A stretch of DNA of 63,836 bases, counting the filler, from Folioceros fuciformis (taxonomy: Eukaryota): NCBI GenBank assembly GCA_049999805.1. It is 9 parts of 9 records of this genome, joined end to end, with 100 filler letters (N's around TTAATTAATTAA, not from the genome) between each part and the next. Parts side by side here need not be neighbours in the genome. Positions count along the whole stretch, not along the records: positions 45,804 to 53,409 come from JBNGIO010004389.1; 8 more parts are not named here. One strand, given 5' to 3'. Each line of letters starts with the position of its first letter. The stretch's first letter is position 1. The notes beneath the pieces are model-generated. The model had not been told where the DNA came from. It made no database searches and saw nothing but the letters and a program-made list of their open reading frames with translations. Positions 1 to 63,836 of this stretch are shown in pieces. Both the position numbers and the translations under genes were made by a program.

Positions 1-1958
1 GGAGCTCAAATGGCGGTTGTTCATTAAGGTGGTTCTTGGATTGGTGAACTATTAACGCACCTCATATTTCAGCAATGCTTTCCTCCACTTCCTTTGGAGA
101 GTGACTCAAGGAGCAAAGCCAGACTAGGGGTTAATTATGTATGAGGCGTATACCTACCATAGGGAGAAGTTGCTCAAGCCAAACGGTAGGGAGGGGGGGA
201 GTGCACGTCCTTGCTACCTTTCGACTTACTTGGTGCACTTATGGAAGACAAAAGGGTTGTTAACACAAGAGGAGTTGGAGGAGGCGGAACAACCTTTTGT
301 AGTTGTCCCGTTGCAGGGGGAGGCTTTTATTTTCAGTGGAGTGTGGACCCCTCTTATGGATGAGGAGTCCCCACTTGATTCCGAATCAGCCATGGCAGCC
401 TATGATGAGTCTGATGAAGATGACACCCCGTTGATACGGAGACCTAGGGAGCAGCAAAGGGACCGAAGGCTACCATCAGTCACCACCCCCGCAGCCCTAG
501 ATTCCACCCCAACTGAGATGGGGACAGTGAGGGATCCTGGACCAAGCTAGCCAATAGTTGAAGTAGGGTACCAGGTAGGGGATTTGGCGATGACACTATT
601 AGTGCAAGCACATAGTGGAGCACTAGATTTGGGGAGCAGGAGCCCAATGAATTGGGAAGTAGCCCGAGGAGCACACGCCACAAGCCAAGGTAACGACACT
701 TCGTTGGGAGTGTGGAGGAACATCATTTAGTGTGGCCAACAGCTACAACACATCAATTGGGGAGAGGCCCATGCAATGATTGCAGCCCTACTACAGGAGG
801 ATATAAGTCGGGATGCAAACCAGGCACGACTAGAATCCAAAGTGCAGGAATTGGAAAAGGAGCGAGAATAGTATCTCCTCAAGGATGGTGAGCAAAGGCA
901 AGGATTGGAGAAGTTGACCCAGTAGGTGACCACGTTGCAGACTTCCCAACAAGGTTTATCACATGAGATCATTGCATGTCGAAGGGACCTCGCCCAGTCT
1001 GAGGAAACTAGGAAGGTGGTGGAGGAACAGCTACAGGAACAAGTCTACGTTGCAAAGGATTCACAAGGCAAGCTAGATGAGTTGGAGGCACAGAATGCTA
1101 AAGCAAACCAGGAACTCCAACAACGACTTGAAGCAGGGCAACGAGAGCGAGTGGAGAGGGAAGAATTGACCATCCAATTAGAAGACCTTCAGCAGCAGAA
1201 AGCACAACAAGAAGCTGAGCACCAGACCAAGATTCACATGATGCTGGTGGTTCGAGCTTGTAGGTTTCGTGCTGACTATACCTACTTGACAGGGTGCATG
1301 ACCAAGCAAGCTTCATGCAACTCATCAAGAAAACCTTGACCTACAGTTGAAGGTAGGGGTAATGGAGGCTGAACGGGATATCTACAAGAGTAGATGCGAG
1401 GGTGGGGATTTGGTTGTTGACATGGATACCATAGATCTAGCTCAACAGAATCGCAACCTCCACCTACACCAACATCTACTCGCTCATCACAAGGAACTGG
1501 CAGCATTGGCAAGGCGCAGGTATCTTGGGCCACATGATGACGACCGTGAGGCCCTGGAGACAGTGCCCCTACCAATAGACTTTCAAGAGGAGAGCAGTAT
1601 GGACCTGGAGAGCTTGCAATGGGAACCTGAGGAGCTGCTATGGGCTAGGAAGAGCATGCAACAAGGGGTACCTACTCCCGTAGGGAACCTACCTACGAGA
1701 GGAGGGGAAGGAATGGTAGGTACCCTACCTACGGAGGGAACATTCCCACCCTACGTAGGGAAGGAGCCTCAAGTTGAGGAACAAGGGGAACCCTCCCCAA
1801 CCAAACTTGTAGGTGGTGGTGAAGGGATAGCCCAAGAGATCCACACAGAGGAAGGTACGGTGGAAGCTCATGGATCCAAAAGAAGACGAATCCCAATAAT
1901 GGAGGGGGGCCCAGTGGCTCAACCTTCAGACTCTGCCTCCCTTCAAGAGCCATCCTAG
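1..1958 (+). pseudogene. Decayed accessory ORF of a Ty3/Gypsy element (acidic linker plus long coiled coil)
   Basis: ORF pieces 137-550, 926-1339 and 1347-1958 join into one stop/frameshift-broken protein. Near-identical inverted copy at 18640-20185. Lies upstream of a gag ORF across a 100-N gap. Confidence 0.65.
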
Positions 1959-1984
1959 CCATACCTTTTTGAAAAAGGGGGTCA

Positions 1985-2923
1985 ATGAATCTTTTATGGC
2001 GGCACCGACAGTCCTAATCTTCATCGGCGCACACTGCCTTAGCAACTATTGGTAGGTCTTAGCCTCTTGGTAGGTGTGTGTAGTTAAAGCTGGCCGTGGC
2101 TAGTGGTAGGTAGGAAGCCGTCTGCCATCCTATATAAGTAGAACAAAGAACTTGAGCCAAGCCCCCGTTCTTTGATTGTAAGCGTTTCGTGGTGAATAGA
2201 GAACCAATTTTTGTAAGCTTGCGTGGACATCCTGGCGGAAGGGGGAGCTGTGAGTACCCTTTTTGTTGCCGATCACAAAGGTTCTTGTGATGTTTGGTTG
2301 GGAGTGCTTCACGTAGGGAAACGCGGGATTGGATCGTGTGGGAGGTGTTGTGAGGAGACCCGTGGGGAAAGGTGTTGGGTGTAGGTAGTTGGAAGTTGGT
2401 AAGGGGAGGTACTGGGGCGCTTCCAAGTGAAGGAATGGTGCCTTCCTACTAACTGGACATGTTGAAGGTACGCGAGAAAGGTTGAATGTCGTAGGCGAAC
2501 TTGTTGGTTGCTGGGCGTAGAGGAGACGAGCAACTAGATTGTGGGTAGAGGGAGGTGTTGTAGGGAGCCTTGTGAGGGAAAGGTGTTGAGTGTAGGAAGG
2601 TAGAAAATCGGTAGGGGAGGTATTGGGGCCCTTCCAAGTGAAGGAATGGTGCCTACCTACTGACGGGACATGTTGCCGGATTGGTAGGAACGTGATTGGA
2701 AGGTAAAAATCGATAGGCGAGGTACTGGGGCCCTTCCAAGTGAAGGAATGTTGCCTACCTATTGATGGGATGTGTGGTCAGATTGGTAGGTACGTGGTTG
2801 GGAGAGTTGACTAGTGTAGGGGAGCGATAGACGTAGCTGACCAGGCTTAGAGGGGAGCGATTCCGGGGAAACCTACAACGACCGTGGGATTGATGTGGCC
2901 ACGATACATGTGAGCGGGTGCCT
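1985..2923 (+). mobile_element. LTR-like promoter/R/U5 segment of an Athila-like element
   Basis: TATATAA at ~2131. CAACGACCGTGGGAT..GTGGCCAC (2876-2902) matches the U5 core of the LTR ends at 5907-6175, 30764-30879 and 38780-38895. Followed by a gap, then gag. Confidence 0.55.
2399..2780 (+). repeat. Three dispersed ~65-bp copies with a CCTTC-CAAGT-GAAGG hairpin
   Basis: GGGG(C/G)(C/G)CTTCCAAGTGAAGGAATG..GCCT at ~2415, ~2625 and ~2727. Confidence 0.7.
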
Positions 2924-3023
2924 NNNNNNNNNNNNNNNNNNNNNNNNNNNNNNNNNNNNNNNNNNNNNNNNNNNNNNNNNNNNNNNNNNNNNNNNNNNNN
3001 NNNNNNNNNNNNNNNNNNNNNNN

Positions 3024-5315
3024 GTGGATGCGTGAGGGAAGTGAGACCAAACGTGAGGATATTAAAACACCACCTACTGCAAGGAGTCTTCGTGCAGCAC
3101 GGAGGGAACAAATTAGGGAGCCTCAAGAGAGAGAGCGAAGAACATCTTCAACGACTCGATTTATTCGAGGAGGGCGAGTGGTGTCCTCTCTTTTGGAGGA
3201 AGGTGAACGTGGAGAGCATGGGGAGGTTGTGGGAAACATTGGCGGCTCATCTCCGTTGAACGTTTCCCATCTCACTGGGAGGTTTGTTGGAACCTCATCG
3301 ACGCAGGAAGTTGGGGTTGTTCAGGTTGTGCTACCCGTTCCCACCTCACCTCAAGAAAACTCTACCATGAGTGGGGGAGGGGTGAGTTCTTTGATTGGTG
3401 GGTTGTCACAACCTCATACACGACAGCATTATGTGAAGTTTGGGGACAAGAAGTGGGATTCAGACATAGAGGCATTCATTCGCACCTTTGAGCATGTTTC
3501 CCATGCCAACTTGGAAGGAACCGTTGAAGACCGATTACGGATATTTCTAGGCTTATTACGAGGGCACGCTCAACAGTGGTATAGCCGAACGTATGAAGCT
3601 GCAGGACCTCCTGATTGGGATTCACTTTGAGCTGCATTCTTGGACAGATTCAGGGGTTTGAGCTATGCGAATCATACCTTGGTCAAGTTAAAAACTTTGA
3701 GAAGGAAGCGGCGAGAGAGTTTGTACGACTATGTGGAACGTTTCTATGGGTACTTGGATCGAGTACCCAAGTGTCCGCCAATTCACCCAAGCACCCTACC
3801 TACTCCAGGCTACTCACAGGAGCAAGCCCTTGATTGGTTCGTCAGTGGACTTTCGAAGGAGATGAACAAGTATTGTCAACGGGGCACTAAGACATTGGAT
3901 GGAGCAGTGAAGTTAGCAGAGGAATGGGAGTCGGCTGAACAAGGGAGCGCCAAGGACGAGAAGTCGAAAAAGAGAAAGAAGAAACATTCTCGGGGAGTGG
4001 ACTCCTCATCTTCAGATGATTTGAGCTCATTGGAGGATTCTAGCTCCATTGAGAAGGGGAGTGAGAGTGATTCAGACACAGAAACGACATCTGCAAGTGA
4101 GTCCAAAAGGACCTACAACCGTAGGTTGAAGCAAGATTTGGCTAAGGCCTGTAGGAGGAGGGAGGAGCTTGAGCAAGATGTGAAGGACAAGGGAGCACGA
4201 CAAAGTCATTCAGGAAAGGCGTCAAAAGATAGTAGTATGTTGGAGCAAATTGACACCTTAACTAAGCGACTCACGGAATTTGAGGTTAAAGCCCTCAAAA
4301 GCCACACTCCATGCCGATCTCCATCACCAGGTAGGCAGCAAGTATATTGCTTGATTTGCCATCAATCAGGGCACACACATCGTGAGTGCACACGGGCTCC
4401 AAGACATGTTGTGAACCAAGTGGAATCCTATGTGCTTGGGGATTATTGGTACGTAGACGAGGCCTACCAAGTTCAAGCCGTGACAGGAGGGAGACCGCCG
4501 CAGTCGATGCGACCTACCTACCAACCAGCTGCACCTCCTACCATGAGGTATGGGAACCAGCCCAGTTCACCAGGGCCGTGGAGACCAGATTCATCGCAAC
4601 GACCTCTCTCGGTGCCAATAGGATGGTACTATAACTGCGGGCTACCCAAAGATTATGCAAGTGATTGTACTGAGCCTCGGCGGCAGATGGGATATGTTCC
4701 CTTCTGCCAAGTCTACAAGGAATTGGGACATAAGGCTGGGGATGCATGATGTAGTGGTGTCAATCGAACAGTTCCTACGAGACCAGGGGCCCGTTTTGCG
4801 GAGCCACCAGTAGACACACAACCCGCTAAAACAGAGACAGCCATCACGGTCACGTCCACTCCAATCCTTATGGTGGAGACGGAGACATTGGGGGACCTTA
4901 AGCCTTCGGTAGTGTTTGTTGAACCTGGTTATGAAGGGGAAACAAGCGATGGGGAGGAGGAAATGGTGGCCCGAGTAACCACCCGTGCCGAATGTCGGGA
5001 GAAGGATCGGCAGTTGGAGAAACGAAGAGACCGAGAGGAGCGACAACGGAAGAAGAAGTCACAAAAGCCATCCAATGGAATGACTGAACTTGGGGCAACT
5101 GTACCCCCATCATCTTCCCCAAATGGTAGGGAGTCCACTCCACAACTAAGCGAGATGATGGAAGACGCCAGAACGGGTGTTCAGGAGGAAGGACCCCTTA
5201 CCTTACCTCCTGAAATTAGTAGGGAGGTTGCAGACATGTTGGAAGGTGAGCTACAGAGACTTACAAATTGTGTAGGGAGAAAGGATCCCTCCCTACCTAA
5301 TGAGGTAATTGAGAA
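3024..5315 (+). mobile_element. Ty3/Gypsy gag (pseudogenised), with zinc knuckles
   Basis: Retrotransposon gag-like core (YVKFGDK..FIRTFE..LRGHAQQWY..W), CLICHQSGHTHREC knuckle and degenerate knuckles. Stops at 3630 and 4749. Confidence 0.8.
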
Positions 5316-5415
5316 NNNNNNNNNNNNNNNNNNNNNNNNNNNNNNNNNNNNNNNNNNNNTTAATTAATTAANNNNNNNNNNNNNNNNNNNNNNNNNNNNN
5401 NNNNNNNNNNNNNNN
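5316..5415. other. Assembly linker N44-TTAATTAATTAA-N44. Also at 7430-7529, 18276-18375, 25782-25881, 30664-30763, 38207-38306, 45704-45803 and 53410-53509
   Basis: Identical all-frame-stop 12-mer centred in 100-nt N blocks, seen eight times. Confidence 0.95.
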
Positions 5416-6175
5416 TTGGTTAATTGACCAGGAAATAGTTGGTTTGGTTATTAGAGTGGGTATAGGTTTGGTCCCAGACCTGGGAAAGTTTAGGTCCGGT
5501 ACCGGGCAATAGGGTTATTAAAGCCCAATGTAATTAAACTAATGTGATTAGTCTAATTAAACTAATGTGATTAGCCTAATTAAACTAATGTGATTAGCCT
5601 AATTAAACCAATGTGATTAGTCTAATTAAACTAATGTGATTAGTCTAATATTAGTATCTAATTAAGTATCATTAGTTTAGATTAGCTTAAGCTAATTTTT
5701 AGAAAGCTTCCTGCATAGCTTCTTGTGAAGCTTCCTGCGAGCTTTTTGTGAAGCTTTTCTAGAGGGTATGAATACCCTCTGGAGCTCCCTTTGCAAGAGA
5801 GATGTGAGAGACACTATGAGAGATGAGAGAGAGCTGTGAGAGACATTGTGAGACCTCTCTTTCTCCTCTCCTCTTCGTGAGTTCGACTCTCCATCCACAG
5901 TAGCAAGGAACCCCATCGCTCCTTCGTGGGAACAAAACCCAATGTCTCAATGACAGTGGGATAAGTGTGGCCACTAAAGGTGGAACTCGTCGGCAATCNN
6001 NNNNNNNNNNNNNNNNNNNNNNNNNNNNNNNNNNNNNNNNNNNNNNNNNNNNNNNNNNNNNNNNNNNNNNNNNNNNNNNNNNNNNNNNNNNNNNNNNNGA
6101 TTAGCCTAATTAAACCAATGTGATTAGTCTAATGTGAACCCGTCGGCAAACAGTGCCCGGGGTTTTGCCTCCACA
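5416..6175 (+). mobile_element. 5' LTR of an Athila-like Gypsy element (contains a gap)
   Basis: Ends ...GGTTTTGCCTCCACA directly before a PBS. TATA-like GGGTATGAATACCC at ~5764. Homologous to 59181-59430. Confidence 0.8.
5531..5648 (+). repeat. 23-bp tandem repeat (TAATTAAACTAATGTGATTAGYC), ~5 copies, in LTR U3
   Basis: Direct inspection. Confidence 0.85.
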
Positions 6176-6179
6176 TTTT

Positions 6180-6197
6180 TGGCGCCATTGCCGGGGA
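6180..6197 (+). promoter_or_regulatory. Primer-binding site, tRNA-Asp type (TGGCGCCATTGCCGGGGA)
   Basis: 4 nt after the LTR-terminal CA. One mismatch to the Athila-type PBS TGGCGCCGTTGCCGGGGA. Confidence 0.8.
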
Positions 6198-6251
6198 GCG
6201 GCTTGGAAGTTTCTTTTGCTGATCGGATGGAGAGTCTAAGTTGTCCTGTAG

Positions 6252-7429
6252 ATGTCTGGTGGAAGAGGTGATCGCAGAACTGGTAGAGGGAGAGCAGCTG
6301 TAACCCCTTCACCTAGGGATCTACGTGCAACAAGGAGGAATTTGTTGAGAGGAGAGAGTAGCTTGACCCCTAAGGCTAGCACCCTTGTGGAGGAGGAGCT
6401 GCCTTGGTCAAGTGGAGAGCACGAATCTGAAGGGTCGATTGCCGGAGAGAGTGACACCCAAGAGGTTGGTATTACATCCGGTTGCAGGAAGGAGTCTTAC
6501 AGCCAACAAGTGGGTCGTGTTGAGAGGGAGTCCGTGTTACAGTCGAGTGTTTTGCAGTCAACTCTAGGTGATACTTCAGTCGTGGTATCATTGCTAGATA
6601 GCTTGCAGTCACTTGTTGGTGGTTAGCCAGACCCCTTGCCGGCCATTGTTCCATTGTCAGCCCCCATAGTGGTTTCAATAGGGGCTATACTTCCTACGTC
6701 AAGTATCAGCCAAGTAGGTGGAGGAGTTGCTGCAAGGATGGCTGCTCCTATTCACAGTCGTCAGCAATACGTGAAGTTTGGAGACAAGAGAAGAGGGCAG
6801 GATGCTGAATCCTTCCTAAGGACGTTCGAGCATGTGTCTCGTGCCAACATGGAGGACACTACAGCTGATCGTTTGAGGATCTTTCCAGGTTTGCTGAGAG
6901 GACAAGCTCAGCAATGGTACAGCCGGACATATGGAGTGACACCACCAATGGATTGGGACAGCCTGAAGGACGATTTCTTGACCAGGTTTCGAGGTCTCAG
7001 CCATGGCCATCACACCTACGCGAGGTTGAGGACTTTGAAGCAAGGAAGGAAGGAGGATCTCTATGATTACATTGAGAGGTTCTACAGCTATGTGGATAGG
7101 ATCCCACTTGGTAGGCCAGTTGTTCCAGGAGGTCCGAGTACTCCAAGGTACACGGATGCTCAAGCTTTGGATTGGTTTGCTGGAGGACTGCCCGATCGGA
7201 TGGCAACCTACTGCACGAGAGGTGTGACCACTTTGCAGGAGGCTTTGAAGGCTGCTGAAGATTTTGAGCTATCGGAGTTGAGCAGAGAGAAGAGGAAGCA
7301 GAACCGAAAGTATGGGCATCATAGGAGGTCGAGGCATCACAGCCCATCTTCCTCTTCAAGATCGAGGTCACCGTCTCACTCCGATCCGGATTATGACAGC
7401 CTTGTGTCGGATCCTTACACCGATGAGGA
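6252..7429 (+). mobile_element. Ty3/Gypsy gag, truncated by linker
   Basis: Paralogous to 3420-3950 (YVKFGDK..FLRTFEHVSRAN..LLRGQAQQWYSRTY). One in-frame stop at 6626. Confidence 0.8.
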
Positions 7430-7529
7430 NNNNNNNNNNNNNNNNNNNNNNNNNNNNNNNNNNNNNNNNNNNNTTAATTAATTAANNNNNNNNNNNNNNN
7501 NNNNNNNNNNNNNNNNNNNNNNNNNNNNN

Positions 7530-10500
7530 GGAGAGGGAAAGGGAGCGGGAGAGGGAACAAAAAGAGAAAGAGCAGGAAAGGGAACAAGAAAGAGAGAGGC
7601 AGAGTGAAAGGGACAAAGAGCGAGAGAAAGAACGAGAGCGAGCTGACATAAGCAAACAAGCTGCCCAAAAGCAGAGCAAAGGAACGAAGGTTCCTGAGTT
7701 TAGGGTTAAGCCACCAGACCGTGCAGGTAAGCTTGTCTAGTGGTCTGTTCTGATCCTGTTTTTCACTGCGTGCCCTGACAAAGCTTTATGTGAGGGTGAA
7801 TTTGTGCGAAAGTTAAAATCCGCTATATTTCTGAATCCTCAGCTTCTGCAACTGCGGTTTCTGCGGCCTCCTCTGTCTTGGCCACGTGTCCTCCAGCTGG
7901 AGGCAGCGGCTCTAGTAGTGTGACCTCTAGTGTGGGTGCACTTCCCATTTCTATGGGCATGTCTGGCTGGCCCTATGGGTGAGTTTAGCAAACCGCTTTT
8001 TCCATGATAATGTTGCTCCCCACTCTCGATGGCCGTCCCTGAATGACTATTGAAACTGGTTTTTAGCAGCTACTATGGATCTGCAGCTGCTGCTGTAGCA
8101 GCTGCTGCTTGCTCTATAAATGCAGCTATCCCAGCAGAAGAAAACAACAACCCTCCTGCTGCCCAGGTCTCCTCTCTCGACCATGTGATTGTACCTCCTG
8201 TCTCATTCATGTCTCTACATTTTATGCTGACTCTGTCAAATTTCTATCACTTTTTGTGTCCCTTATACCCTTTTCGTCATGGTGATCTCTTGCATGGGTA
8301 AGTGACAAGATTGTGTGGTGTGCGTGATGTTAAGCAGGCTGCACCTTATCCGGTTCTAAGAAACAATTGGAAGCGCTGTGCTTCACATGTATATATTGCT
8401 CATTTTATTGACTACCAGCAACAGATCAGTCGTCATCCTTATTTTGGTTCAGCCTATCAAAACTCAGCAGCTGGTGTGTTTGGGGGAAAGCCATACAACC
8501 TTAACGTGCCTTTAGTCCCTCAAGAGACTGTGTTTGGCAGTGCATCAGGGGCAACTGGTGCTGGAGTTCCAGGGGCCCCTGCAGCAGGTGCAGGAGCACC
8601 CAGCACTGGGCTTGGTGCTGGAGGCATGAACGAGCGAAGTCTTGGAGCTGCGTCACATGCGGCAGCAGTAAATGCACAGGCAGCTAAAGAACGAGCAGCT
8701 GCCCCTTATATTGATGTTCTTTCTAGGAAGCAACCTTCCCAGCAGCAGCATTCTTCCCATCAGCAGCAAGGTCTAACGCTGCAGGTGACTTGCCTCTACG
8801 CCTTAATCCAGTTGGTTGGTTAATGTAAGTTGATTCACAGAAGGCTTGTAGCTGACCTTGTTAAGCTTTTGATCACAGGCTGGTGCAGCGTATGGATTCC
8901 CAGTCACTCAGACTGGGTCTGCCGCTGTGGTAAATGGTGGAGCAGGCACTCTATCTGCTAATGGAGGGGCAGGTGGCACAGGACCTGGAGTTCCTATCAT
9001 TAGTGGCTCCTCAGCCGGTACAAACACCTCTGTTGGTGGTGCAGGGGCTGGAGGTGGAGCCAACAATGGCTCATTGGCCAATGCCGCAGCTGCACAGGCC
9101 CAAATGCTGCAGATGATCCAGCAGACTGGCTTTCCTTTTACGTTCCCCACTCATTTTCCGCCTACTTTCAACGGTGCAGCTGGTCATCTTACTCCCCAGC
9201 AGGTACCATCTACTCTCTTGGATTTCGCAAGCTAATTTTCTAAGGCTAAATTTGCTGGCCTGCATCGTTCCGTTTTGTTAGTCATTGCCACAGAAACAGG
9301 CTGGCGTCTCATGACCCACTGCTGTCTACCACCCTTTGTGATTGCAGGCTCAGTATTTCGCGCCCTTCTACCCCCATCTGGTTCCTGCACATCTGGCGCA
9401 GAGCCAGCAGTCAGGAAATGCTTCTGCAGCCCCACAGAAGCAGCAGCAGCAGCACTCCTCACAGCAGCAGCCTCAACACTCACAGCAGCAGCAACATGCT
9501 CAGCAGCTGCAGCAAGGAGTGCGAAATTTCTCGTCAACATCTCCACAGCAGCCGCCACAGTCGCCATCCCAATCTCAGCAAGCTCAATCTGGATCTGCCT
9601 CTCTGCAGGCACAACACCGACAGCTTGATAGGGAGACTTCTGTTACAGGGGAGGGTTCAACAGCTGACAGCAAGTTCCCGCTGAGGATGTATAGTCAACC
9701 ATCATCAAACGGCACAGTTTCTACTGCCATGGCTGCCCAGTCCACAGTGCTCGCGGCAGGGATGCAGCTCCATGGTCCAGAATATCTAATGGCTGGTCTG
9801 GGTGGAAAGCAAATGAGCAAGCAACTTCAGCAACAAGTGATGCAGCATCCACATCAACAGTCACAGCACCAGCAGGCCCTAACAGCTGGGCCTATGCAAG
9901 TGCCCTTATCCATGTCTTCTCAGTTGCAGCCACAAGGTCCAACTTTGCAGATGAGTTTGAAGGGCCTCGACACACAACAGGCGTCACAAGCTTTCTCTGC
10001 CATGTCCATGGCTGCTATGAATCGAGGAGCAGTGGGCCCTGGGCCCCTTGGCCTTGCAAGTGTAGCTGCCGTTATGGCTCCGCAAGGTCATGCCATGTTG
10101 CAGGGGGTGGTGGACCCTAGTCGGGCTCATTCCCAGCTTCAACAAAGTCCGCATCATTCGGCTGTTAGTGGTCAATCTCACCAGCAGCCAATCCAGCAAG
10201 GAACTCCTCAGCATCAACAGCGTTCGCTGCAAATGCCGCGTGAAGATAACAGATCCATGGTGGATGGGAGTACTTACACAGGCGGTAACCGGGCAAGAGA
10301 TGGCACTGACGAGCGGAAGGCCTCTGGGAAGCGAAATTCTGGTACTGGATCACCTATGTCCCGAGTAGATCTCGAGAGTCTTCCAGGCATGCCTGGACCA
10401 TCATCATCCGGAATCCCAGCTACTCGGCATGTGAACAGTGTGGGCCCAACACTGAACTTGATGACTCCAGCAAGTGGAGTTATGTCGTCCCGATCCTCCG

Positions 10501-11786
10501 TTACTTCCTCGGGGGAAGGACCTCCAGTCAACCAGAAGCAGGTCATGAGTCGCAACAAAGCTGTTGCCTCTTCAAATGTTGCTCCAGCATCAGGGCCAGG
10601 TGTATCGAGCCTTTCTTCCTTTCAAGAGAGATCTGCCTTACAAGCGGGCCTGTCGACTAAGTCGTCTGGAACTGGTCTGGGTCTGCCACTGGGGCAAAAT
10701 GCCGTTGGTACCAGCCAAGGTCAAGGCATAAGGCAGCAAGTCCATCCGGTGAAGCAGCAGCAGCTTCCTACAAGAACCTTGGGCGGTCCTCTGCCAACTG
10801 CTTCTGGTTCGAACCCTCAGGCTGTTCTCGCAGGAGCCATCAAAAGCTCCCAAAGTCAGCAAAGTCCTCGTCACAGTCAGCAACCTGTGCAGAGCGGGAG
10901 TCCTGCTGCTAGGATGTCTTCTGGTCCTGCGGGTTCACCGTCATCTGGCTCACTGCCCTTGCCTCCCCTTCCACCCACTTCGAAAGCCACAGGGACTGTT
11001 GTTGCTAAGGCTACAGCAGCAGCTAACAAGGTCACATTCCCGGCATCTCAGAAGTCATCTTCGTCAGCTTCAAGCAAGAGGTCCTCCACACCTTCTATCT
11101 TGGGGCCTACACCTCAGACTGGGACTGCTAAGCTTTCGCAGCAGATGCCTCAGCAAAATCAGCTTCATGGGTGTCAGCAGGCGCAGGTTTCCTCGCAGGT
11201 GCAACAGCAGCAGCTGCCAACGTCACCTCTTTCATCAACGTCTCTTGGACCGCCACAGCAGTATCATCCAGTGCATGCTGGTCAATCACAGGCTCATCAA
11301 AACAACAAGCAGACAATACCACAGCTTCAGCAGGCATCACAGCAGCAACACCAGCATCAGCAACAGCAAAATCAGCAACACCATCAACAGCAGCAGGTTC
11401 AACATCAGCAGCAGCAGCCTCAGCAGCCGCAGCAGGCTTCTTCACCGTTGCCGTCTGCGACTGTTGGGCCTTCACAGCAGCAGGCAGTTCAGCAGTACCA
11501 CCAACAAGCACACAGTGGGCTACAGAAACAGGGTTTGACGCAGCAGCAAGTGCAACAGCAGGCCCAGCAGCCGCCGCCTCAGCAGCCGCCGCAGCAACAG
11601 CAGCAGCCAATGCAAGTAACCAGGCAAATGTTTCAGAGTCAGCAGCAGTTTCTGCAGCAGCAGCAGCAGTCACCAACACAGGTGGATTCTCGGGGTCAGC
11701 AGCAGCAGCAGTTGATGCAACAGCAGTTGCAGCCGGCATCCTCGCAGCAGCTGCAACAGCAACCTAGCGTTGTTAATCAGTCCTGA
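7530..11786 (+). CDS. TIC: TIME FOR COFFEE-like protein, 5'-truncated. Exons ~7530-7726, 7843-7978, 8070-8166, 8338-8784, 8879-9202, 9348-11786
   Basis: TIC-type motif WKRCASHVYIAHFI preceded by LPISMGMSGWP. In-phase GT-AG introns. Q/S/P-rich C-terminus. Confidence 0.8.
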
Positions 11787-12045
11787 GTCTGTGCTAGTGA
11801 CTTTCCACGCAGTTCCAACGTAATTTGTGGGCGCTGATATTTTAGATTGTACCAAAGTAGATAATTGTAGACTACTTCGTTGGCACATTTTTACTTGTTG
11901 CCCTCTTGGTTGTATGCTCTGCACTCGTTGGCCAGTCATAGCTCGCGCTAAAGTTGGCCAAGTCTTCCAACTGTGAAAACTACTCCTGCGAAGAAGAATA
12001 CCATGAGTAACAACGTTGGTTTGAGTGCCAAGCAAGTGACCTCCA

Positions 12046-12547
12046 TGCAAAGGCGTGGTAGCGATAATAGCTTAAGGCTTAAGTAAGTGCTTAAGTAAGT
12101 AGTTGCTAAGTTAGTGACTTGAGCTTATGTATAAAAGGGGACCTAGCCAAGGGCTAAGGTAAGTTCAGTACAGTGGAGTTGAGATGAGTATCTCCTCAAA
12201 GCTTTGAGAGTACGGGGTTGTTGCTTGGGCTATGCCTTGAGAGCATGTGTTGCTTGGGTGTGGGAGGAGGTCAAGAGAAGGGAGAGCTAAACTCCTAGCT
12301 TAGGCAAAGATGGGGAGTTCTCTCTAGCCCTCCAGCTCTATATGTTCTTGTTGACTCGTGATTTGAATAAAGAGCAACAGCAGCAAGGGTGCTGGCTGCG
12401 AGTCTTCCTAAAAGAGGAGGGCGGGCTACTTGGAGGCCTAGTGCTGTGTCCGGTGTTTAAACCTGACCCTTGTTTTGGCTTCTAACACCCTTGTTTTGGC
12501 TTCTAACTGCGTGGTTCTGCCCCACCCCGTTGTAAGGGGGTGTTACT
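12046..12547 (+). mobile_element. Solo LTR (~500 bp), chromovirus-like termini TGCAA...GGGGTGTTAC(T)
   Basis: TATAAAA at ~12130, AATAAA at ~12366, CTCCA at 12041-12045 and 12546-12550. Inverted copy at 17953-18275. Confidence 0.7.
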
Positions 12548-12710
12548 CCACGCCACATTTGTGTAAGTGCTATCGGGAAAATATTGTATTGCCGTAACAC
12601 AAAACCTCTTGAAATTTCCAGCGAGCAGCTTCATGACTAATCAACCGATCCAATTTGTGCGACTGCACAGTGACGCACACCTCGTCATGGACAGCAATTA
12701 CATTTCCACA

Positions 12711-15700
12711 TTACTCATGACCGTCCGAAATTTGTACCAAATCCCCTACAAAATTTTCTATATCTGCATGCCCCAGTTGAATCCGGACACTGCAGAAGCG
12801 GGTGTACACGCTTTCCAGCTGTAGCAAGTTGAAGCCTTCTGTCTGCAAGACAAGCCTCTCCACTAAATGTTGACTCTGATCTTTGTCCAATAGACCACGT
12901 CCATCGTCACCATCGCCGTTTTCTAACGCATGCTCTCCGCTGATCTCCATTGTCTCTGCTGCGTTTTCCCGCACAGTCGAAGCCAAGGTTTCTGACGTCG
13001 GATTCTTGCAGCTGTCAGACTTGTCTTGGGGGTTCTCGAGATCAGCAACGCCAGCTGTGGAGGGCTCCTGCCCTAGTTGTTCGGGGACCAGCTCTTCCAT
13101 ATTGTGCGTCAGAGACTCTGGCTCCCCTGCCATTTCACCTACTGCTAAAGTAGGCAAAGCCGAACATTCAAGAGCCATCTCACCAGCAAATCCCCCTGCC
13201 ACCTCACCTGCATCCATCGTTACTGCCCAATATTAGAAAATGCTCATCACAGCCATCGTAGACAGAAAACTCCATCTCCACGTGCCTTGTTGCAAACCGT
13301 CATTGCTCGTTGTTGGACCCTTCATTGGGATGCCAGAACTTCCAAGAGAATTGGGAAGACGAGAGGTAATATTGGGTCTTTCTGTTGGCCCACCCTGGGC
13401 TGCAATGGCATCACATTGTGCCACTAAGGCAGGTTCCAACTGCGAAAGCATTCCCTGCACCTATAGAAGGACGAATCTCGTTCATTCATGGTCAACTGAA
13501 ACTGTAGCAGCTTTAAACATGGGAAAACAGGAAATTAAATTATACCAAATCACGAAGAGCACATGCTTTACTGTAGATTCGATTAGTTGTGTAGTCATTA
13601 CCATTGTACGCCTGTCACATGTCAGAATGTAGAGTTAGAATTGGAATCTTAAACACGAAATCTTCCAACGGCAGGAAGCTCTCACATACCTTAGCATTGG
13701 CAGGAATTAGCTCCACATCTTCCACAAATCTTTCACGTGTCATGTAGTAACCAGAGTCGACTCGTTGCAATAACGTGGCTACATCCATGGGAGTTTTTAC
13801 GAACTTGCAGTAATCTGGTGCGTCTTGATCTGTCACTGGATAGTGGAACACGCTGAAGTGCTTTTCATGAAGCAGGCTACACCCAACAAGAAGAAAAGTC
13901 AGTTCCACTCAACACACAATCTCGAAAGGGACACAAAATAATGTGCAGTTACTCGGGCTCATCACCTATTGCAAACGTCCCTCAGACACATGCGTAGACG
14001 TCGAACAGCATGTTCCTCAAGGTCTGCCCGTGCAAGCAGTTCAGCCTCGCTTGGACACTTCTCTACAACAGGCGCCTTCGGAAGGGTTGGGAGCGGGGCC
14101 TTCTGCTTCAACTTCTTCCTTGACTTGCGATGTGAGAGTGCAGCTGCTGATTCTATCATATGAGAAAACAACGTCCTTCTATCTCCTGCTGAAGGAATCT
14201 TCAACTCATACCTGAGAGACGTGCAATCGAGAACATTAAATTCTAACTCTCTTCCTCTCAAAAGATGGCTTGATATCAACGACTCCCAAGTTAACTAGCT
14301 AGCAAGCCAACTTACACAGAGTGACCAAACATGCCGAGGGCTTCCTGATCTAATTCCTTGGGAGACACTGATGCAGTGCCTAATAGTAGCACCGGAAGGT
14401 CAGGAGGAACCTCGTACAGAAGCATTAACAGGACTGCACGTAGCTGGTCATGTGCCTGCGTGATATCACTCAACCTTGTTAACATTCCCTCTTCGGTTCT
14501 AACATTTGCATTATCAGTCAAGCAAAAGTCCAACACAGGCCAGTTCATCTCTCCTCTGCCTTCCATAACATTTCAGGAATGGATGTATTTTCCAAAATAG
14601 GTCTGCAGTTTCTTACTGTTTCCCACCAAAGCTGTAGCTGAGGGAGATACAGAACCGATGGAGTACACCGGCGAGCCTCTTGAAAAACGTGAACCAGCGC
14701 TTCTTCAGGACTCTTCGCACTAGCATCCGATAGCAATGCAGGGAGGCTGAGAGAGTGGACGGGATATTTTTCCAGCTCATGAAGAACTGCTGGTCCGACG
14801 TAGTCCTGTCAGTTCCACCAAACAGGAGTTGTAGCTCAGGCATTGCAAAAACAATGAAGCGGAAAGGGAATTGATTGATAACTCACCAAGCCAGTTCCCT
14901 CGACACCGCACACCAAAAACCTTGGTCTGTACACACGAGACACTGAAAAGTTCCGAAATGAAAACAGCCTAGCAAGCTGTTCACCAGTTTCTTCCTCGTC
15001 AGAAGAAATGCCACCATCGTTACCCTCTAGTGAGAAGATTTCGTTAATGCCACTCATGATAGCCTTAACTTGCCCTAGCAAACATGAAGCGACCTGCATA
15101 GGCAAAGGCCGAGCAAGTACAAGAGCTCCTCTGTGTGCAGCAGGTGTAATTGAAGACATAGCTTCAAGGAAGTGTCGCTTTCCAACCTCAATGGAATCCA
15201 AGTCCAAAACATACTGCTCATCATTTGTGTATACTTGAGGATACTTCCTTCGGAAAGCTCTGATTGCCGCTTCGGTGCATAATGCCTTCAAGTCTGCCCC
15301 ACAGTAGCCCACACAGGAGGCTGCGAGTTCGGCCTTCAGTTCCTCTGTAGGCGGAACTACCCACTTCCTGGTGTGAATGTCCAGAATTTCTGCTCGAGCT
15401 TTCAAATCAGGTAACGGAAACACAAATTCTCTATCAAATCGACCAGGCCTCCTCAGTGCACTGTCAATGGCATCAACCCTATTTGTGGCACCAATTACCA
15501 CGACCTGCCCCCGCGAATCAAGGCCATCCATCAAAGCCAGTAACGTTGACACAATGGAGTTATGAATCTGTTCCTGCTTGCTTGAGCGCACTGGCGCCAG
15601 GCCATCTATCTCGTCAAAGAATATAATGGAGGGCTGACAGCGTTGAGCTTCCTCAAACAACGCTTTGAGTTGTCTCTCAGCTTCTCCTACCCATTTGCTC

Positions 15701-17648
15701 AGCACATCGGCACCTTTACGCATAAAGAAACTAACTTTTTTCCCTGCCTTTGATGCTTGAGCAGCTAGAGCCCGAGCCACCAAAGTTTTGCCAGTGCCAG
15801 GTGGCCCACAAAGCAGAACCCCTCTTGGTGGAGTGATATGATGGTTAGCAAAAAAATTAGGATACATCNNNNNNNNNNNNNNNNNNNNNNNNNNNNNNNN
15901 NNNNNNNNNNNNNNNNNNNNNNNNNNNNNNNNNNNNNNNNNNNNNNNNNNNNNNNNNNNNNNNNNNNNCATCAAGGGAAAAAATACCATCTCCTTTAGAG
16001 AATAAATGTAGTTGGACAGACCACCAATCTGGTCAAAACTCACCGATTCATCCACAACTACTGGCTGAATGTCAGCCCCTCCTTTGGAAGTCGGTCCTGC
16101 AGTTTGAACCCCCGCTCCGCCGCCGATGGAGCCCCAATGATCAGTTTGATTTGGAGTTCCCCATGCTGTACCAGCTGCGTTCAGGTTCCAACTTGCAAAG
16201 GCACTCATGTCCCCAAAACTCCCAGGAGGAAGGAAGGGAAGGCCAGCAGAACGGCATGATCGAGCCCATGTACCACCAGGTGCCTGATCCATCTCGTCCA
16301 CAAGGAGAGAGTCGTCAGAATCCCCAGCTCGTTGTCTCTTAAACCCACGCGAGCTACTTGTTCTACCTTCCCGGCCTCGCTTCGTACCGGTCCCTGCGTG
16401 ATACAGTTTGCGAGGAGATCGTGCACGAGAGGCCTGCACTTCTCTACGTGGCGAGAAACGCTGCACCTCAGTTCGGCTCCGTAGAGCATAACGACGCCTG
16501 CCATCCCCCTCATCGCCTTCATCCTCCTCTTCTCCCTCCTCCTCTTCTCCGTTATCAGCTAACTCTCGATCATTCCCGTCCTGCTTCAATTTCCCTTCTT
16601 GCTCCTTCTGCCGAGCCTTCTTCCGCTCCTCTTCCTGCTCATCCTCCTCCTCTTCCTCCTCCTCACCTTCTACCTCCATTTCATCGTCCTCTTCCGAGGA
16701 GGTCTCTTCCTGATCATCCGAATCCTCGTCCTCCGAATACTCCTCCTCGGACAGATATTCCTTTCTCTTAGTCCTACTTTTCTTGCGAGGCCGCAGACCT
16801 GCCCTCCTCGGAGGCTCTTTCCTGCGCAATTTCTTAATCGACCGAAAGCCATGTCTCCTGGACACCTGCACAGCTCCGACTGATCAGCCCCGCCATACCC
16901 GGCCATGCAGCCATTCTCCAAAAACCACCGTTCAGCATACCCACCCTCACAGGTCGGGCCTCGTCCTCACTGTCGGAATCCAGCCCCATGTACGTCGAGC
17001 GTCTCTTTCTGGTGGACCGACGAAGGCTCGTCCCGTTAGGCTGCAACAGAGCAGAGGCAATCAACTCAATCGGCAACCTGACAACCTGGTCCTCGCAGCT
17101 CACAAGACACAGCCATGTTACAAAACGCAACACCGTACCTGCAACGACTCCGCCGCCGCCGCCGCCGCCGCCGCAGCATCAGCAGCATCTTCGGACTGGC
17201 CCCGATCAGATTGCGCCGTTTGCCGGGTCATGTTGTTCTGGCAGCACACATGGAGGAGGAAATCAGCAAAAAAAGAATCGTCTCCCTACTCTGGTACTCC
17301 GTTGCAGGAAGGCTCCAGCCGACTAGCCGACATGGCAAGCTAACAATGCCGTGGCAGGAGCACGCAGACCAGGCCTGCTGGCTTGTCCTCCATGCACTTC
17401 CGTCGGGCTGGCTCGAACCTCTTAGCGATCTCGGAGGCAGGGGGACGGCCCTTACCCTTGCCCCTGCCCTTGCCCGTCACCTTGCCAGCAGAGTAGCCAG
17501 GTTTGTGGAAGTGGCCGAGGCCAAGGGCGCGGGTGCGCAGGCGTGTGATGTGCACGTCGCTGGTGGACGGAAGCGGGACCGGAACCGGAAGGGGGAGTCC
17601 CCGCTGCTCAGCCAAGCCCTGAGGATCCCCACGTCCCGAATCTTCCAT
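12711..17648 (-). CDS. ATAD2: ATAD2/Yta7-family AAA+ ATPase with bromodomain (BRAT1/At1g05910-like). Exons ~17648-17370, 17040-16951, 16865-14887, 14805-14617, 14455-14316, 14211-13966, 13876-13690, 13611-13546, 13460-13286, 13222-12711
   Basis: Walker A GPPGTGKT, FFMRKGADVLSKWVGEAERQL, Walker B IIFFDEIDG, degenerate second AAA domain, bromodomain (FHYPV..DAPDY..PMD..NAKAYN), acidic N-terminus. The 15869-15968 gap has overlapping flanks (FFPLM/MYPNFF). Confidence 0.93.
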
Positions 17649-17952
17649 AGCTTCCTTGCTCACGGCTTGCTACCTCGTAGCCCGCAGGTGATACTCGTAC
17701 CAAATATAAATTTGTCAAGCCCAATTCCCATTCCTGCTGCCTGCGTTATGTCTGGTCTGAACCTACATACTAGAGTAGCATGTAGATGTAGGTAGGTGAG
17801 TTGGCAAAACCAGACTTACTAGAGAGACAGGAAGACGAACTTAGTATGGCTTGGTCCTTAACGGGCGTAGGTGTGGCTTTCTTCGTCTTCGTGCTGACCA
17901 TCTTTCGTCATTCACTTCAATTTTTTTTAAGACATCACTTATCTCCACATAT

Positions 17953-18275
17953 AGTAACACCCCCTTCAACGGGGTGGGGCAGAACCACGCAGTTAGAAGC
18001 CAAAGCAAGGGTAAGTTTTAAACTCCGGACACAGCACTAGGCCTCCAAGTAGCCCGCCCTCCTCTTCTAGGAGGACTCGCAGCCAGCACCCTTGCTGCTG
18101 CTCTTTATTCAAATCACGAGTCAACAAGAACATATAGAGCTGGAGGGCTAGAGAGAACTCCCCATCTTTGCCTAAGCTAGGAGTTTAGCTCTCCCTTCTC
18201 TTCGCCTCCTCCCACAGCTCCTTCACATCACCTTTCATGTGCTCTCACAGCCCAAGCAACACATGCTCTCAAGGC
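17953..18275 (-). mobile_element. LTR (3' part), same family as 12046-12547, truncated by linker
   Basis: Reverse complement of ~12237-12547, with a small insertion. Confidence 0.8.
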
Positions 18276-18375
18276 NNNNNNNNNNNNNNNNNNNNNNNNN
18301 NNNNNNNNNNNNNNNNNNNTTAATTAATTAANNNNNNNNNNNNNNNNNNNNNNNNNNNNNNNNNNNNNNNNNNNN

Positions 18376-21183
18376 AGGCTTACGAAAATTGGTTCTCTAT
18401 TCGTCATGAAACACTTACAATCAAAGAACGGGAGCCTCTGACTCAAGTTCTTCGTTCTACTTATATAGGATGGCAGACGACTTCCTACCTACCACTAGCC
18501 GCGGCCAGCTTTAACTACGCACACCTACCAAGTGGCTAAGACCTACCAATAATTGCGAAGGCAATGCGCGCCGATGAAGATTAGGACTATTGGTGCCGCT
18601 ATAGAAGATTCGTTGACCCCCTTTTTCAAAAAGGTATGGCTAGGATGGCTCTTGAAGGGAGGTAGAGTCTGAAGGTTGAGCCATTGGACCCCCCTCCATT
18701 ATTGGGATTCGTCTTCTTTTGGATCCGCAAGCTTCCACCGTACCTTCCTCTGTGTGGATCTCTTAGGCTATCCCTTCACCACCACCTACAAGTTTAGTAG
18801 GGGAGGGTTCCCCTTGTTCCTCAACTTGAGGCTCCTTCCCTACGTAGGGTGGGAATGTTCCCTCCGTAGGTAGGTACCTACCATTCCTACCCCTCCTCTC
18901 GTAGGTAGGTTCGCTACCCCTCCTCTCGTAGGTAGGTTCCTTACTCCTCCTCTCGTAGGTAGGTTCCCTACCCCTCCTCTCGTAGGTAGGTTNNNNNNNN
19001 NNCCTCCTCTCGTAGGTAGGTTCCCTACCCCTCCTCTCGTAGGTAGGTTGCCTACGGGAGTAGGTACCCCTTGTTGCGTGCTCTTCCTAGCCCATAGCAG
19101 CTCCTCAGGTTCCCATTGCGAGCTCTCCAGGTCCATACTGTTGTCCTCTTGAAAGTCTGTTGGTAGAGGCACTGTCTCCAGGGCCTCATGGTCGTCATCA
19201 TGTGGCCCAAGATACCTTCGCCTTGCCAATGCTACCAGTTCCTTGTGATGAGCGGGTAGACGTTGGTGTAGGTGGAGGTTACGATTCTGTTGAGCTAGAT
19301 CTATGGTATCCATGTCAACAACCCAATCCCCACCCTCGCATCTACTCTTGTAGATATCCCGTTCAGCCTCCATCGCCCCTACCTTCAACTGTAGGTCAAG
19401 GTTTTCTTGATGAGTTGCATGAAGCTTGGTCATGCACCCCATCAAGTAGGCATAGTCAGCACGAAACCTACGAGCTCGAACCACCAGCATCCTGTGAATC
19501 TTGGTCTGATGCTCAGCTTCTTGTTGTGCTTTCTCCTGCTGAAGGTCTTCTAATTGGAAGGTCAATTGTTCCCTCTCCACTCGCACTCGTTGCCCTGCTT
19601 CAAGTCGTTGCTGGAGTATCTGGTTTGCTTTAGCATTTTGTGCCTCCAACTCATCTAGCTTGCAACGTAGACTTGTTCCCGTAGCTATTCCTCCACCACC
19701 TTCCTAGTTTCCTCAGATTGGGCGAGGTCCCTTCCACATGCAATGATCTCATGTGATAAACCTTGTTGGGAAGTTTGCAACGTGGTCACCTGCTGGGTCA
19801 ACTTCTCTAGTCCTTGCCTTTGCTCACCATCCTTGAGGAGATACTGTTCTCACTTCTTTTCCAATTCTGCACTTTGGATTCTAGTCGTGCCTGGTTTGCA
19901 TCCCGACTTATGTCCTCCTGTAGTAGGGTTGCAACCATTGCACGGGCCTCTCCCCAATTGATGTGTTGTAGCTGTTGGCCACACTGAATGATGTTGCTCC
20001 ACACTCCCAACAAAGAACCGTTACCTTGGCTTGTGGTGTGTGCTCCTTGGGCTGCTTCCCAATTCACTGGGCTCCTTCTCCCCAAATCTGGTGCTCCACT
20101 GTGTGCTTGCACTACTAGTGTCATCGCCAAATCCCCTACCTAGTACCCTACCTCAACTATTGGCTGGCTTGGTCCAGGATCCCAATACCATCGCTCTCCT
20201 CTTCCGACCTACCATACACCTGTCGGATGCTCCGGACAGTCCAACATCCAGGGTCAGTCCTCGCGTTTCGTTCAGGTAGGGCTTCCAACTCCTCCTTCGA
20301 TTGCTGTAGGTTGGTATAGCACTTCTTCACCAAGCCTTCATGAACATACGACCAGTGTCTGCCATATATCCAGTCAAGCTGGATGTTTGCGTCACATGCC
20401 CAAGTCCGTAGGTCTATCAAATCCCTTGAGTTCAGTTAGCCCCCAAAGCAAGAAAAGGACGGAACATTGGTTTGGGGAGAGCTGGCTGCCCTCGTGGGTC
20501 GTCCCCTACTACCGGAACCCACCTGAGTATTGTTGGAGGTCCGCGCCATAGTTGATAGAAGAAAACCACAAGAATGTCGGTTGCCCTCCTTTACGCAAGG
20601 TTATACCCCTACCTCCGTAGGCAACTGCTCCCAGCTTCTGTGCAGCTGATTTCACATCCCTTGCACGTTTCTCCCTATGGCTCTCACCACAGCAAAGCCC
20701 TTTCTCTCTCTTTGAGTCCGCTTGGTCACAACAAGTAGGTCCCCGGCGTAGGTGTCTTGTCGCACAACTACTTCCTTATTCCCCGCTATGTAGGTAGATG
20801 TAGTTCCCTACGTGGAGGTGAGCACCCTTCGTTGATGGGACACCTTAGGTAGGGACCCCTTTAAATACCCTCTTGTCGTAGGTATACTTCTATATGTAGT
20901 GACTGCCCTTAATAGATACCCTACATAGGTGTCCCCTTTTCTGTAGGTAGCTTGCCCTTCACAACTATATTTCTTATTTGGGTACTACCTCCCACAGAGA
21001 TATCCTCCCTATGTGGGCATACCTCCCTATAGGTAGCCATCCCAAAGAAGGTAACTTCTTTATAATACTACCCCTTATTATCGCCACTCATCTAACCTAC
21101 CAAACCAAGACCAAACAAAACTGAAAATGTTATTAGCCGCTCCCTACCTACTGCGGGTATTTGCCAAAAACCCGCATTTCACA
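18376..21183 (-). mobile_element. Gypsy-derived segment with the accessory coiled-coil ORF (ATG ~20549, stop ~18640, internally deleted), inserted into a Copia
   Basis: 18376-20185 is the reverse complement of ~530-2218. Begins TGTGAAATGC where the Copia RT frame (WKLVDLP) breaks. TATTTAAA at ~20865. ORF starts MARTSNN. Confidence 0.75.
18890..19060 (-). repeat. 27-bp in-frame tandem repeat encoding NLPTRGGVG, ~6 copies
   Basis: Expanded relative to the single unit in the + copy at ~1680-1710. Confidence 0.85.
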
Positions 21184-22013
21184 ATGGCAAATCCACTAAC
21201 TTCCAAGTATTGTTCTTGATCAAGGATTGATACCCATCCTCTACTGATATACACCACTTGTCACCATCAGGGCGAGATAGCACTTGCTTCAAACTGATTG
21301 GCTCATCAGGGATGACAGCAGCAAGTGATGTGGAAGTGTTGCGAAAATCTATAGACTCATATGGAGGCTCAATCCACTTGGCTCTAGGTGGTCTTTGGCG
21401 GGTGGATCTGTGCAACTCAGGTTCTGGTGGAACTTCTACAACCTGTGGCGGTATGACGTCTAGCTCTAAAGCAGGTTCATGGTCATCCTGAATAAGGTCA
21501 GGAACTATATCTTCCATGAGAGGTTCAGGGTCATGTGCAAGGCCATGCTGGATATCCTGTGCATCTAAAACAGGCACAGGGTTAGCTGGCAACTCATCAT
21601 CTTGTGGATACATAGCAGGTACCTTATCAATGTCCTGCTCATCATCATGATTAGCTAATGGATGTGCTCCCTCTGATGATGTTGCCGGTTCACCAAGAGC
21701 ATAGCTAGGTTTAATGAAAGTGCCGCTACGAGCTAAGGTTAGAGAGTGAGTAACCGAATCATAGAGCTTGTATGCCTTGGCAGTCTCGCTGTATCCAACG
21801 AAAACAAGGCCCTTGGCTCTCATGTCAAGCTTCCTGCTCTTTTCGGAAGGGATATAAGCGAATGCCTTAGCTCCAAATACTCGAAGATGAAGTAGGCTAG
21901 GTTTACGCTTCCAGAATACCTCATATGGTGTCCTTCCATGTACAGCACTGGTGAGCACCCGATTAAGAATGTACATCGCAGCAACTACGGCCTCTGCCCA
22001 ATACCCTTGAGGG
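21184..22013 (-). mobile_element. Ty1/Copia fragment (integrase C-terminus, linker, RT start)
   Basis: YWAEAV..YILNR, TPYE..KPSLLHLRVFG..FVGYS..KAYKLY, EP....W....SLIKNNTWKLV. Confidence 0.9.
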
Positions 22014-25000
22014 TATTAAGGGTAATAAAAGATATCCTAACACAGATTAACCAATTATAACCTACTGCTAGTTAGGTTAAAGTGAATAAACACTTTAGTA
22101 AGTATTTAAACATGCACGATTTTGTATTTTAATCAATTCATTCAATGTTTACAACAAGGTTCCGCTTATTATCATGGTATCAGAGCTCTGGCTCTTTGAT
22201 CCATGTTGCTCAGTTGTTCATAGATTTAGGCTACTCTATAAAATAGAGCAGATGTTGTACTCTTGATGAGACAAGGTGTCTTTTAACATAGCTTAGTGTG
22301 CATTCATTTATGCACGCTGAGCAATGTTGCAATGTCCACTAGATAGCATTTGATGAGTCTAGCTATGATGGGATCATTATACATATTAGACTATGTTGGT
22401 CCCATCTGACTAGCAGGGATGACGCGTAGGTCTAGAAATAGGCATCATGTTTCGTGCGTAGGGAAATTTAAAACTGAATTGACTTCTACCACAAACAGAT
22501 ACCTTGAGGATTCTTCAAGCAGAATCTCAAGACAAATCTCACGCAAGGCATTCATCTCCATAGTATCTCAAGTGAAGATATCATGTGGTGAAAGATATCA
22601 TGTGGTGAACAAAGGAATCAGCGTTCCTGTATCTGTTGTGCAAATTTGTGTCCAAGCTCAAGATGAGGATTAGCAAGACAACCATCAAGAGTGTTGTCAC
22701 CCTATGAAGATGAAGATTCGATCCTAAAAGTGACTCGTTCAGCAATTGATGGTTGCATTCGAGACACTATGCTTCTGTTGTTCTAAACAAGATCAGATCT
22801 CACCCTTCAGATGGATTCAGCAATTCGAATGATTGCCGCTCTCACGGAGGATCTGTGCCTGCAATTTGAGACTTCTTAAGTGCAAACTGTGACTTTTCAG
22901 AGAATTGCGCATTTTCTCAGAGTTTCAGACCCAGGACTCTTGCTGATGGATTCTCAAACTGCCCTGTACTTACCAACGTTGTCGCCTCCGATTCACGAGC
23001 GCGATGCTTTAGAGGCGGCATGATTAGATTGGTGAGAGGTGTGCTACAGCTGGAGGTGGACAAAGCTCACCACTCCAGGCGCTATTTGCAGCCAGCCACC
23101 AACAGGCGCCTTGCACATGACTTACGGTTGGTTGTCATGTACACGTAGGCACATTGCTCCTAGATTGTGTACACCTGTCATGAACATACAACTTGTCATA
23201 TCCTTAAACTTGTAAGTTAGGGCACCTTTGGTGTTTCTAGGGCTCACTTGCTTACCGTTTCGAATCTCCATGTCGTTTTGGAGTGGTGTTTTGATTCTGA
23301 TTTGTTGTTGATTTGTTTTTTGATAAGTTAATAGCCTGCAAACATTTGATGCGTCCACGTATTCTCTGCATGAATGCATAGCCATTTTCTGTATGTTAGG
23401 TCTCTCACTTCTCTTTGAAGAGACTGATAGTGATCCTGACACAGACCCAGAAACAAAGGCGTCATTTTTGCAGTCTCTAACTTCTCAATTTTCCTCTATC
23501 GTTGCTCCTCCTGCACCTGTTTTCCTTGTTGTTATTGCACAAATGACTACAATATAGATTGTATCTTTCGGAGGCGAATTCAAGGAAAAAGACCATTTTG
23601 ATGGTACACATACCAAGTATGAAAGCTGGGCGAGCTAGGATGAAGGCATTCCTAGATGCTCGTGATGTGTGGGAGTATGCCAATGGCTCGATTCCTGTTC
23701 CTGCACCGACTGATCCCCAAGATGTTAAAGACAAGTTTGTCAAAGGGAACAAGGTGGCCTTTGCTATCATACTTTCAGGCCTTGGAGAAACTACAGTTAC
23801 AGAAGTTGAAAGCTTGCCTATAGCTGCTGCTGTGTAGGAGCAACTTAAAAAACACTTACCAGGTTCAAAATATATTGACGCTGGTCTCTGTTCGTAATCA
23901 ATTCTATCGCTTGCGTTTGAAGGAAGGGGATAGTTTGGGAGCACATATAACCAAGTTTCAGTTGCTGAGGGCACAGCTTGCTACGCTCGGCAACATAATG
24001 TTTGAAGTGGATGTTGCTTGGCAGTTTGCCTCCCACCTATCAAACCTTCATTTCTAGACAAAATGCTGCTCTTCAGTCTTCATATATTGTTGTTGCTGCT
24101 AGTCAACCAGTGACTATCAACCTCAACAATGTGACTGGCGCACTCCTGCAAGAGGAGCAAAGCCATCACAGGTCTGGATCCAGTTCCAGAAATCGAGGTG
24201 AAAAATTGCTCTTGGCAGCCAAGGGCAAAATGTTTGGGAAGGGGACGGATAAAGGAGGAAAGAAACCTACCTCCATTTTATCCTCGACTGCCAAACAAGT
24301 TGGCACTTGCCACTGGTGTGGCATTCCTGGACATTGGGAGTGCGACTGTCGAAAGAAGCAAGCAGGTGATCCAAAGAAGGACGTGAAAGTATCACAAGCT
24401 CATGTTGCTGTGAAGGACTCAAAGTTACCTTCACACAAGAGTGCTGCAACAGCCTTGACTGTGCGCTTCACTGCTACACGTGAGCTTTCATCACTGTGGT
24501 TTATTGACTCAAGTGCCTCTGCACATGTTTGCAACAACTGGCAGTTGTTCACAACTTTCTAGAACACAACCTCACCACCACAGTTAGTTTATATGGGAGA
24601 TGCTCAAGGAGTTGCAGTTAAAGGTACTGGGCAGGTGGTCATACCTTTAATGAGTGGAGGAACACTTCAGTTGGAAGATGTCCTCTATGTGCCCTCCATG
24701 TCGAAGAACTTGATCTCCATCCGAGCAATTACAAGCAGTGAGTTGTATGGTTTCCATTTTGAAGCTAACCACTGTTACATTTACAATTTAGATGATTCAA
24801 ACCATCATGTAGCTGAAGCTACATTAGTTGGTGACCTGTACCAGCTGTTCACTACATCCAAGACGTTAGAACAAGCTTATGCAGTAACTTCGATGAATCA
24901 GGCTAAGTTGTGGCATGCTAGATTAGGTCATGTAAATAAAACCAAACTTGACCTTATGTCAATGTTAGATTGTTATAGAGAGAAGTTGCCGTCATGCTTC

Positions 25001-25781
25001 AAATCACTTCCTGTTTACAGTTCCTATGTCCTGTCCAAACAGAAAGAACTACCCTTCAAAAATAGGAATGCCACAAGGGCAACATCCTTGTTAGAGTTGG
25101 TACATGCTGACATAGCTGGAAAACTGCAAATTAAGTCATTAGGAGGTGCTGAGTACTATCTAACAATCACTGATGATTATTCAAGATACACTTGGACTTG
25201 CCCATTGCGACACAAAAGTGATGCTTTTGATCAGATTTCATCCTGGATTGTCATGGTTCAACGCCAAACTGGCTGCCTGGTAAAATGCCTAAGAACAGAC
25301 AATGGAGGTGAGTTTGTTGGCTACAAATATGATGAGCTGTTTAAAAAGTGTGGCATCATTTGCCAACTGGCTGTACCTTACACACAACAACAAAACGGTG
25401 TTGCTAAGCATAAGAACTAGACACTTACGGGCATGACTCGAAGTATGCTATCTTATGCAGGATTACCTAAAAAGTACTAGGCTGAAGCCATTACTACTAC
25501 AATATATATACTGAACAGGCTACTTACATCTGCTGTTCGATGACGGACTCCTTATGAAGTGTTCTGGGTACGTAAGCCCAGTATAAATCACTTAAGAGTA
25601 TTTGGATCATTTGCCTTTGTATATGTTCCTACAGGAAGAAGGAAGAAGTTAGATGACAGGGCAATTCCTTACCTTTTTCTTAGGTTACTCTGAGGAGAGT
25701 AAGGCTTACAACTTGATTAATCCTCAAACTCATAAGGTGGTGCTCGCAAGAAGTGTCACGTTTTGTGAACTTACCTCTCCT
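22014..25781 (+). mobile_element. Ty1/Copia element: 5' LTR ~22014-22174, PBS, gag, protease, integrase (decayed)
   Basis: tRNA-iMet PBS TGGTATCAGAGC at 22175-22186. CHWCGIPGHWECDC knuckle, WFIDSSAS protease, LWHARLGH, LELVHAD, LRTDNGGEF. Confidence 0.92.
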
Positions 25782-25881
25782 NNNNNNNNNNNNNNNNNNN
25801 NNNNNNNNNNNNNNNNNNNNNNNNNTTAATTAATTAANNNNNNNNNNNNNNNNNNNNNNNNNNNNNNNNNNNNNNNNNNNN

Positions 25882-28800
25882 AGCCTAACAATGCTTTCAA
25901 AACACCACACAGCCCTCTCTAGATCTCCATGGCTTTTGCAGGCATTCAACAAAGATGTCAAACACACCACAGCACTTTGGCCCTCACATGATAATAGCAT
26001 CCTCTCTGCCTCATCTAATCCGCCAGCACGCCCAAGAAGATCAATCATGCAGGTGTGATGCTCAACAGTAGGTATGACACCATGCTGTTCAGCCATGGAA
26101 TCAAAGAGCTTGCGACCCTCCTGGACCAGACCCGCATGACTGCATGCTACTAGAAGGCAAGTAAAAGTAGCATCGTCAGGATGAACACCGGCAGCTAACA
26201 TCTCCTCAAAACAAGATAGCGCCTTGCGACCTTCATCACAAGCGCCATACCCAGCAATCAGGGCATTCCATGTCACCACATCTTTAATGGCCATGCTGTC
26301 AAAAACCTGGCGTGCATCTTCCAGCTCACCACATTTTGCATACATGTCCACCAGGCAGGTGCCCACCACTACATTATCCAGCATTTCTCTTTCAACAATC
26401 TGTGAGTGCAGCTTCCTGCCCTTCTGCAAGGCACCACTGCTTGCACACGCCTTCAGAATGCAAGCAAAAGTAACATCATTAGCCAAAACGAGGCCTGCCT
26501 CCTCCATCCGTCCATACACAACAAGCGCCTCTTGGCCGAGTCCTTGCTGTGCATACCCAGCAATCAGGGCCGTCCACGTCACCACGTCCTTCGACGCCAT
26601 CCTGTCAAAAACATGGCGTGCATATTCAAGCTCACCACATTTTGCATACATGTCCACCAGGCAGGTTCCCACCACTACATCATCCAGCAGACCTCTCTGG
26701 ACAATTTGTGAGTGAAGCTTCCTGCCCTTCTGCAAGGCTCCAATGCTTCCACACGCCTTCAGAAGGCAAGCAAAAGTAACATCATTAGCCAAAACGAGGT
26801 CTGCCTCCTCCATCTGTCCATACACAACAAGCGCCTCTTGCCCGAGTCCTTGCTGTGCATACCCAGCGATCATGGCTGTCCATGTCACCACATCCTTCGA
26901 GGCCAAGCCATCGAAAACCTGGCGGGCATCTTCCAGCTCACCACATTTTGCATACATGTCCACCAGGCAGTTTCCCACCACTATATTATCCAGCAGTTCT
27001 CTCTTCACAATCTGCGAGTGAAGCTCCCTGCCCTTCTGCAAGGCACCAGTGCTTGCACACGCCTTCAGAAGGCAAGCAAAAGTAACACGGTCAGCCAACA
27101 CGAGGCCCGCCTCCTCCATTTGTGCATATACAATAAGCGCCTCTTGGCCGAGTCCTTGCTGTGCATACCCAGCAATCAGGGCATTCCATGTCACCACATC
27201 CTTCGAGTCCATCCTGTCAAAAACCTGGCGGGCATCTTCCAGCTCACCACATTTTGCATACATGTCCACCAGGCAGGTTCCCACCACTACATCATCCAGC
27301 AGACCTCTCTGGACAATCTGTGAGTGAAGCTCCCTGCCCTTCTGTAAGGCCCCAATGCTTGCACACGCCTTCAGAAGGCAGGCAAAAGTGACCCCGTCAC
27401 CCACCACGAGGCCCGCCTCCTCCATTTGTCCATACACAACAAGTGCCTCTTGGCCGAGTCCTTGCTGGGCATACCCAGCGATCAGGACCGTCCATGTAAC
27501 CACATCCTTCGACCCCATCCTGTCAAAAACCTGGCGTGCATATTCCAGCTCACCACATTTTGCATACATGTCCACCAGGCAGGTTCCCACCACTACATCA
27601 TCCAGCAGCCCTCTGCGGACAATCTGTGAGTGAAGCTCCCTTCCCTTCTGCAAGGCACCTGTGCTTGCACACGCCTTCAGAAGGCAAGCAAAAGTAACAA
27701 CACTAGCCAAAACGAGGCCTGCCTCCTCCATCTGTCCATACACAACAAGCGCCTCTTGGCCAAGTCCTTGCTGTGCATACCCACCGATCATGGCTGTCCA
27801 TGTCACCACATCCTTCGAGGCCATGCCGTCGAAAACCTGGCGGGCTTCTTCGAGCTCACCACATTTTGCATACATGTCCACCAGGAAGTTTCCCACCACT
27901 ACATCATCCAGCACACCTCTGTTAACAATCTGTGAGTGCAGCTCCCTGCCTTTCTGCAAGGCTCCACTGCTTCCACACGCCTTCAGAAGGCAAGCGAAAG
28001 TAACACAGTCCGCCAACACGAGGCCTGCCTGCTCCATCTGTCCATACACAACAAGGGCCTCTTGGACGAGTCCTTGCTGTGCATACCCAGCAATCAGGGC
28101 ATTCCATGTCACCACATCTTTCGTGTCCATCCCGTCGAAAACCTGGCGTGCATATTCCACCTCACCACATTTTGCATACATGTCCACCAGGCAGGTTCCC
28201 ACCACTACATTATCCAGCAGTTCTCTCTTGACAATCTGTGAGTGAAGCTCCCTGCCCTTCTGCAACGCACCAGTACTTGCACACGCCTTCAGAAGGCAAG
28301 CAAAAGTAACACGGTCAGCCACCACGAGGCCCGCCTCCTCCATTTGTCCATACACGACAAGTGCCTCTTCGCCGAGTCCTTGCTGTGCATACCCAGCGAT
28401 CAGGGAATTCCATGTCACCACATTCCTCGTGTTCATGCGATCAAAAACCTGGCGTGCATCGTTCATTCGGCCACATTTTGCATACATGTCCACCAAGCAG
28501 CTGTTAACAAACAGGTCAGTACGGAAGCCACTGCGCATCACGTCGCGGTGCACTGTTCTGCCAGATTCTAAATCGGCAGCAAATGCACAAGCTTGAAGGG
28601 CGCCTACAAAGACATAACCATTCGCCCTCACTTCTGACCTACGCATTTCATGGTACAGTTGTATGGCCTCCTTCGCCTTCCCCTGCTTAGCGTGTGCAGA
28701 GATTATGGAAAACCACATGAAGACATTCGGTTTCCCTACCCTGTTGAACACATCCATCGCCTCCTTTAACCTACCTCCACATGCATACATGCGCAAGATA

Positions 28801-29903
28801 TGGTTCCCCAAATATGCATTCGACTCGTACCCAAGTTTGATTGTGAGATCATGAACTCGTCGCCCCACCACCAAATCCTTCTTAGCTGTACAGAGTTTTA
28901 ACACTGTGTAAAACAGAGACTGAGAAACGCCAGAGTCTGACTGCACCAGAGATTCCAGGGCTCCAACCGCCTCAGAAAGCTTCCCCTGATGACATAACAT
29001 GCTCACGGTTGCAGCAGTTACGACGCCCGTTTCCAATTCTGCACGCCTGCCAGATCCACACTTATACAGAGAGCTGCACTCGAAAGAAGAGACTCCATGG
29101 CCCATTGGATGTGGAAGTGCTGGGTTTCTTACACTGCTGCCCCTGGAGCCCATTTCACCACCTGTACTCCTTCCAGGTTCAGGGTGATCTGGAGAGCTCA
29201 AGTTGGAAGCAGACCTCTGCATATCCAAGGNNNNNNNNNNNNNNNNNNNNNNNNNNNNNNNNNNNNNNNNNNNNNNNNNNNNNNNNNNNNNNNNNNNNNN
29301 NNNNNNNNNNNNNNNNNNNNNNNNNNNNNNCAGAGAGCTGCACTCGAAAGAAGAGACTCCATGACCCATTGGATGTGGAAGTGCTGGGTTTCTTACACTG
29401 CTGCCCCTGGAGCCCATTTCACCACCTCTACGCCTTCCAGGTTCAGGATTATCTGGAGAGCTCAAGTTGGAAGAAGAGGAACCGAGACCCATCTGCATAT
29501 CCAAGGAGACGAGCTGCTCATCAACCCAAGCTGGCTTAAACATGTTGTCCAACCACAGCACCTCGCCGGACCTCTTACGCCGGAAGTCAGGGGAACGGGA
29601 GCTCTTCTTGTCTCGTCTGTTATCCCACCACATGGTAGGGTCCAGAAAAAGTTGTTGCCACAAGTGCTCCTGCTGCTCCTGGCAAATACCACCATCGTCG
29701 GAAAACCCGTCCCTGCCCACACACGTTTTCGTTCTCGGAGGTGGAAGTGCTGGGCTCCTGACACTGCTGCAGCTGGAGGCTTTGTTTGCAAAGGGTTCAT
29801 TCCCCAAGCTGAGGTGAGCGGGGGTTCCGGGTAGAGTGCTTGTATACACACCAATTCCAATTTGTTGGGTCCACAACAGGTCCGGTTGCCATGCTGTGGC
29901 CAT
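25882..29903 (-). CDS. PLS-class PPR RNA-editing-factor-like protein with N-terminal PDF motif; C-terminus (E2/DYW) lost at linker
   Basis: Seven near-identical 102-aa triplets (36+35+31 aa), then P2-L2-S2-E1. Intronless open frame apart from one N gap. Confidence 0.92.
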
Positions 29904-30014
29904 CGTTCAGGGACCGCTGTCGGAATATGACTCCAACAAAAGTCTCGTCTAGGAAGATCCCCGGCCGGATACACTGTACGTATGTATGACCACACCAGCC
30001 TGAAGGGATGCACC

Positions 30015-30113
30015 GTGAGCCGTCCTGCCAGAAGGGGTGAGCCGTCCTGCCAGAAGGGGTGAGCCGTCCTGCCAGAAGGGGTGAGCCGTCCTGCCTGAAG
30101 GAGTGAGCCGTCC
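30015..30113. repeat. 22-bp tandem repeat GTGAGCCGTCCTGCCAGAAGGG, ~4.5 copies, upstream of the PPR gene
   Basis: Units start at 30015, 30037, 30059, 30081 and 30103. Confidence 0.9.
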
Positions 30114-30763
30114 TTTACTACCTGTCGGCGACCTGTCGGACTGGTGCTTTAGACCACTCTACCATGTGACGGTTATTAGGTAGTAACTTTATGTTTCAGT
30201 TTAGATAGACAAAACTGTTAATTACTTGTCAGCCTCCGTAAGGAAAACAAGATTTTCATTTAAGGCTTGTCAACGTTAAGTGCATGCCGTCCTACATACC
30301 CCAAGATATTTTGACCGAACCATGGTATCACGGTCTCTGTTTCTCATCACGCAGTTGGGTCAAGTGGTATCTTGAAGGCCGAAACGGTGACGCGGTCCTG
30401 CATGTGACTAGACGAGGAATTGCCGTTAAGTAAATGTCTAGATATGTGCCTCGCACTGCCTGGATTGTCAATGGGGTTGCTAGTTTCACCTGCTTCCTGT
30501 GAACTGCCAAGCTCTTGTGCCTGGATACTCCTCGGCATACTGGCTACCAATGTGCTTTCACCTGCACTGTACACCATCATATACATACGGCACTATTGGT
30601 AAGGAAACCGAGTTGCGGAGACCCTGCAAAGCACGTGTACAACGTGCTCATCATGAACAGTGTNNNNNNNNNNNNNNNNNNNNNNNNNNNNNNNNNNNNN
30701 NNNNNNNTTAATTAATTAANNNNNNNNNNNNNNNNNNNNNNNNNNNNNNNNNNNNNNNNNNNN

Positions 30764-30879
30764 GGAACCCCATCGCTCCTTCGTGGGAACGAAACCCAAT
30801 GTCTCAACGACAGTGGGATAAGTGTGGCCACTAAAGGTGGAACCCGTAGGCAATCGGTGCCCGGGGTTTTGCCTCCACA
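30764..30879 (+). mobile_element. 3' end (U5) of an Athila-like LTR
   Basis: Near-identical to 5907-5998 plus 6137-6175. Ends CCACA with no PBS following. Confidence 0.85.
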
Positions 30880-30884
30880 CCTTG

Positions 30885-31482
30885 CTAAGGGAAACAAAAT
30901 GGAATACAGCATGCAACAATTAGTGAAGACTGGAGAAAGAACTGAACACCCAAAGTGAGGATATGAGAAAACGTTTGCATTGCAGCATCTTGATCAAATG
31001 TGCTCCAAAACGCACACAAAACACATTATTCTGTTTGCCTTTCTAAATGAAACAAAATGTTATACAGCACGCAACAATTAGTGAAGACTGGAGAAAGAAC
31101 TGAACACCCAAAGTAAGGACGTGAAGAAAAACGTTTCTTGCAACATCCTGCTCAAATGTGCTCTAAAACGCACACAAAACACATCATTCTATATGTGTTG
31201 CTGAGGAAAATAGAATGATATATAATATGAAACAATCAGTGAAGATTGGAGAAAGAAATGGACACCCAAAGTCAGGATGTGAGAAAAACCTTTTCTTGCA
31301 GCATCCTACTCAATTGTGGTCTAAAACGCACACAAAACACGTAATTCTGTTTGTGTTGCTGAGGACAACAGAATGATATATAGCATGCAACAATCAATGA
31401 AGACTGGAGAAAGAAATAAACACCCAAAGTCAGGATGTGAGAAAAACCTTTTCTTGCAGCATCCTACTCAAATGTGCTCAAC
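30885..31482. repeat. ~158-bp tandem repeat, ~4 diverged copies
   Basis: GTGAAGACTGGAGAAAGAA..CACCCAAAGT anchor at ~30922, 31081, 31239 and 31396. Confidence 0.85.
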
Positions 31483-31654
31483 ATTGGACACATAGCATAC
31501 GGTTAGATTTGACTCACTAAGGCAAACAGTTTGGTATATGATTTGATAAGAATAGAGTGTAGTGGAGCAAACTCTACCACTATGAAAAGTGAGGTTGTGA
31601 GGTATCATGTGACATTTGAAAACGAATTGAAAAAAGCAATCTGAAACCAATGTA

Positions 31655-31963
31655 CCTGACTATTGAGATAGGAGAATCTGCTTTGGGCTGGCTTAGTTGT
31701 GGTAATTGGTTGGGCCCTTTTGTCCAAAGACGAGCAAAATTTGTCTATGCTTCTTGCTGGCTATCCATTCCCGCCACAAAATCTTGCACTCTTTCCCAAG
31801 GAATGTGGGCGATTCTAGCCTCCTTTATTTGTCCTGGAGCTGAAGAATGCTTGTACAGCAACTTTTGCCATGTGAGATGACATTCTCGAAATGAGCCAAG
31901 CCGTGGTACTTCTATCGAGAATGGACAGTTCGTTGGCAAGTCAAAATCCATGACAGGTATCAC
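31655..31963 (-). pseudogene. N-terminal exon of a SWIM zinc-finger/MULE-like protein (At4g13970/At1g60560-like), decayed
   Basis: F...HLTWQK...RIAHIPWERVQDFVAG resembles the remembered family motif F...DLxWxK...ALIPYxRVxxFxxGE. In-frame stop at 31745. Confidence 0.55.
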
Positions 31964-32279
31964 GCTTTGGTAGTAAGTAGTACGGGGCGCATCATTTGGT
32001 GGTAAGCGAGGTCAGCTAGAATCACTGCTGTCCGTCCAAGGAGCACAACTTTGGCTCCAATTTCGTGCACTGCGGTGTAAGCAAATCACGATTTGAAATT
32101 AGGGTTTTAGTAACTATGGTTTAGTTTAACCCAGCGGCAGACACAACCAATAGCCAGTGAAGCCTATATGGTATATGGTGTATGTACCATGGTCACATGT
32201 TATGTGGCAACCTTTGCAGGCACACTCGTGTAAGAAGAATGTCAGTGGGGCCCAAACCTGGCCACCTGATTTTTACGGC

Positions 32280-33190
32280 TAGCCAAACAATATTGGGCTG
32301 AAGCCCTCACAACAGCTGCCTACATACTTAATCGGATTTTGACTACTTCTGTACCTGGTAAAACTCCTTACGAGGTTTTCTGGAAGAAAAAACCAAGCCT
32401 TCTACACATGCGAGTGTTTGGCTCCATAGCGTATGCTTATGTTCCTAAACAGAAACGACGCGAGTTAGACAACAGGGCTAGGCCCCTGCAGTTTCTTGGT
32501 TATTCTGAAGTATCGAAAGCATATAAGCTATATGAGCCTTCAACCAAAAGAGTGGTACTAGCTTGGAGTGTAACTTTTGATGAACTTTCATCCCCACGTA
32601 AGAGTACAGCTAAAATTAATGGTACCAGCTTACCTATCCTGGCTGATGATGAAGACAATCCAGGGTCTGAACTGCTCACTGAAGCATCTATTCCAGCTGA
32701 ATCTGTAGCAGTTTCTCCCTCATTAGTTGTCACACCACCAACAGTTAATTACCCTGATTCTGATGGCGATTGCTCATTACCTGTTGAGGATGTTGTTTTT
32801 GATGGTGAAGAGATTGCATCAGATCCTACTTCAGATTAGGTTTTGCCTCATGATCATGATGGATAGTCGGAGGCTACTGGCTCACTTTCCGATCTTGACG
32901 AAGTTTCAGAGATTCCAGATGGTGATCTTCCTGCTGTCCAAGAAGTGGGAGCACCTCTTCATGAACCGGTCACCGTAGAATCAAGATACCCTGCACGTGA
33001 CAGATGACCTCGTGAGCAGTGGACTAAACCTCCTTACCAAGCATTAGACTTTAGGCGAGGAGCACAGACACATGTGTCTGATTTTCATTTGCCTGAAGTT
33101 CACCCTGATCCACAAACATACAGTGAAGCAATTAATGGTCCTGATGGTTCTCACTGGAGAACATCCATCAATGAAGAGTATGCATCCCTA
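32280..33190 (+). mobile_element. Ty1/Copia fragment (integrase end to RT start)
   Basis: YWAEAL..YILNR, TPYEVF..KPSLLHMRVFGS, FLGYS..KAYKLY, DPQTYSEA..W..SINEEYASL. Confidence 0.9.
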
Positions 33191-35980
33191 TGGAGTGGTT
33201 TCTTGCATCCAAGAACCACCAAAGGGCCACACTTTCCCTTATTATCGTTGCAGTCTTATGATTCGCTCCCAAGGAAGTGAACTAGTGTAAAGGAAAACCT
33301 ACAGCTATCTACTCACACTTCTACCTATCAGCCGGTCTATAGGCTTGACCACACACACACAACAAAGAGGCCAAAAGACTATCCTATCTTCAAATCAGCT
33401 CACACAACTCACACTCCAAATCTTCAGCCCTACAGCTCTTCATGTTTCCCACTTCAATCCCTCCTTCTTCACTTCAGCCCTTCACCCTTCACTTCAGCCC
33501 TTCACCCTTCACTNNNNNNNNNNCTTCAGCCCTTCACCCTTCACTTCAGCCCTTCACCCTTCACTTCAGCAACTCGCTCTCCACTTCTATGCACTTCACC
33601 CCAACTCTTCCCCTCTTTGCTTCAGCTATCCCCTGGAAATTGGGACACAACGGCTTCACTCCTTGCAACCTTCAAGCATAGTGTGGATACTAGGACTGGA
33701 TAGCCCTCCTGGCTCACGGTCCTGTCACTTCACTTCAGCCAGCCTGCAAATCATTTAGCCCTTGCGGACTCGGTCACACGCATCTTGGCAGTCTTGGGAT
33801 CCTCCACGTTCCCTTGGTGACAAGGGAAATTAGGACCTTGGTTCAGTCTGAACCGACTCAGCGCCCTAAGCCAGGAGTTCTGCACACAAGATCCAAGGAT
33901 ATCGCACCGTAGACCCCCCTTCCTCAATGGCAGGTCTGGCCTCTTATACTACCCCGGCCCAGGACCCCATCTCTATCTACTAGGTTAGCCTAGTTTACTG
34001 CCAACAATCCCTCTCTCCGACCTAGCCTACCCCTAATTATGACCTAAGCCGCCCCTAACTCTGACCTAAACCTAACCCGACCTAATAGGGGTTGTGTCCC
34101 TTGGACACCACTAGACCCCTTGGACACCACTAAACCCCTTACCAAAATTGACCAACCTCTCAAGACTACCAAAATGGTTAGTGCCTCTCAACACTCTCCT
34201 TCTTCTCTCAGAACATTCCATCGCTTCCTTTCAGAGCATCCTGCAGCCCTTCAGAGTCTCCATCTTCTTCCGATCCTTCCACCCCCCACTCCTGCTGGTC
34301 AGGAGGCCCATGGCCGGCCTAACTGCCCGTCCAGTACCCCTGAGGAGGTGACCTTGTAATCATGGCACCTGAAAATGACATCCCCCGTTGGCTTCCCCTT
34401 GGACAACAAGCCTACTCCCTCTCAGCCTACTTCCTCTCAGTCTACTCCCTCTCAGCCCCAGCAGGATCTGAAACTCGGACTCGGACCCGTATTCTCCCCT
34501 AGACACCAACCCCCGACTTTGCAATACTCCATTTGCCCCGATTCAGCACTTCTCCACCACACTATCATCGACGAGGCCCTTCACCATCACCTGCCTTCAG
34601 GCTTGGCCATAGCTGCCATCGCTAGCCAGCTTGTTGCCCCGGCATTCCTACCATCTGCCTGCCCTCCAACCTAGCCGGCCCCGTCAATTCGGCTTGCCTC
34701 CCTGCTCGGATGCTCAGTCTGTCTTGGTGATCCGGCCTCCACCCATGCACACCTTGCCTGATCCACTCCGCCTGCTGGACCCGCTCTGCTTGAGTCCGCT
34801 CCAGCCTCATTCGCGGCCGGCCCAGTGGCATCGCCTACCTGCAGCCCGGCTGCTTCGGCCATGATCCAGCTAGTTGGCCTGGCTGCTTGGACCCGCAAGC
34901 CCGCCTACCTGCTTCAACCCCTGTCGCCGACCAGCGGTCTGCCAGGATCCTCCTGTACCCCGCCTGGTCGATCTAGCCAGGTAGCTAGCCTGCATGATCT
35001 CAGCCTTGCCGCTATCCACCCTTGGACTACCTGGGATTTGTGTGCCAGCTGTTGGGCTCTACGTCGCTACCTGCCAAGCTCTCAGCAGCCAGGCGGGAGG
35101 CAGGATGGCCAGGCCAGTGGCCAGCTTGCCGACCAGCTAGGCCGCCGCAAGCTAGCCTGCTATGCCCGGCCTCGACCAGCCTACCTGCCTCCACCGAATC
35201 TAGCCACCTGCAGCCAGCCACCTGTCCACCTGGCAGCCGCAATCGCCAGCTTGCACTGTAGCCGCTATCCGATCAGCCTGCCTACTAGCTTGCCACGATC
35301 CAGCAAGCCTGCTGTCTGGGTTCGATTTGCTTGCACTAGCCTGGATGCGCTACCTCCTGCTTGCCTAGATCTGGCCGTCCCCCGCCTTGATCCACCAGCC
35401 CCCCGATCTAGCCATCTATCCACCATCGCCTCCCTAGATCCAGTACACCTGTGGCCTGGATTCTGGCTGCCTCGCCTGGCTGCCTGGCCATGCTCCAGCC
35501 AGCGCTCCAGTAGCCTGTTTGGTTGTCTACTTGCCTGTGTGCCTGACTCCTTGTAGGATTCCAGCAAGTTAGCCTGCCTCCGACCAGCGCTCGCCTTAGC
35601 CAACCACCGGATCCACCTCTTGCTGCCAACTTAGGTCCGGTCCACCTCTAGCCCGCCTAGTCCGCTCCAACACCATCCACAACCAGCCGATGGCAGCGCC
35701 TACCTGCGGCCTAGATCATGCCGAGGCCCGCCTGGCCTGGATTTCCCTCCTGACCAAGTTCCCCCGGCCAGCCAGCCAGCCACCTATCAGGCGGCCTGCG
35801 AGGCCTAGCTGCTCCTCAGCAGCTGGCCGCTACCGGCTCGGCCACCTGCCATGCCTGTCTCGTCCAAGCACCCAACTTGCTGGCCCGCCTACCTAGCTCC
35901 AGAATCGGCGAGCTAGCCAGCTCCACTGCCTAGTTCAGATCTGCCTCTGCTGATCGGTTTAGAATTCATCAAAGATGCAT
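33191..35980 (-). mobile_element. Probable LTR-element 3' end: LTR ~34193-33191, PPT 34208-34194, GC-rich non-coding interior
   Basis: TG at 33191 breaks the Copia frame. Minus strand reads GAGAGAAGAAGGAGAG then TGTTGAG. TATA-like GTATAAGA at ~33945. Confidence 0.5.
33466..33570. repeat. 20-bp tandem repeat CTTCACTTCAGCCCTTCACC
   Basis: Direct inspection; collapsed over a 10-N gap. Confidence 0.8.
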
Positions 35981-35987
35981 TTTCCTA

Positions 35988-38206
35988 TGAATCAGACGTT
36001 TACATAGCATGCGGCTGACGGTTACAACCGTTGGAGTTTTATGTTCACGTGACTATTAATATCTAGGACTATTTACGAATATATATAAATAAGTAATTAG
36101 GTTGTTTTCCTATTTAGCTATCCAGGCGGCTACCCTACACTACTCTTCGATACTTCTTTACTCCCACTTAGTCGGAGCGGTAGCCGTTTAGTCTTGAACT
36201 TCTCGAACTTGGCCCGGCCGCCAGCTACTGCTAATAGCTTGACCATCTCTCACGATGTTGCAATTCGATGCGCTGATCCTTTACATTCACAACTATGGCG
36301 GCTTTCTTAGCTACATTCAGGCGTACCACCGAGCATACTTGATAATTCTTCTCGCGTTTTACCACGCAACCATGGTGACGAAGTGGCGTCGTCACAACTC
36401 CCACTCAAGCTCCCCATCCACGATAAGTGAAGAGAGAGCTTGCCACCAGCTTCGATTGTGGCATCACCGCCTATCGAAAGCTCAAGGGTTGATTGCACCA
36501 ACTGTCGACTCGTTGCGCACTCTTCCTACAACCTCATGTTGTCCGGCCATGCGGCTAACACTACACCAGTCACATGTCTCGGATGACAGCTCTATGGTGA
36601 TGATATTCAATTCAACGCTGCAAGTTGTGAAGTGCTGAAGAATCTACGTCTTGCTTGTTTGTGCTTTCGATTGTTGAATCTTCTCCAGGTTGGTTAGTCC
36701 TAGTGCTGCTACATGCTCTTCATGCTTTGCCCTAGGCCAAGACTTGGTTAGAACGTCTGCCGTGTTTTCAGCTGTTGGCACATATTCTACCCTAATGTGC
36801 CCATCTTCTATCACTTGCCTGATGAAATGCAACTTAACGTCCATGTGCCTCGTCCTTAAATGCATAACTGGATTTTTGCTCAATGCAATAGCGGACTGAT
36901 TATCACACTTGAGTATTGTGGCCTGCTTCTGAGTATGTCCCAGGGAATCAAGCAACGCTCTCATATGCATGATCTCCTGGACCGCGCTCACGGCAGCTAT
37001 ATACTCTACTTCCGTGGATGATAGCGCAACCACACTCTGTTTCTTTGAAGCCCAGGTAAAAACACTGCCCGCAAGTTTGATGCAATATGCTGTGATTGAC
37101 CTTCTAGTATCGGTGTCCGACGCCCAATCGGAGTCTGACCACACATGCATTTCAATGATACTCTGTGATTCGCTCTGTTGTGCATAGACTAGGCCCAAAT
37201 CCGCAGTTCCTTTTAAATACCTGAGTATGCGTTTTGTTGCTACCCAGTGTGTGGGTCCTGGATTAACCAAATATTGTGAAACCAGTGACGTCGGAAAAGC
37301 TATATCGGGCCTGGTCCAATTTGCCACCCAAAGCAAACATCCCACAAGTACCCGGTATGGAACTTGCTACATCTACTTCTCTTCCTTCGGCATCTTAGGA
37401 GACTGCTCCTTATTGAGCAACGCACCTGTTGCTACAGGTGTGTTCACAGGCTTAGCCTCAGTCATATTAAACTTTTCCAGCAACCTCTGAATATAATGTC
37501 TCTGATGTATCACGATCCTACTAGGTGTCGTGAGCAGCTTAGCCTGCACTCCAAGGAAGAAAGAAGGTTGGCCGAGATCAATCATCTTAAACTCTGACTT
37601 GAGAATTTGCTTAACCTCCTCCATGACTGCTGACGACGAAGATAGTATCAAAGTGTCGTCGACGTACACCGCTAGGTATGTCACCTGATCTCCTTTTCTA
37701 TAGATGTACACGCAGCTATTAGAGGTAGATTGAACAAATCCCTTACAAAGGAGATACTTATGTAGTCTTCTGTTCCACTCTTTGGAAGATTGCTCTAGAC
37801 CATAGAGGGTTTGCAGCAGTTTGCAAACGTCTGTAGGTCGGTTTTTATCTACAAATCCCTCAGGTTGACACATGTAAACTTCCTCTTTGAGAATGCCGTT
37901 CAAGAAGGCTATCTGAACATCCATTTGGTGTACCAGAAATCCTCCCTGAGTTGCCGATGCCAAGAGGGTACGTACGGGCGACATTTTGACAACAGGTGAA
38001 AAAGTCTCGAAGTAATCGATTCCTTCTCGTTGAGTGAAGCCACGCACGACAAGCCTCGCTTTGTACCTGGCTATGCTGCCATCGAGATTTAGCTTTGTTT
38101 TGAATACCCAATGGCAAGTAATTGGCCTCCTCCTCGAGGGTAGAGGAACAAGCTGCCAGGTACGATTTTCGATGATGGATGCATATTCAGAGTTAACTGC
38201 ATCTTG
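35988..38206 (-). mobile_element. Ty1/Copia RT-RNaseH, 3' UTR, PPT and probable 3' LTR (~36160-35988)
   Basis: GIDYFETFSPV, HQMDVQIAFLNG, YVDD, TRPDI, SDSDWA, KCDNQSAI. PPT AGTGGGAG at 36168-36161. Confidence 0.9.
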
Positions 38207-38306
38207 NNNNNNNNNNNNNNNNNNNNNNNNNNNNNNNNNNNNNNNNNNNNTTAATTAATTAANNNNNNNNNNNNNNNNNNNNNNNNNNNNNNNNNNNNNN
38301 NNNNNN

Positions 38307-38895
38307 AGGGGCTTGCCCCTAGCTCTTGATTGTAAAGGGTGTGTCTTTCTCTCAACCTGTCCACTCTTGTTCCTTGCTTGGTCAAGTGCTGTAGGCCGGC
38401 CATGTCTTATGGCGTCTGGTAAGGTTGTGGGGAGGAGATACCCAAGAGGGGAGTGTGTTCCCTTCTTCCTTTTGTTTGGGGTTAGTCTAGTGACTCTTGC
38501 CGGGTAGGAGGAGTCCGTAGGGAAGTGTAGAAGGTAGTGGTGTCGTTGCTGGTTGCTGGTGTTGGTGCTGGAGTGAGAGAGTGAGTGAAGTGTGTGAGGG
38601 AAGTCGCAGATCTGAGAGGTTAGAGTCGTTGTAGTGACTGGAGTGAGTTTGTGGGCACCAACAGAGGTGCAGCTAACCGTCGGACAGCGAGGCCTATCTT
38701 ACGCCTGATCGGAGCTGGAGGGGAGCCCTCGAATCCATCATCGAGTTGATCAAGTCCGACCCTCCATCCACAGCAGCAAGGAACCCCATCGCTCGTTTGT
38801 GGGAACGAAACCCAATGTCTCAACGACAGTGGGATAAGTGTGGCCACTAAAGGTGGAACCCGTTGGCAATCAGTGCCCGAGGTTTTGCCTCCACA
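38307..38895 (+). mobile_element. 3' part of an Athila-like LTR (different body, same U5)
   Basis: 38755-38895 matches 5880-6175. Ends CCACA with no PBS. Confidence 0.75.
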
Positions 38896-39180
38896 ACTGT
38901 ACAAGAAATCATTACCAACAAGTGGGAGTAAAGGAATACATGTGTTGGAGAGATGATTAGGGTTCAGTAGTTTAGTTAAGTTAAGAGCTTTTAAAGACAC
39001 ACCTTTTCATTAGGGTTACATCCTTTGATTAGGTCACAACGTTTCATAGGTGACTTAAGTTATTCTTATGAACTTATACATTATTATTGTATTATTGACA
39101 CAATGTTGATTATTTTAATATGTTTTATTGATTTGTAATTACCTGAATTTGTTAATGGTCACCAAAGTTGTAGCCCATGG

Positions 39181-39351
39181 TCTTGAAGGCATGGAGACCA
39201 AATAAGCTCCTTAGCTTCTAGAACTTCATTAGCTGCGTCTTGAAGGCATGGAGACCAAATAAGCTCCTTAGCTTCTAGAACTTCNNNNNNNNNNTCTTGA
39301 AGGCATGGAGACCAAATAAGCTCCTTAGCTTCTAGAACTTCATTAGCTGCG
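39181..39351. repeat. 57-bp tandem repeat, at least 3 copies
   Basis: TCTTGAAGGCATGGAGACCAAATAAGCTCC at 39181, 39238 and 39295. Confidence 0.85.
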
Positions 39352-39829
39352 AGCTAGAGGGAAGGAGGAGGAGGCTAGCAGGCATAATATGCTCCACACC
39401 GGCAAGGTGTGCAACATGTACGCGTGAACGCCTCCTCCTCCCTAGTGATCTCCTTGCAATGCATGAGTTTGCTACATTTTTCTTATGTGTCTAAATCCTA
39501 ACTGTAAAAACCATGATGTGTCACCCAAACCGTAAAAAAGAAACAGTAGTATGCCCTTGGTCCACAAGCCCCATATATTGTGAAAAAAAATAACTAGTGT
39601 ATGCTACGAGATGGGCTCAATGATGTAGCCATGTATTAAGCATACATGGCATATGTGAGAGATTCTTGAGTATATTCTCGTACAAAATACGCATATGAGA
39701 AAGAACAAATCGAGTATTTGGAGCATGTTCGTATCAGTATTCCATACTATTGCAATGAGAACGATCAAGAAAATATAGAATAAAATGAGTTATAAATCTC
39801 ATGTATAAATACAAGAGATTTATAATTCA

Positions 39830-40290
39830 TTTGGCTACGGTGGAGTGGTGTGGCCTAGGGTGGAGCGCGCTAGGATGGAGCGGTGTGGCCTAGGGTGGAG
39901 CGGGCTACGGTGGAGCGGTATGGCCTAGGGTGGAGGAGTATGGTGTGGTACGCTACGGTGTGGCCGTATACGTATACACAGGAGTGGTGTAGAGCATGGC
40001 TCAAGAGAGATAGAGGGAATGAGCGACGTGATGGAGTGTTAAAGGAGCAATATAAAAACAGTATGAGTGGTGTACGAGTGGTGTAGAATTGCTTGTAGGA
40101 ATGGTGTAGTAGATGAAAATGGGTGTTCAAGGAGCAATATAAAAACAATATGAGTGGTGTAGAATTGCTTGTAGGAATGGTATAGTAGATGAAAATGGGT
40201 GTTAAAGAAGCAATATAAAAACAGTATGAGTAGTATATGAGTGGTGTAGAATTGCTTGTAGGAATGGTGTAGTAGATGAAAATGGAATAC
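39830..40290. repeat. Short tandem repeats (GGCCTAGGGTGGAG x3; GAGTGGTGTAGAATTGCTTGTAGGAATGG x3)
   Basis: Direct inspection. Confidence 0.7.
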
Positions 40291-40309
40291 CAACATGGTG
40301 GAGCAAGCA

Positions 40310-41136
40310 ATTAAGGTTTAGAGTTTAGCGGCATGGCAAACCGAAATGAGTTTGGGGTTTAGTAGAATAGCATAGCAAAATGAGATTAGGATTTAGTGGC
40401 ATGGCAAAGCAACAAGGGTTTACAGTTTAAAAGCATGGCAACAGCAGAATGAATTTAGGGCATGACGGAGGAGAATAAGTGTAGGGTTTAGAGGCATTGT
40501 AATGAAAAATAGGTTTAGGGTTTAGTGGCATAATGGAGCAGAATGGGTTTAGGGTTTTGCCCTCTATGGGTTTAGGGTTTAGCCACATAGAGGGCATTAT
40601 AGGGTTATGGCAGAGTGAAAATATAGAAAATATAAAGCCACTCCATGAAAAGTGGGCATATGTGAGAGGTTCTTGAGAAAGAACAAATCGAGTATTTGGC
40701 GCATGTTGGTATCAATATTCCATACTATTGCAATGTGAAATATCAAGAAAATATACAATGGCAGAATGGAGTGGGTTTATGGTTTAGTGATATTAATGAA
40801 GTGGGTTTATATATTGTGTGAAAATAGAGTGGGTCCATTTTGTGAAAATATAGAAAATATAAAATGGCAAAATGGAGTGGGTTTAGGGTTTAGCGACATG
40901 GCAGAGTAGAATGGGTTTAGGGTTTAACGATATGGTAGAGAGAAATGAATTAGGGTTTTATCAGCATTATGGATCAAAATGGGTTTAAGGTTTAATGACA
41001 TGACATAGCTGAATAGGTTTAGGGTTCAATGACATGATGGAGAAAAGTGGGTTTAGGGTTTTATTAGCAGTGTGGAGAAAAATGGGTTTAGGGTTGAGCG
41101 GCTTAGAGTGGAGCATATGGAGGGCATTATAGGGTT
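40310..41136 (+). repeat. Degenerate minisatellite built around the plant telomere motif (GGGTTTAGGGTTT) with ~20-25-nt spacers
   Basis: TTTAGGGTTT at ~40514, 40548, 40571, 40882, 40916, 41053 and others. Confidence 0.7.
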
Positions 41137-41199
41137 GTGGGTTATAATGAGGAGTACAACTGTGTGGTTTTGATCATTTTTACAATACTTTCTACATGG

Positions 41200-43026
41200 G
41201 TTTATCACATGGTGCGTGACACCCAGCCTTTACCTGTCAAGGACACCCCTTGCCTAGTGTGCTCCGAGATCAAGGGGGTGAAGTGCCATATTGGTCATAA
41301 GCATAAGGACTTCGACAAGACCACTTGGGTGGCACAAGTGCGACTTACTTCTTCCTCCGAACCAGCTGCCAATCTTCTTCCAACAGATCCTCTAGGGCTA
41401 TCCTTTGAGGCATGGTTGTGGCTTAGATTATTTTTCTCCTAAGGATCCCTCAAGTGGGTTTTCAGAGCTTTATACACTAGCAGCTGCTGTGGTTAGGGGT
41501 GAAGTTCCTAATCGAATCTCTCAAGTTTTGACGGCTAGTAGGCTGCTTGTATTAGAAAAGCCCACCTCAGAAGTGTGCCCTATTGTTGTGGGGGAGGTAT
41601 TTCTGCGCGTTATCAGCCGAAGTATCGCAATTCAACTTTGGGAGCACTTCCAAGCCCATCTTGCACCCCACCAATTTGAGATTGCTACCTCAGGTGGGTG
41701 TCAATATGCTGCCCTTGGCATCCAGGTGGCCCTCGAGATACATCCTCACTGAGTAGCTTTGCAGGTTGATTTTGAGAATGCTTTCGACGCCATCTCTAGG
41801 GTCGCCATCTTCTTAGAGCTCAAGAGTGCAAGAGGTCAATCGACAAGTCTTATCCCTTTTGTTTGATCCTTCTATAGCTTGCCATCCAAGCTCTACTACC
41901 AACACGGCCCGACTATTGAGGGGGTCTCAGGTTTTGATTCAGCAATAGGCACAAGGCAAGGGGATCCGCTTGGGGGTGCTCTTTTTGCACTGGCGCATTT
42001 TTTAGCGTTGTTCTCTATTGCCTTAGCATTTCGGGAATGCCTTTTCTCTTCCTTGGCTGATGATACTCATATTCTTGGGCAAGGAGTCACAGTCGAAGCA
42101 GCATTTGATTTCTTCTCATTAGAGCTCTCCAAGGTGGGGTTGTGGGTTAAGCTATCTAAATCCAGGGTTTGTTCCCCTTCAGACATCACTTCTCCCCTTC
42201 AATATTCGGGGGGAGGGATATCACCCCCTCTCAAGGACTTCAAGTCTTGGGTGTGCCTGTGGGACCTCCTGATTTTGTTCATAGGTTTGTGGATGAAGCA
42301 TTGGATGAAGATTTGGTTCATATTAAGGACCTCTCAGAAATCAGTGATCCTCACATTGCGTTTGGTATTCTTCTTGTTTTGCACATTGAACAGGTTACCT
42401 CAATAAAACTATTGCACCTTCTCTAGTTTTCGTATAAAGTCTTAAGAAGTTTGACAATCAAGTTATGCAGGCTCTTGGGGACAACATAGGTCTCGGCACC
42501 TTCGAGTGTGCCGCCAGTGATTTGGCTCAAGAGCAAGCTTCCTTGCCGGTTGCTTTTAGAGGGGTTGGTCTTTTGGCCATGGAGGCCTCGACCCCAGCTG
42601 CCTTTCTCGGCCGGGCCTCTCAGCTCCAATTTTGGCCTCATTTTTTGCTGCAAGATTCCCCTGTTTTTGAAAGTTTTATCTCTTAGGTAAGCGAGGGATT
42701 CTTTACCTTTGAAGGCTCATAAGGCTTTACCTCCTTTCACCTCCTTTTCTAGGAAAGGGTTGAAGGGTCTCCAAGCCTCCCTCTTACAAAAGCAATATGG
42801 CCAAGCACTAAGAGCCCTTCTTTCATACTCATCCATCCCTAGGTCTTCTCGAGCTTGTATTTGATCTTGTTCAAGTAAAGGAGCGGGCTCTTGGCTTCTG
42901 GCTCGACCTTGCATCCAGGCGTTTCAAATCGTACCAACAACTTTTGCCACTGCGATGAGATTTCGCTTAGGTTTGGCCCACCTCTTGGCTTTTTCTCTCT
43001 CTACATGCAGTTGTGGGGTTGTCATT
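41200..43026 (+). mobile_element. CRE/SLACS-like non-LTR retrotransposon RT, decayed, interrupted by a Copia at 43027
   Basis: LEKP..VCPIVVGE..R, HQF....GGC, LQVDFENAFD, GTRQGDPLG, ADD, LGVPVG, LPV...GVG, GAGSWLLA.P....F...MRFRLG..CSCG. Confidence 0.75.
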
Positions 43027-45703
43027 TGTTGTATTTTCGAGGTGCGAGGCAGGAGTGCGAGAGACACTTACAAAAACGGTGTAGTGTATTTTGGCGAGAA
43101 TGAGTTACATGTACAATAACTGTCAACCGTTCCTACCTTCACGCGCGCGCACACGCAGCCACGACCTAAACTTATTAACCGTTCAAGTTGCCCCAACGTA
43201 AACCTAACTAGGACTATATATGCATGAGTGTGGGTTGCATTACGCTCCCCAACACCCCCACTCATCACTCACTCATGTCTAAGCCGCCATTTGCTATGTG
43301 GATCAACTTGCAAATCTGCCTTCTGAGTGTCTCCAGCAAGATCCTCCGCGCTGCTCACCTCCGGCACGTAGTCTCTGGGACACCATAGCAGCTGCGAGCT
43401 GGGTGGACAGTCAATTTTCCTACTATGACTGCCACTACCTGCCTCTTGAGCACCGCAAGTTGTTGCCAGTTGGTCGCCACGATGGCTGTTCGCTTGTTTG
43501 CATAGGAGAAGATTGGGCGCCGAGTAGCTACCTGTGTTGGCGGACTGGGTTGTGGATGAAAAGCACCTCCAAGCACATCAATTCGCCTCCACAAGTGACC
43601 ACCTTCTATGGCAAGCTCCCAAACCCTCTCTTCTGCAGCTTGTCAGCTTGTGTGTGTCTCATGGGTCTTTCTTGTCCAGTGCCAGACTTGCAGCTATAGG
43701 CTGCCGACTCAATCTTGTATGACAGGTATGTTCTGACTCTCAAGACAGCAGTTCAAAGCATGCAATTCTGTCTAGCACACTAACTTCCTAATTGTTCTCC
43801 TTAGGGCAGAAGGCCTAGCTTCCTGTAGTGCTTCGTGTGGGCTTCACTTGGCATGGCCTTGGTGAGGATATCCGCTGGGTTTTCATTGGTATTGATGTAG
43901 CTCAGAACAATTTCCCCACGCACCACCACATCTCGGATGAAGTGGTGGTGCACCTCTATATGTTTGGTGTGAGCGTGCAACACTGGATTGCTCGCAAGGG
44001 CAATCGCTCCCTGGTTATCACAATGCAAGCAAGTTGGTACCTCTTGTGTCTGTCTGATGTCCTCCTGGCACCTTCGATCCCACATAGCCTCTGTTGAAAT
44101 AGCACCACAGGCCTAGAAGGACTCCACAGTTCCTTACTTATGGTGCACAGGATGCTACATTTATAGTCTTTAGGTGGGGCAACCCTCGATAAGGTAAGCC
44201 TTAGTCTCGAGGGTGCAATATCCTAGTATATCCTAATATATCCTGATAACACTTAGGTGATAGATAACTATGAGTTCAATATGGGATAATCTACACTATC
44301 CTAAGTGTTGTATGCTCTTAATAACAATTGAGTTAGAGCTTGATTTCTAACAGCCTCTTTGGCAGCTACTGTAAGGGTTTTGTATTCTGCCTCCATACTG
44401 GAGAGGCAGATGCTTGCATTTCTTTTGCAAGACCAGGCTACAGGGCCTCCAGCAAGCGTGAAGACATACGCTGCAATCGACTTGCGGCTGTCGGGGTCGG
44501 CAGCCCATTCGCTGTCGCAATACCCTTCCAGCAATAGCACCTTCTCACCTGACCCCGTGTAAGTGATGCATAAGTCCATTGTTCCTTTGAGATAGCGAAA
44601 GATTCGCTTTACCTGAGTCTAATGCTCTCTCCCGAAGTGTGCAAGAAACTGGGAAACAAGGTGGACAGGGAAAGCGATGTTCGTCCTTGTCAGGCAGGTA
44701 AGGAAGATAAGAGTGCCGACTGCCTGTTTGTACGGCACCTTTGCCATGTCTCTGACCTCCTCCTCTATGCTTGCAGCTTGATCCTTTGTAAGCTTGATGC
44801 CGGTTGTCAAAGGTGTTGCTGCTGCATGCGCATCTGCCAAATTGAACTTCACTAGGCTTATCGAGGATATACTTTCGTTGTGACAAGGTAAGTATCCTAT
44901 TTTTCCTGTCACGCTTAATCTCAACACCCAAGCACCAGGTCAGCTCACCAATATCTGTCATGTCAAATTCTGCTTTCAGAAGATTTTTCACCATGCCCAT
45001 CAAGCTGCTTGGACTAGGCATTCCTACCATGACCAAGTCATTGACATACACCATGAGCATGAGATATGCTCCGCCTTTCCTCAAGATATACAGGTTTGTG
45101 TCCACCATTGACTTCTGAAACCCGCATTTGCTGACTAGGAAACCATCCAAACAAGTGTGCCAAGCCCTGGGGCTTTGCTTCAGCCCATACAAAGTCTTGT
45201 GGAGTTTGCACACTAAGTTTTCTTTGCCTTTCTGGATGTAACCTTCAGGTTGCGACATGTATATTTCCTCTTCAAGCTGCCCGTTGAGGAAAGCGGTACG
45301 GACATCCATTTGCTGCAAGTCGAGATCACAGTGTGCAGCCACAGTAAGCACCATGCGTAGTGTTGGGAACTTGATCACCGGGGCAAACGTTTCAAAGTAA
45401 TCTTCGCCTGGTTTCTGTGAGAACCCATGAACCACTAGCCCTGCTTTATACCTCTTGATAGATCCATCCGCTTTATACTTTGTTTTAAATACCCATTTGC
45501 ATGAGATGGCCCTTCGGTTTGGTGGTAGAGGTTGCAGTGACCACGTCCCATTCTTGATCAGGGAATCGTACTCCTCCTTAACAGCCTGCTTCCACTTGCT
45601 TGAGTCAGGACCAGAATAGACTTCTTTCATAGTTAGTGGGTCTCTAGGGTCCACTTGTAGAGATCTACGAGGGATCGAGGATGCAAGATTAGGAAGCTTA
45701 TTA
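43027..45703 (-). mobile_element. Ty1/Copia RT-RNaseH with PPT and 3' LTR (43254-43027)
   Basis: CKWVFK, DYFETFAPV, QMDVRTAFLNG, GYCDSEWA, CDNQGAI, TKHIEV. PPT GAGTGGGGG then TGTTG...CAACA. Confidence 0.92.
44092..44352. mobile_element. Solo LTR (261 bp) with 5-bp TSD GCCTC inside the Copia RNaseH
   Basis: TGTTG...TAACA, with GCCTC at 44087-44091 and 44353-44357. Removal restores AAKEAMWDRR. Confidence 0.9.
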
Positions 45704-45803
45704 NNNNNNNNNNNNNNNNNNNNNNNNNNNNNNNNNNNNNNNNNNNNTTAATTAATTAANNNNNNNNNNNNNNNNNNNNNNNNNNNNNNNNNNNNNNNNN
45801 NNN

Positions 45804-48800
45804 AGATTCCTTTTCCTAGGGCACCTGCACATCGTGCGTCCAACATTCTAGAATTAGTTCATGCAGACATATCTGACAAGATACATATACCTAGTCTGGG
45901 AGGTGCACAATATTATTTAACCCTCACAGACGACTACAGCCATTACTCCTGGACTTACCCTATTGTTTTGAAGTCCGAGACTTTTACTGTGTTCCAAGAG
46001 TGGCTTGCTATGGTGCAGAGGCAACAGGGTGCTTGCTCAAATGTCTCCGCACTGACAACAGCTCAGAATTTGTGAATGCTCACTTTGACCTGTTTCTGCT
46101 TGACAGTGGTGTCATCAGGCAGTTGATTGTGCCATACACCTAGCAACAAAATGGAGTTGCTGAGCAGCGCCATCAGACCCTATTGGGCATGACAAGAAGC
46201 ATGTTAGAATGGTCTGGCTTGAGCAAGACTTTCTGGGCGGAAGCAGTGGTAACTACTACTTACATTCTGAATCATCTCTTGACAAGTGCAGTGCCTGGGC
46301 AGACTCCCTTTGAAGTCATATGGAGGAGAAAACCCAGCCTTCTTCATCTCAGGGTGTTTGGGTCTCCAGCTTACGTTTATATCCCTGCGGAGAAACGCAA
46401 GAAACTCAAAGACAGGGCAAAGCCTATGCTTTTCGTAGGATATGGCGAAGAAGCAAAGGCATACAAATTATATGACACACTTACAAAGACAGCAGTATTT
46501 GCTCGCAGTGTGACGTTCAAGGAGCTCCTTTGCCCGGCCAAGCCCTATTTTGATTCTCTGCCACATCACCAGGAGTCCGTTACTCACATTGATCTGACGA
46601 ACATGGATGATTCTTCAATTTTTCCACAAGATTATGTTCCTTCAGAACCTGGATAGTCCTTAGCATCCGTTCCGTCAGTTCCACCTCCAGTTCAGCAGCC
46701 AGCTCATGTTCTACCTCCTGTAGCGGGATAGGACCCTGTAGCAGTTCCTGTTCTTGCTGATCTTCCCCCTCAAGATGCTTTGCCGGCTGATCCTCACCGT
46801 GAAGATGCTGCAGACCATGCTGATTTTGCAGATGATGTTTCACATACATCTCTGTCAGACTCTGCTAGTGACATCTCTGTTGTTGCTGAGGACCCCGCCG
46901 TCCCTCTTGTTTTTCTTCCAGACCCTGAGCCACCTCCTCGTTATCCTACTCGCCAACGTCTGCCTCCTTCTCAGTGGGCAACGCCTCCTTATGCCTCCAT
47001 AGATTTCCGTAGACCTAGAGCCGGTGTTTCCCTTCCACAGTCTTCACCCTCTCCCTTAGATGCTGGTTCCTCTATCAAGCCAGAGCCTCGGTCTTACACA
47101 GAAGCTATCGAGGGCCCTGACAAGGATTTTTGGATTCCCTCTATTCAGGATGAGTATCAATCTCTCGTGAAAAATGATACATGGGAACTTTGTCCCCTGC
47201 CAGCAGGAAGAAAGGTGGTAAGCTGCAAATGGGTTTTCAAGCACAAATTGAACGCAGATAGTGAGATAGCTAGATATAAATCTTGCCTCGTTGCTCGTGG
47301 GTTTACACAAGTGCCTAGCGTGGACTTCACCGACACTTTCAGCCCTGTGGTTAAGACTCATTCCATCCGCATGATACTAGCCCTCGCTGTTGCCAATGCT
47401 TGGGATCTTCAGCAGATGGATGTCTGCACAGCATTTTTATATGGCGAGTTAGAAGAGGATATTTATATGGCTCAACCCGAGGGTTTCACTGATCTTGACC
47501 ACCCTGATTGGGTCTGTCGCCTAAAGAAAACGATCTACGGCCTTAAACAATCAGCTAGAGAGTGGTATAGAACAATTGATGCATATCTCAAGTCTATTGG
47601 TTTTCTTCAGAATCCTGGGGACGCCAATGTTTACCTCTATGCTTCAGATGGCCAAATTGTTATTTTGGCCCTGTATGTAGATGATGCTGTATTAGCATCC
47701 AATGATCCTGGTTTGTTAGCTTGGGTCAAGCAAATGCTACATCAGAAATTTGATATGAAGGATATCGGTTCTCTTACCTTTGTTCTTGGTGTTCAACTTG
47801 TTCATGATTTGCCTTCCCGTACTATCATGCTCCACCAAGCCAAGTACATTCGTGAGACCCTTCATCGTTTTCAGCTGGAGTCTGCTCATCCCGTTTCCAC
47901 TCCTGGGGTCCCTGGCGCTAAACTCTCAGCTGCTCAGAGTCCTCAGACTGATGTTGACAAACAGGATATGGCCCTTGTTCCTTATCGTCATGCTGTCGGT
48001 TGCTTGAATTATATCAGCTGTTGGACTCGTCCAGACATTCAGTATGCCATCAGTGTCGTCTCCCAGTTTCTTGATAACCCTGGCAGAGAGCATTGGGGAG
48101 CTGTTAAACGCATTCTGCGGTATTTGAAGGGTACTTTGCATTACGGCTTATGCTTCAGGGGGCGAAATACCGAGACTGAGCTTACCATTGCTGGCTTTGC
48201 TGATGCTGACTGGGCCACTGATCCCGATGCTTGGAGAAGCATATCCGCTTACTGCTTTACCCTGTCAAATGCAGCCATCCACTGGAGTTCAAAGAAGCAA
48301 TTTTCAGTAGCACTCTCCTCCACGGAGGCTGAGTACAAAGCTTTACCTGAAGCAGCTAAGGAAGCAATCTGGGAACGCTGTTTTATGAAAGGCCTTGGTT
48401 TCCAGCAGTCACAGCCGACATCTATCTTCTGTGATAACAGATCAACCATTGCCATGACGGCTAACCCAAGATTCCATGCCCGTACAAAGCACATAGAAGT
48501 GCATCACCACTTTATTCGCCATTCTGTGGAAGAGAAGGAAGTCAAGATTCAGCACATTTCCACAGACTACAACCCTGCAGATTTGCTCACGAAATATTTT
48601 CCCGCTCGTAAACAACTGCTACACATGGAAGCTCTAGGAGTGAAGGACTGCTCTCCACCAACGACGTTGTCCACCTGACTACCAACATTGTTGCGTATGG
48701 TGGATGAAGCTTCATCACGTACCCAATCGCATACTGCAGAGCAGTCGTTGGTTCTCAGGTTACTCTGGAGGCAGCGGACTGGCAGCTGCGCGCTTCAGTT

Positions 48801-49255
48801 GCTCTTCAAGGGTCTCTTCTTCCATGTTGAATGTTGGCTCGTCCTCCAGCTCTCTAACAGCGAGTGAGACGCCGAACCGACATTCCCAGCTCGCGATCTG
48901 CCATCTTTGCTCTGTTGCGAGCTCCCTCCATTTGTTGTGACCGTGCTGGTTTTTCCTAACCCTCGTGCGCCTTCTCCTTTTCTCTGCTCCTCACATACAT
49001 GGTGATACAAGAGGAATACCGCGATCAGGAAGGCACAGAGTGTTAGCAGTGTGTTCACAGTCTCCGCCATCCGCGTGTCACTCCGTTATCAACAGCGTGC
49101 TCTGTTTACGGGGGCGTGTTGAGAATGAACTCCCGTTAGGGTTCATGGTCATATAAACTGACAAGCTGTTAATAATAGTTAATTAGTTATATGAACAGAT
49201 GTGAATATACACAAGTTTTGTATAAGACATATTGTGTAATTAACTAAAATTATTA
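45804..49255 (+). mobile_element. Ty1/Copia integrase-RT-RNaseH, PPT and short 3' LTR (~49117-49255)
   Basis: 632-aa open RT/RNaseH frame 46780-48678 (QMDV, YVDD, ADADWA). GGGGGCG then TGTTG at 49117. Confidence 0.92.
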
Positions 49256-50120
49256 GTCTAAGTCTCTATATATTCTCCTGTCAGTTACTAGCAAATCCAT
49301 AAAACTTTTAAAATAAAATTTGTGAGCATCACCACTCAACAAGTTCCCCAACAAAGTAAATTCATACCTAGGATCTAATTCAATGTCTTCACCACCACAC
49401 TCCTGTAACTTGATCATATAAAACTTGCACATCAACTGATTAATAGACACTAATGACTTCGGACGTCCTGAATACTTCTCACTTCTTGCAGGTAGCACCA
49501 CTCCACCTCTGCCTTTCTTCTCCAGTCCGAAAACTTTGTCAGTTGGTGAGATTAACATTTGACTGTCTTGTCCTCCCATCAATTTTATTGACTTGTCCAC
49601 ACCTCCTGGATGCTCCTGCGTCCCCGTAGCCTCCACAGTTTGGTTTTGAACATCCATAACAAGTTCTTTGTCTCTAATTACAAACCCTCTCTCCTTACAT
49701 AAATGCCTCCATTCCTCATCTGAGAACTGTGGTCTCTCCCCCCTTGCCTCTATTCCTTCAGATGTTTTATGCTTTTAACCCAAGTCCTAATTAAGCGATG
49801 TATTCTCAACTTCTTCCTCTCCTTCACTACTTAAGGCATTCACCCTATGCGGAATCCTTCCTTCCTCTTCCAACACACTTCCTNNNNNNNNNNNNNNNNN
49901 NNNNNNNNNNNNNNNNNNNNNNNNNNNNNNNNNNNNNNNNNNNNNNNNNNNNNNNNNNNNNNNNNNNNNNNNNNNNNNNNNNNATTCTCTCCCTCCCATT
50001 TATCCTTAGTCGCCCCACCTTTCTCTTAAATCTTTTATCCCTATTTCTACTCCCCATCACTCTGTCGTTAAGTTTCTCAACTTCCCCATTCTCAACCTCA
50101 TGATTTGACCTTGGAGACAA
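49256..50120 (-). mobile_element. Gag-like ORF remnant of a Gypsy element
   Basis: EKYSG....L...F......LLSGDAHKFY resembles a capsid N-terminus. Cut by the Copia LTR. Confidence 0.45.
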
Positions 50121-51399
50121 TCATGCTTGTCTTGCACTAGCTCATGTAATTCTAACACCCTTGGACTTAGGTTTCCTCATGTTAAAAAGTTTATAATGAG
50201 CTTAACCAAATTAACAAGTCAAGGTTTGATAACTTTTGAAGCTACTCTGTTTCTACACTAATTTATGTCCAAACCAACACGGAAATAGTGTAGAATACAC
50301 CAGCTCAAAAACTAGACGTCTTATAGCATTCCACACTAAGTTCTCTCTCCTTTCAATCTAAACACGCCACGAAGCTGTCTACATCTGCAAAATGCCTCTT
50401 AAGCACTACAAGACCTTCACAAAATACTTCCAACTAACTCCAACTGCACAGTTTGGAGCACCCTATGATAAGGTGTTGCAAACTTTGCTACCTTCATTTT
50501 TTTCTTCCTCTTCTTCTTTGGACTTTTGATCCTCCTTTGCAATTTGGTCACTCTTTTCTTCCTTCTTCTCTTTAGCTTCTACTACATTCTCTTTCGCAAG
50601 CTCACACTCTTTGACATGTTCAGATTGACCTACACAACTTCTATTACACTTTACACCCACGTTGTCCACTAATCATTTCTAAACAGTTCTTTAGCTTAGC
50701 TCTCAAAACAGTCTTTTACATAGATGAATAGAACTTTGACCATGTACACTCTTTAGCCTATCTCTAAGCTGCAGGTCCTCCCTCACTACTACTACTTACT
50801 GATTTCAAACAAATACTATGAATTACAGGCTCATTAACAAACTTTTCTAAGTTAAGCCTATTAGATCTTCTCACTGGAAGATTTCCAATCTCTGCACCAT
50901 CAGCAACCTTCCATCTAGCAAAGCCTCTAGGATACGTTCTTCCCCTCCCGGCCTGATAGCTTGAGCTTCTCTTGGGAAGATCCCATTACGAGTGGCTGAG
51001 AGAACCAGGTTTGCCAGAGCTGGGCGAGAGCTTACGGCTAGGGAGGTGTAGAAGCAACGTGAGTTAGAAGACATCCGTTCTACGAGTCTGCTGAGAGGGT
51101 AAGGAGTAGCGTCAACTTTTGGGAATCTGAGAGGGCGGCAGCAGGACGTTGCTTTTGAAGTTATTTCAAGGTAGCATCATCAGCTAAAGAAAGGGGAGTC
51201 TCGACTACGAAGGGGGAGTGTCGGGAGCAGTCGAAAAGGTTTGGAGGAGCCTAGGAAAGTTGATCAAGCTCCCCTTTAATTTTCTCCACCTTTCTCAGGC
51301 GGCTGAGTTGGAGAGATTGCGGGGAGCAGGGCTAAGCCATGGTTTGGAAAGGCGATTGTTAGTGTATGTGGGCCGCCCGTGTGGATTTGACATAGCGAT

Positions 51400-53409
51400 T
51401 TGATCGGTTGTATTTGGAGCATGTTGGAGTTGGGTATCAAGGTGGGAGTGAACGAAGCAAAAATACAAAAACTTCTGCAGGACGTGATATTGGAGTGGTC
51501 TGAAGAGAATAATACATTGAGCAAGATGGTTTCACTCTGTTTAAACAGTAATAGTCGAAATAATGAAGACAGATCAAAAGTTAGAACGGGAATTGCATTT
51601 TTGGATAATAGTGGATGCGAGTTTTTGATAGATGGTTTTGCGCTAGAAAGGGTATTGATGGATTCGAGGGCACAGCCTACGTTAATTCATTTCAATGGAG
51701 CATATGCCATGGGATTGAGGAAGGGGGATATACAGGAGACAAGATGGAAAATAAGAATGACCAATGGAGGTTTGGAGGCAGTGATGGGGGAGACTAGGAA
51801 AAAATTGCAATTATGTATGTGGAACATAGGAGAAGACAGTAACTGGTATGAAGTGCTTGATTGTTAAATCTGGAAATGTTGATGTCATCTTGGGAACATA
51901 AGCTTTGTTTATGCCTAGAGGAGGAGTGGATTTGTGGACAAAGGAGTTTTATTACCGTCCGGGGTGGCGACAAGGTGAGGGAATGAGAGTGGCAACAATT
52001 GCACTTAAATTGCAGTTGCAGAAGGATGGGCAAGATGCATGCATAGTAAACATGACAACCTCTTTGGATGAACAGGATGAAGAAGATGAACATGATAGAT
52101 TGTGGGTTTTGCGTCATGTGGATAAGTCATGTTTTAAAGAATGTAGTAATATCAGATTGGAAGAGGATTCAATGAGAGAGTGTTGGTAGAGCATTAGCTG
52201 AGATCAAGAAGAATTGATCTTATAATAGCTAGTTGGGAATGCCAAGGGCACTCAATGGCAGGCAAAGGAAAGGGTTTGTTAGATTATAGGTCTGTGTTAT
52301 TTTATGAGCTAATAAGGATTTTAAATTTGGTACAAAAACATCAAAAGAAAGAATGTGGGTTTTTTTATTGAAAATGTAGACTCACAGATGGATAGGAGAG
52401 GTGTGTTGAGGTAGGATTTTGAGGAAATCAAGTATTATTTAGGTGAACCTATAAAGTTGGATGCGGTGCAATTTGGATCTAGGGCTCACAGACATTGGTG
52501 TTTCTGGAATAACATGATGCCTAAGCATTTGTTGCAAAGGCATGCAAATCAGTGGCATAGGGATGATGATTTGATAGTTGATCAGATATTAGATGAGGGG
52601 TGAGTAAGTAAGCGGGTGACTTCATATGACAAACAACTCTTTTATTGTATAAATAAAAAGGGTCAACTTAGGAGAGCATTGGCAACATTTGTTAGTTTTA
52701 AAAATGCTAATGCATTTAAGGGGGATGGACCTGGGATGATATTTGACACGAAGAGAAATATGTGGGATGTGCTATCTCCTATAGAGACAGAGAGAGCAAT
52801 GGGTTTTGATACAAATACCACTAAGGTGGAGGGCATAACATTTGAGCATAGAAACAAAAAGCTTGAGCAAGCTATGGATTTAAATACCATTTAGTGGCTT
52901 ATGATGTCTATCAAAGTTTACCAGGAGTGGAAAGTTATTTTGAATACAAGGATGGAGGAGCGTAATTTGGGTGAAGTAAAAGGGACGGAAGTCTAGAAGT
53001 TGGGCGGGAGATTAAGAGGATGAGAGAAGGTGATGATGTTTTGGGTGATAATTGTAAGCGAAACAAGCAAGTGAGATATGATGAAAAGACTGCAGAAGTA
53101 GAGAAGGGATCTAGAAGTGGTGTTAGTCTAAATAATGGAGTGAACATCTGTGAGAAACAAGAACATACGGATTTTCAAAGGGACATTTCTGACAAAATGA
53201 CAGTCGAGGATAGGGGGGATTTTGCAAAGATCTTGGGAAAATGTAGGCAGGTGTTTGCTTTTTTCAATAAGGAATTGGGAGGCACAAGATGTTTAAGTTT
53301 AAGATTCGACTTAAAACTTCGGAGCCAGTTTTTAGAAGGCCATATTGCTTGAGTAAAGTAGAGAATGAGATTGTGGATAAAAAGTGTCAAGAGTTTCTGG
53401 AGGCAGGAT
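51400..53409 (+). mobile_element. Ty3/Gypsy pol remnant: aspartic protease, C5-cytosine methyltransferase, start of RT
   Basis: VLMDS(R/G)AQP at ~51650 and DVILG at ~51880, then the DNMT motifs, then VFAF...ELG and PVFRRPYCLSKVE...VDKKCQEFLEAG at ~53250-53408. Confidence 0.85.
52213..52900 (+). pseudogene. DNA (cytosine-5)-methyltransferase domain encoded within the retrotransposon pol
   Basis: IDLIIASWECQGHSMAGKGKGLLDYRSVLFYELIRIL (IV-V), FFIENV (VI), LDAVQFGSRAHRHWCFWNN (VII-VIII), ETERAMGF...T (IX), RNKKLEQAMDLN (X). Confidence 0.88.
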
Positions 53410-53509
53410 NNNNNNNNNNNNNNNNNNNNNNNNNNNNNNNNNNNNNNNNNNNNTTAATTAATTAANNNNNNNNNNNNNNNNNNNNNNNNNNNNNNNNNNN
53501 NNNNNNNNN

Positions 53510-56500
53510 AGTATGACTGAAAATCACCACTAATAAATTCGCCCCCATTATCAGTCCCGAGCACCTTGAGAGTTTTCCCAGTTTGTCGTTGAGAGAAGTC
53601 AACATACTGTTGAAACTTCTCTAAGGCCTCATTCTTCTGCTGCAAGAAATATGTGACAGTGTATCTGCTGTAATCATCAATGATAGCCATGAAGTAAAGG
53701 GAACCACCAAGGGATGGTGTTGACATCGGTCCACAAAGATCCGTATGGACCATTTCCAATAAGTCAGATGCACGGTCATGTTCACTCTTCTTAGGCTCCT
53801 TTTTGACCATCTTACTATGGATGCAAGCGCCACATAATACATGTGTGTCAGTAACCTTCCAGTCAAGTTTCTCACGGTACAACTCCTGCTCTGTCATCCG
53901 TTTCATCTTCGTGAAGTTCTGATGTGCAAGCCTTGAATGCCACAAGAGCTGAGGATCACTGTGTGTAAGGCGTTTTGCCAACATGGCTTGGGATGTCGAG
54001 TTGACTTGCGGATTTCCAGCAAAGGATGTGAAGCAATCCAGCTTGTATAGATCAGCCTGTAAGGTACCAAGGGCCAGGATACAATCTGTCTGCGTCTCTC
54101 GCAGCTCACAGTGATTTTCGCTGAAGGAAATATGAACCATCCAGTCCCCACAGAGATGCCGAACTGACATGAGATTTTTACACATCTGTGGGACGTGTAG
54201 CACTTGGTGGAGCAAGCGGGTTGATCCATCTAGCAGCTGAATTTGCATAGTGCCGCAACCAGCAACTTCAAGTCCACTCCCATCTCCAAGTAGGACAAAC
54301 TGTCCAGGTGCATAGGCGTTATATTTTAAAAAGCCTTCTCGCATGTAGCATATCTGTGCGGAGGCACCCGAGTCGACAAACCAGTGATTTTGATCAGCCT
54401 TGGTGTGTGCGAGGAACATAGTAAGAATGGTGTTTGGATTTTTCGTTTTGGCCCGGGCAGCTACATGAGCCTTAAGTGCTCTCCTCGGCTCCCCAACCTT
54501 TTTTCTTTCTACAGTCAGCCTCTATGTGGCCTAAAAGATGGCACCAGTTACAGGTGAGTTTCCTATGGTTGGGGTTTGGCGGAGCTCAACCTTCGGGTTT
54601 GGCGGAGCTCAACCTTCATTTGTCTTGCCTCTGCCCGGCGATGATGATGATGGTGGTCTTGTAGTAAAGCGGCCACCATGACCTCCTCTTCCTCCTCTGC
54701 CAGCATAAAGGACCTGGTTGTGCGAACCTTGGCCTCCACGGCTTGAGTGCATGGTAGCTTCCTCCTCAAGCAAAGCACCAATTGTGTTGGATAAGGACAC
54801 AGTAGCAGCAGTAGCAGTCCTCAAGCTGCTGTTTTGTGTGCTGACAAATACCCGGTATTTGTCTGGCAGTGACATGAGCAAAGCCACCGAAGCCTGCAAC
54901 TCCGTGACGGTCGTGCCTGCGGATGCCAACTTCTGTCTAAGGTGGTGAAATCGCATTCAAAAAATCGCATGTCCTTCATCTTACAATTCCAAAAAGATCT
55001 GGTGGCATGTACCAGGGAGGACTGATTTGTGGTCGCAAACATTTGTGACAAGGCTGTCCACGCCATGTGTGATCCAGAGGCATTATCAATGTGGTGGATC
55101 ATTGAACTATCGATGGTGGCCTCCAATATGGCCCTTGCTCTAAGGTCTTTCTTCGTCCATACTGCAACATCGGCCTGCGGTGCGTTGGCCCCTGGCTTGG
55201 AGATTGTGCCATCCATGATGTCCCACAATTCCTCGACTTGCAGCAAGGTCTTGACCCTACGAGCCCAGACATCATAGTTTGCCCCGGAACCGGTCCTTGT
55301 CTTTGAAATCAAGGCTTGTCACACTCGCCATAATAGCTAGTGAACCTGTCAAACAGGTAGGCAATGTTCCTTGGAGCCAATGTCGAGATTTTGAGAATTT
55401 CGACGGTGGTGAAGTAGAGCGGGCTTTCACAGGCGAGGTATCAGCATGCCACCCTTTGCTTCTGCCTCATGGCCCCTCAGCAGAAGTTAACCTCTTCGGA
55501 GGCATCAACCATGGTAGCAGGTTGTGTCATCAAAAATAAATCTGGAGGGATCGCGGTGGCCTGCTCCAGTCTCAGAAGTGCACACTTGCTGCAGCACCCT
55601 GCAATTTCTGCCACCGCAGCCTGCTCTTGCCTCCAATCTTTGCCGCTGCGGCCTATTCATGCCTTAGATGTCACTACGGCGAGCACTGCCACCACAGTGC
55701 CATGAATTCAACACAAGTTTGGTGCCATCGGTTGCAACCATCAAAGATGCACAGTCCCGTGTGTAGGAGCACCAAGTGGCGGTCTGATTGCTGCCGCCGA
55801 AGTTGCTCCATCGAAATTGCTGTCACCACGGCCTGATTCTGCCTTCAGTCTTGCCGCCGGTGCTTGAGTTTGCCATCGATTGCTGTCACGTCTCTCCCAG
55901 GCCTGATTCTGCTTGAGATCGTTGCCACCGTGGCCTGCACTTGCCCCGGCTGCTGCATCCACGGCTTGCTCCTGCTCTATTTGATGCTGCCGTGGCCGGA
56001 TTCTGCTCCGCAACCATCCAGGAACTCCATGCCAGTTTGTGCCTACGGCTGGCAGGGAGCGGAGCCCTCACAACCACGCTCAATCCTGCCACAAATTTGT
56101 TGCCGCGCCGCTGTAAGGTCTGATTCCCTGCCTCAGTTGCTGCCGCAAATGTTGCGACCTTGGCCTGTGCCAACCACATATTCCTACCGCGCCGCTGCAG
56201 GGCATGATCACCTCATAGATCACTGCCATATAGCACCACGCCATCGTCGTGCTGTGCTGTGACATGATACCTCCGATCTCATGCACACGGCCGAGTGCTC
56301 CTTGGATTCCACGGCACACACAGAAAAGACAACCCGTTGGCCATAAGAAGCTCGATACATTCCGTCTTGTTGCTCACAAGGATTTGCTGCTTACATTTTT
56401 GTTCCTTTTTTTTTTTCTTTTGTTTCAAAAAAAAGGAAAGATCACACTCTCCTTCTCTCCATGGCATCGCTTACCACCCAGCTCTGATACCATACAAAAA

Positions 56501-56720
56501 TCAGGAGAAGCATCTTACATTGAGAATGATCGTGTGTGATAAATTACAAAAGCAATGTCTTGTGTCTTATACCATCCGCTATGGCGGTTAGGTATTTTTT
56601 GATTATGTGTCTTTTCACATTAGGCTATCTAGCCCTAGCTAAAACTTATTTAACTTAACCTAGTTGTTAACTAGCTGACGCTAGACTATTCCTAGGCTTC
56701 ACTTTGCACTTTCTCCCCAA
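53510..56720 (-). mobile_element. Ty1/Copia 5' half: LTR, PBS (56492-56481), gag, protease, integrase
   Basis: TGGTATCAGAGC on the minus strand. NYDVW..., WFVDSGAS, LWHSRLAH, VHTDLCGPM, TDNGGEF. Confidence 0.92.
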
Positions 56721-56724
56721 AGGA

Positions 56725-58750
56725 TTAAGGTTGCGTGAATGCACAACCATACACTACCATTGTGCAGGCACTGCATACTGGATCACAATGCCATTGTGCA
56801 CGGAACCTACTTTCTGTCTCAATCCTGAGCCTCTTGAGTTCGTCAATTGGAGGCGGGCGCAAGCAACACCCAAGCACTGAAATGGATAGTAAGGGTCTTT
56901 GATGTTTTGAAACAAAACTAATCCCCCTGGCATAAGTGTACCCTGGCACAACATGGGGACAGTGTGTAAGGGAGCGGGCATGGCAAGCTGTTGCGGTTCA
57001 ACGGTAACGTGTGCGAGATGGTGTGGACATGTGTAGTGGGTGCGAGTGGGCATGGCCCCATGACATATGGGATGCCGAAGGCAAAACCATTTGTGTTGGC
57101 CTCGAGTTATGTGCCTCATTACTTTGTGTGTACCAATAGCTCCTACCCCAATCATGGCCGCTGTGGTGCATAAGATGAATAGATTGTTGTTCAAAGCAAA
57201 ATCCCACAACGGACACCCTCCATCTTCCAAGGAAAAAAAGGCTTTGAAAGCTTAACGCCTCCCTTTCACCCAACTGTTCCTTTCACACCATTCACGACGT
57301 AGTGAGGGAGGGATGAGGACTGTTCCTTTCACATCATTCGCGACATGGCAGGGGAGGGATGAAAATAAGGGATTTGTTGAAGGGCCAAATCACGCCGCGA
57401 GGGAGAGCTGAGGATAGGGGTGGGGATCAAATGAAGACCCAAAGTAAGCTAGATTCTGCTTGAAGAATTCAGCCGCGCGGGAAGTAGAGCGCCTTGAATG
57501 GGTGTCGAGGGATATTTGTGCCCCATGCAGGCTTCAAAAACGATGCTTGGAATGAGGTAGGGAGGGCGGGATAAACGTTGTGATTGAGGCATGCCTCAAT
57601 CACTAGCGGTGGCGAGAGACTGAGGCCCCCCCTTAGAAATGTCTTGTTGTTTATTCCAGGGTCTCGGGACACGGGCCTCAAACCCTGCAATAATGTAGTC
57701 AGACAGAGGGGCATTAGGTGCGTGCCGATGTCGTAGGCTCATGGTCTGATTCAGAGAAAATAAGAGTAGGCTCGTGGTCTAATTTAGAGGAAATGAGAGT
57801 GTGAGCTGTGGGGGCTGAGACCATGGAGAAGAAACCGTGAAGTGTACCAAACACGCTGCTCTAGCATCCTTTTAGCTTCTCAAAGATGAAACACACACAA
57901 TTTTGCGAGCATGGCCGCTGTGGTGCATGGACCTCTTCGGGGAAGGCCCTCCAGCAGACAACTCTCCACAGTGATGAACATAGGTATATGCTAGGAGATA
58001 CTCGAGGAGATAGTACTAAAATTCTGACACCTCCTCTCTGTTGGCTGTGGTATGCCATAGTTTCCTTGACCTTCTTCATCGACCATATTGTGAGAACCAC
58101 TTCAATAATCGGTTGTGGTAGGGAAATGTGGCATGCCAAAGAGCACGCCTTGCCTCTCTCTACATTAAAAGATCAAAACACCCTACGTCTGGCCCCTTTG
58201 GGGTGAGGACCAGTCAAATCCTCTTCGTCAAAAATTGCTTGCTTGCAGGGTGATTGAATAGGTGCCCATAAACTGAACCGCACTCACCATTTCCCCTGCA
58301 TTTTAGCCATGCTTTGCACCATGAACTCCACCGCACCGATCCATCTGCCTCCCTCTGCACCAGCACGTACAGGCACGATTTGGTCATAGAGAACCCTCTT
58401 GAGATTGGCATTGGAGCCCGGAGAATCTTGGACTTTCATAATTCCTGGGGGGATTTTGAGCTCCATCTCCTTGTCCCTCACTNNNNNNNNNNNNNNNNNN
58501 NNNNNNNNNNNNNNNNNNNNNNNNNNNNNNNNNNNNNNNNNNNNNNNNNNNNNNNNNNNNNNNNNNNNNNNNNNNNNNNNNNAGGCAACTCGCGCACACA
58601 TCCCTTCCCTGTGAACATACTCGACCTCCCGGACCATTGAAGTCACTATAGAGCAAGGCCAATTCGCTAGAAAGTCCTCCACCCCATCTCTCCCGTACTC
58701 TCCTCTCACTTTGACTAGGACACGCAAGGTAGGTGACTACAAACATGCCT
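56725..58750 (-). pseudogene. Decayed Cys/His-rich ORF, possibly the N-terminal part of a KDZ (CxC-type) transposase
   Basis: Fragments LYVLV, KWFC..HPIC....TCPH, GISFVS, HCDPVCSAC. No catalytic domain visible. Confidence 0.25.
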
Positions 58751-59180
58751 AGAAAATCATCTTCAAAGGTACAGTGCTTGCAAGCGTGTTGGATATCGAT
58801 AAAGGCATGACCTTACACACATCCATGGCATGTGACAATCAACTCACGTGACATGACTTGATGTGGTGGTGACGCGAACCTTCTAGGCTTAGCGTGGCAA
58901 TCGCAAGAAAGAGGAATTATGTATGTGTTGGAAGGCTATATATGCTAAATGCTACCAATTTAGTAGCTTCTCAATCCTTCACAAGAGTAACGCCCCCTTC
59001 CTTACGCAGGGTAAAAGGAAGCAACGGCCTCAAATCTCGTGTATTCACTCCGTAGCGCTCCACTTACAAATCACTCACTCCCTCTCACACGACTTAGCAC
59101 TAGGCTCCAAGTAGCCCGCCATCCACTGACGACTCGCAGACCACCTCCTCTAGGTGCTGCTCTTTATTCAAGATACTTAC

Positions 59181-59430
59181 TGTTGGGTTATTAAAGCCCA
59201 ATGTGCTTAGACTAATGTGTTTAGTCTAAGATTAGTGTTTAAGATTAGCTTAGCTTAAGCTAATCTTTAGGAAGCTTCTTGTGAGCTTCTTGTGAAGCTT
59301 CCTTGGGAGCTCTTCTAGGGGGTATAAATACCCCTTGAGCTCCCTTGCAATATAAAGTGAGATTGGTAGAGACTCTGGGTGAGAGTGTGACCTCTCTTTC
59401 TCCTCTCCTCCTTGCTTCCTCCTTCACCAT
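59181..59430 (+). mobile_element. Nested 5' fragment of the Athila-like LTR
   Basis: Starts TGTTGGGTTATTAAAGCCCAATG; homologous to 5511-5875. Confidence 0.75.
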
Positions 59431-59451
59431 GTGGCTCCTCTAGCAATCCTT

Positions 59452-59776
59452 TACTTAGAAAAGAGTCTGGCGATCTACGCCCCAAAATAAATGCTCTTTA
59501 TTCAAGATACTTAGAAAAGAGTCTGGCAATCTATGCCCCAGAATAAATGCTCTTTATTCAAGATACTTACAAAAGAGTCTAGCGATGTACGCCCCCGAAT
59601 AAATGCTCTTTATTCAAGATACTTACAAAAGAGTTTGGCAATCTATGCCCCAGAATAAATGCTCTTTATTCAAGATACTTACAAAAGAGTTTGACAATCT
59701 TTGCCCAAGAATATAGATACTTACAAAAGAGTTGCCATAAAGATACTTACAAAAGAGTCTAGCGATTTACGCCCCA
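59452..59776. repeat. 56-bp tandem repeat, ~5 copies, inside an LTR
   Basis: AATAAATGCTCTTTATTCAAGATACTTA at ~59486, 59542, 59598 and 59654. Confidence 0.9.
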
Positions 59777-61246
59777 CTGGCTACTGCCCTAGACTCAATC
59801 TGACAAGCTTGCTCTTCAAGCCCTCCATAGCAATGTCTCAAGGCTAGAGTTTTCACTATCTGCCTCTCTCTCTTTGTTTATGTCTTTAAGGCCATAGTAC
59901 TGGCCTATTTATACTCTGCAACTAAGCCACTGCTAAAGGTGGGAATGATACACACCACTCATCTCATAATAATAGTGGTCATTACAACTCCATCCTTCTT
60001 ACGAGGTTTTGCCTGGAACACACATCTTGTTTCCAAAGGCAGCAAGAAGCATACTTGCTTCTTAATCAAGACAACTCTAGATTTAGCTTTCAACTTTCTA
60101 CTTTGAACTTTCACCTTGTTTCACTTGTACCATTACTACAAGGTTGGATTCCTAAACGTAATAATTATAACATAATTTGAAAAAAAAGAAATAAGAGAGA
60201 AAGGTGGAAAGAGCTCCCCTCATTATCCATGGTTTTCTTTCCTCATGCACGCGGTTTGGCAAACATGAGTCACGTTGGGACGTCTTACTTGCAACAATTT
60301 CAAGCAGCAATCCATGTATTACATAAGCAAAAACGTAAAAAGGTCTTCCAAAGTTGAGAAAATAAGTTGTTGCAACATAACTAGAAGAACCTCTTCAAAG
60401 GTATGGTGCTTGCAAGCTTGTTGGATAAAGGCAGGTATTGTAGGCTCTTGCACATCCTTCACATGTTAGCTACCAGGTTATTCAATGTTACCAGATCCTT
60501 TGTGGTCATGCAACAAGGTCCGGGCCAAAAGGTCATATTCCACAAAGCCTGTTTGGTATAGTTTAGAAACAATGATATCTCAATCAATTATTCATTTTTA
60601 ATCATGTTTCCCAAAAATTGGGCCCACTAGACATCTCTATCTCTAAACTTGTCATGCAGTTTTTGAATTAAACAACAAAGACTTCGCTATAATTGCCACT
60701 ATCTACCTATTCAAATAATGATTTTCTTCTTTTCCTTTGATAGTGCAGCGGTAGATCGATGCACTTACTTGGCAATAATGATAAAACAAATGGTGATTTA
60801 TTGACTCATTGGTGTTTTGAAATACATTTAATGTGTTTGACATTCAACCACAAATCAATGTCATTTCTAAAATCACCATAGAAATTCACTCACGCCCATA
60901 GTGCCCTCTCACACAAACATAGGTTCTTCAAGGTTTTGCCTCTAAATGTACGACCACGTCCACAATGTACAATTGCTAGTCGTTAGTGTCTGCAAAGTCA
61001 TTGCCTTCCACCTCAAGAACGAGAAATATGGATCATCAACTTTCAATGGCAGAAGCATGTCATTCTCATTAATGAGAATGACAAGCTTCACCATTTGGGA
61101 TATCCCAAACAATGATTGCATAGAGGTCTTCAGTTAGTCTATCACATGTCTGGGACAAGTCTATAATGTCTCCACATTTCTGCCGATAACCATACAAGTG
61201 TCCATTACATCAATATCATAGGAAGAAAACAATTGGACAACATTCT

Positions 61247-62460
61247 CTAGTAAGCAAGGTGCGCTAGTCTACCGGCGCACTTCTACAATCTAAGGGTGCC
61301 GATCTATCGGTGCACTCCAATTAGTTTTCACAATAATACAACGAACTACATAATTCAATAAAAAAAACATAACTTACCAATTTAGGGTTTAGGGTATTGA
61401 TTAGCCGGGATGATGGGACTTCCAAGTGCACCGGGACACACTTGGGACTCCTTGACTTTGAAGTGCATTGAAACACATTGGGTCACTGGGACTCCCAATT
61501 ATGTTACGACACACTAGGATCGCGGGACTTCCAAGTGCATAAGGACATATTCATGATGGTGGGACTCTCGAGTTCGCCGAGAATCACTCGGGATGTAGAG
61601 ACTCCCGAGTGCAATAGGACACACCAGGACGCTGGGACACACTTGGGACGCTAGTACACTCTAGGATGCTAGGACTCGTGGTTGTGTCCGAACACACCAA
61701 GCCTGAGTGCTCCGGGACACCAGGTTCGGCGGGGCTCTCGAGAACACCGATACACTAAGACTCCCAAGGGTGCCAGGACACACCGGGTCACTAAGACTTC
61801 CAAGTGCACCATGACACACTGGGACGCTAAGGCTCCCAAGTGTGCCAGGACAGACCGGGACGTCGAGACTCCCGATTGCACTGGGACATACTAGGACGTT
61901 GGGACTCCCGAGTGCGCTGGGACATACCAGTACGGCAGGACTCCATAGAGCACCGGCACACCAAGATGCAGAGACTCCAGAGTGCGCCAAGACACTACGG
62001 GACGCTGAGACTCCCGAGAGCACCACGACACACTCGAGACGCCGGGACACAATCGGAGTAGCGGGATTCCCGGGGGGTGCCGGGACACATTAGGGACAGT
62101 GGGACTCGCGAGTGTGCCGGGACACACTTGGGACACCGGGACGCACTTGGAGCGGCGGGACTCCCGGGTGTGCTGGGACACATTAGGGACAGCGAGACTC
62201 ACGAGTGTGCCGGGACACACTCGGGACAGCGGGACTCCCGAGTGCGACGGGGCACACTCGGGACAGCGGGACTCCCGAGTGCGCCTGGACACTCTAGGGA
62301 CAGCGGTACTCCCGAGTGCGCCGGGACAAACCGGGACACTGCGACTCCTGAGGGCTTCGGGACACACTTGGGACGGCTGGGACTCCCAAGTACGCCGGGA
62401 CACACCGGGACACACCGGGACACTGGGTCTCCCGAATGCGCAGGGACAGGGACGGAGAGA
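61247..62460 (-). mobile_element. Probable non-autonomous Helitron filled with a ~38-bp GC-rich minisatellite
   Basis: Minus strand 5' A|TC at 62460. 3' hairpin GTGCGCCGG-TAGA-CTAGCGCAC, 8 nt, then CTAG at 61250-61247. GGGACTCCCGAGTGCGCCGGGACACAC repeats at 61415-62440. Confidence 0.55.
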
Positions 62461-62537
62461 TGAGCAGGCGCATTCAACCTAAAGTGCAATTGCAATATTC
62501 CTTGACGTAGTAGGTACACACTTGAGCACGGGGTACT

Positions 62538-63836
62538 CCACAGTCCACCTCTACAACTGCAAGAACCACCTGCGAATCCATGCACACGCTACCCATCCCT
62601 TACGACAATATCGTTTTGTTCAAGCCTTGACATGATCTCCATGGAGCTGTGGCAGCCGCTGCACATGCATAGATTCTTGGTTACCACTAGAGGTGTCCCA
62701 CTAGGAGTGTTCAAGAGACCAAAAGCCAGGTCTAGCTTCTCAGCATGCCCACACAGCGCATCTTCCTTCTCCTTCCCACGCAGTGGCTTCAACACCAACT
62801 TTGAGTGAGGAACATGGCCTCCTTCCTGCGCGCATTCGTGCTCTGCACCTGTAGCGCAATATCCTCTCCTTTCTCCCACCGAAAATCTATGTACCTACTT
62901 GATTCACCTCAATGGTCGCCACTGTTCTCTGCATTTCAACCCTGTCTACATTGCTCCACCTGCCTGCATCTGCATGAGCATTGGCCATGAGAACATATGG
63001 GGATGCACTCCGAGGTTGCAATCCAACAATCCTTTCAAAACACGACATGGCCCTCTGTACGTCGCCGTGCCTTTTGCAGGCACTCAACAGAGACGTCAAG
63101 CCCACAACACTACTCTGTCCCTCACGTAACAATAGCATCTTCTCTGCCTCGTCCACATGGCCCGCACGGCCAAGAAGATCAATCATACAAAATGTCATGC
63201 TCACGGGTAGGTGTGATCCCATGCTGTTCAGCCATTGAATGCAAGTACCTCGTCAACCAGACCCTCGTGACTGCATGCTACTAGAATGCAAGTAAAAGTA
63301 GCACCATCAAGCTGAACACCGGCATTTAAACATCTCATCACAACACGCTAGTCCCTTGTGACTTTGATCACAATTACCATAGCCAGCTATAAGGGCATTC
63401 CACGTCACCACGTCCTTGGTGTTCATGCTACCAAAAGCCCGCTGTTCTTCACTTCTGACCTACGCATTTCATGGTACAGTTGTATGGCCTCCTTCGGCTT
63501 CCGGTGCTTAGCATGTGAAGAGATTATGGAAAACCACATGAAGACATCCGGTTTCCCTACCCTGTTGAACACATCCATCGCCTCCTTTAGCCTACCTCCA
63601 CATGCATACATGCGCAAGATATGGTTCCCCAAATATGCATTCGACTCGTACCCAAGTATGACTGTGCGATCATGAACTCGTCGCCCCACCACTAAATCCT
63701 TCTTAGCTGTACAGAGTTTTAACACTGTGTAAAACAGAGACTGAGAAACGCCAGAGTCTGACTGCACCAGAGATTCCAGGGCTCCAACGGCCTCAGAAAG
63801 CTTCCCCTGATGACATAACATGCTCACGGTTGCAGC
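62538..63836 (-). pseudogene. PPR-E-DYW:KP-type pseudogene, paralog of 25882-29903, most of the PPR array deleted
   Basis: 63450-63836 is nearly identical to 28630-29016. E1/E2, VATIEV..VHRFSVGE, LCGHAEKL, KNLCMCSGCH, RDG*RVHGF..GSCSC. Frameshifts and a stop at 62589. Confidence 0.9.

Follow-up and report, generated by a model that had tools for sequence, protein, structure and literature searches.

An OSB-type PDF motif ahead of the PLS array of a probable organellar RNA-editing factor gene from Folioceros fuciformis, and related fusions in other non-seed plants

Layout of the locus

The window, i.e. the whole stretch of 63,836 nucleotides of Folioceros fuciformis DNA (assembly GCA_049999805.1) that was analysed, is a chain of small scaffolds linked by N-TTAATTAATTAA-N. 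The gene studied here lies on the minus strand of a 4.8 kb scaffold (25882-30663), in which a single nominal frame, 25830-29906 (-), holds both a PDF motif and a PLS array of PPR repeats. Its first ATG, at 29903, opens a Ser/Thr/Pro-rich stretch of 78 aa (29670-29903, -) that by its composition is a putative organelle transit peptide. The intronless PDF motif follows at 29511-29669 (-), corresponding to residues 79-131 counted from that ATG. Behind it are a low-complexity linker (copy A, 29331-29506, -), a 100-N scaffold gap (29231-29330) of nominal length, and a second copy of the linker (copy B, 29067-29230, -), which starts with the same residues that copy A has behind the PDF and leads in frame into the PPR array. 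A short tandem repeat with a period of about 22 bp is located just upstream of the gene, at 30015-30115.

The array itself (26280-29006, -; Pfam PPR E=2e-152) consists of degenerate first motifs, one S motif and eight P1-L1-S1 triplets, and its frame is free of stops throughout 25882-29230 (-). Pfam and motif parsing showed the triplets to be followed by P2-L2-S2, as in the PLS class, and common code pairs (TD, TN, ND, SN, NN) were found in 15 of the 17 P1/S1 motifs, the remaining two being FN and TS. P2-L2-S2 and most of E1 occupy 25882-26279 (-). E1 is cut at 25882 by the end of the scaffold, and any E2 and DYW domain of the gene thus lie beyond the visible sequence.

When the C-terminal module was compared by eye, with no tree behind the assignment, with the machine-read Suppl. 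Fig. 2 of PMC9478123, the residues of P2, L2 and E1 agreed with the KP3 rows, those of S2 with the KP2 row. KP2 and KP3 are hornwort GRP-type DYW:KP designers, and both edited U to C (PMC9478123). The gene resembles these editors in its P2-L2-S2-E1 residues, and through its paralog in the HAE and CxxC signatures, but differs from them by its N-terminal PDF, which is absent from the examined parts of the text and supplement of PMC9478123.

The paralog is a pseudogene on another scaffold (62550-63836, -). It combines a PPR start with a large internal deletion, frameshifts, stops and a degenerate DYW domain of HAE type with CxxC (Pfam DYW_deaminase E=3.5e-28), lacking the terminal G-R-P at its degenerate end. 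Over 388 bp it is 97% identical to 28628-29015, and its C-terminal module shares 78% DNA identity with that of the gene (25882-26279). The deletion joins the first repeats almost directly to P2, and a GC-rich repeat region adjoins (~61500-62500). Since its 5' end runs off the window, any PDF there lies outside view. From these sequence features the locus is probably a nuclear gene of the GRP/DYW:KP (U-to-C) clade, encoding a PLS-class factor for organellar RNA editing, and its product probably a hornwort U-to-C editor. The hint that the original prediction took from a DYW:KP domain in the paralog thus served well as regards the kind of gene, given the GRP/DYW:KP-like module seen by eye and the HAE of the paralog.

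Elsewhere, the window contains an AAA+ ATPase gene (14836-17300, -; Pfam AAA E=4e-41), which we take to resemble ATAD2/Yta7, and a gene with introns and Gln-rich exons that had no Pfam match (7530-11786, +), presumably similar to TIME FOR COFFEE. Many fragments of copia-type LTR retrotransposons (RVT_2, rve, gag_pre-integrase, SH3) were also observed, at 24563-25420, 32270-32839, 46732-48678 and other positions.

Continuity across the scaffold gap

The original prediction placed the PDF motif ahead of the PPR array in the same frame. The frame and the peptide at 29511-29669 (-) were confirmed; physical continuity was not, with the 100-N gap in between. The two flanks of the gap, 29067-29230 and 29331-29506, proved to be two versions of the same linker, sharing 89% identity across 176 columns, with a 12-bp indel in the overlap. 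Such overlapping flanks occur at two of the six 100-N gaps of the window, the other being located within a short tandem repeat (5999-6098).

One explanation is a misjoin, in which a PDF contig and a PPR contig from two recent paralogs were scaffolded via their shared linker. The imperfect overlap with its indel, and the 97%-identical paralog elsewhere in the window, are in line with this explanation. A tandem duplication of the linker would account for the overlap equally well, however, and a third, partial linker copy is indeed present at 29737-29778. Merging the flanks at their overlap also preserves the frame. Of the 24 sequencing runs listed by the run search, none was recorded as RNA and none contained half of the query words. 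Four were compared with the locus, all of them from relatives with a likeness of at least 84%, and they can therefore not close the gap of this individual. All four have multiple copies of the PDF region (62-98 contigs cover position 29573), and no contig among those listed spans the whole stretch across the gap, both of which speak for a misjoin. In run X9, single contigs of paralogs nevertheless connect the PPR side to the PDF side, one from 28976 to 29594 (shorter side 57 letters) and one from 29048 to 29455 (shorter side 76 letters), while part of the PDF is missing from some paralog contigs of runs X9 and X12. Coverage in two runs labelled "RNA?" fades at ~29930-30000, just upstream of the ATG, but continues in two other runs; as all of these come from other organisms, the pattern is a weak hint only.

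Whether or not the join is correct, the array starts with the linker found behind a PDF, and its true 5' end therefore probably carries one. A misjoin, which would concern this locus only, appears possible but somewhat improbable to us, and the present PDF copy likely belongs to the present PLS array. The warning of a misjoin at 29231-29330 that accompanied the original prediction was thus justified for the locus, in view of the overlapping flanks, but leaves the architecture of the family untouched.

The PDF motif and its fusion to PLS proteins in other plants

A phmmer search with the motif against 1.84 billion representatives returned 638 proteins at E<=0.001. Some of these matches, in Amborella, Chenopodium and Lupinus, are proteins or clusters that bear the name OSB3, and the motif aligned column for column with all four PDFs of Amborella OSB3. 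An HMM built from 395 PDF segments of non-PPR matches gave the motif 83.0 bits, a score that is partly circular as the segments came from the search with the same motif. In the shuffle control 390 of 500 shuffles were reported, with a top score of 5.1 bits, which rules out a chance match. By homology, the motif is thus an OSB-type PDF motif, just as had been predicted.

No Pfam family matched the motif or the rest of the 191-aa N-terminal part of the gene. The SSB domain, which Pfam detected in P0015, P0016, L008 and L017, was not found in that part. AlphaFold (alignment of 13 rows) predicted a compact helix, a small beta core and a second helix, with a mean pLDDT of 84. Fold searches gave nothing at E<=0.001 in PDB or BFVD and a best match of Z 4.0 (rmsd 3.0 over 61 residues; 48,161 chains), results that are uninformative as to fold novelty. 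Word-index searches, insensitive compared with phmmer, yielded four and two candidates and no match, and a weak Atlas lead pointed to PF25690 (Phage_gp49), with a score below 0.9 and low recognition.

Arabidopsis OSB1-4 are organellar ssDNA-binding proteins with a PDF motif of about 50 aa in one to three copies (PMC6963530, PMC4166229, PMC13393729). The fused proteins share the size and copy number of the motif with them, and the moss-type fused genes also the OSB intron position. The PDF of OSBs is C-terminal, whereas the window gene has its PDF at the N-terminus, ahead of a PLS array, and is devoid of an OB-fold/SSB domain (Pfam, 191-aa N-terminal part). An ordinary OSB gene is thereby ruled out.

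Fusions of the same kind were found in other plants. Among the best 150 phmmer matches eight were PDF+PPR proteins, and a ninth (P0112) breaks off within its first PPR repeat. With the three-PDF region of P0007 as query and proteins of 754-2400 aa as targets, 11 matches were obtained, nine of which contain PPRs. Named sources of PDF+PPR proteins are Adiantum capillus-veneris, A. nelumboides, Ceratopteris richardii, Pteridium aquilinum (transcript ORFs) and Sphagnum compactum, the last represented by a cluster of 25. A metagenome scan confirmed 141 loci, of which 80 were kept; 25 of these are PDF+PPR loci, collapsing to 10 genes. L003 corresponds to L066 after splicing: it has lost the PDF-internal intron, and its PDF continues into the PLS array in one 625-aa frame. 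The same splice is seen in L012/L073, with a broken PPR frame, and in L009/L053 and L007/L076 the match of at least 95% is limited to the 5' exons. P0131, with the PPR start closest to that of the window gene (44%), has PDF, linker and PPRs intact on one contig; the Atlas returned only generic PPR clusters for it. Fused proteins have one to three PDF copies, placed behind the presumed transit peptide and in front of the PPR array. In moss-type proteins the PDF nearly abuts the first repeat, and in fern proteins and the window gene a variable linker intervenes. The predicted joining of PDF and PLS is hence borne out by intact proteins from Adiantum, Ceratopteris, Pteridium and Sphagnum, spliced contigs included, and the fusion is a real and conserved architecture of non-seed plants.

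In L078:2122-3431, a PDF with the shared intron is carried on a PLS protein with repeats unlike the peat-moss type. This suggests, tentatively as regards the lineage, that the fusion also occurs in another group of mosses.

PDF motifs were also seen in other settings. Small proteins without SSB or PPR domains, from viral contigs and from GC-rich, probably prokaryotic or phage, records, have PDF-like motifs at their C-termini (L081:2563-3150, L082:512-1096, L011:180-737, L026:2-310, P0143). The motif has been stated to occur only in green plants (PMC4166229); a multi-PDF protein (P0006, also P0065) is recorded from the dinoflagellate Cladocopium, outside that group, possibly through contamination. 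In P0042 and P0038, both single angiosperm annotations, OSB-like parts are joined to a kinesin or coiled-coil protein, and these are probably merged gene models.

Helper domains fused in cis to PPR arrays are known: the accessory domains of PPR proteins include RRM, SMR, LAGLIDADG, NYN, CBS and SAP, and PPR-RRM and PPR-MORF fusions occur (PMC9459714, PMC13386178). In this respect the window gene is like them. "PDF" is absent from the main text of these two papers, and the examined parts of PMC6963530, PMC4166229, PMC13393729, PMC9478123 and PMC7027989 do not describe a PDF on PPR proteins. Our literature search as a whole, of partial coverage, gave no such description, and key earlier works could mention it. 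The PDF lacks a model in the Pfam version used, and surveys of domains or of PPR proteins would therefore miss it. A PLS editor with a PDF as accessory domain is apparently an undescribed, selected architecture.

Origin, selection and possible role of the fused PDF

A GT intron directly after WWDxRxxK was present in the genomic copies of seven of the 10 fused genes and also in OSB genes. Among the latter, L040, L042, L049 and L054 have confirmed OB-fold exons; for L036 and L052 such exons were not confirmed. The common intron position points to common descent of the fused PDFs with nuclear OSB genes. The window PDF is intronless, which fits retroposition, as reported for PPR expansions (PMC13386178). 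A PDF tree (93 rows, 68 columns) was poorly resolved and therefore does not separate one origin from several; the fused label needs five changes in it, and starred branches force two. The row nearest to the window PDF was P0083, a 162-aa ORF without PPR.

The shared intron, the partial PDF losses in paralog contigs and the existence of PDF-only ORFs such as P0083 and P0144 could mean that a PPR gene captured OSB-like 5' exons along with their targeting signal, and that the PDF is a passenger without a present role. Rates of substitution argue against this. For 21 pairs from seven moss-type coding sequences, a set that includes L004, which ends before any PPR could be scored, dN/dS of the PDF was 0.10-0.38 (median 0.21), compared with 0.23 for the PPR repeats (6 pairs). 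In four protein pairs the PDF was 74-87% identical and the linkers 21-56%, and the W, D, R, P-D-F and P-x-W-V positions were invariant across 29 fused PDFs. The fused PDF is under purifying selection, and we regard a mere passenger as quite unlikely, bearing in mind that the searches favour intact motifs and decayed copies are under-counted. Neither do the data favour a module tied specifically to U-to-C editing, at which the original prediction had hinted from the DYW:KP domain of the paralog. The GRP-type C-terminal module of the gene, the HAE of its paralog and the abundance of fusions in ferns, a U-to-C lineage, would agree with such a tie. L077, however, combines PDF, PLS and E with a complete DYW:PG domain, and the fusion is found in Sphagnum and in moss-type genes, two further of which have DYW remnants, although reports of DYW:KP and U-to-C editing are confined to hornworts, lycophytes and ferns (PMC9478123). 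A DYW domain was present in none of the 11 apparently full-length PDF+PLS database proteins, a small sample biased toward P0007-like proteins (five more that were examined are fragments), and no single-piece PDF+DYW:KP protein was among the sequences examined. Because of L077, the 11 proteins without DYW and the moss-type genes, the architectures recovered indicate that the fusion does not track editing direction and is not U-to-C-specific; a specific tie is very unlikely, and we have rejected it.

We propose instead, with the scales about level between right and wrong, that the PDF would be a built-in, sequence-independent anchor for single strands that helps in cis to load the editor on its target. 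While the PPR array would read the target sequence, the PDF would add sequence-independent affinity for single-stranded nucleic acid, its ligand being RNA 5' of the PPR footprint or else ssDNA, in nucleoids and in transcription bubbles. Nucleoid tethering and the binding of single-stranded nucleic acid, both raised in the original prediction, are likewise inferred. Binding would raise the local concentration and dwell time of the editor, so that the PDF would do in cis part of the job of the separate helper proteins of seed-plant editors, as a general loading aid and not as a determinant of editing direction. We favour such an anchor because the PDF of OSB1 by itself binds ssDNA (PMC6963530), because OSBs bind single strands, ssDNA in preference to RNA (PMC4166229), and because conserved aromatic and basic residues of the PDF are retained in the fused copies. 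The linker arrangement, abutting or variable, suits an anchor and is compatible with both nucleoid DNA and upstream RNA as its ligand. Arguing against it, OSBs favour ssDNA whereas PLS editors act on RNA, some X9 and X12 paralog contigs have lost part of the PDF, and the PDF nearest in the tree lacks PPRs. When PLS repeats and a C-terminal module are combined into synthetic KP2 and KP3 editors, editing in E. coli reaches about 26% and 22%, respectively (PMC9478123), without a PDF, which is therefore not required for catalysis. Alternatively, the PDF might serve protein-protein contacts or oligomerisation, so that, for example, E-only proteins could bring in a DYW partner or editors could join OSB oligomers. 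The lack of DYW in the full-length database fusions, the tetrameric state of AtOSB2 (PMC6963530) and the invariant Trp residues, which could form an interface, would all be compatible with this. On the other hand, L077 has both PDF and complete DYW:PG, the 11-protein sample is limited as noted, and ssDNA binding is the only measured PDF activity in the parts of the literature examined; a protein interface is in our opinion unlikely.

Under a wider version of the anchor proposal, the fusion of the OSB-type module to PLS editors would date from an early stage of land plants and would have been retained in mosses, ferns and hornworts on editors of both directions, C-to-U and U-to-C. Docked by the module on ssDNA of nucleoids or on transcription bubbles, these editors would begin to act while the transcript is still being made. 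This scenario is tentative, and as a whole rather doubtful. If true, a PDF, omitted from the synthetic editors, would be native to a large part of the expanded hornwort GRP family of U-to-C editors, and organelle DNA maintenance would be physically linked to RNA editing. MORF proteins are restricted to seed plants (PMC13386178), and the question at stake is how, in plants that hyper-edit, hundreds of editors are loaded onto their targets in the absence of these helpers. A conserved helper domain in cis makes this question directly testable in existing editing assays.

Follow-up and report, generated by a model that had tools for sequence, protein, structure and literature searches.

Can a land plant genome hold a Ty3/Gypsy retrotransposon that carries its own C5-cytosine DNA methyltransferase (DNMT)? 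The question is raised by a fragment in the window analysed here, a stretch of 63,836 nucleotides made of concatenated scaffolds from the Folioceros fuciformis assembly, where the initial annotation had read a protease, a methyltransferase and the start of a Gypsy RT on one contig. The map of N's and linkers bears out that the contig is gap-free; the "one contig" is in fact a 3426-base (3.4-kb) piece of an unplaced scaffold, and to that extent the earlier description has to be narrowed. On its + strand the order is retroviral-type protease (PR), C5-DNMT motifs IV to X, Gypsy RT lead-in and contig end (Table 1). Judging from its sequence and from that of its relatives, the fragment is very probably a Ty3/Gypsy LTR retrotransposon copy, decayed and truncated, and the polyprotein of the element would read gag(CCHC)-protease-DNMT3-like cytosine methyltransferase-RT-RNase H-integrase.

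Table 1. Features of the contig that holds the fragment; positions count along the window.
Feature	Position	Strand	Evidence or remark
Fragment-holding contig, gap-free	49984..53409	.	Left boundary a 100-N gap, right boundary the linker that joins scaffolds
Retropepsin-like protease, first half	51556..51822	+	Matched by aa 602-674 of Marchantia P0292 (tblastn) and by positions 3-91 of the family PR profile (E 5.8e-12)
Protease, second half, next frame	51821..51994	+	Matched by aa 703-748 of P0292 (tblastn) and by positions 93-149 of the family PR profile (E 2.6e-8)
Linker	51995..52206	+	Motifs I-III expected before its right end and absent: clade profile positions 1-104 unmatched
DNMT motifs IV-V	52207..52365	+	PF00145 30.0 bits, E 4.5e-7; clade profile positions 105-156, E 6e-21
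DNMT motifs VI-X	52343..52915	+	Clade profile positions 149-339, E 2.4e-64; 415 representative matches
T-run, 1-base reading-frame shift	52360..52366	+	Frames of translations and profile; sequencing-run copies differ by one base here
DNMT-RT spacer, no recognised domain	52916..53187	+	No match to Pfam or family profiles
Gypsy RT lead-in, two frames, cut by contig end	53188..53408	+	Family lead-in profile; tblastn with P0007 aa 1337-1396

Translation and profile matches placed motifs IV to X in canonical order and at the positions reported before. The frame-1 piece at 52198-52371 reads A-S-W-E-C-Q-G at motif IV, and the codon of the catalytic Cys, which had been put at 52240, occupies 52240-52242. 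It was found that this motif IV-V piece, aligned to positions 61-99 of PF00145 with the score given in Table 1 (curated cut-off 22 bits), was the only one of seven translated pieces with a real Pfam match. In the window Glu precedes the catalytic Cys and the Pro-Cys form is absent; Glu likewise stands in place of Pro in 12 of 19 motif matches in relatives of the same architecture, and in 32 of 49 in the second architecture discussed below. Between the frame-1 piece and the next frame the slip in the T-run was seen as first described. This second frame (52358-52894), read with X at its in-frame stops (TAG 52412, TGA 52601 and TAG 52892), contains the anticipated E-N-V of motif VI at 52370-52378, and its motif VIII is R-H-W, where relatives have R-x-R. 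The C-terminal DNMT part alone gave no DNA_methylase match in a Pfam search, and phmmer against PDB matched nothing but designed Kelch repeats, by chance over 20 residues, and these were discarded. As a query against proteins it matched 415 representatives at E<=1e-3 and 184 at E<=1e-10, with the best match at 4e-33 and 41% identity. The clade DNMT profile of Table 1 was built from 25 close relatives.

With this profile, motifs I to III (positions 1-104, including the F-x-G-x-G cofactor binding of motif I) found no match in six frames of the scaffold. The matched end of PR and motif IV are separated by about 70 residues in the window against 198-214 in relatives. A remnant of motif I read by eye in a third frame, at about 52083-52200, was rejected as the clade profile finds nothing there. 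A DRM-like circular permutation, in which motifs I-III would follow motif X, was likewise rejected, the six-frame profile search being negative. In the relatives motif I precedes motif IV and the motif order is not rearranged; the conservation line and the sequences of intact relatives retain motifs I, IV, VI, VIII, IX and X. Contigs of other copies from the sequencing runs stop fitting at 52199-52201, just before motif IV, and this point may be a deletion breakpoint.

The PR and RT lead-in pieces had no Pfam match and were identified by profiles built from relatives, with E-values that refer to a search space of the six translated frames only. The RT lead-in profile matched at 53235-53408 over positions 18-75 (E 2.1e-12) and in another frame over positions 2-44 (E 6e-4). 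By tblastn the window is colinear with P0292, P0007 and P0282, the family profiles agree, and the order of PR, DNMT and RT lead-in read initially is thereby upheld. It should be noted here that the placement of the DNMT within a Gypsy Pol frame is shown by colinearity with single-ORF relatives, the window's own frame being broken. Of the Gypsy Pol order (PR-RT-RNase H-integrase) the window shows PR and the RT lead-in only; complete relatives show the full order. An LTR, primer-binding site, gag, RT core, RNase H or integrase was not visible in the window, the contig being 3.4 kb long and ending in the RT lead-in. No direct repeat of at least 80 bases was found on the contig, nor was a second copy of the fragment or an Rfam match found in the window.

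The second half of the protease carries an in-frame TAA at 51899-51901, and the active site reads D-S-R-A where relatives read D-t-G-A, thus departing from D-(T/S)-G; the change from DSG to DSR is taken as decay of this copy. That the copy is dead, as had been supposed, is evident from PR, DNMT and RT lead-in, each of which is split by frameshifts and stops. Because of these split domains, the loss of the SAM-binding third of the DNMT (motifs I-III) and the changes in key protease and motif VIII residues, the window copy cannot make the protein. It is functionless and contributes presence and decay only.

Many of the 415 representatives are Gypsy polyproteins. When nine top matches were scanned for domains, PF00145 was present in seven and Gypsy pol domains in six. 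The order CCHC-PR-DNMT-RT-RNaseH-IN is complete in one relative of 2188 aa; the domains of P0007 are CCHC, Asp protease, DNA_methylase, RVT_1, RNase H and integrase. PR and/or RT flank the DNMT in the window's order in 25 of 187 related proteins, and 72 of the 187 have RT-RH-DNMT-IN, whole or in part. In a first tree one branch (SH-aLRT 95) splits 55 from 105 rows. The 55-row side holds 22 rows of the window's order, 32 DNMT-only rows and the window, with none of the RT-RH-DNMT-IN type; the 105-row side holds 69 rows of that type and none of the window's. The DNMT of the window thus falls inside a clade holding only the PR-DNMT-RT architecture, and intact or longer relatives share the order, which substantiates the architecture first proposed. 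In a careful tree all six liverwort rows and the window fall together in a group of 34 rows (97/93), and all 11 Closterium rows are in a separate group of 17 (97/84). The exact place of the window is unsure because of the long branch (0.84) and odd composition of its row. Named relatives with the window's order come from Closterium spp. (Zygnematophyceae) and from two liverworts, Marchantia polymorpha and Calypogeia fissa, and by these sequences the family is a streptophyte lineage.

Among solved structures the family profile matched DNMT3A/B/C at 2e-16, M.HhaI at 2e-8 and the DRM-type plant methyltransferase 4onj at 3.5e-6, and DNMT1 was not found at E<=1e-3. The match to DNMT3A/B/C is eight orders better than that to any other class, and by profile similarity the family enzyme is closest to DNMT3A/B among these structures. 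A search of the ESM Atlas with the DNMT part from Marchantia returned generic DNA_methylase clusters only.

Methyltransferase-bearing retrotransposons of dinoflagellates and of a charophyte had been mentioned in the initial annotation and are indeed published (available part of PMC5890265); lately, such elements have come from Cymbomonas and Euglena (available part of bioRxiv 10.64898/2026.05.21.726589). As described in the former, KnitGypsy-Dnmt3 of Klebsormidium nitens is, like the family of the window, a streptophyte Gypsy LTR element with a DNMT3-related, non-rearranged methyltransferase in the Pol frame. It differs in that the host of the window is probably an embryophyte and the window copy is dead and without motifs I-III, a comparison made by description. 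No K. nitens protein was found among 30 clusters looked up or among 22 proteins listed, and the trees are without Klebsormidium. We call the window fragment a further putative member of the streptophyte Gypsy-DNMT3 elements of de Mendoza 2018, its kinship with the Klebsormidium elements being judged by description. According to the available part of PMC5890265, the sole published assay that included the Klebsormidium Gypsy-Dnmt3 enzyme gave an inconclusive result. SymbioDIRS-Dnmt3 and SymbioLINE-Dnmt of Symbiodinium, in the same part of that source, are also methyltransferase-carrying retrotransposons, but of other element classes (DIRS and LINE). The EpiLTRs of Cymbomonas and Euglena carry a cytosine methyltransferase too, but at the 3' end of pol and with an adenine methylase, and DNMT4 rather than DNMT3 is the reported sister of their DNMTs (available part of bioRxiv 10.64898/2026.05.21.726589).

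Liverwort relatives of the window fragment are the Marchantia polymorpha proteins Mp_4g09160, Mp_6g11220, MARPO_0020s0163, MARPO_0084s0073 and MARPO_0008s0049 and an unnamed product of Calypogeia fissa, which have the order CCHC-PR-DNMT; in Mp_6g11220 and MARPO_0084s0073 the start of RT follows. They show 35-38% identity over 98-99% of the 179-residue window query and share its tree group (97/93); their frames, unlike that of the window copy, are open and include motifs I-III. Branch lengths of 0.005-0.03 separate the near-identical Marchantia copies. Proteins of Closterium spp. (e.g. CAI7886383.1 and GJP34393.1) have the order PR-DNMT-RT-RH-IN, P0050 reading DNMT-RT-RH-IN, and belong to the same major DNMT clade, but they form a well-supported subgroup of their own (100/99, 15 rows) with the window outside. 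RT-RH-DNMT-IN-PHD Gypsy polyproteins, such as Cz02g39130 of Chromochloris zofingiensis, hold a homologous DNMT in Gypsy Pol (E in the 1e-22 range); it lies between RNase H and integrase, with a PHD finger after integrase, and on the other side of the DNMT tree. In agreement with the earlier remark, a literature search found no characterised embryophyte family and no paper describing the Marchantia and Calypogeia proteins as elements. Novelty is lowered because public records already contain the family, annotated as hypothetical proteins in Marchantia polymorpha and Calypogeia fissa.

The genome from which the window comes holds many diverged copies of the element. In three sequencing runs of the same organism 295, 305 and 427 contigs fit at 80% or more, most of them below 95%, and 17 to 19 different contigs per run overlap position 51760. 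The runs listed as containing the fragment include no RNA dataset. The host is probably a land plant, as had been assumed. The basis for this is indirect: a PLS-class PPR gene and an At1g05910-like exon lie elsewhere in the window, on scaffolds other than that of the contig. A Copia ORF at 46732-48678 was tried as a taxon marker and was uninformative, its best matches being 63-71% identical. It could be asked whether the contig derives from a foreign source, such as an alga or a different bryophyte living on the sampled plant, in which case the DNMT element would not be the host's. The contig is small and unplaced, its G+C of 0.41 is below the 0.46-0.52 of the other scaffolds of the window, its nearest relatives are environmental sequences, and every run holding it comes from a single sample. 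The three runs do not independently prove that the contig is the host's, because they represent one sample and one study and are possibly the source of the assembly. Hundreds of diverged family contigs per run, however, are more in keeping with a resident repeat family than with contamination in trace amounts. The CpG observed/expected ratio of 0.39 (0.45-0.59 on the other scaffolds), the scaffolding of the contig to a piece of Copia such as neighbouring scaffolds also carry, and the heavy decay, as expected in a large repeat-rich genome, also speak against contamination, which we consider improbable.

Far less credible still is that part of a host DNMT3 or DRM gene lies by chance between retrotransposon pieces. 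In favour of this, the DNMT part has motifs IV-X alone, and among solved structures a host DNMT3 comes closest to the family; PR, DNMT and RT lead-in, on the other hand, share strand, order and similar spacing with the single ORFs of relatives, and this colinearity was taken to rule the host gene out. The DNMT part also falls inside an element-borne clade, there is no sign of an intron, and the rearranged motif order of DRM is not seen. A further question is how motifs I-III of the fragment were lost. The loss could possibly mark a subfamily bearing this deletion, which would have spread with no functional DNMT of its own by using proteins of complete elements, a suggestion to which we give limited credence. 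In its favour, contigs of other copies, about 13-16% different, are colinear with the window over 51820-52201, and internal deletion joints are numerous among copies. Against it, the fit of these contigs ends at 52199-52201, and five X3 contigs diverge from the window from 52179 onward; the same contig ends fit a breakpoint private to the window copy equally well.

For intact members of the Gypsy family, it could be envisaged that the DNMT is made within Pol and that the element protease either releases it or leaves it N-terminal to RT. The enzyme would therefore find itself near new cDNA or the integration site, where, by analogy with DNMT3-type enzymes, it may add 5-methylcytosine de novo. 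Damping of the element's own expression, marking of new insertions and touching of host DNA are candidate effects, as are the methylation of the element's cDNA and the modulation of host methylation put forward in the initial annotation.

The fragment is a real but incremental find, as this kind of family has been described from a freshwater alga and is present in liverwort protein records. It extends a PR-DNMT3-RT lineage that spans from Zygnematophyceae to liverworts and at least one further probable land plant, and that is distinct from the second green-lineage architecture, RT-RH-DNMT-IN-PHD. What a transposon gains from a DNMT of its own is testable, since Marchantia polymorpha, a species with routine genetics and methylome analysis, has open and near-identical copies. 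Based on these copies and on the many copies in the host of the window, we tentatively suggest that PR-DNMT3-RT Gypsy elements might have been inherited from streptophyte algae into land plants and might still be mobile in some of them. If this is true, land plants would harbour a transposon-encoded de novo methyltransferase acting on new insertions or on host DNA, and it could be studied in a tractable model.

The initial annotation had described the fragment as Ty3/Gypsy sequence with its own C5-cytosine DNA methyltransferase (DNMT) between protease and reverse transcriptase (RT), and this is confirmed as right in kind: judged from its sequence, it appears to be a piece of a dead Gypsy element in which a DNMT3-type methyltransferase lies between protease and RT. 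Translation gives the motif IV cysteine, the frame change in the T-run and the ENV motif as they had been read. The order of domains is present in a related protein, P0007 (2188 aa), which contains a zinc knuckle, aspartic protease, DNA_methylase (978-1226), RVT_1, RNase H and integrase. The corresponding parts of the window were placed by tblastn and confirmed by DNMT, protease and RT lead-in profiles built from relatives, the E-values of which refer to a handful of translated frames and not to a database. The expected likeness to PF00145 held for one part of the domain: among seven pieces only 52198-52371 matched a fitting Pfam family (30.0 bits, cut-off 22, E 4.5e-7, profile positions 61-99), and the second DNMT part, searched alone with Pfam, gave no match. 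PDB sequence matches of that second part were chance ones to designed repeats and were rejected.

Positions of the fragment, its scaffold and other features of the window
Feature	Position	Detail
Linkers (N44-TTAATTAATTAA-N44)	5316-5415, 7430-7529, 18276-18375, 25782-25881, 30664-30763, 38207-38306, 45704-45803, 53410-53509	
Scaffold with DNMT fragment	45804-53409	
100-N gap in this scaffold	49884-49983	
Gap-free contig with fragment	49984-53409	3426 bases
Protease	51568-51771 and 51845-51982	tblastn with related proteins
Protease profile positions 3-91	51556-51822	E 6e-12
Protease profile positions 93-149	51821-51994	E 3e-8
DNMT motif IV (Cys 52240-52242), then motif V	52198-52371	translation, frame 1
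Motifs IV-V	52201-52350	tblastn with related proteins
DNMT profile positions 105-156	52207-52365	E 6e-21
Frame change within DNMT (T-run)	52360-52366	
Second DNMT part	ENV (52370) to 52894	next frame; stops at 52412, 52601, 52892
Motifs VI-X	52349-52903	tblastn with related proteins
DNMT profile positions 149-339	52343-52915	E 2e-64
RT lead-in	53232-53408	tblastn with related proteins
RT lead-in profile positions 18-75	53235-53408	E 2e-12
At1g05910/ATAD2-like exon	14836-15867 (-)	343 residues, open
PPR gene without introns	25884-29228 (-)	nine units, 101-102 residues each; C-terminal extension
Satellite of ~34-base units with TTTAGGG-like cores; 56-base tandem repeat, five units	40297-41062 and 59396-59731	

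The copy is thoroughly dead, as had also been claimed, because it carries at least three frameshifts (protease, DNMT and RT lead-in), every part is interrupted by in-frame stops, the protease active site reads D-S-R in place of D-t-G, motif VIII reads R-H-W where R-x-R is expected, and the cofactor-binding third of the enzyme is lost. Motifs I-III (DNMT profile positions 1-104) found no match in a six-frame translation of the scaffold, and the end of the matched protease lies about 70 residues from motif IV, as against 198-214 in relatives. On its other half this scaffold carries part of a Copia RT, the next scaffold opens with Copia gag and integrase, and no second copy of the DNMT stretch was found within the window. 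The window does not represent a single locus but consists of unplaced scaffolds strung together; the linkers interrupt each of the six reading frames with a stop, and features on either side of one are not physically linked.

A profile of twelve close relatives was compared with solved structures, and it matched DNMT3A/B/C (E 2e-16 to 1e-13), M.HhaI (2e-8), a DRM-type plant methyltransferase (4onj, 3.5e-6) and DNMT2 (2.5e-4), with no match to DNMT1 at E<=1e-3; the same ranking was obtained with a single related protein, P0003. Motifs I, IV, VI, VIII, IX and X are kept in intact relatives. Both Pro-Cys-Gln, the usual form, and Glu-Cys-Gln are found as motif IV throughout the family, and the window (52237-52245) has the Glu form. 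Most members of both architectures described below have Glu (65 Glu against 42 Pro in 114 motif matches).

The second DNMT part, with stops as X (P0001, 179 residues), was searched among 1.84 billion representative proteins and found 415 relatives at E<=1e-3, of which 184 reach E<=1e-10 (best 4e-33, 41% identity). Under Pfam, seven of the nine top relatives contain PF00145 and six contain Gypsy pol domains. Five related proteins (P0008, P0010, P0031, P0036 and P0039) show the order (RT-)RNase H-DNMT-integrase-PHD and stand for a second, larger group of green-lineage Gypsy polyproteins, in which the DNMT homologue sits between RNase H and integrase and the integrase is followed by a PHD finger; no paper on such polyproteins was found in the literature. 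When the five domains of P0007 were mapped onto 187 related proteins, 25 had the window's order (PR-DNMT, DNMT-RT or longer), 72 had RT-RH-DNMT-IN or part of it, 85 had DNMT alone and five neither order. Two Marchantia proteins reach the start of RT and one Closterium protein is DNMT-RT-RH-IN. A word-indexed search for longer proteins gave 22 matches, six of them from liverworts (five hypothetical proteins of Marchantia polymorpha and one product of Calypogeia fissa). By BLASTP the Marchantia protein Mp_4g09160 aligns with P0007 in DNMT (41% over 338 residues, 2e-68), protease (25% over 244 residues, 2e-13) and the CCHC knuckle. Cluster look-ups named Closterium strains NIES-53, -54, -65, -68 and Naga37s-1 for the window's order and Chromochloris zofingiensis as the sole named member with the other.

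The two orders are also parted in the DNMT tree of 160 rows, where one branch (SH-aLRT 95) separates 55 rows (22 with the window's order, 32 DNMT-only, the window, and none of the other order) from 105 (69 of the other order, 36 DNMT-only, and none with the window's). In a 59-row tree the window falls within a group of 34 (ultrafast bootstrap 97, SH-aLRT 93) with all six liverwort rows and 27 environmental rows, and all 11 Closterium rows lie in a separate group of 17 (97/84). The window branch is long (0.84) and odd in composition, and therefore no placement finer than the 34-row group is given.

A land-plant host is indicated by further scaffolds of the window. The unit pattern of the PPR gene is presumably that of the P-L-S triplets of the RNA-editing class, which is known almost exclusively from land plants; the gene itself resembles a PLS-class editing-factor gene grown by recent internal duplication. 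Its nine 102-residue units are near-identical, and the end of the scaffold truncates it at the C-terminus. The exon of the bromodomain AAA ATPase is 69-72% identical to liverwort, lycophyte, conifer and angiosperm orthologues alike, and is therefore without power to place the host. It is unlikely that the contig is contamination. The stretch is present in three sequencing runs of one sample (X1, X2 and X3), which may themselves be the source of the assembly and hence not independent of the contig. At 80% likeness 295, 305 and 427 run contigs fit the window contig, of which 25, 24 and 14 fit at >=99% and 141, 148 and 195 at under 90%, and at position 51760 each run has 17 to 19 different overlapping contigs; on these counts many diverged copies of the family exist in the sampled DNA. 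Most differences from the window are transitions, and CpG observed/expected is 0.39 in the contig against 0.45-0.59 in the other scaffolds, which fits decay in a methylated genome. X3 contigs have T at all depth at many sites where the window, X1 and X2 have C, and G>A changes are likewise in excess against 49984-53409. This pattern suggests that X3 is a bisulfite or enzymatic-conversion library, from which the methylation state of the copies could be read.

The kind itself is already known, and the fragment adds a member to it. In Klebsormidium nitens, KnitGypsy-Dnmt3 has been described as DNMT3-related, intron-free, contained in the Pol reading frame of a Gypsy LTR element and under purifying selection, with an inconclusive yeast assay (de Mendoza et al. 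2018, PMC5890265); the word 'Marchantia' is absent from the main text of that paper. A passage of a 2026 preprint (10.64898/2026.05.21.726589) has 'streptophytes (Gypsy-DNMT3)' among known cases. No embryophyte element of this kind was described in the literature found, the coverage of which leaves out most subscription journals and supplements. The lineage is already visible in embryophytes through the public protein records of Marchantia and Calypogeia, apparently without comment. The window copy by itself adds little. More useful is the picture of the family, with two architectures and with members reaching from Zygnematophyceae to liverworts; the open, near-identical copies in Marchantia are part of that outcome.
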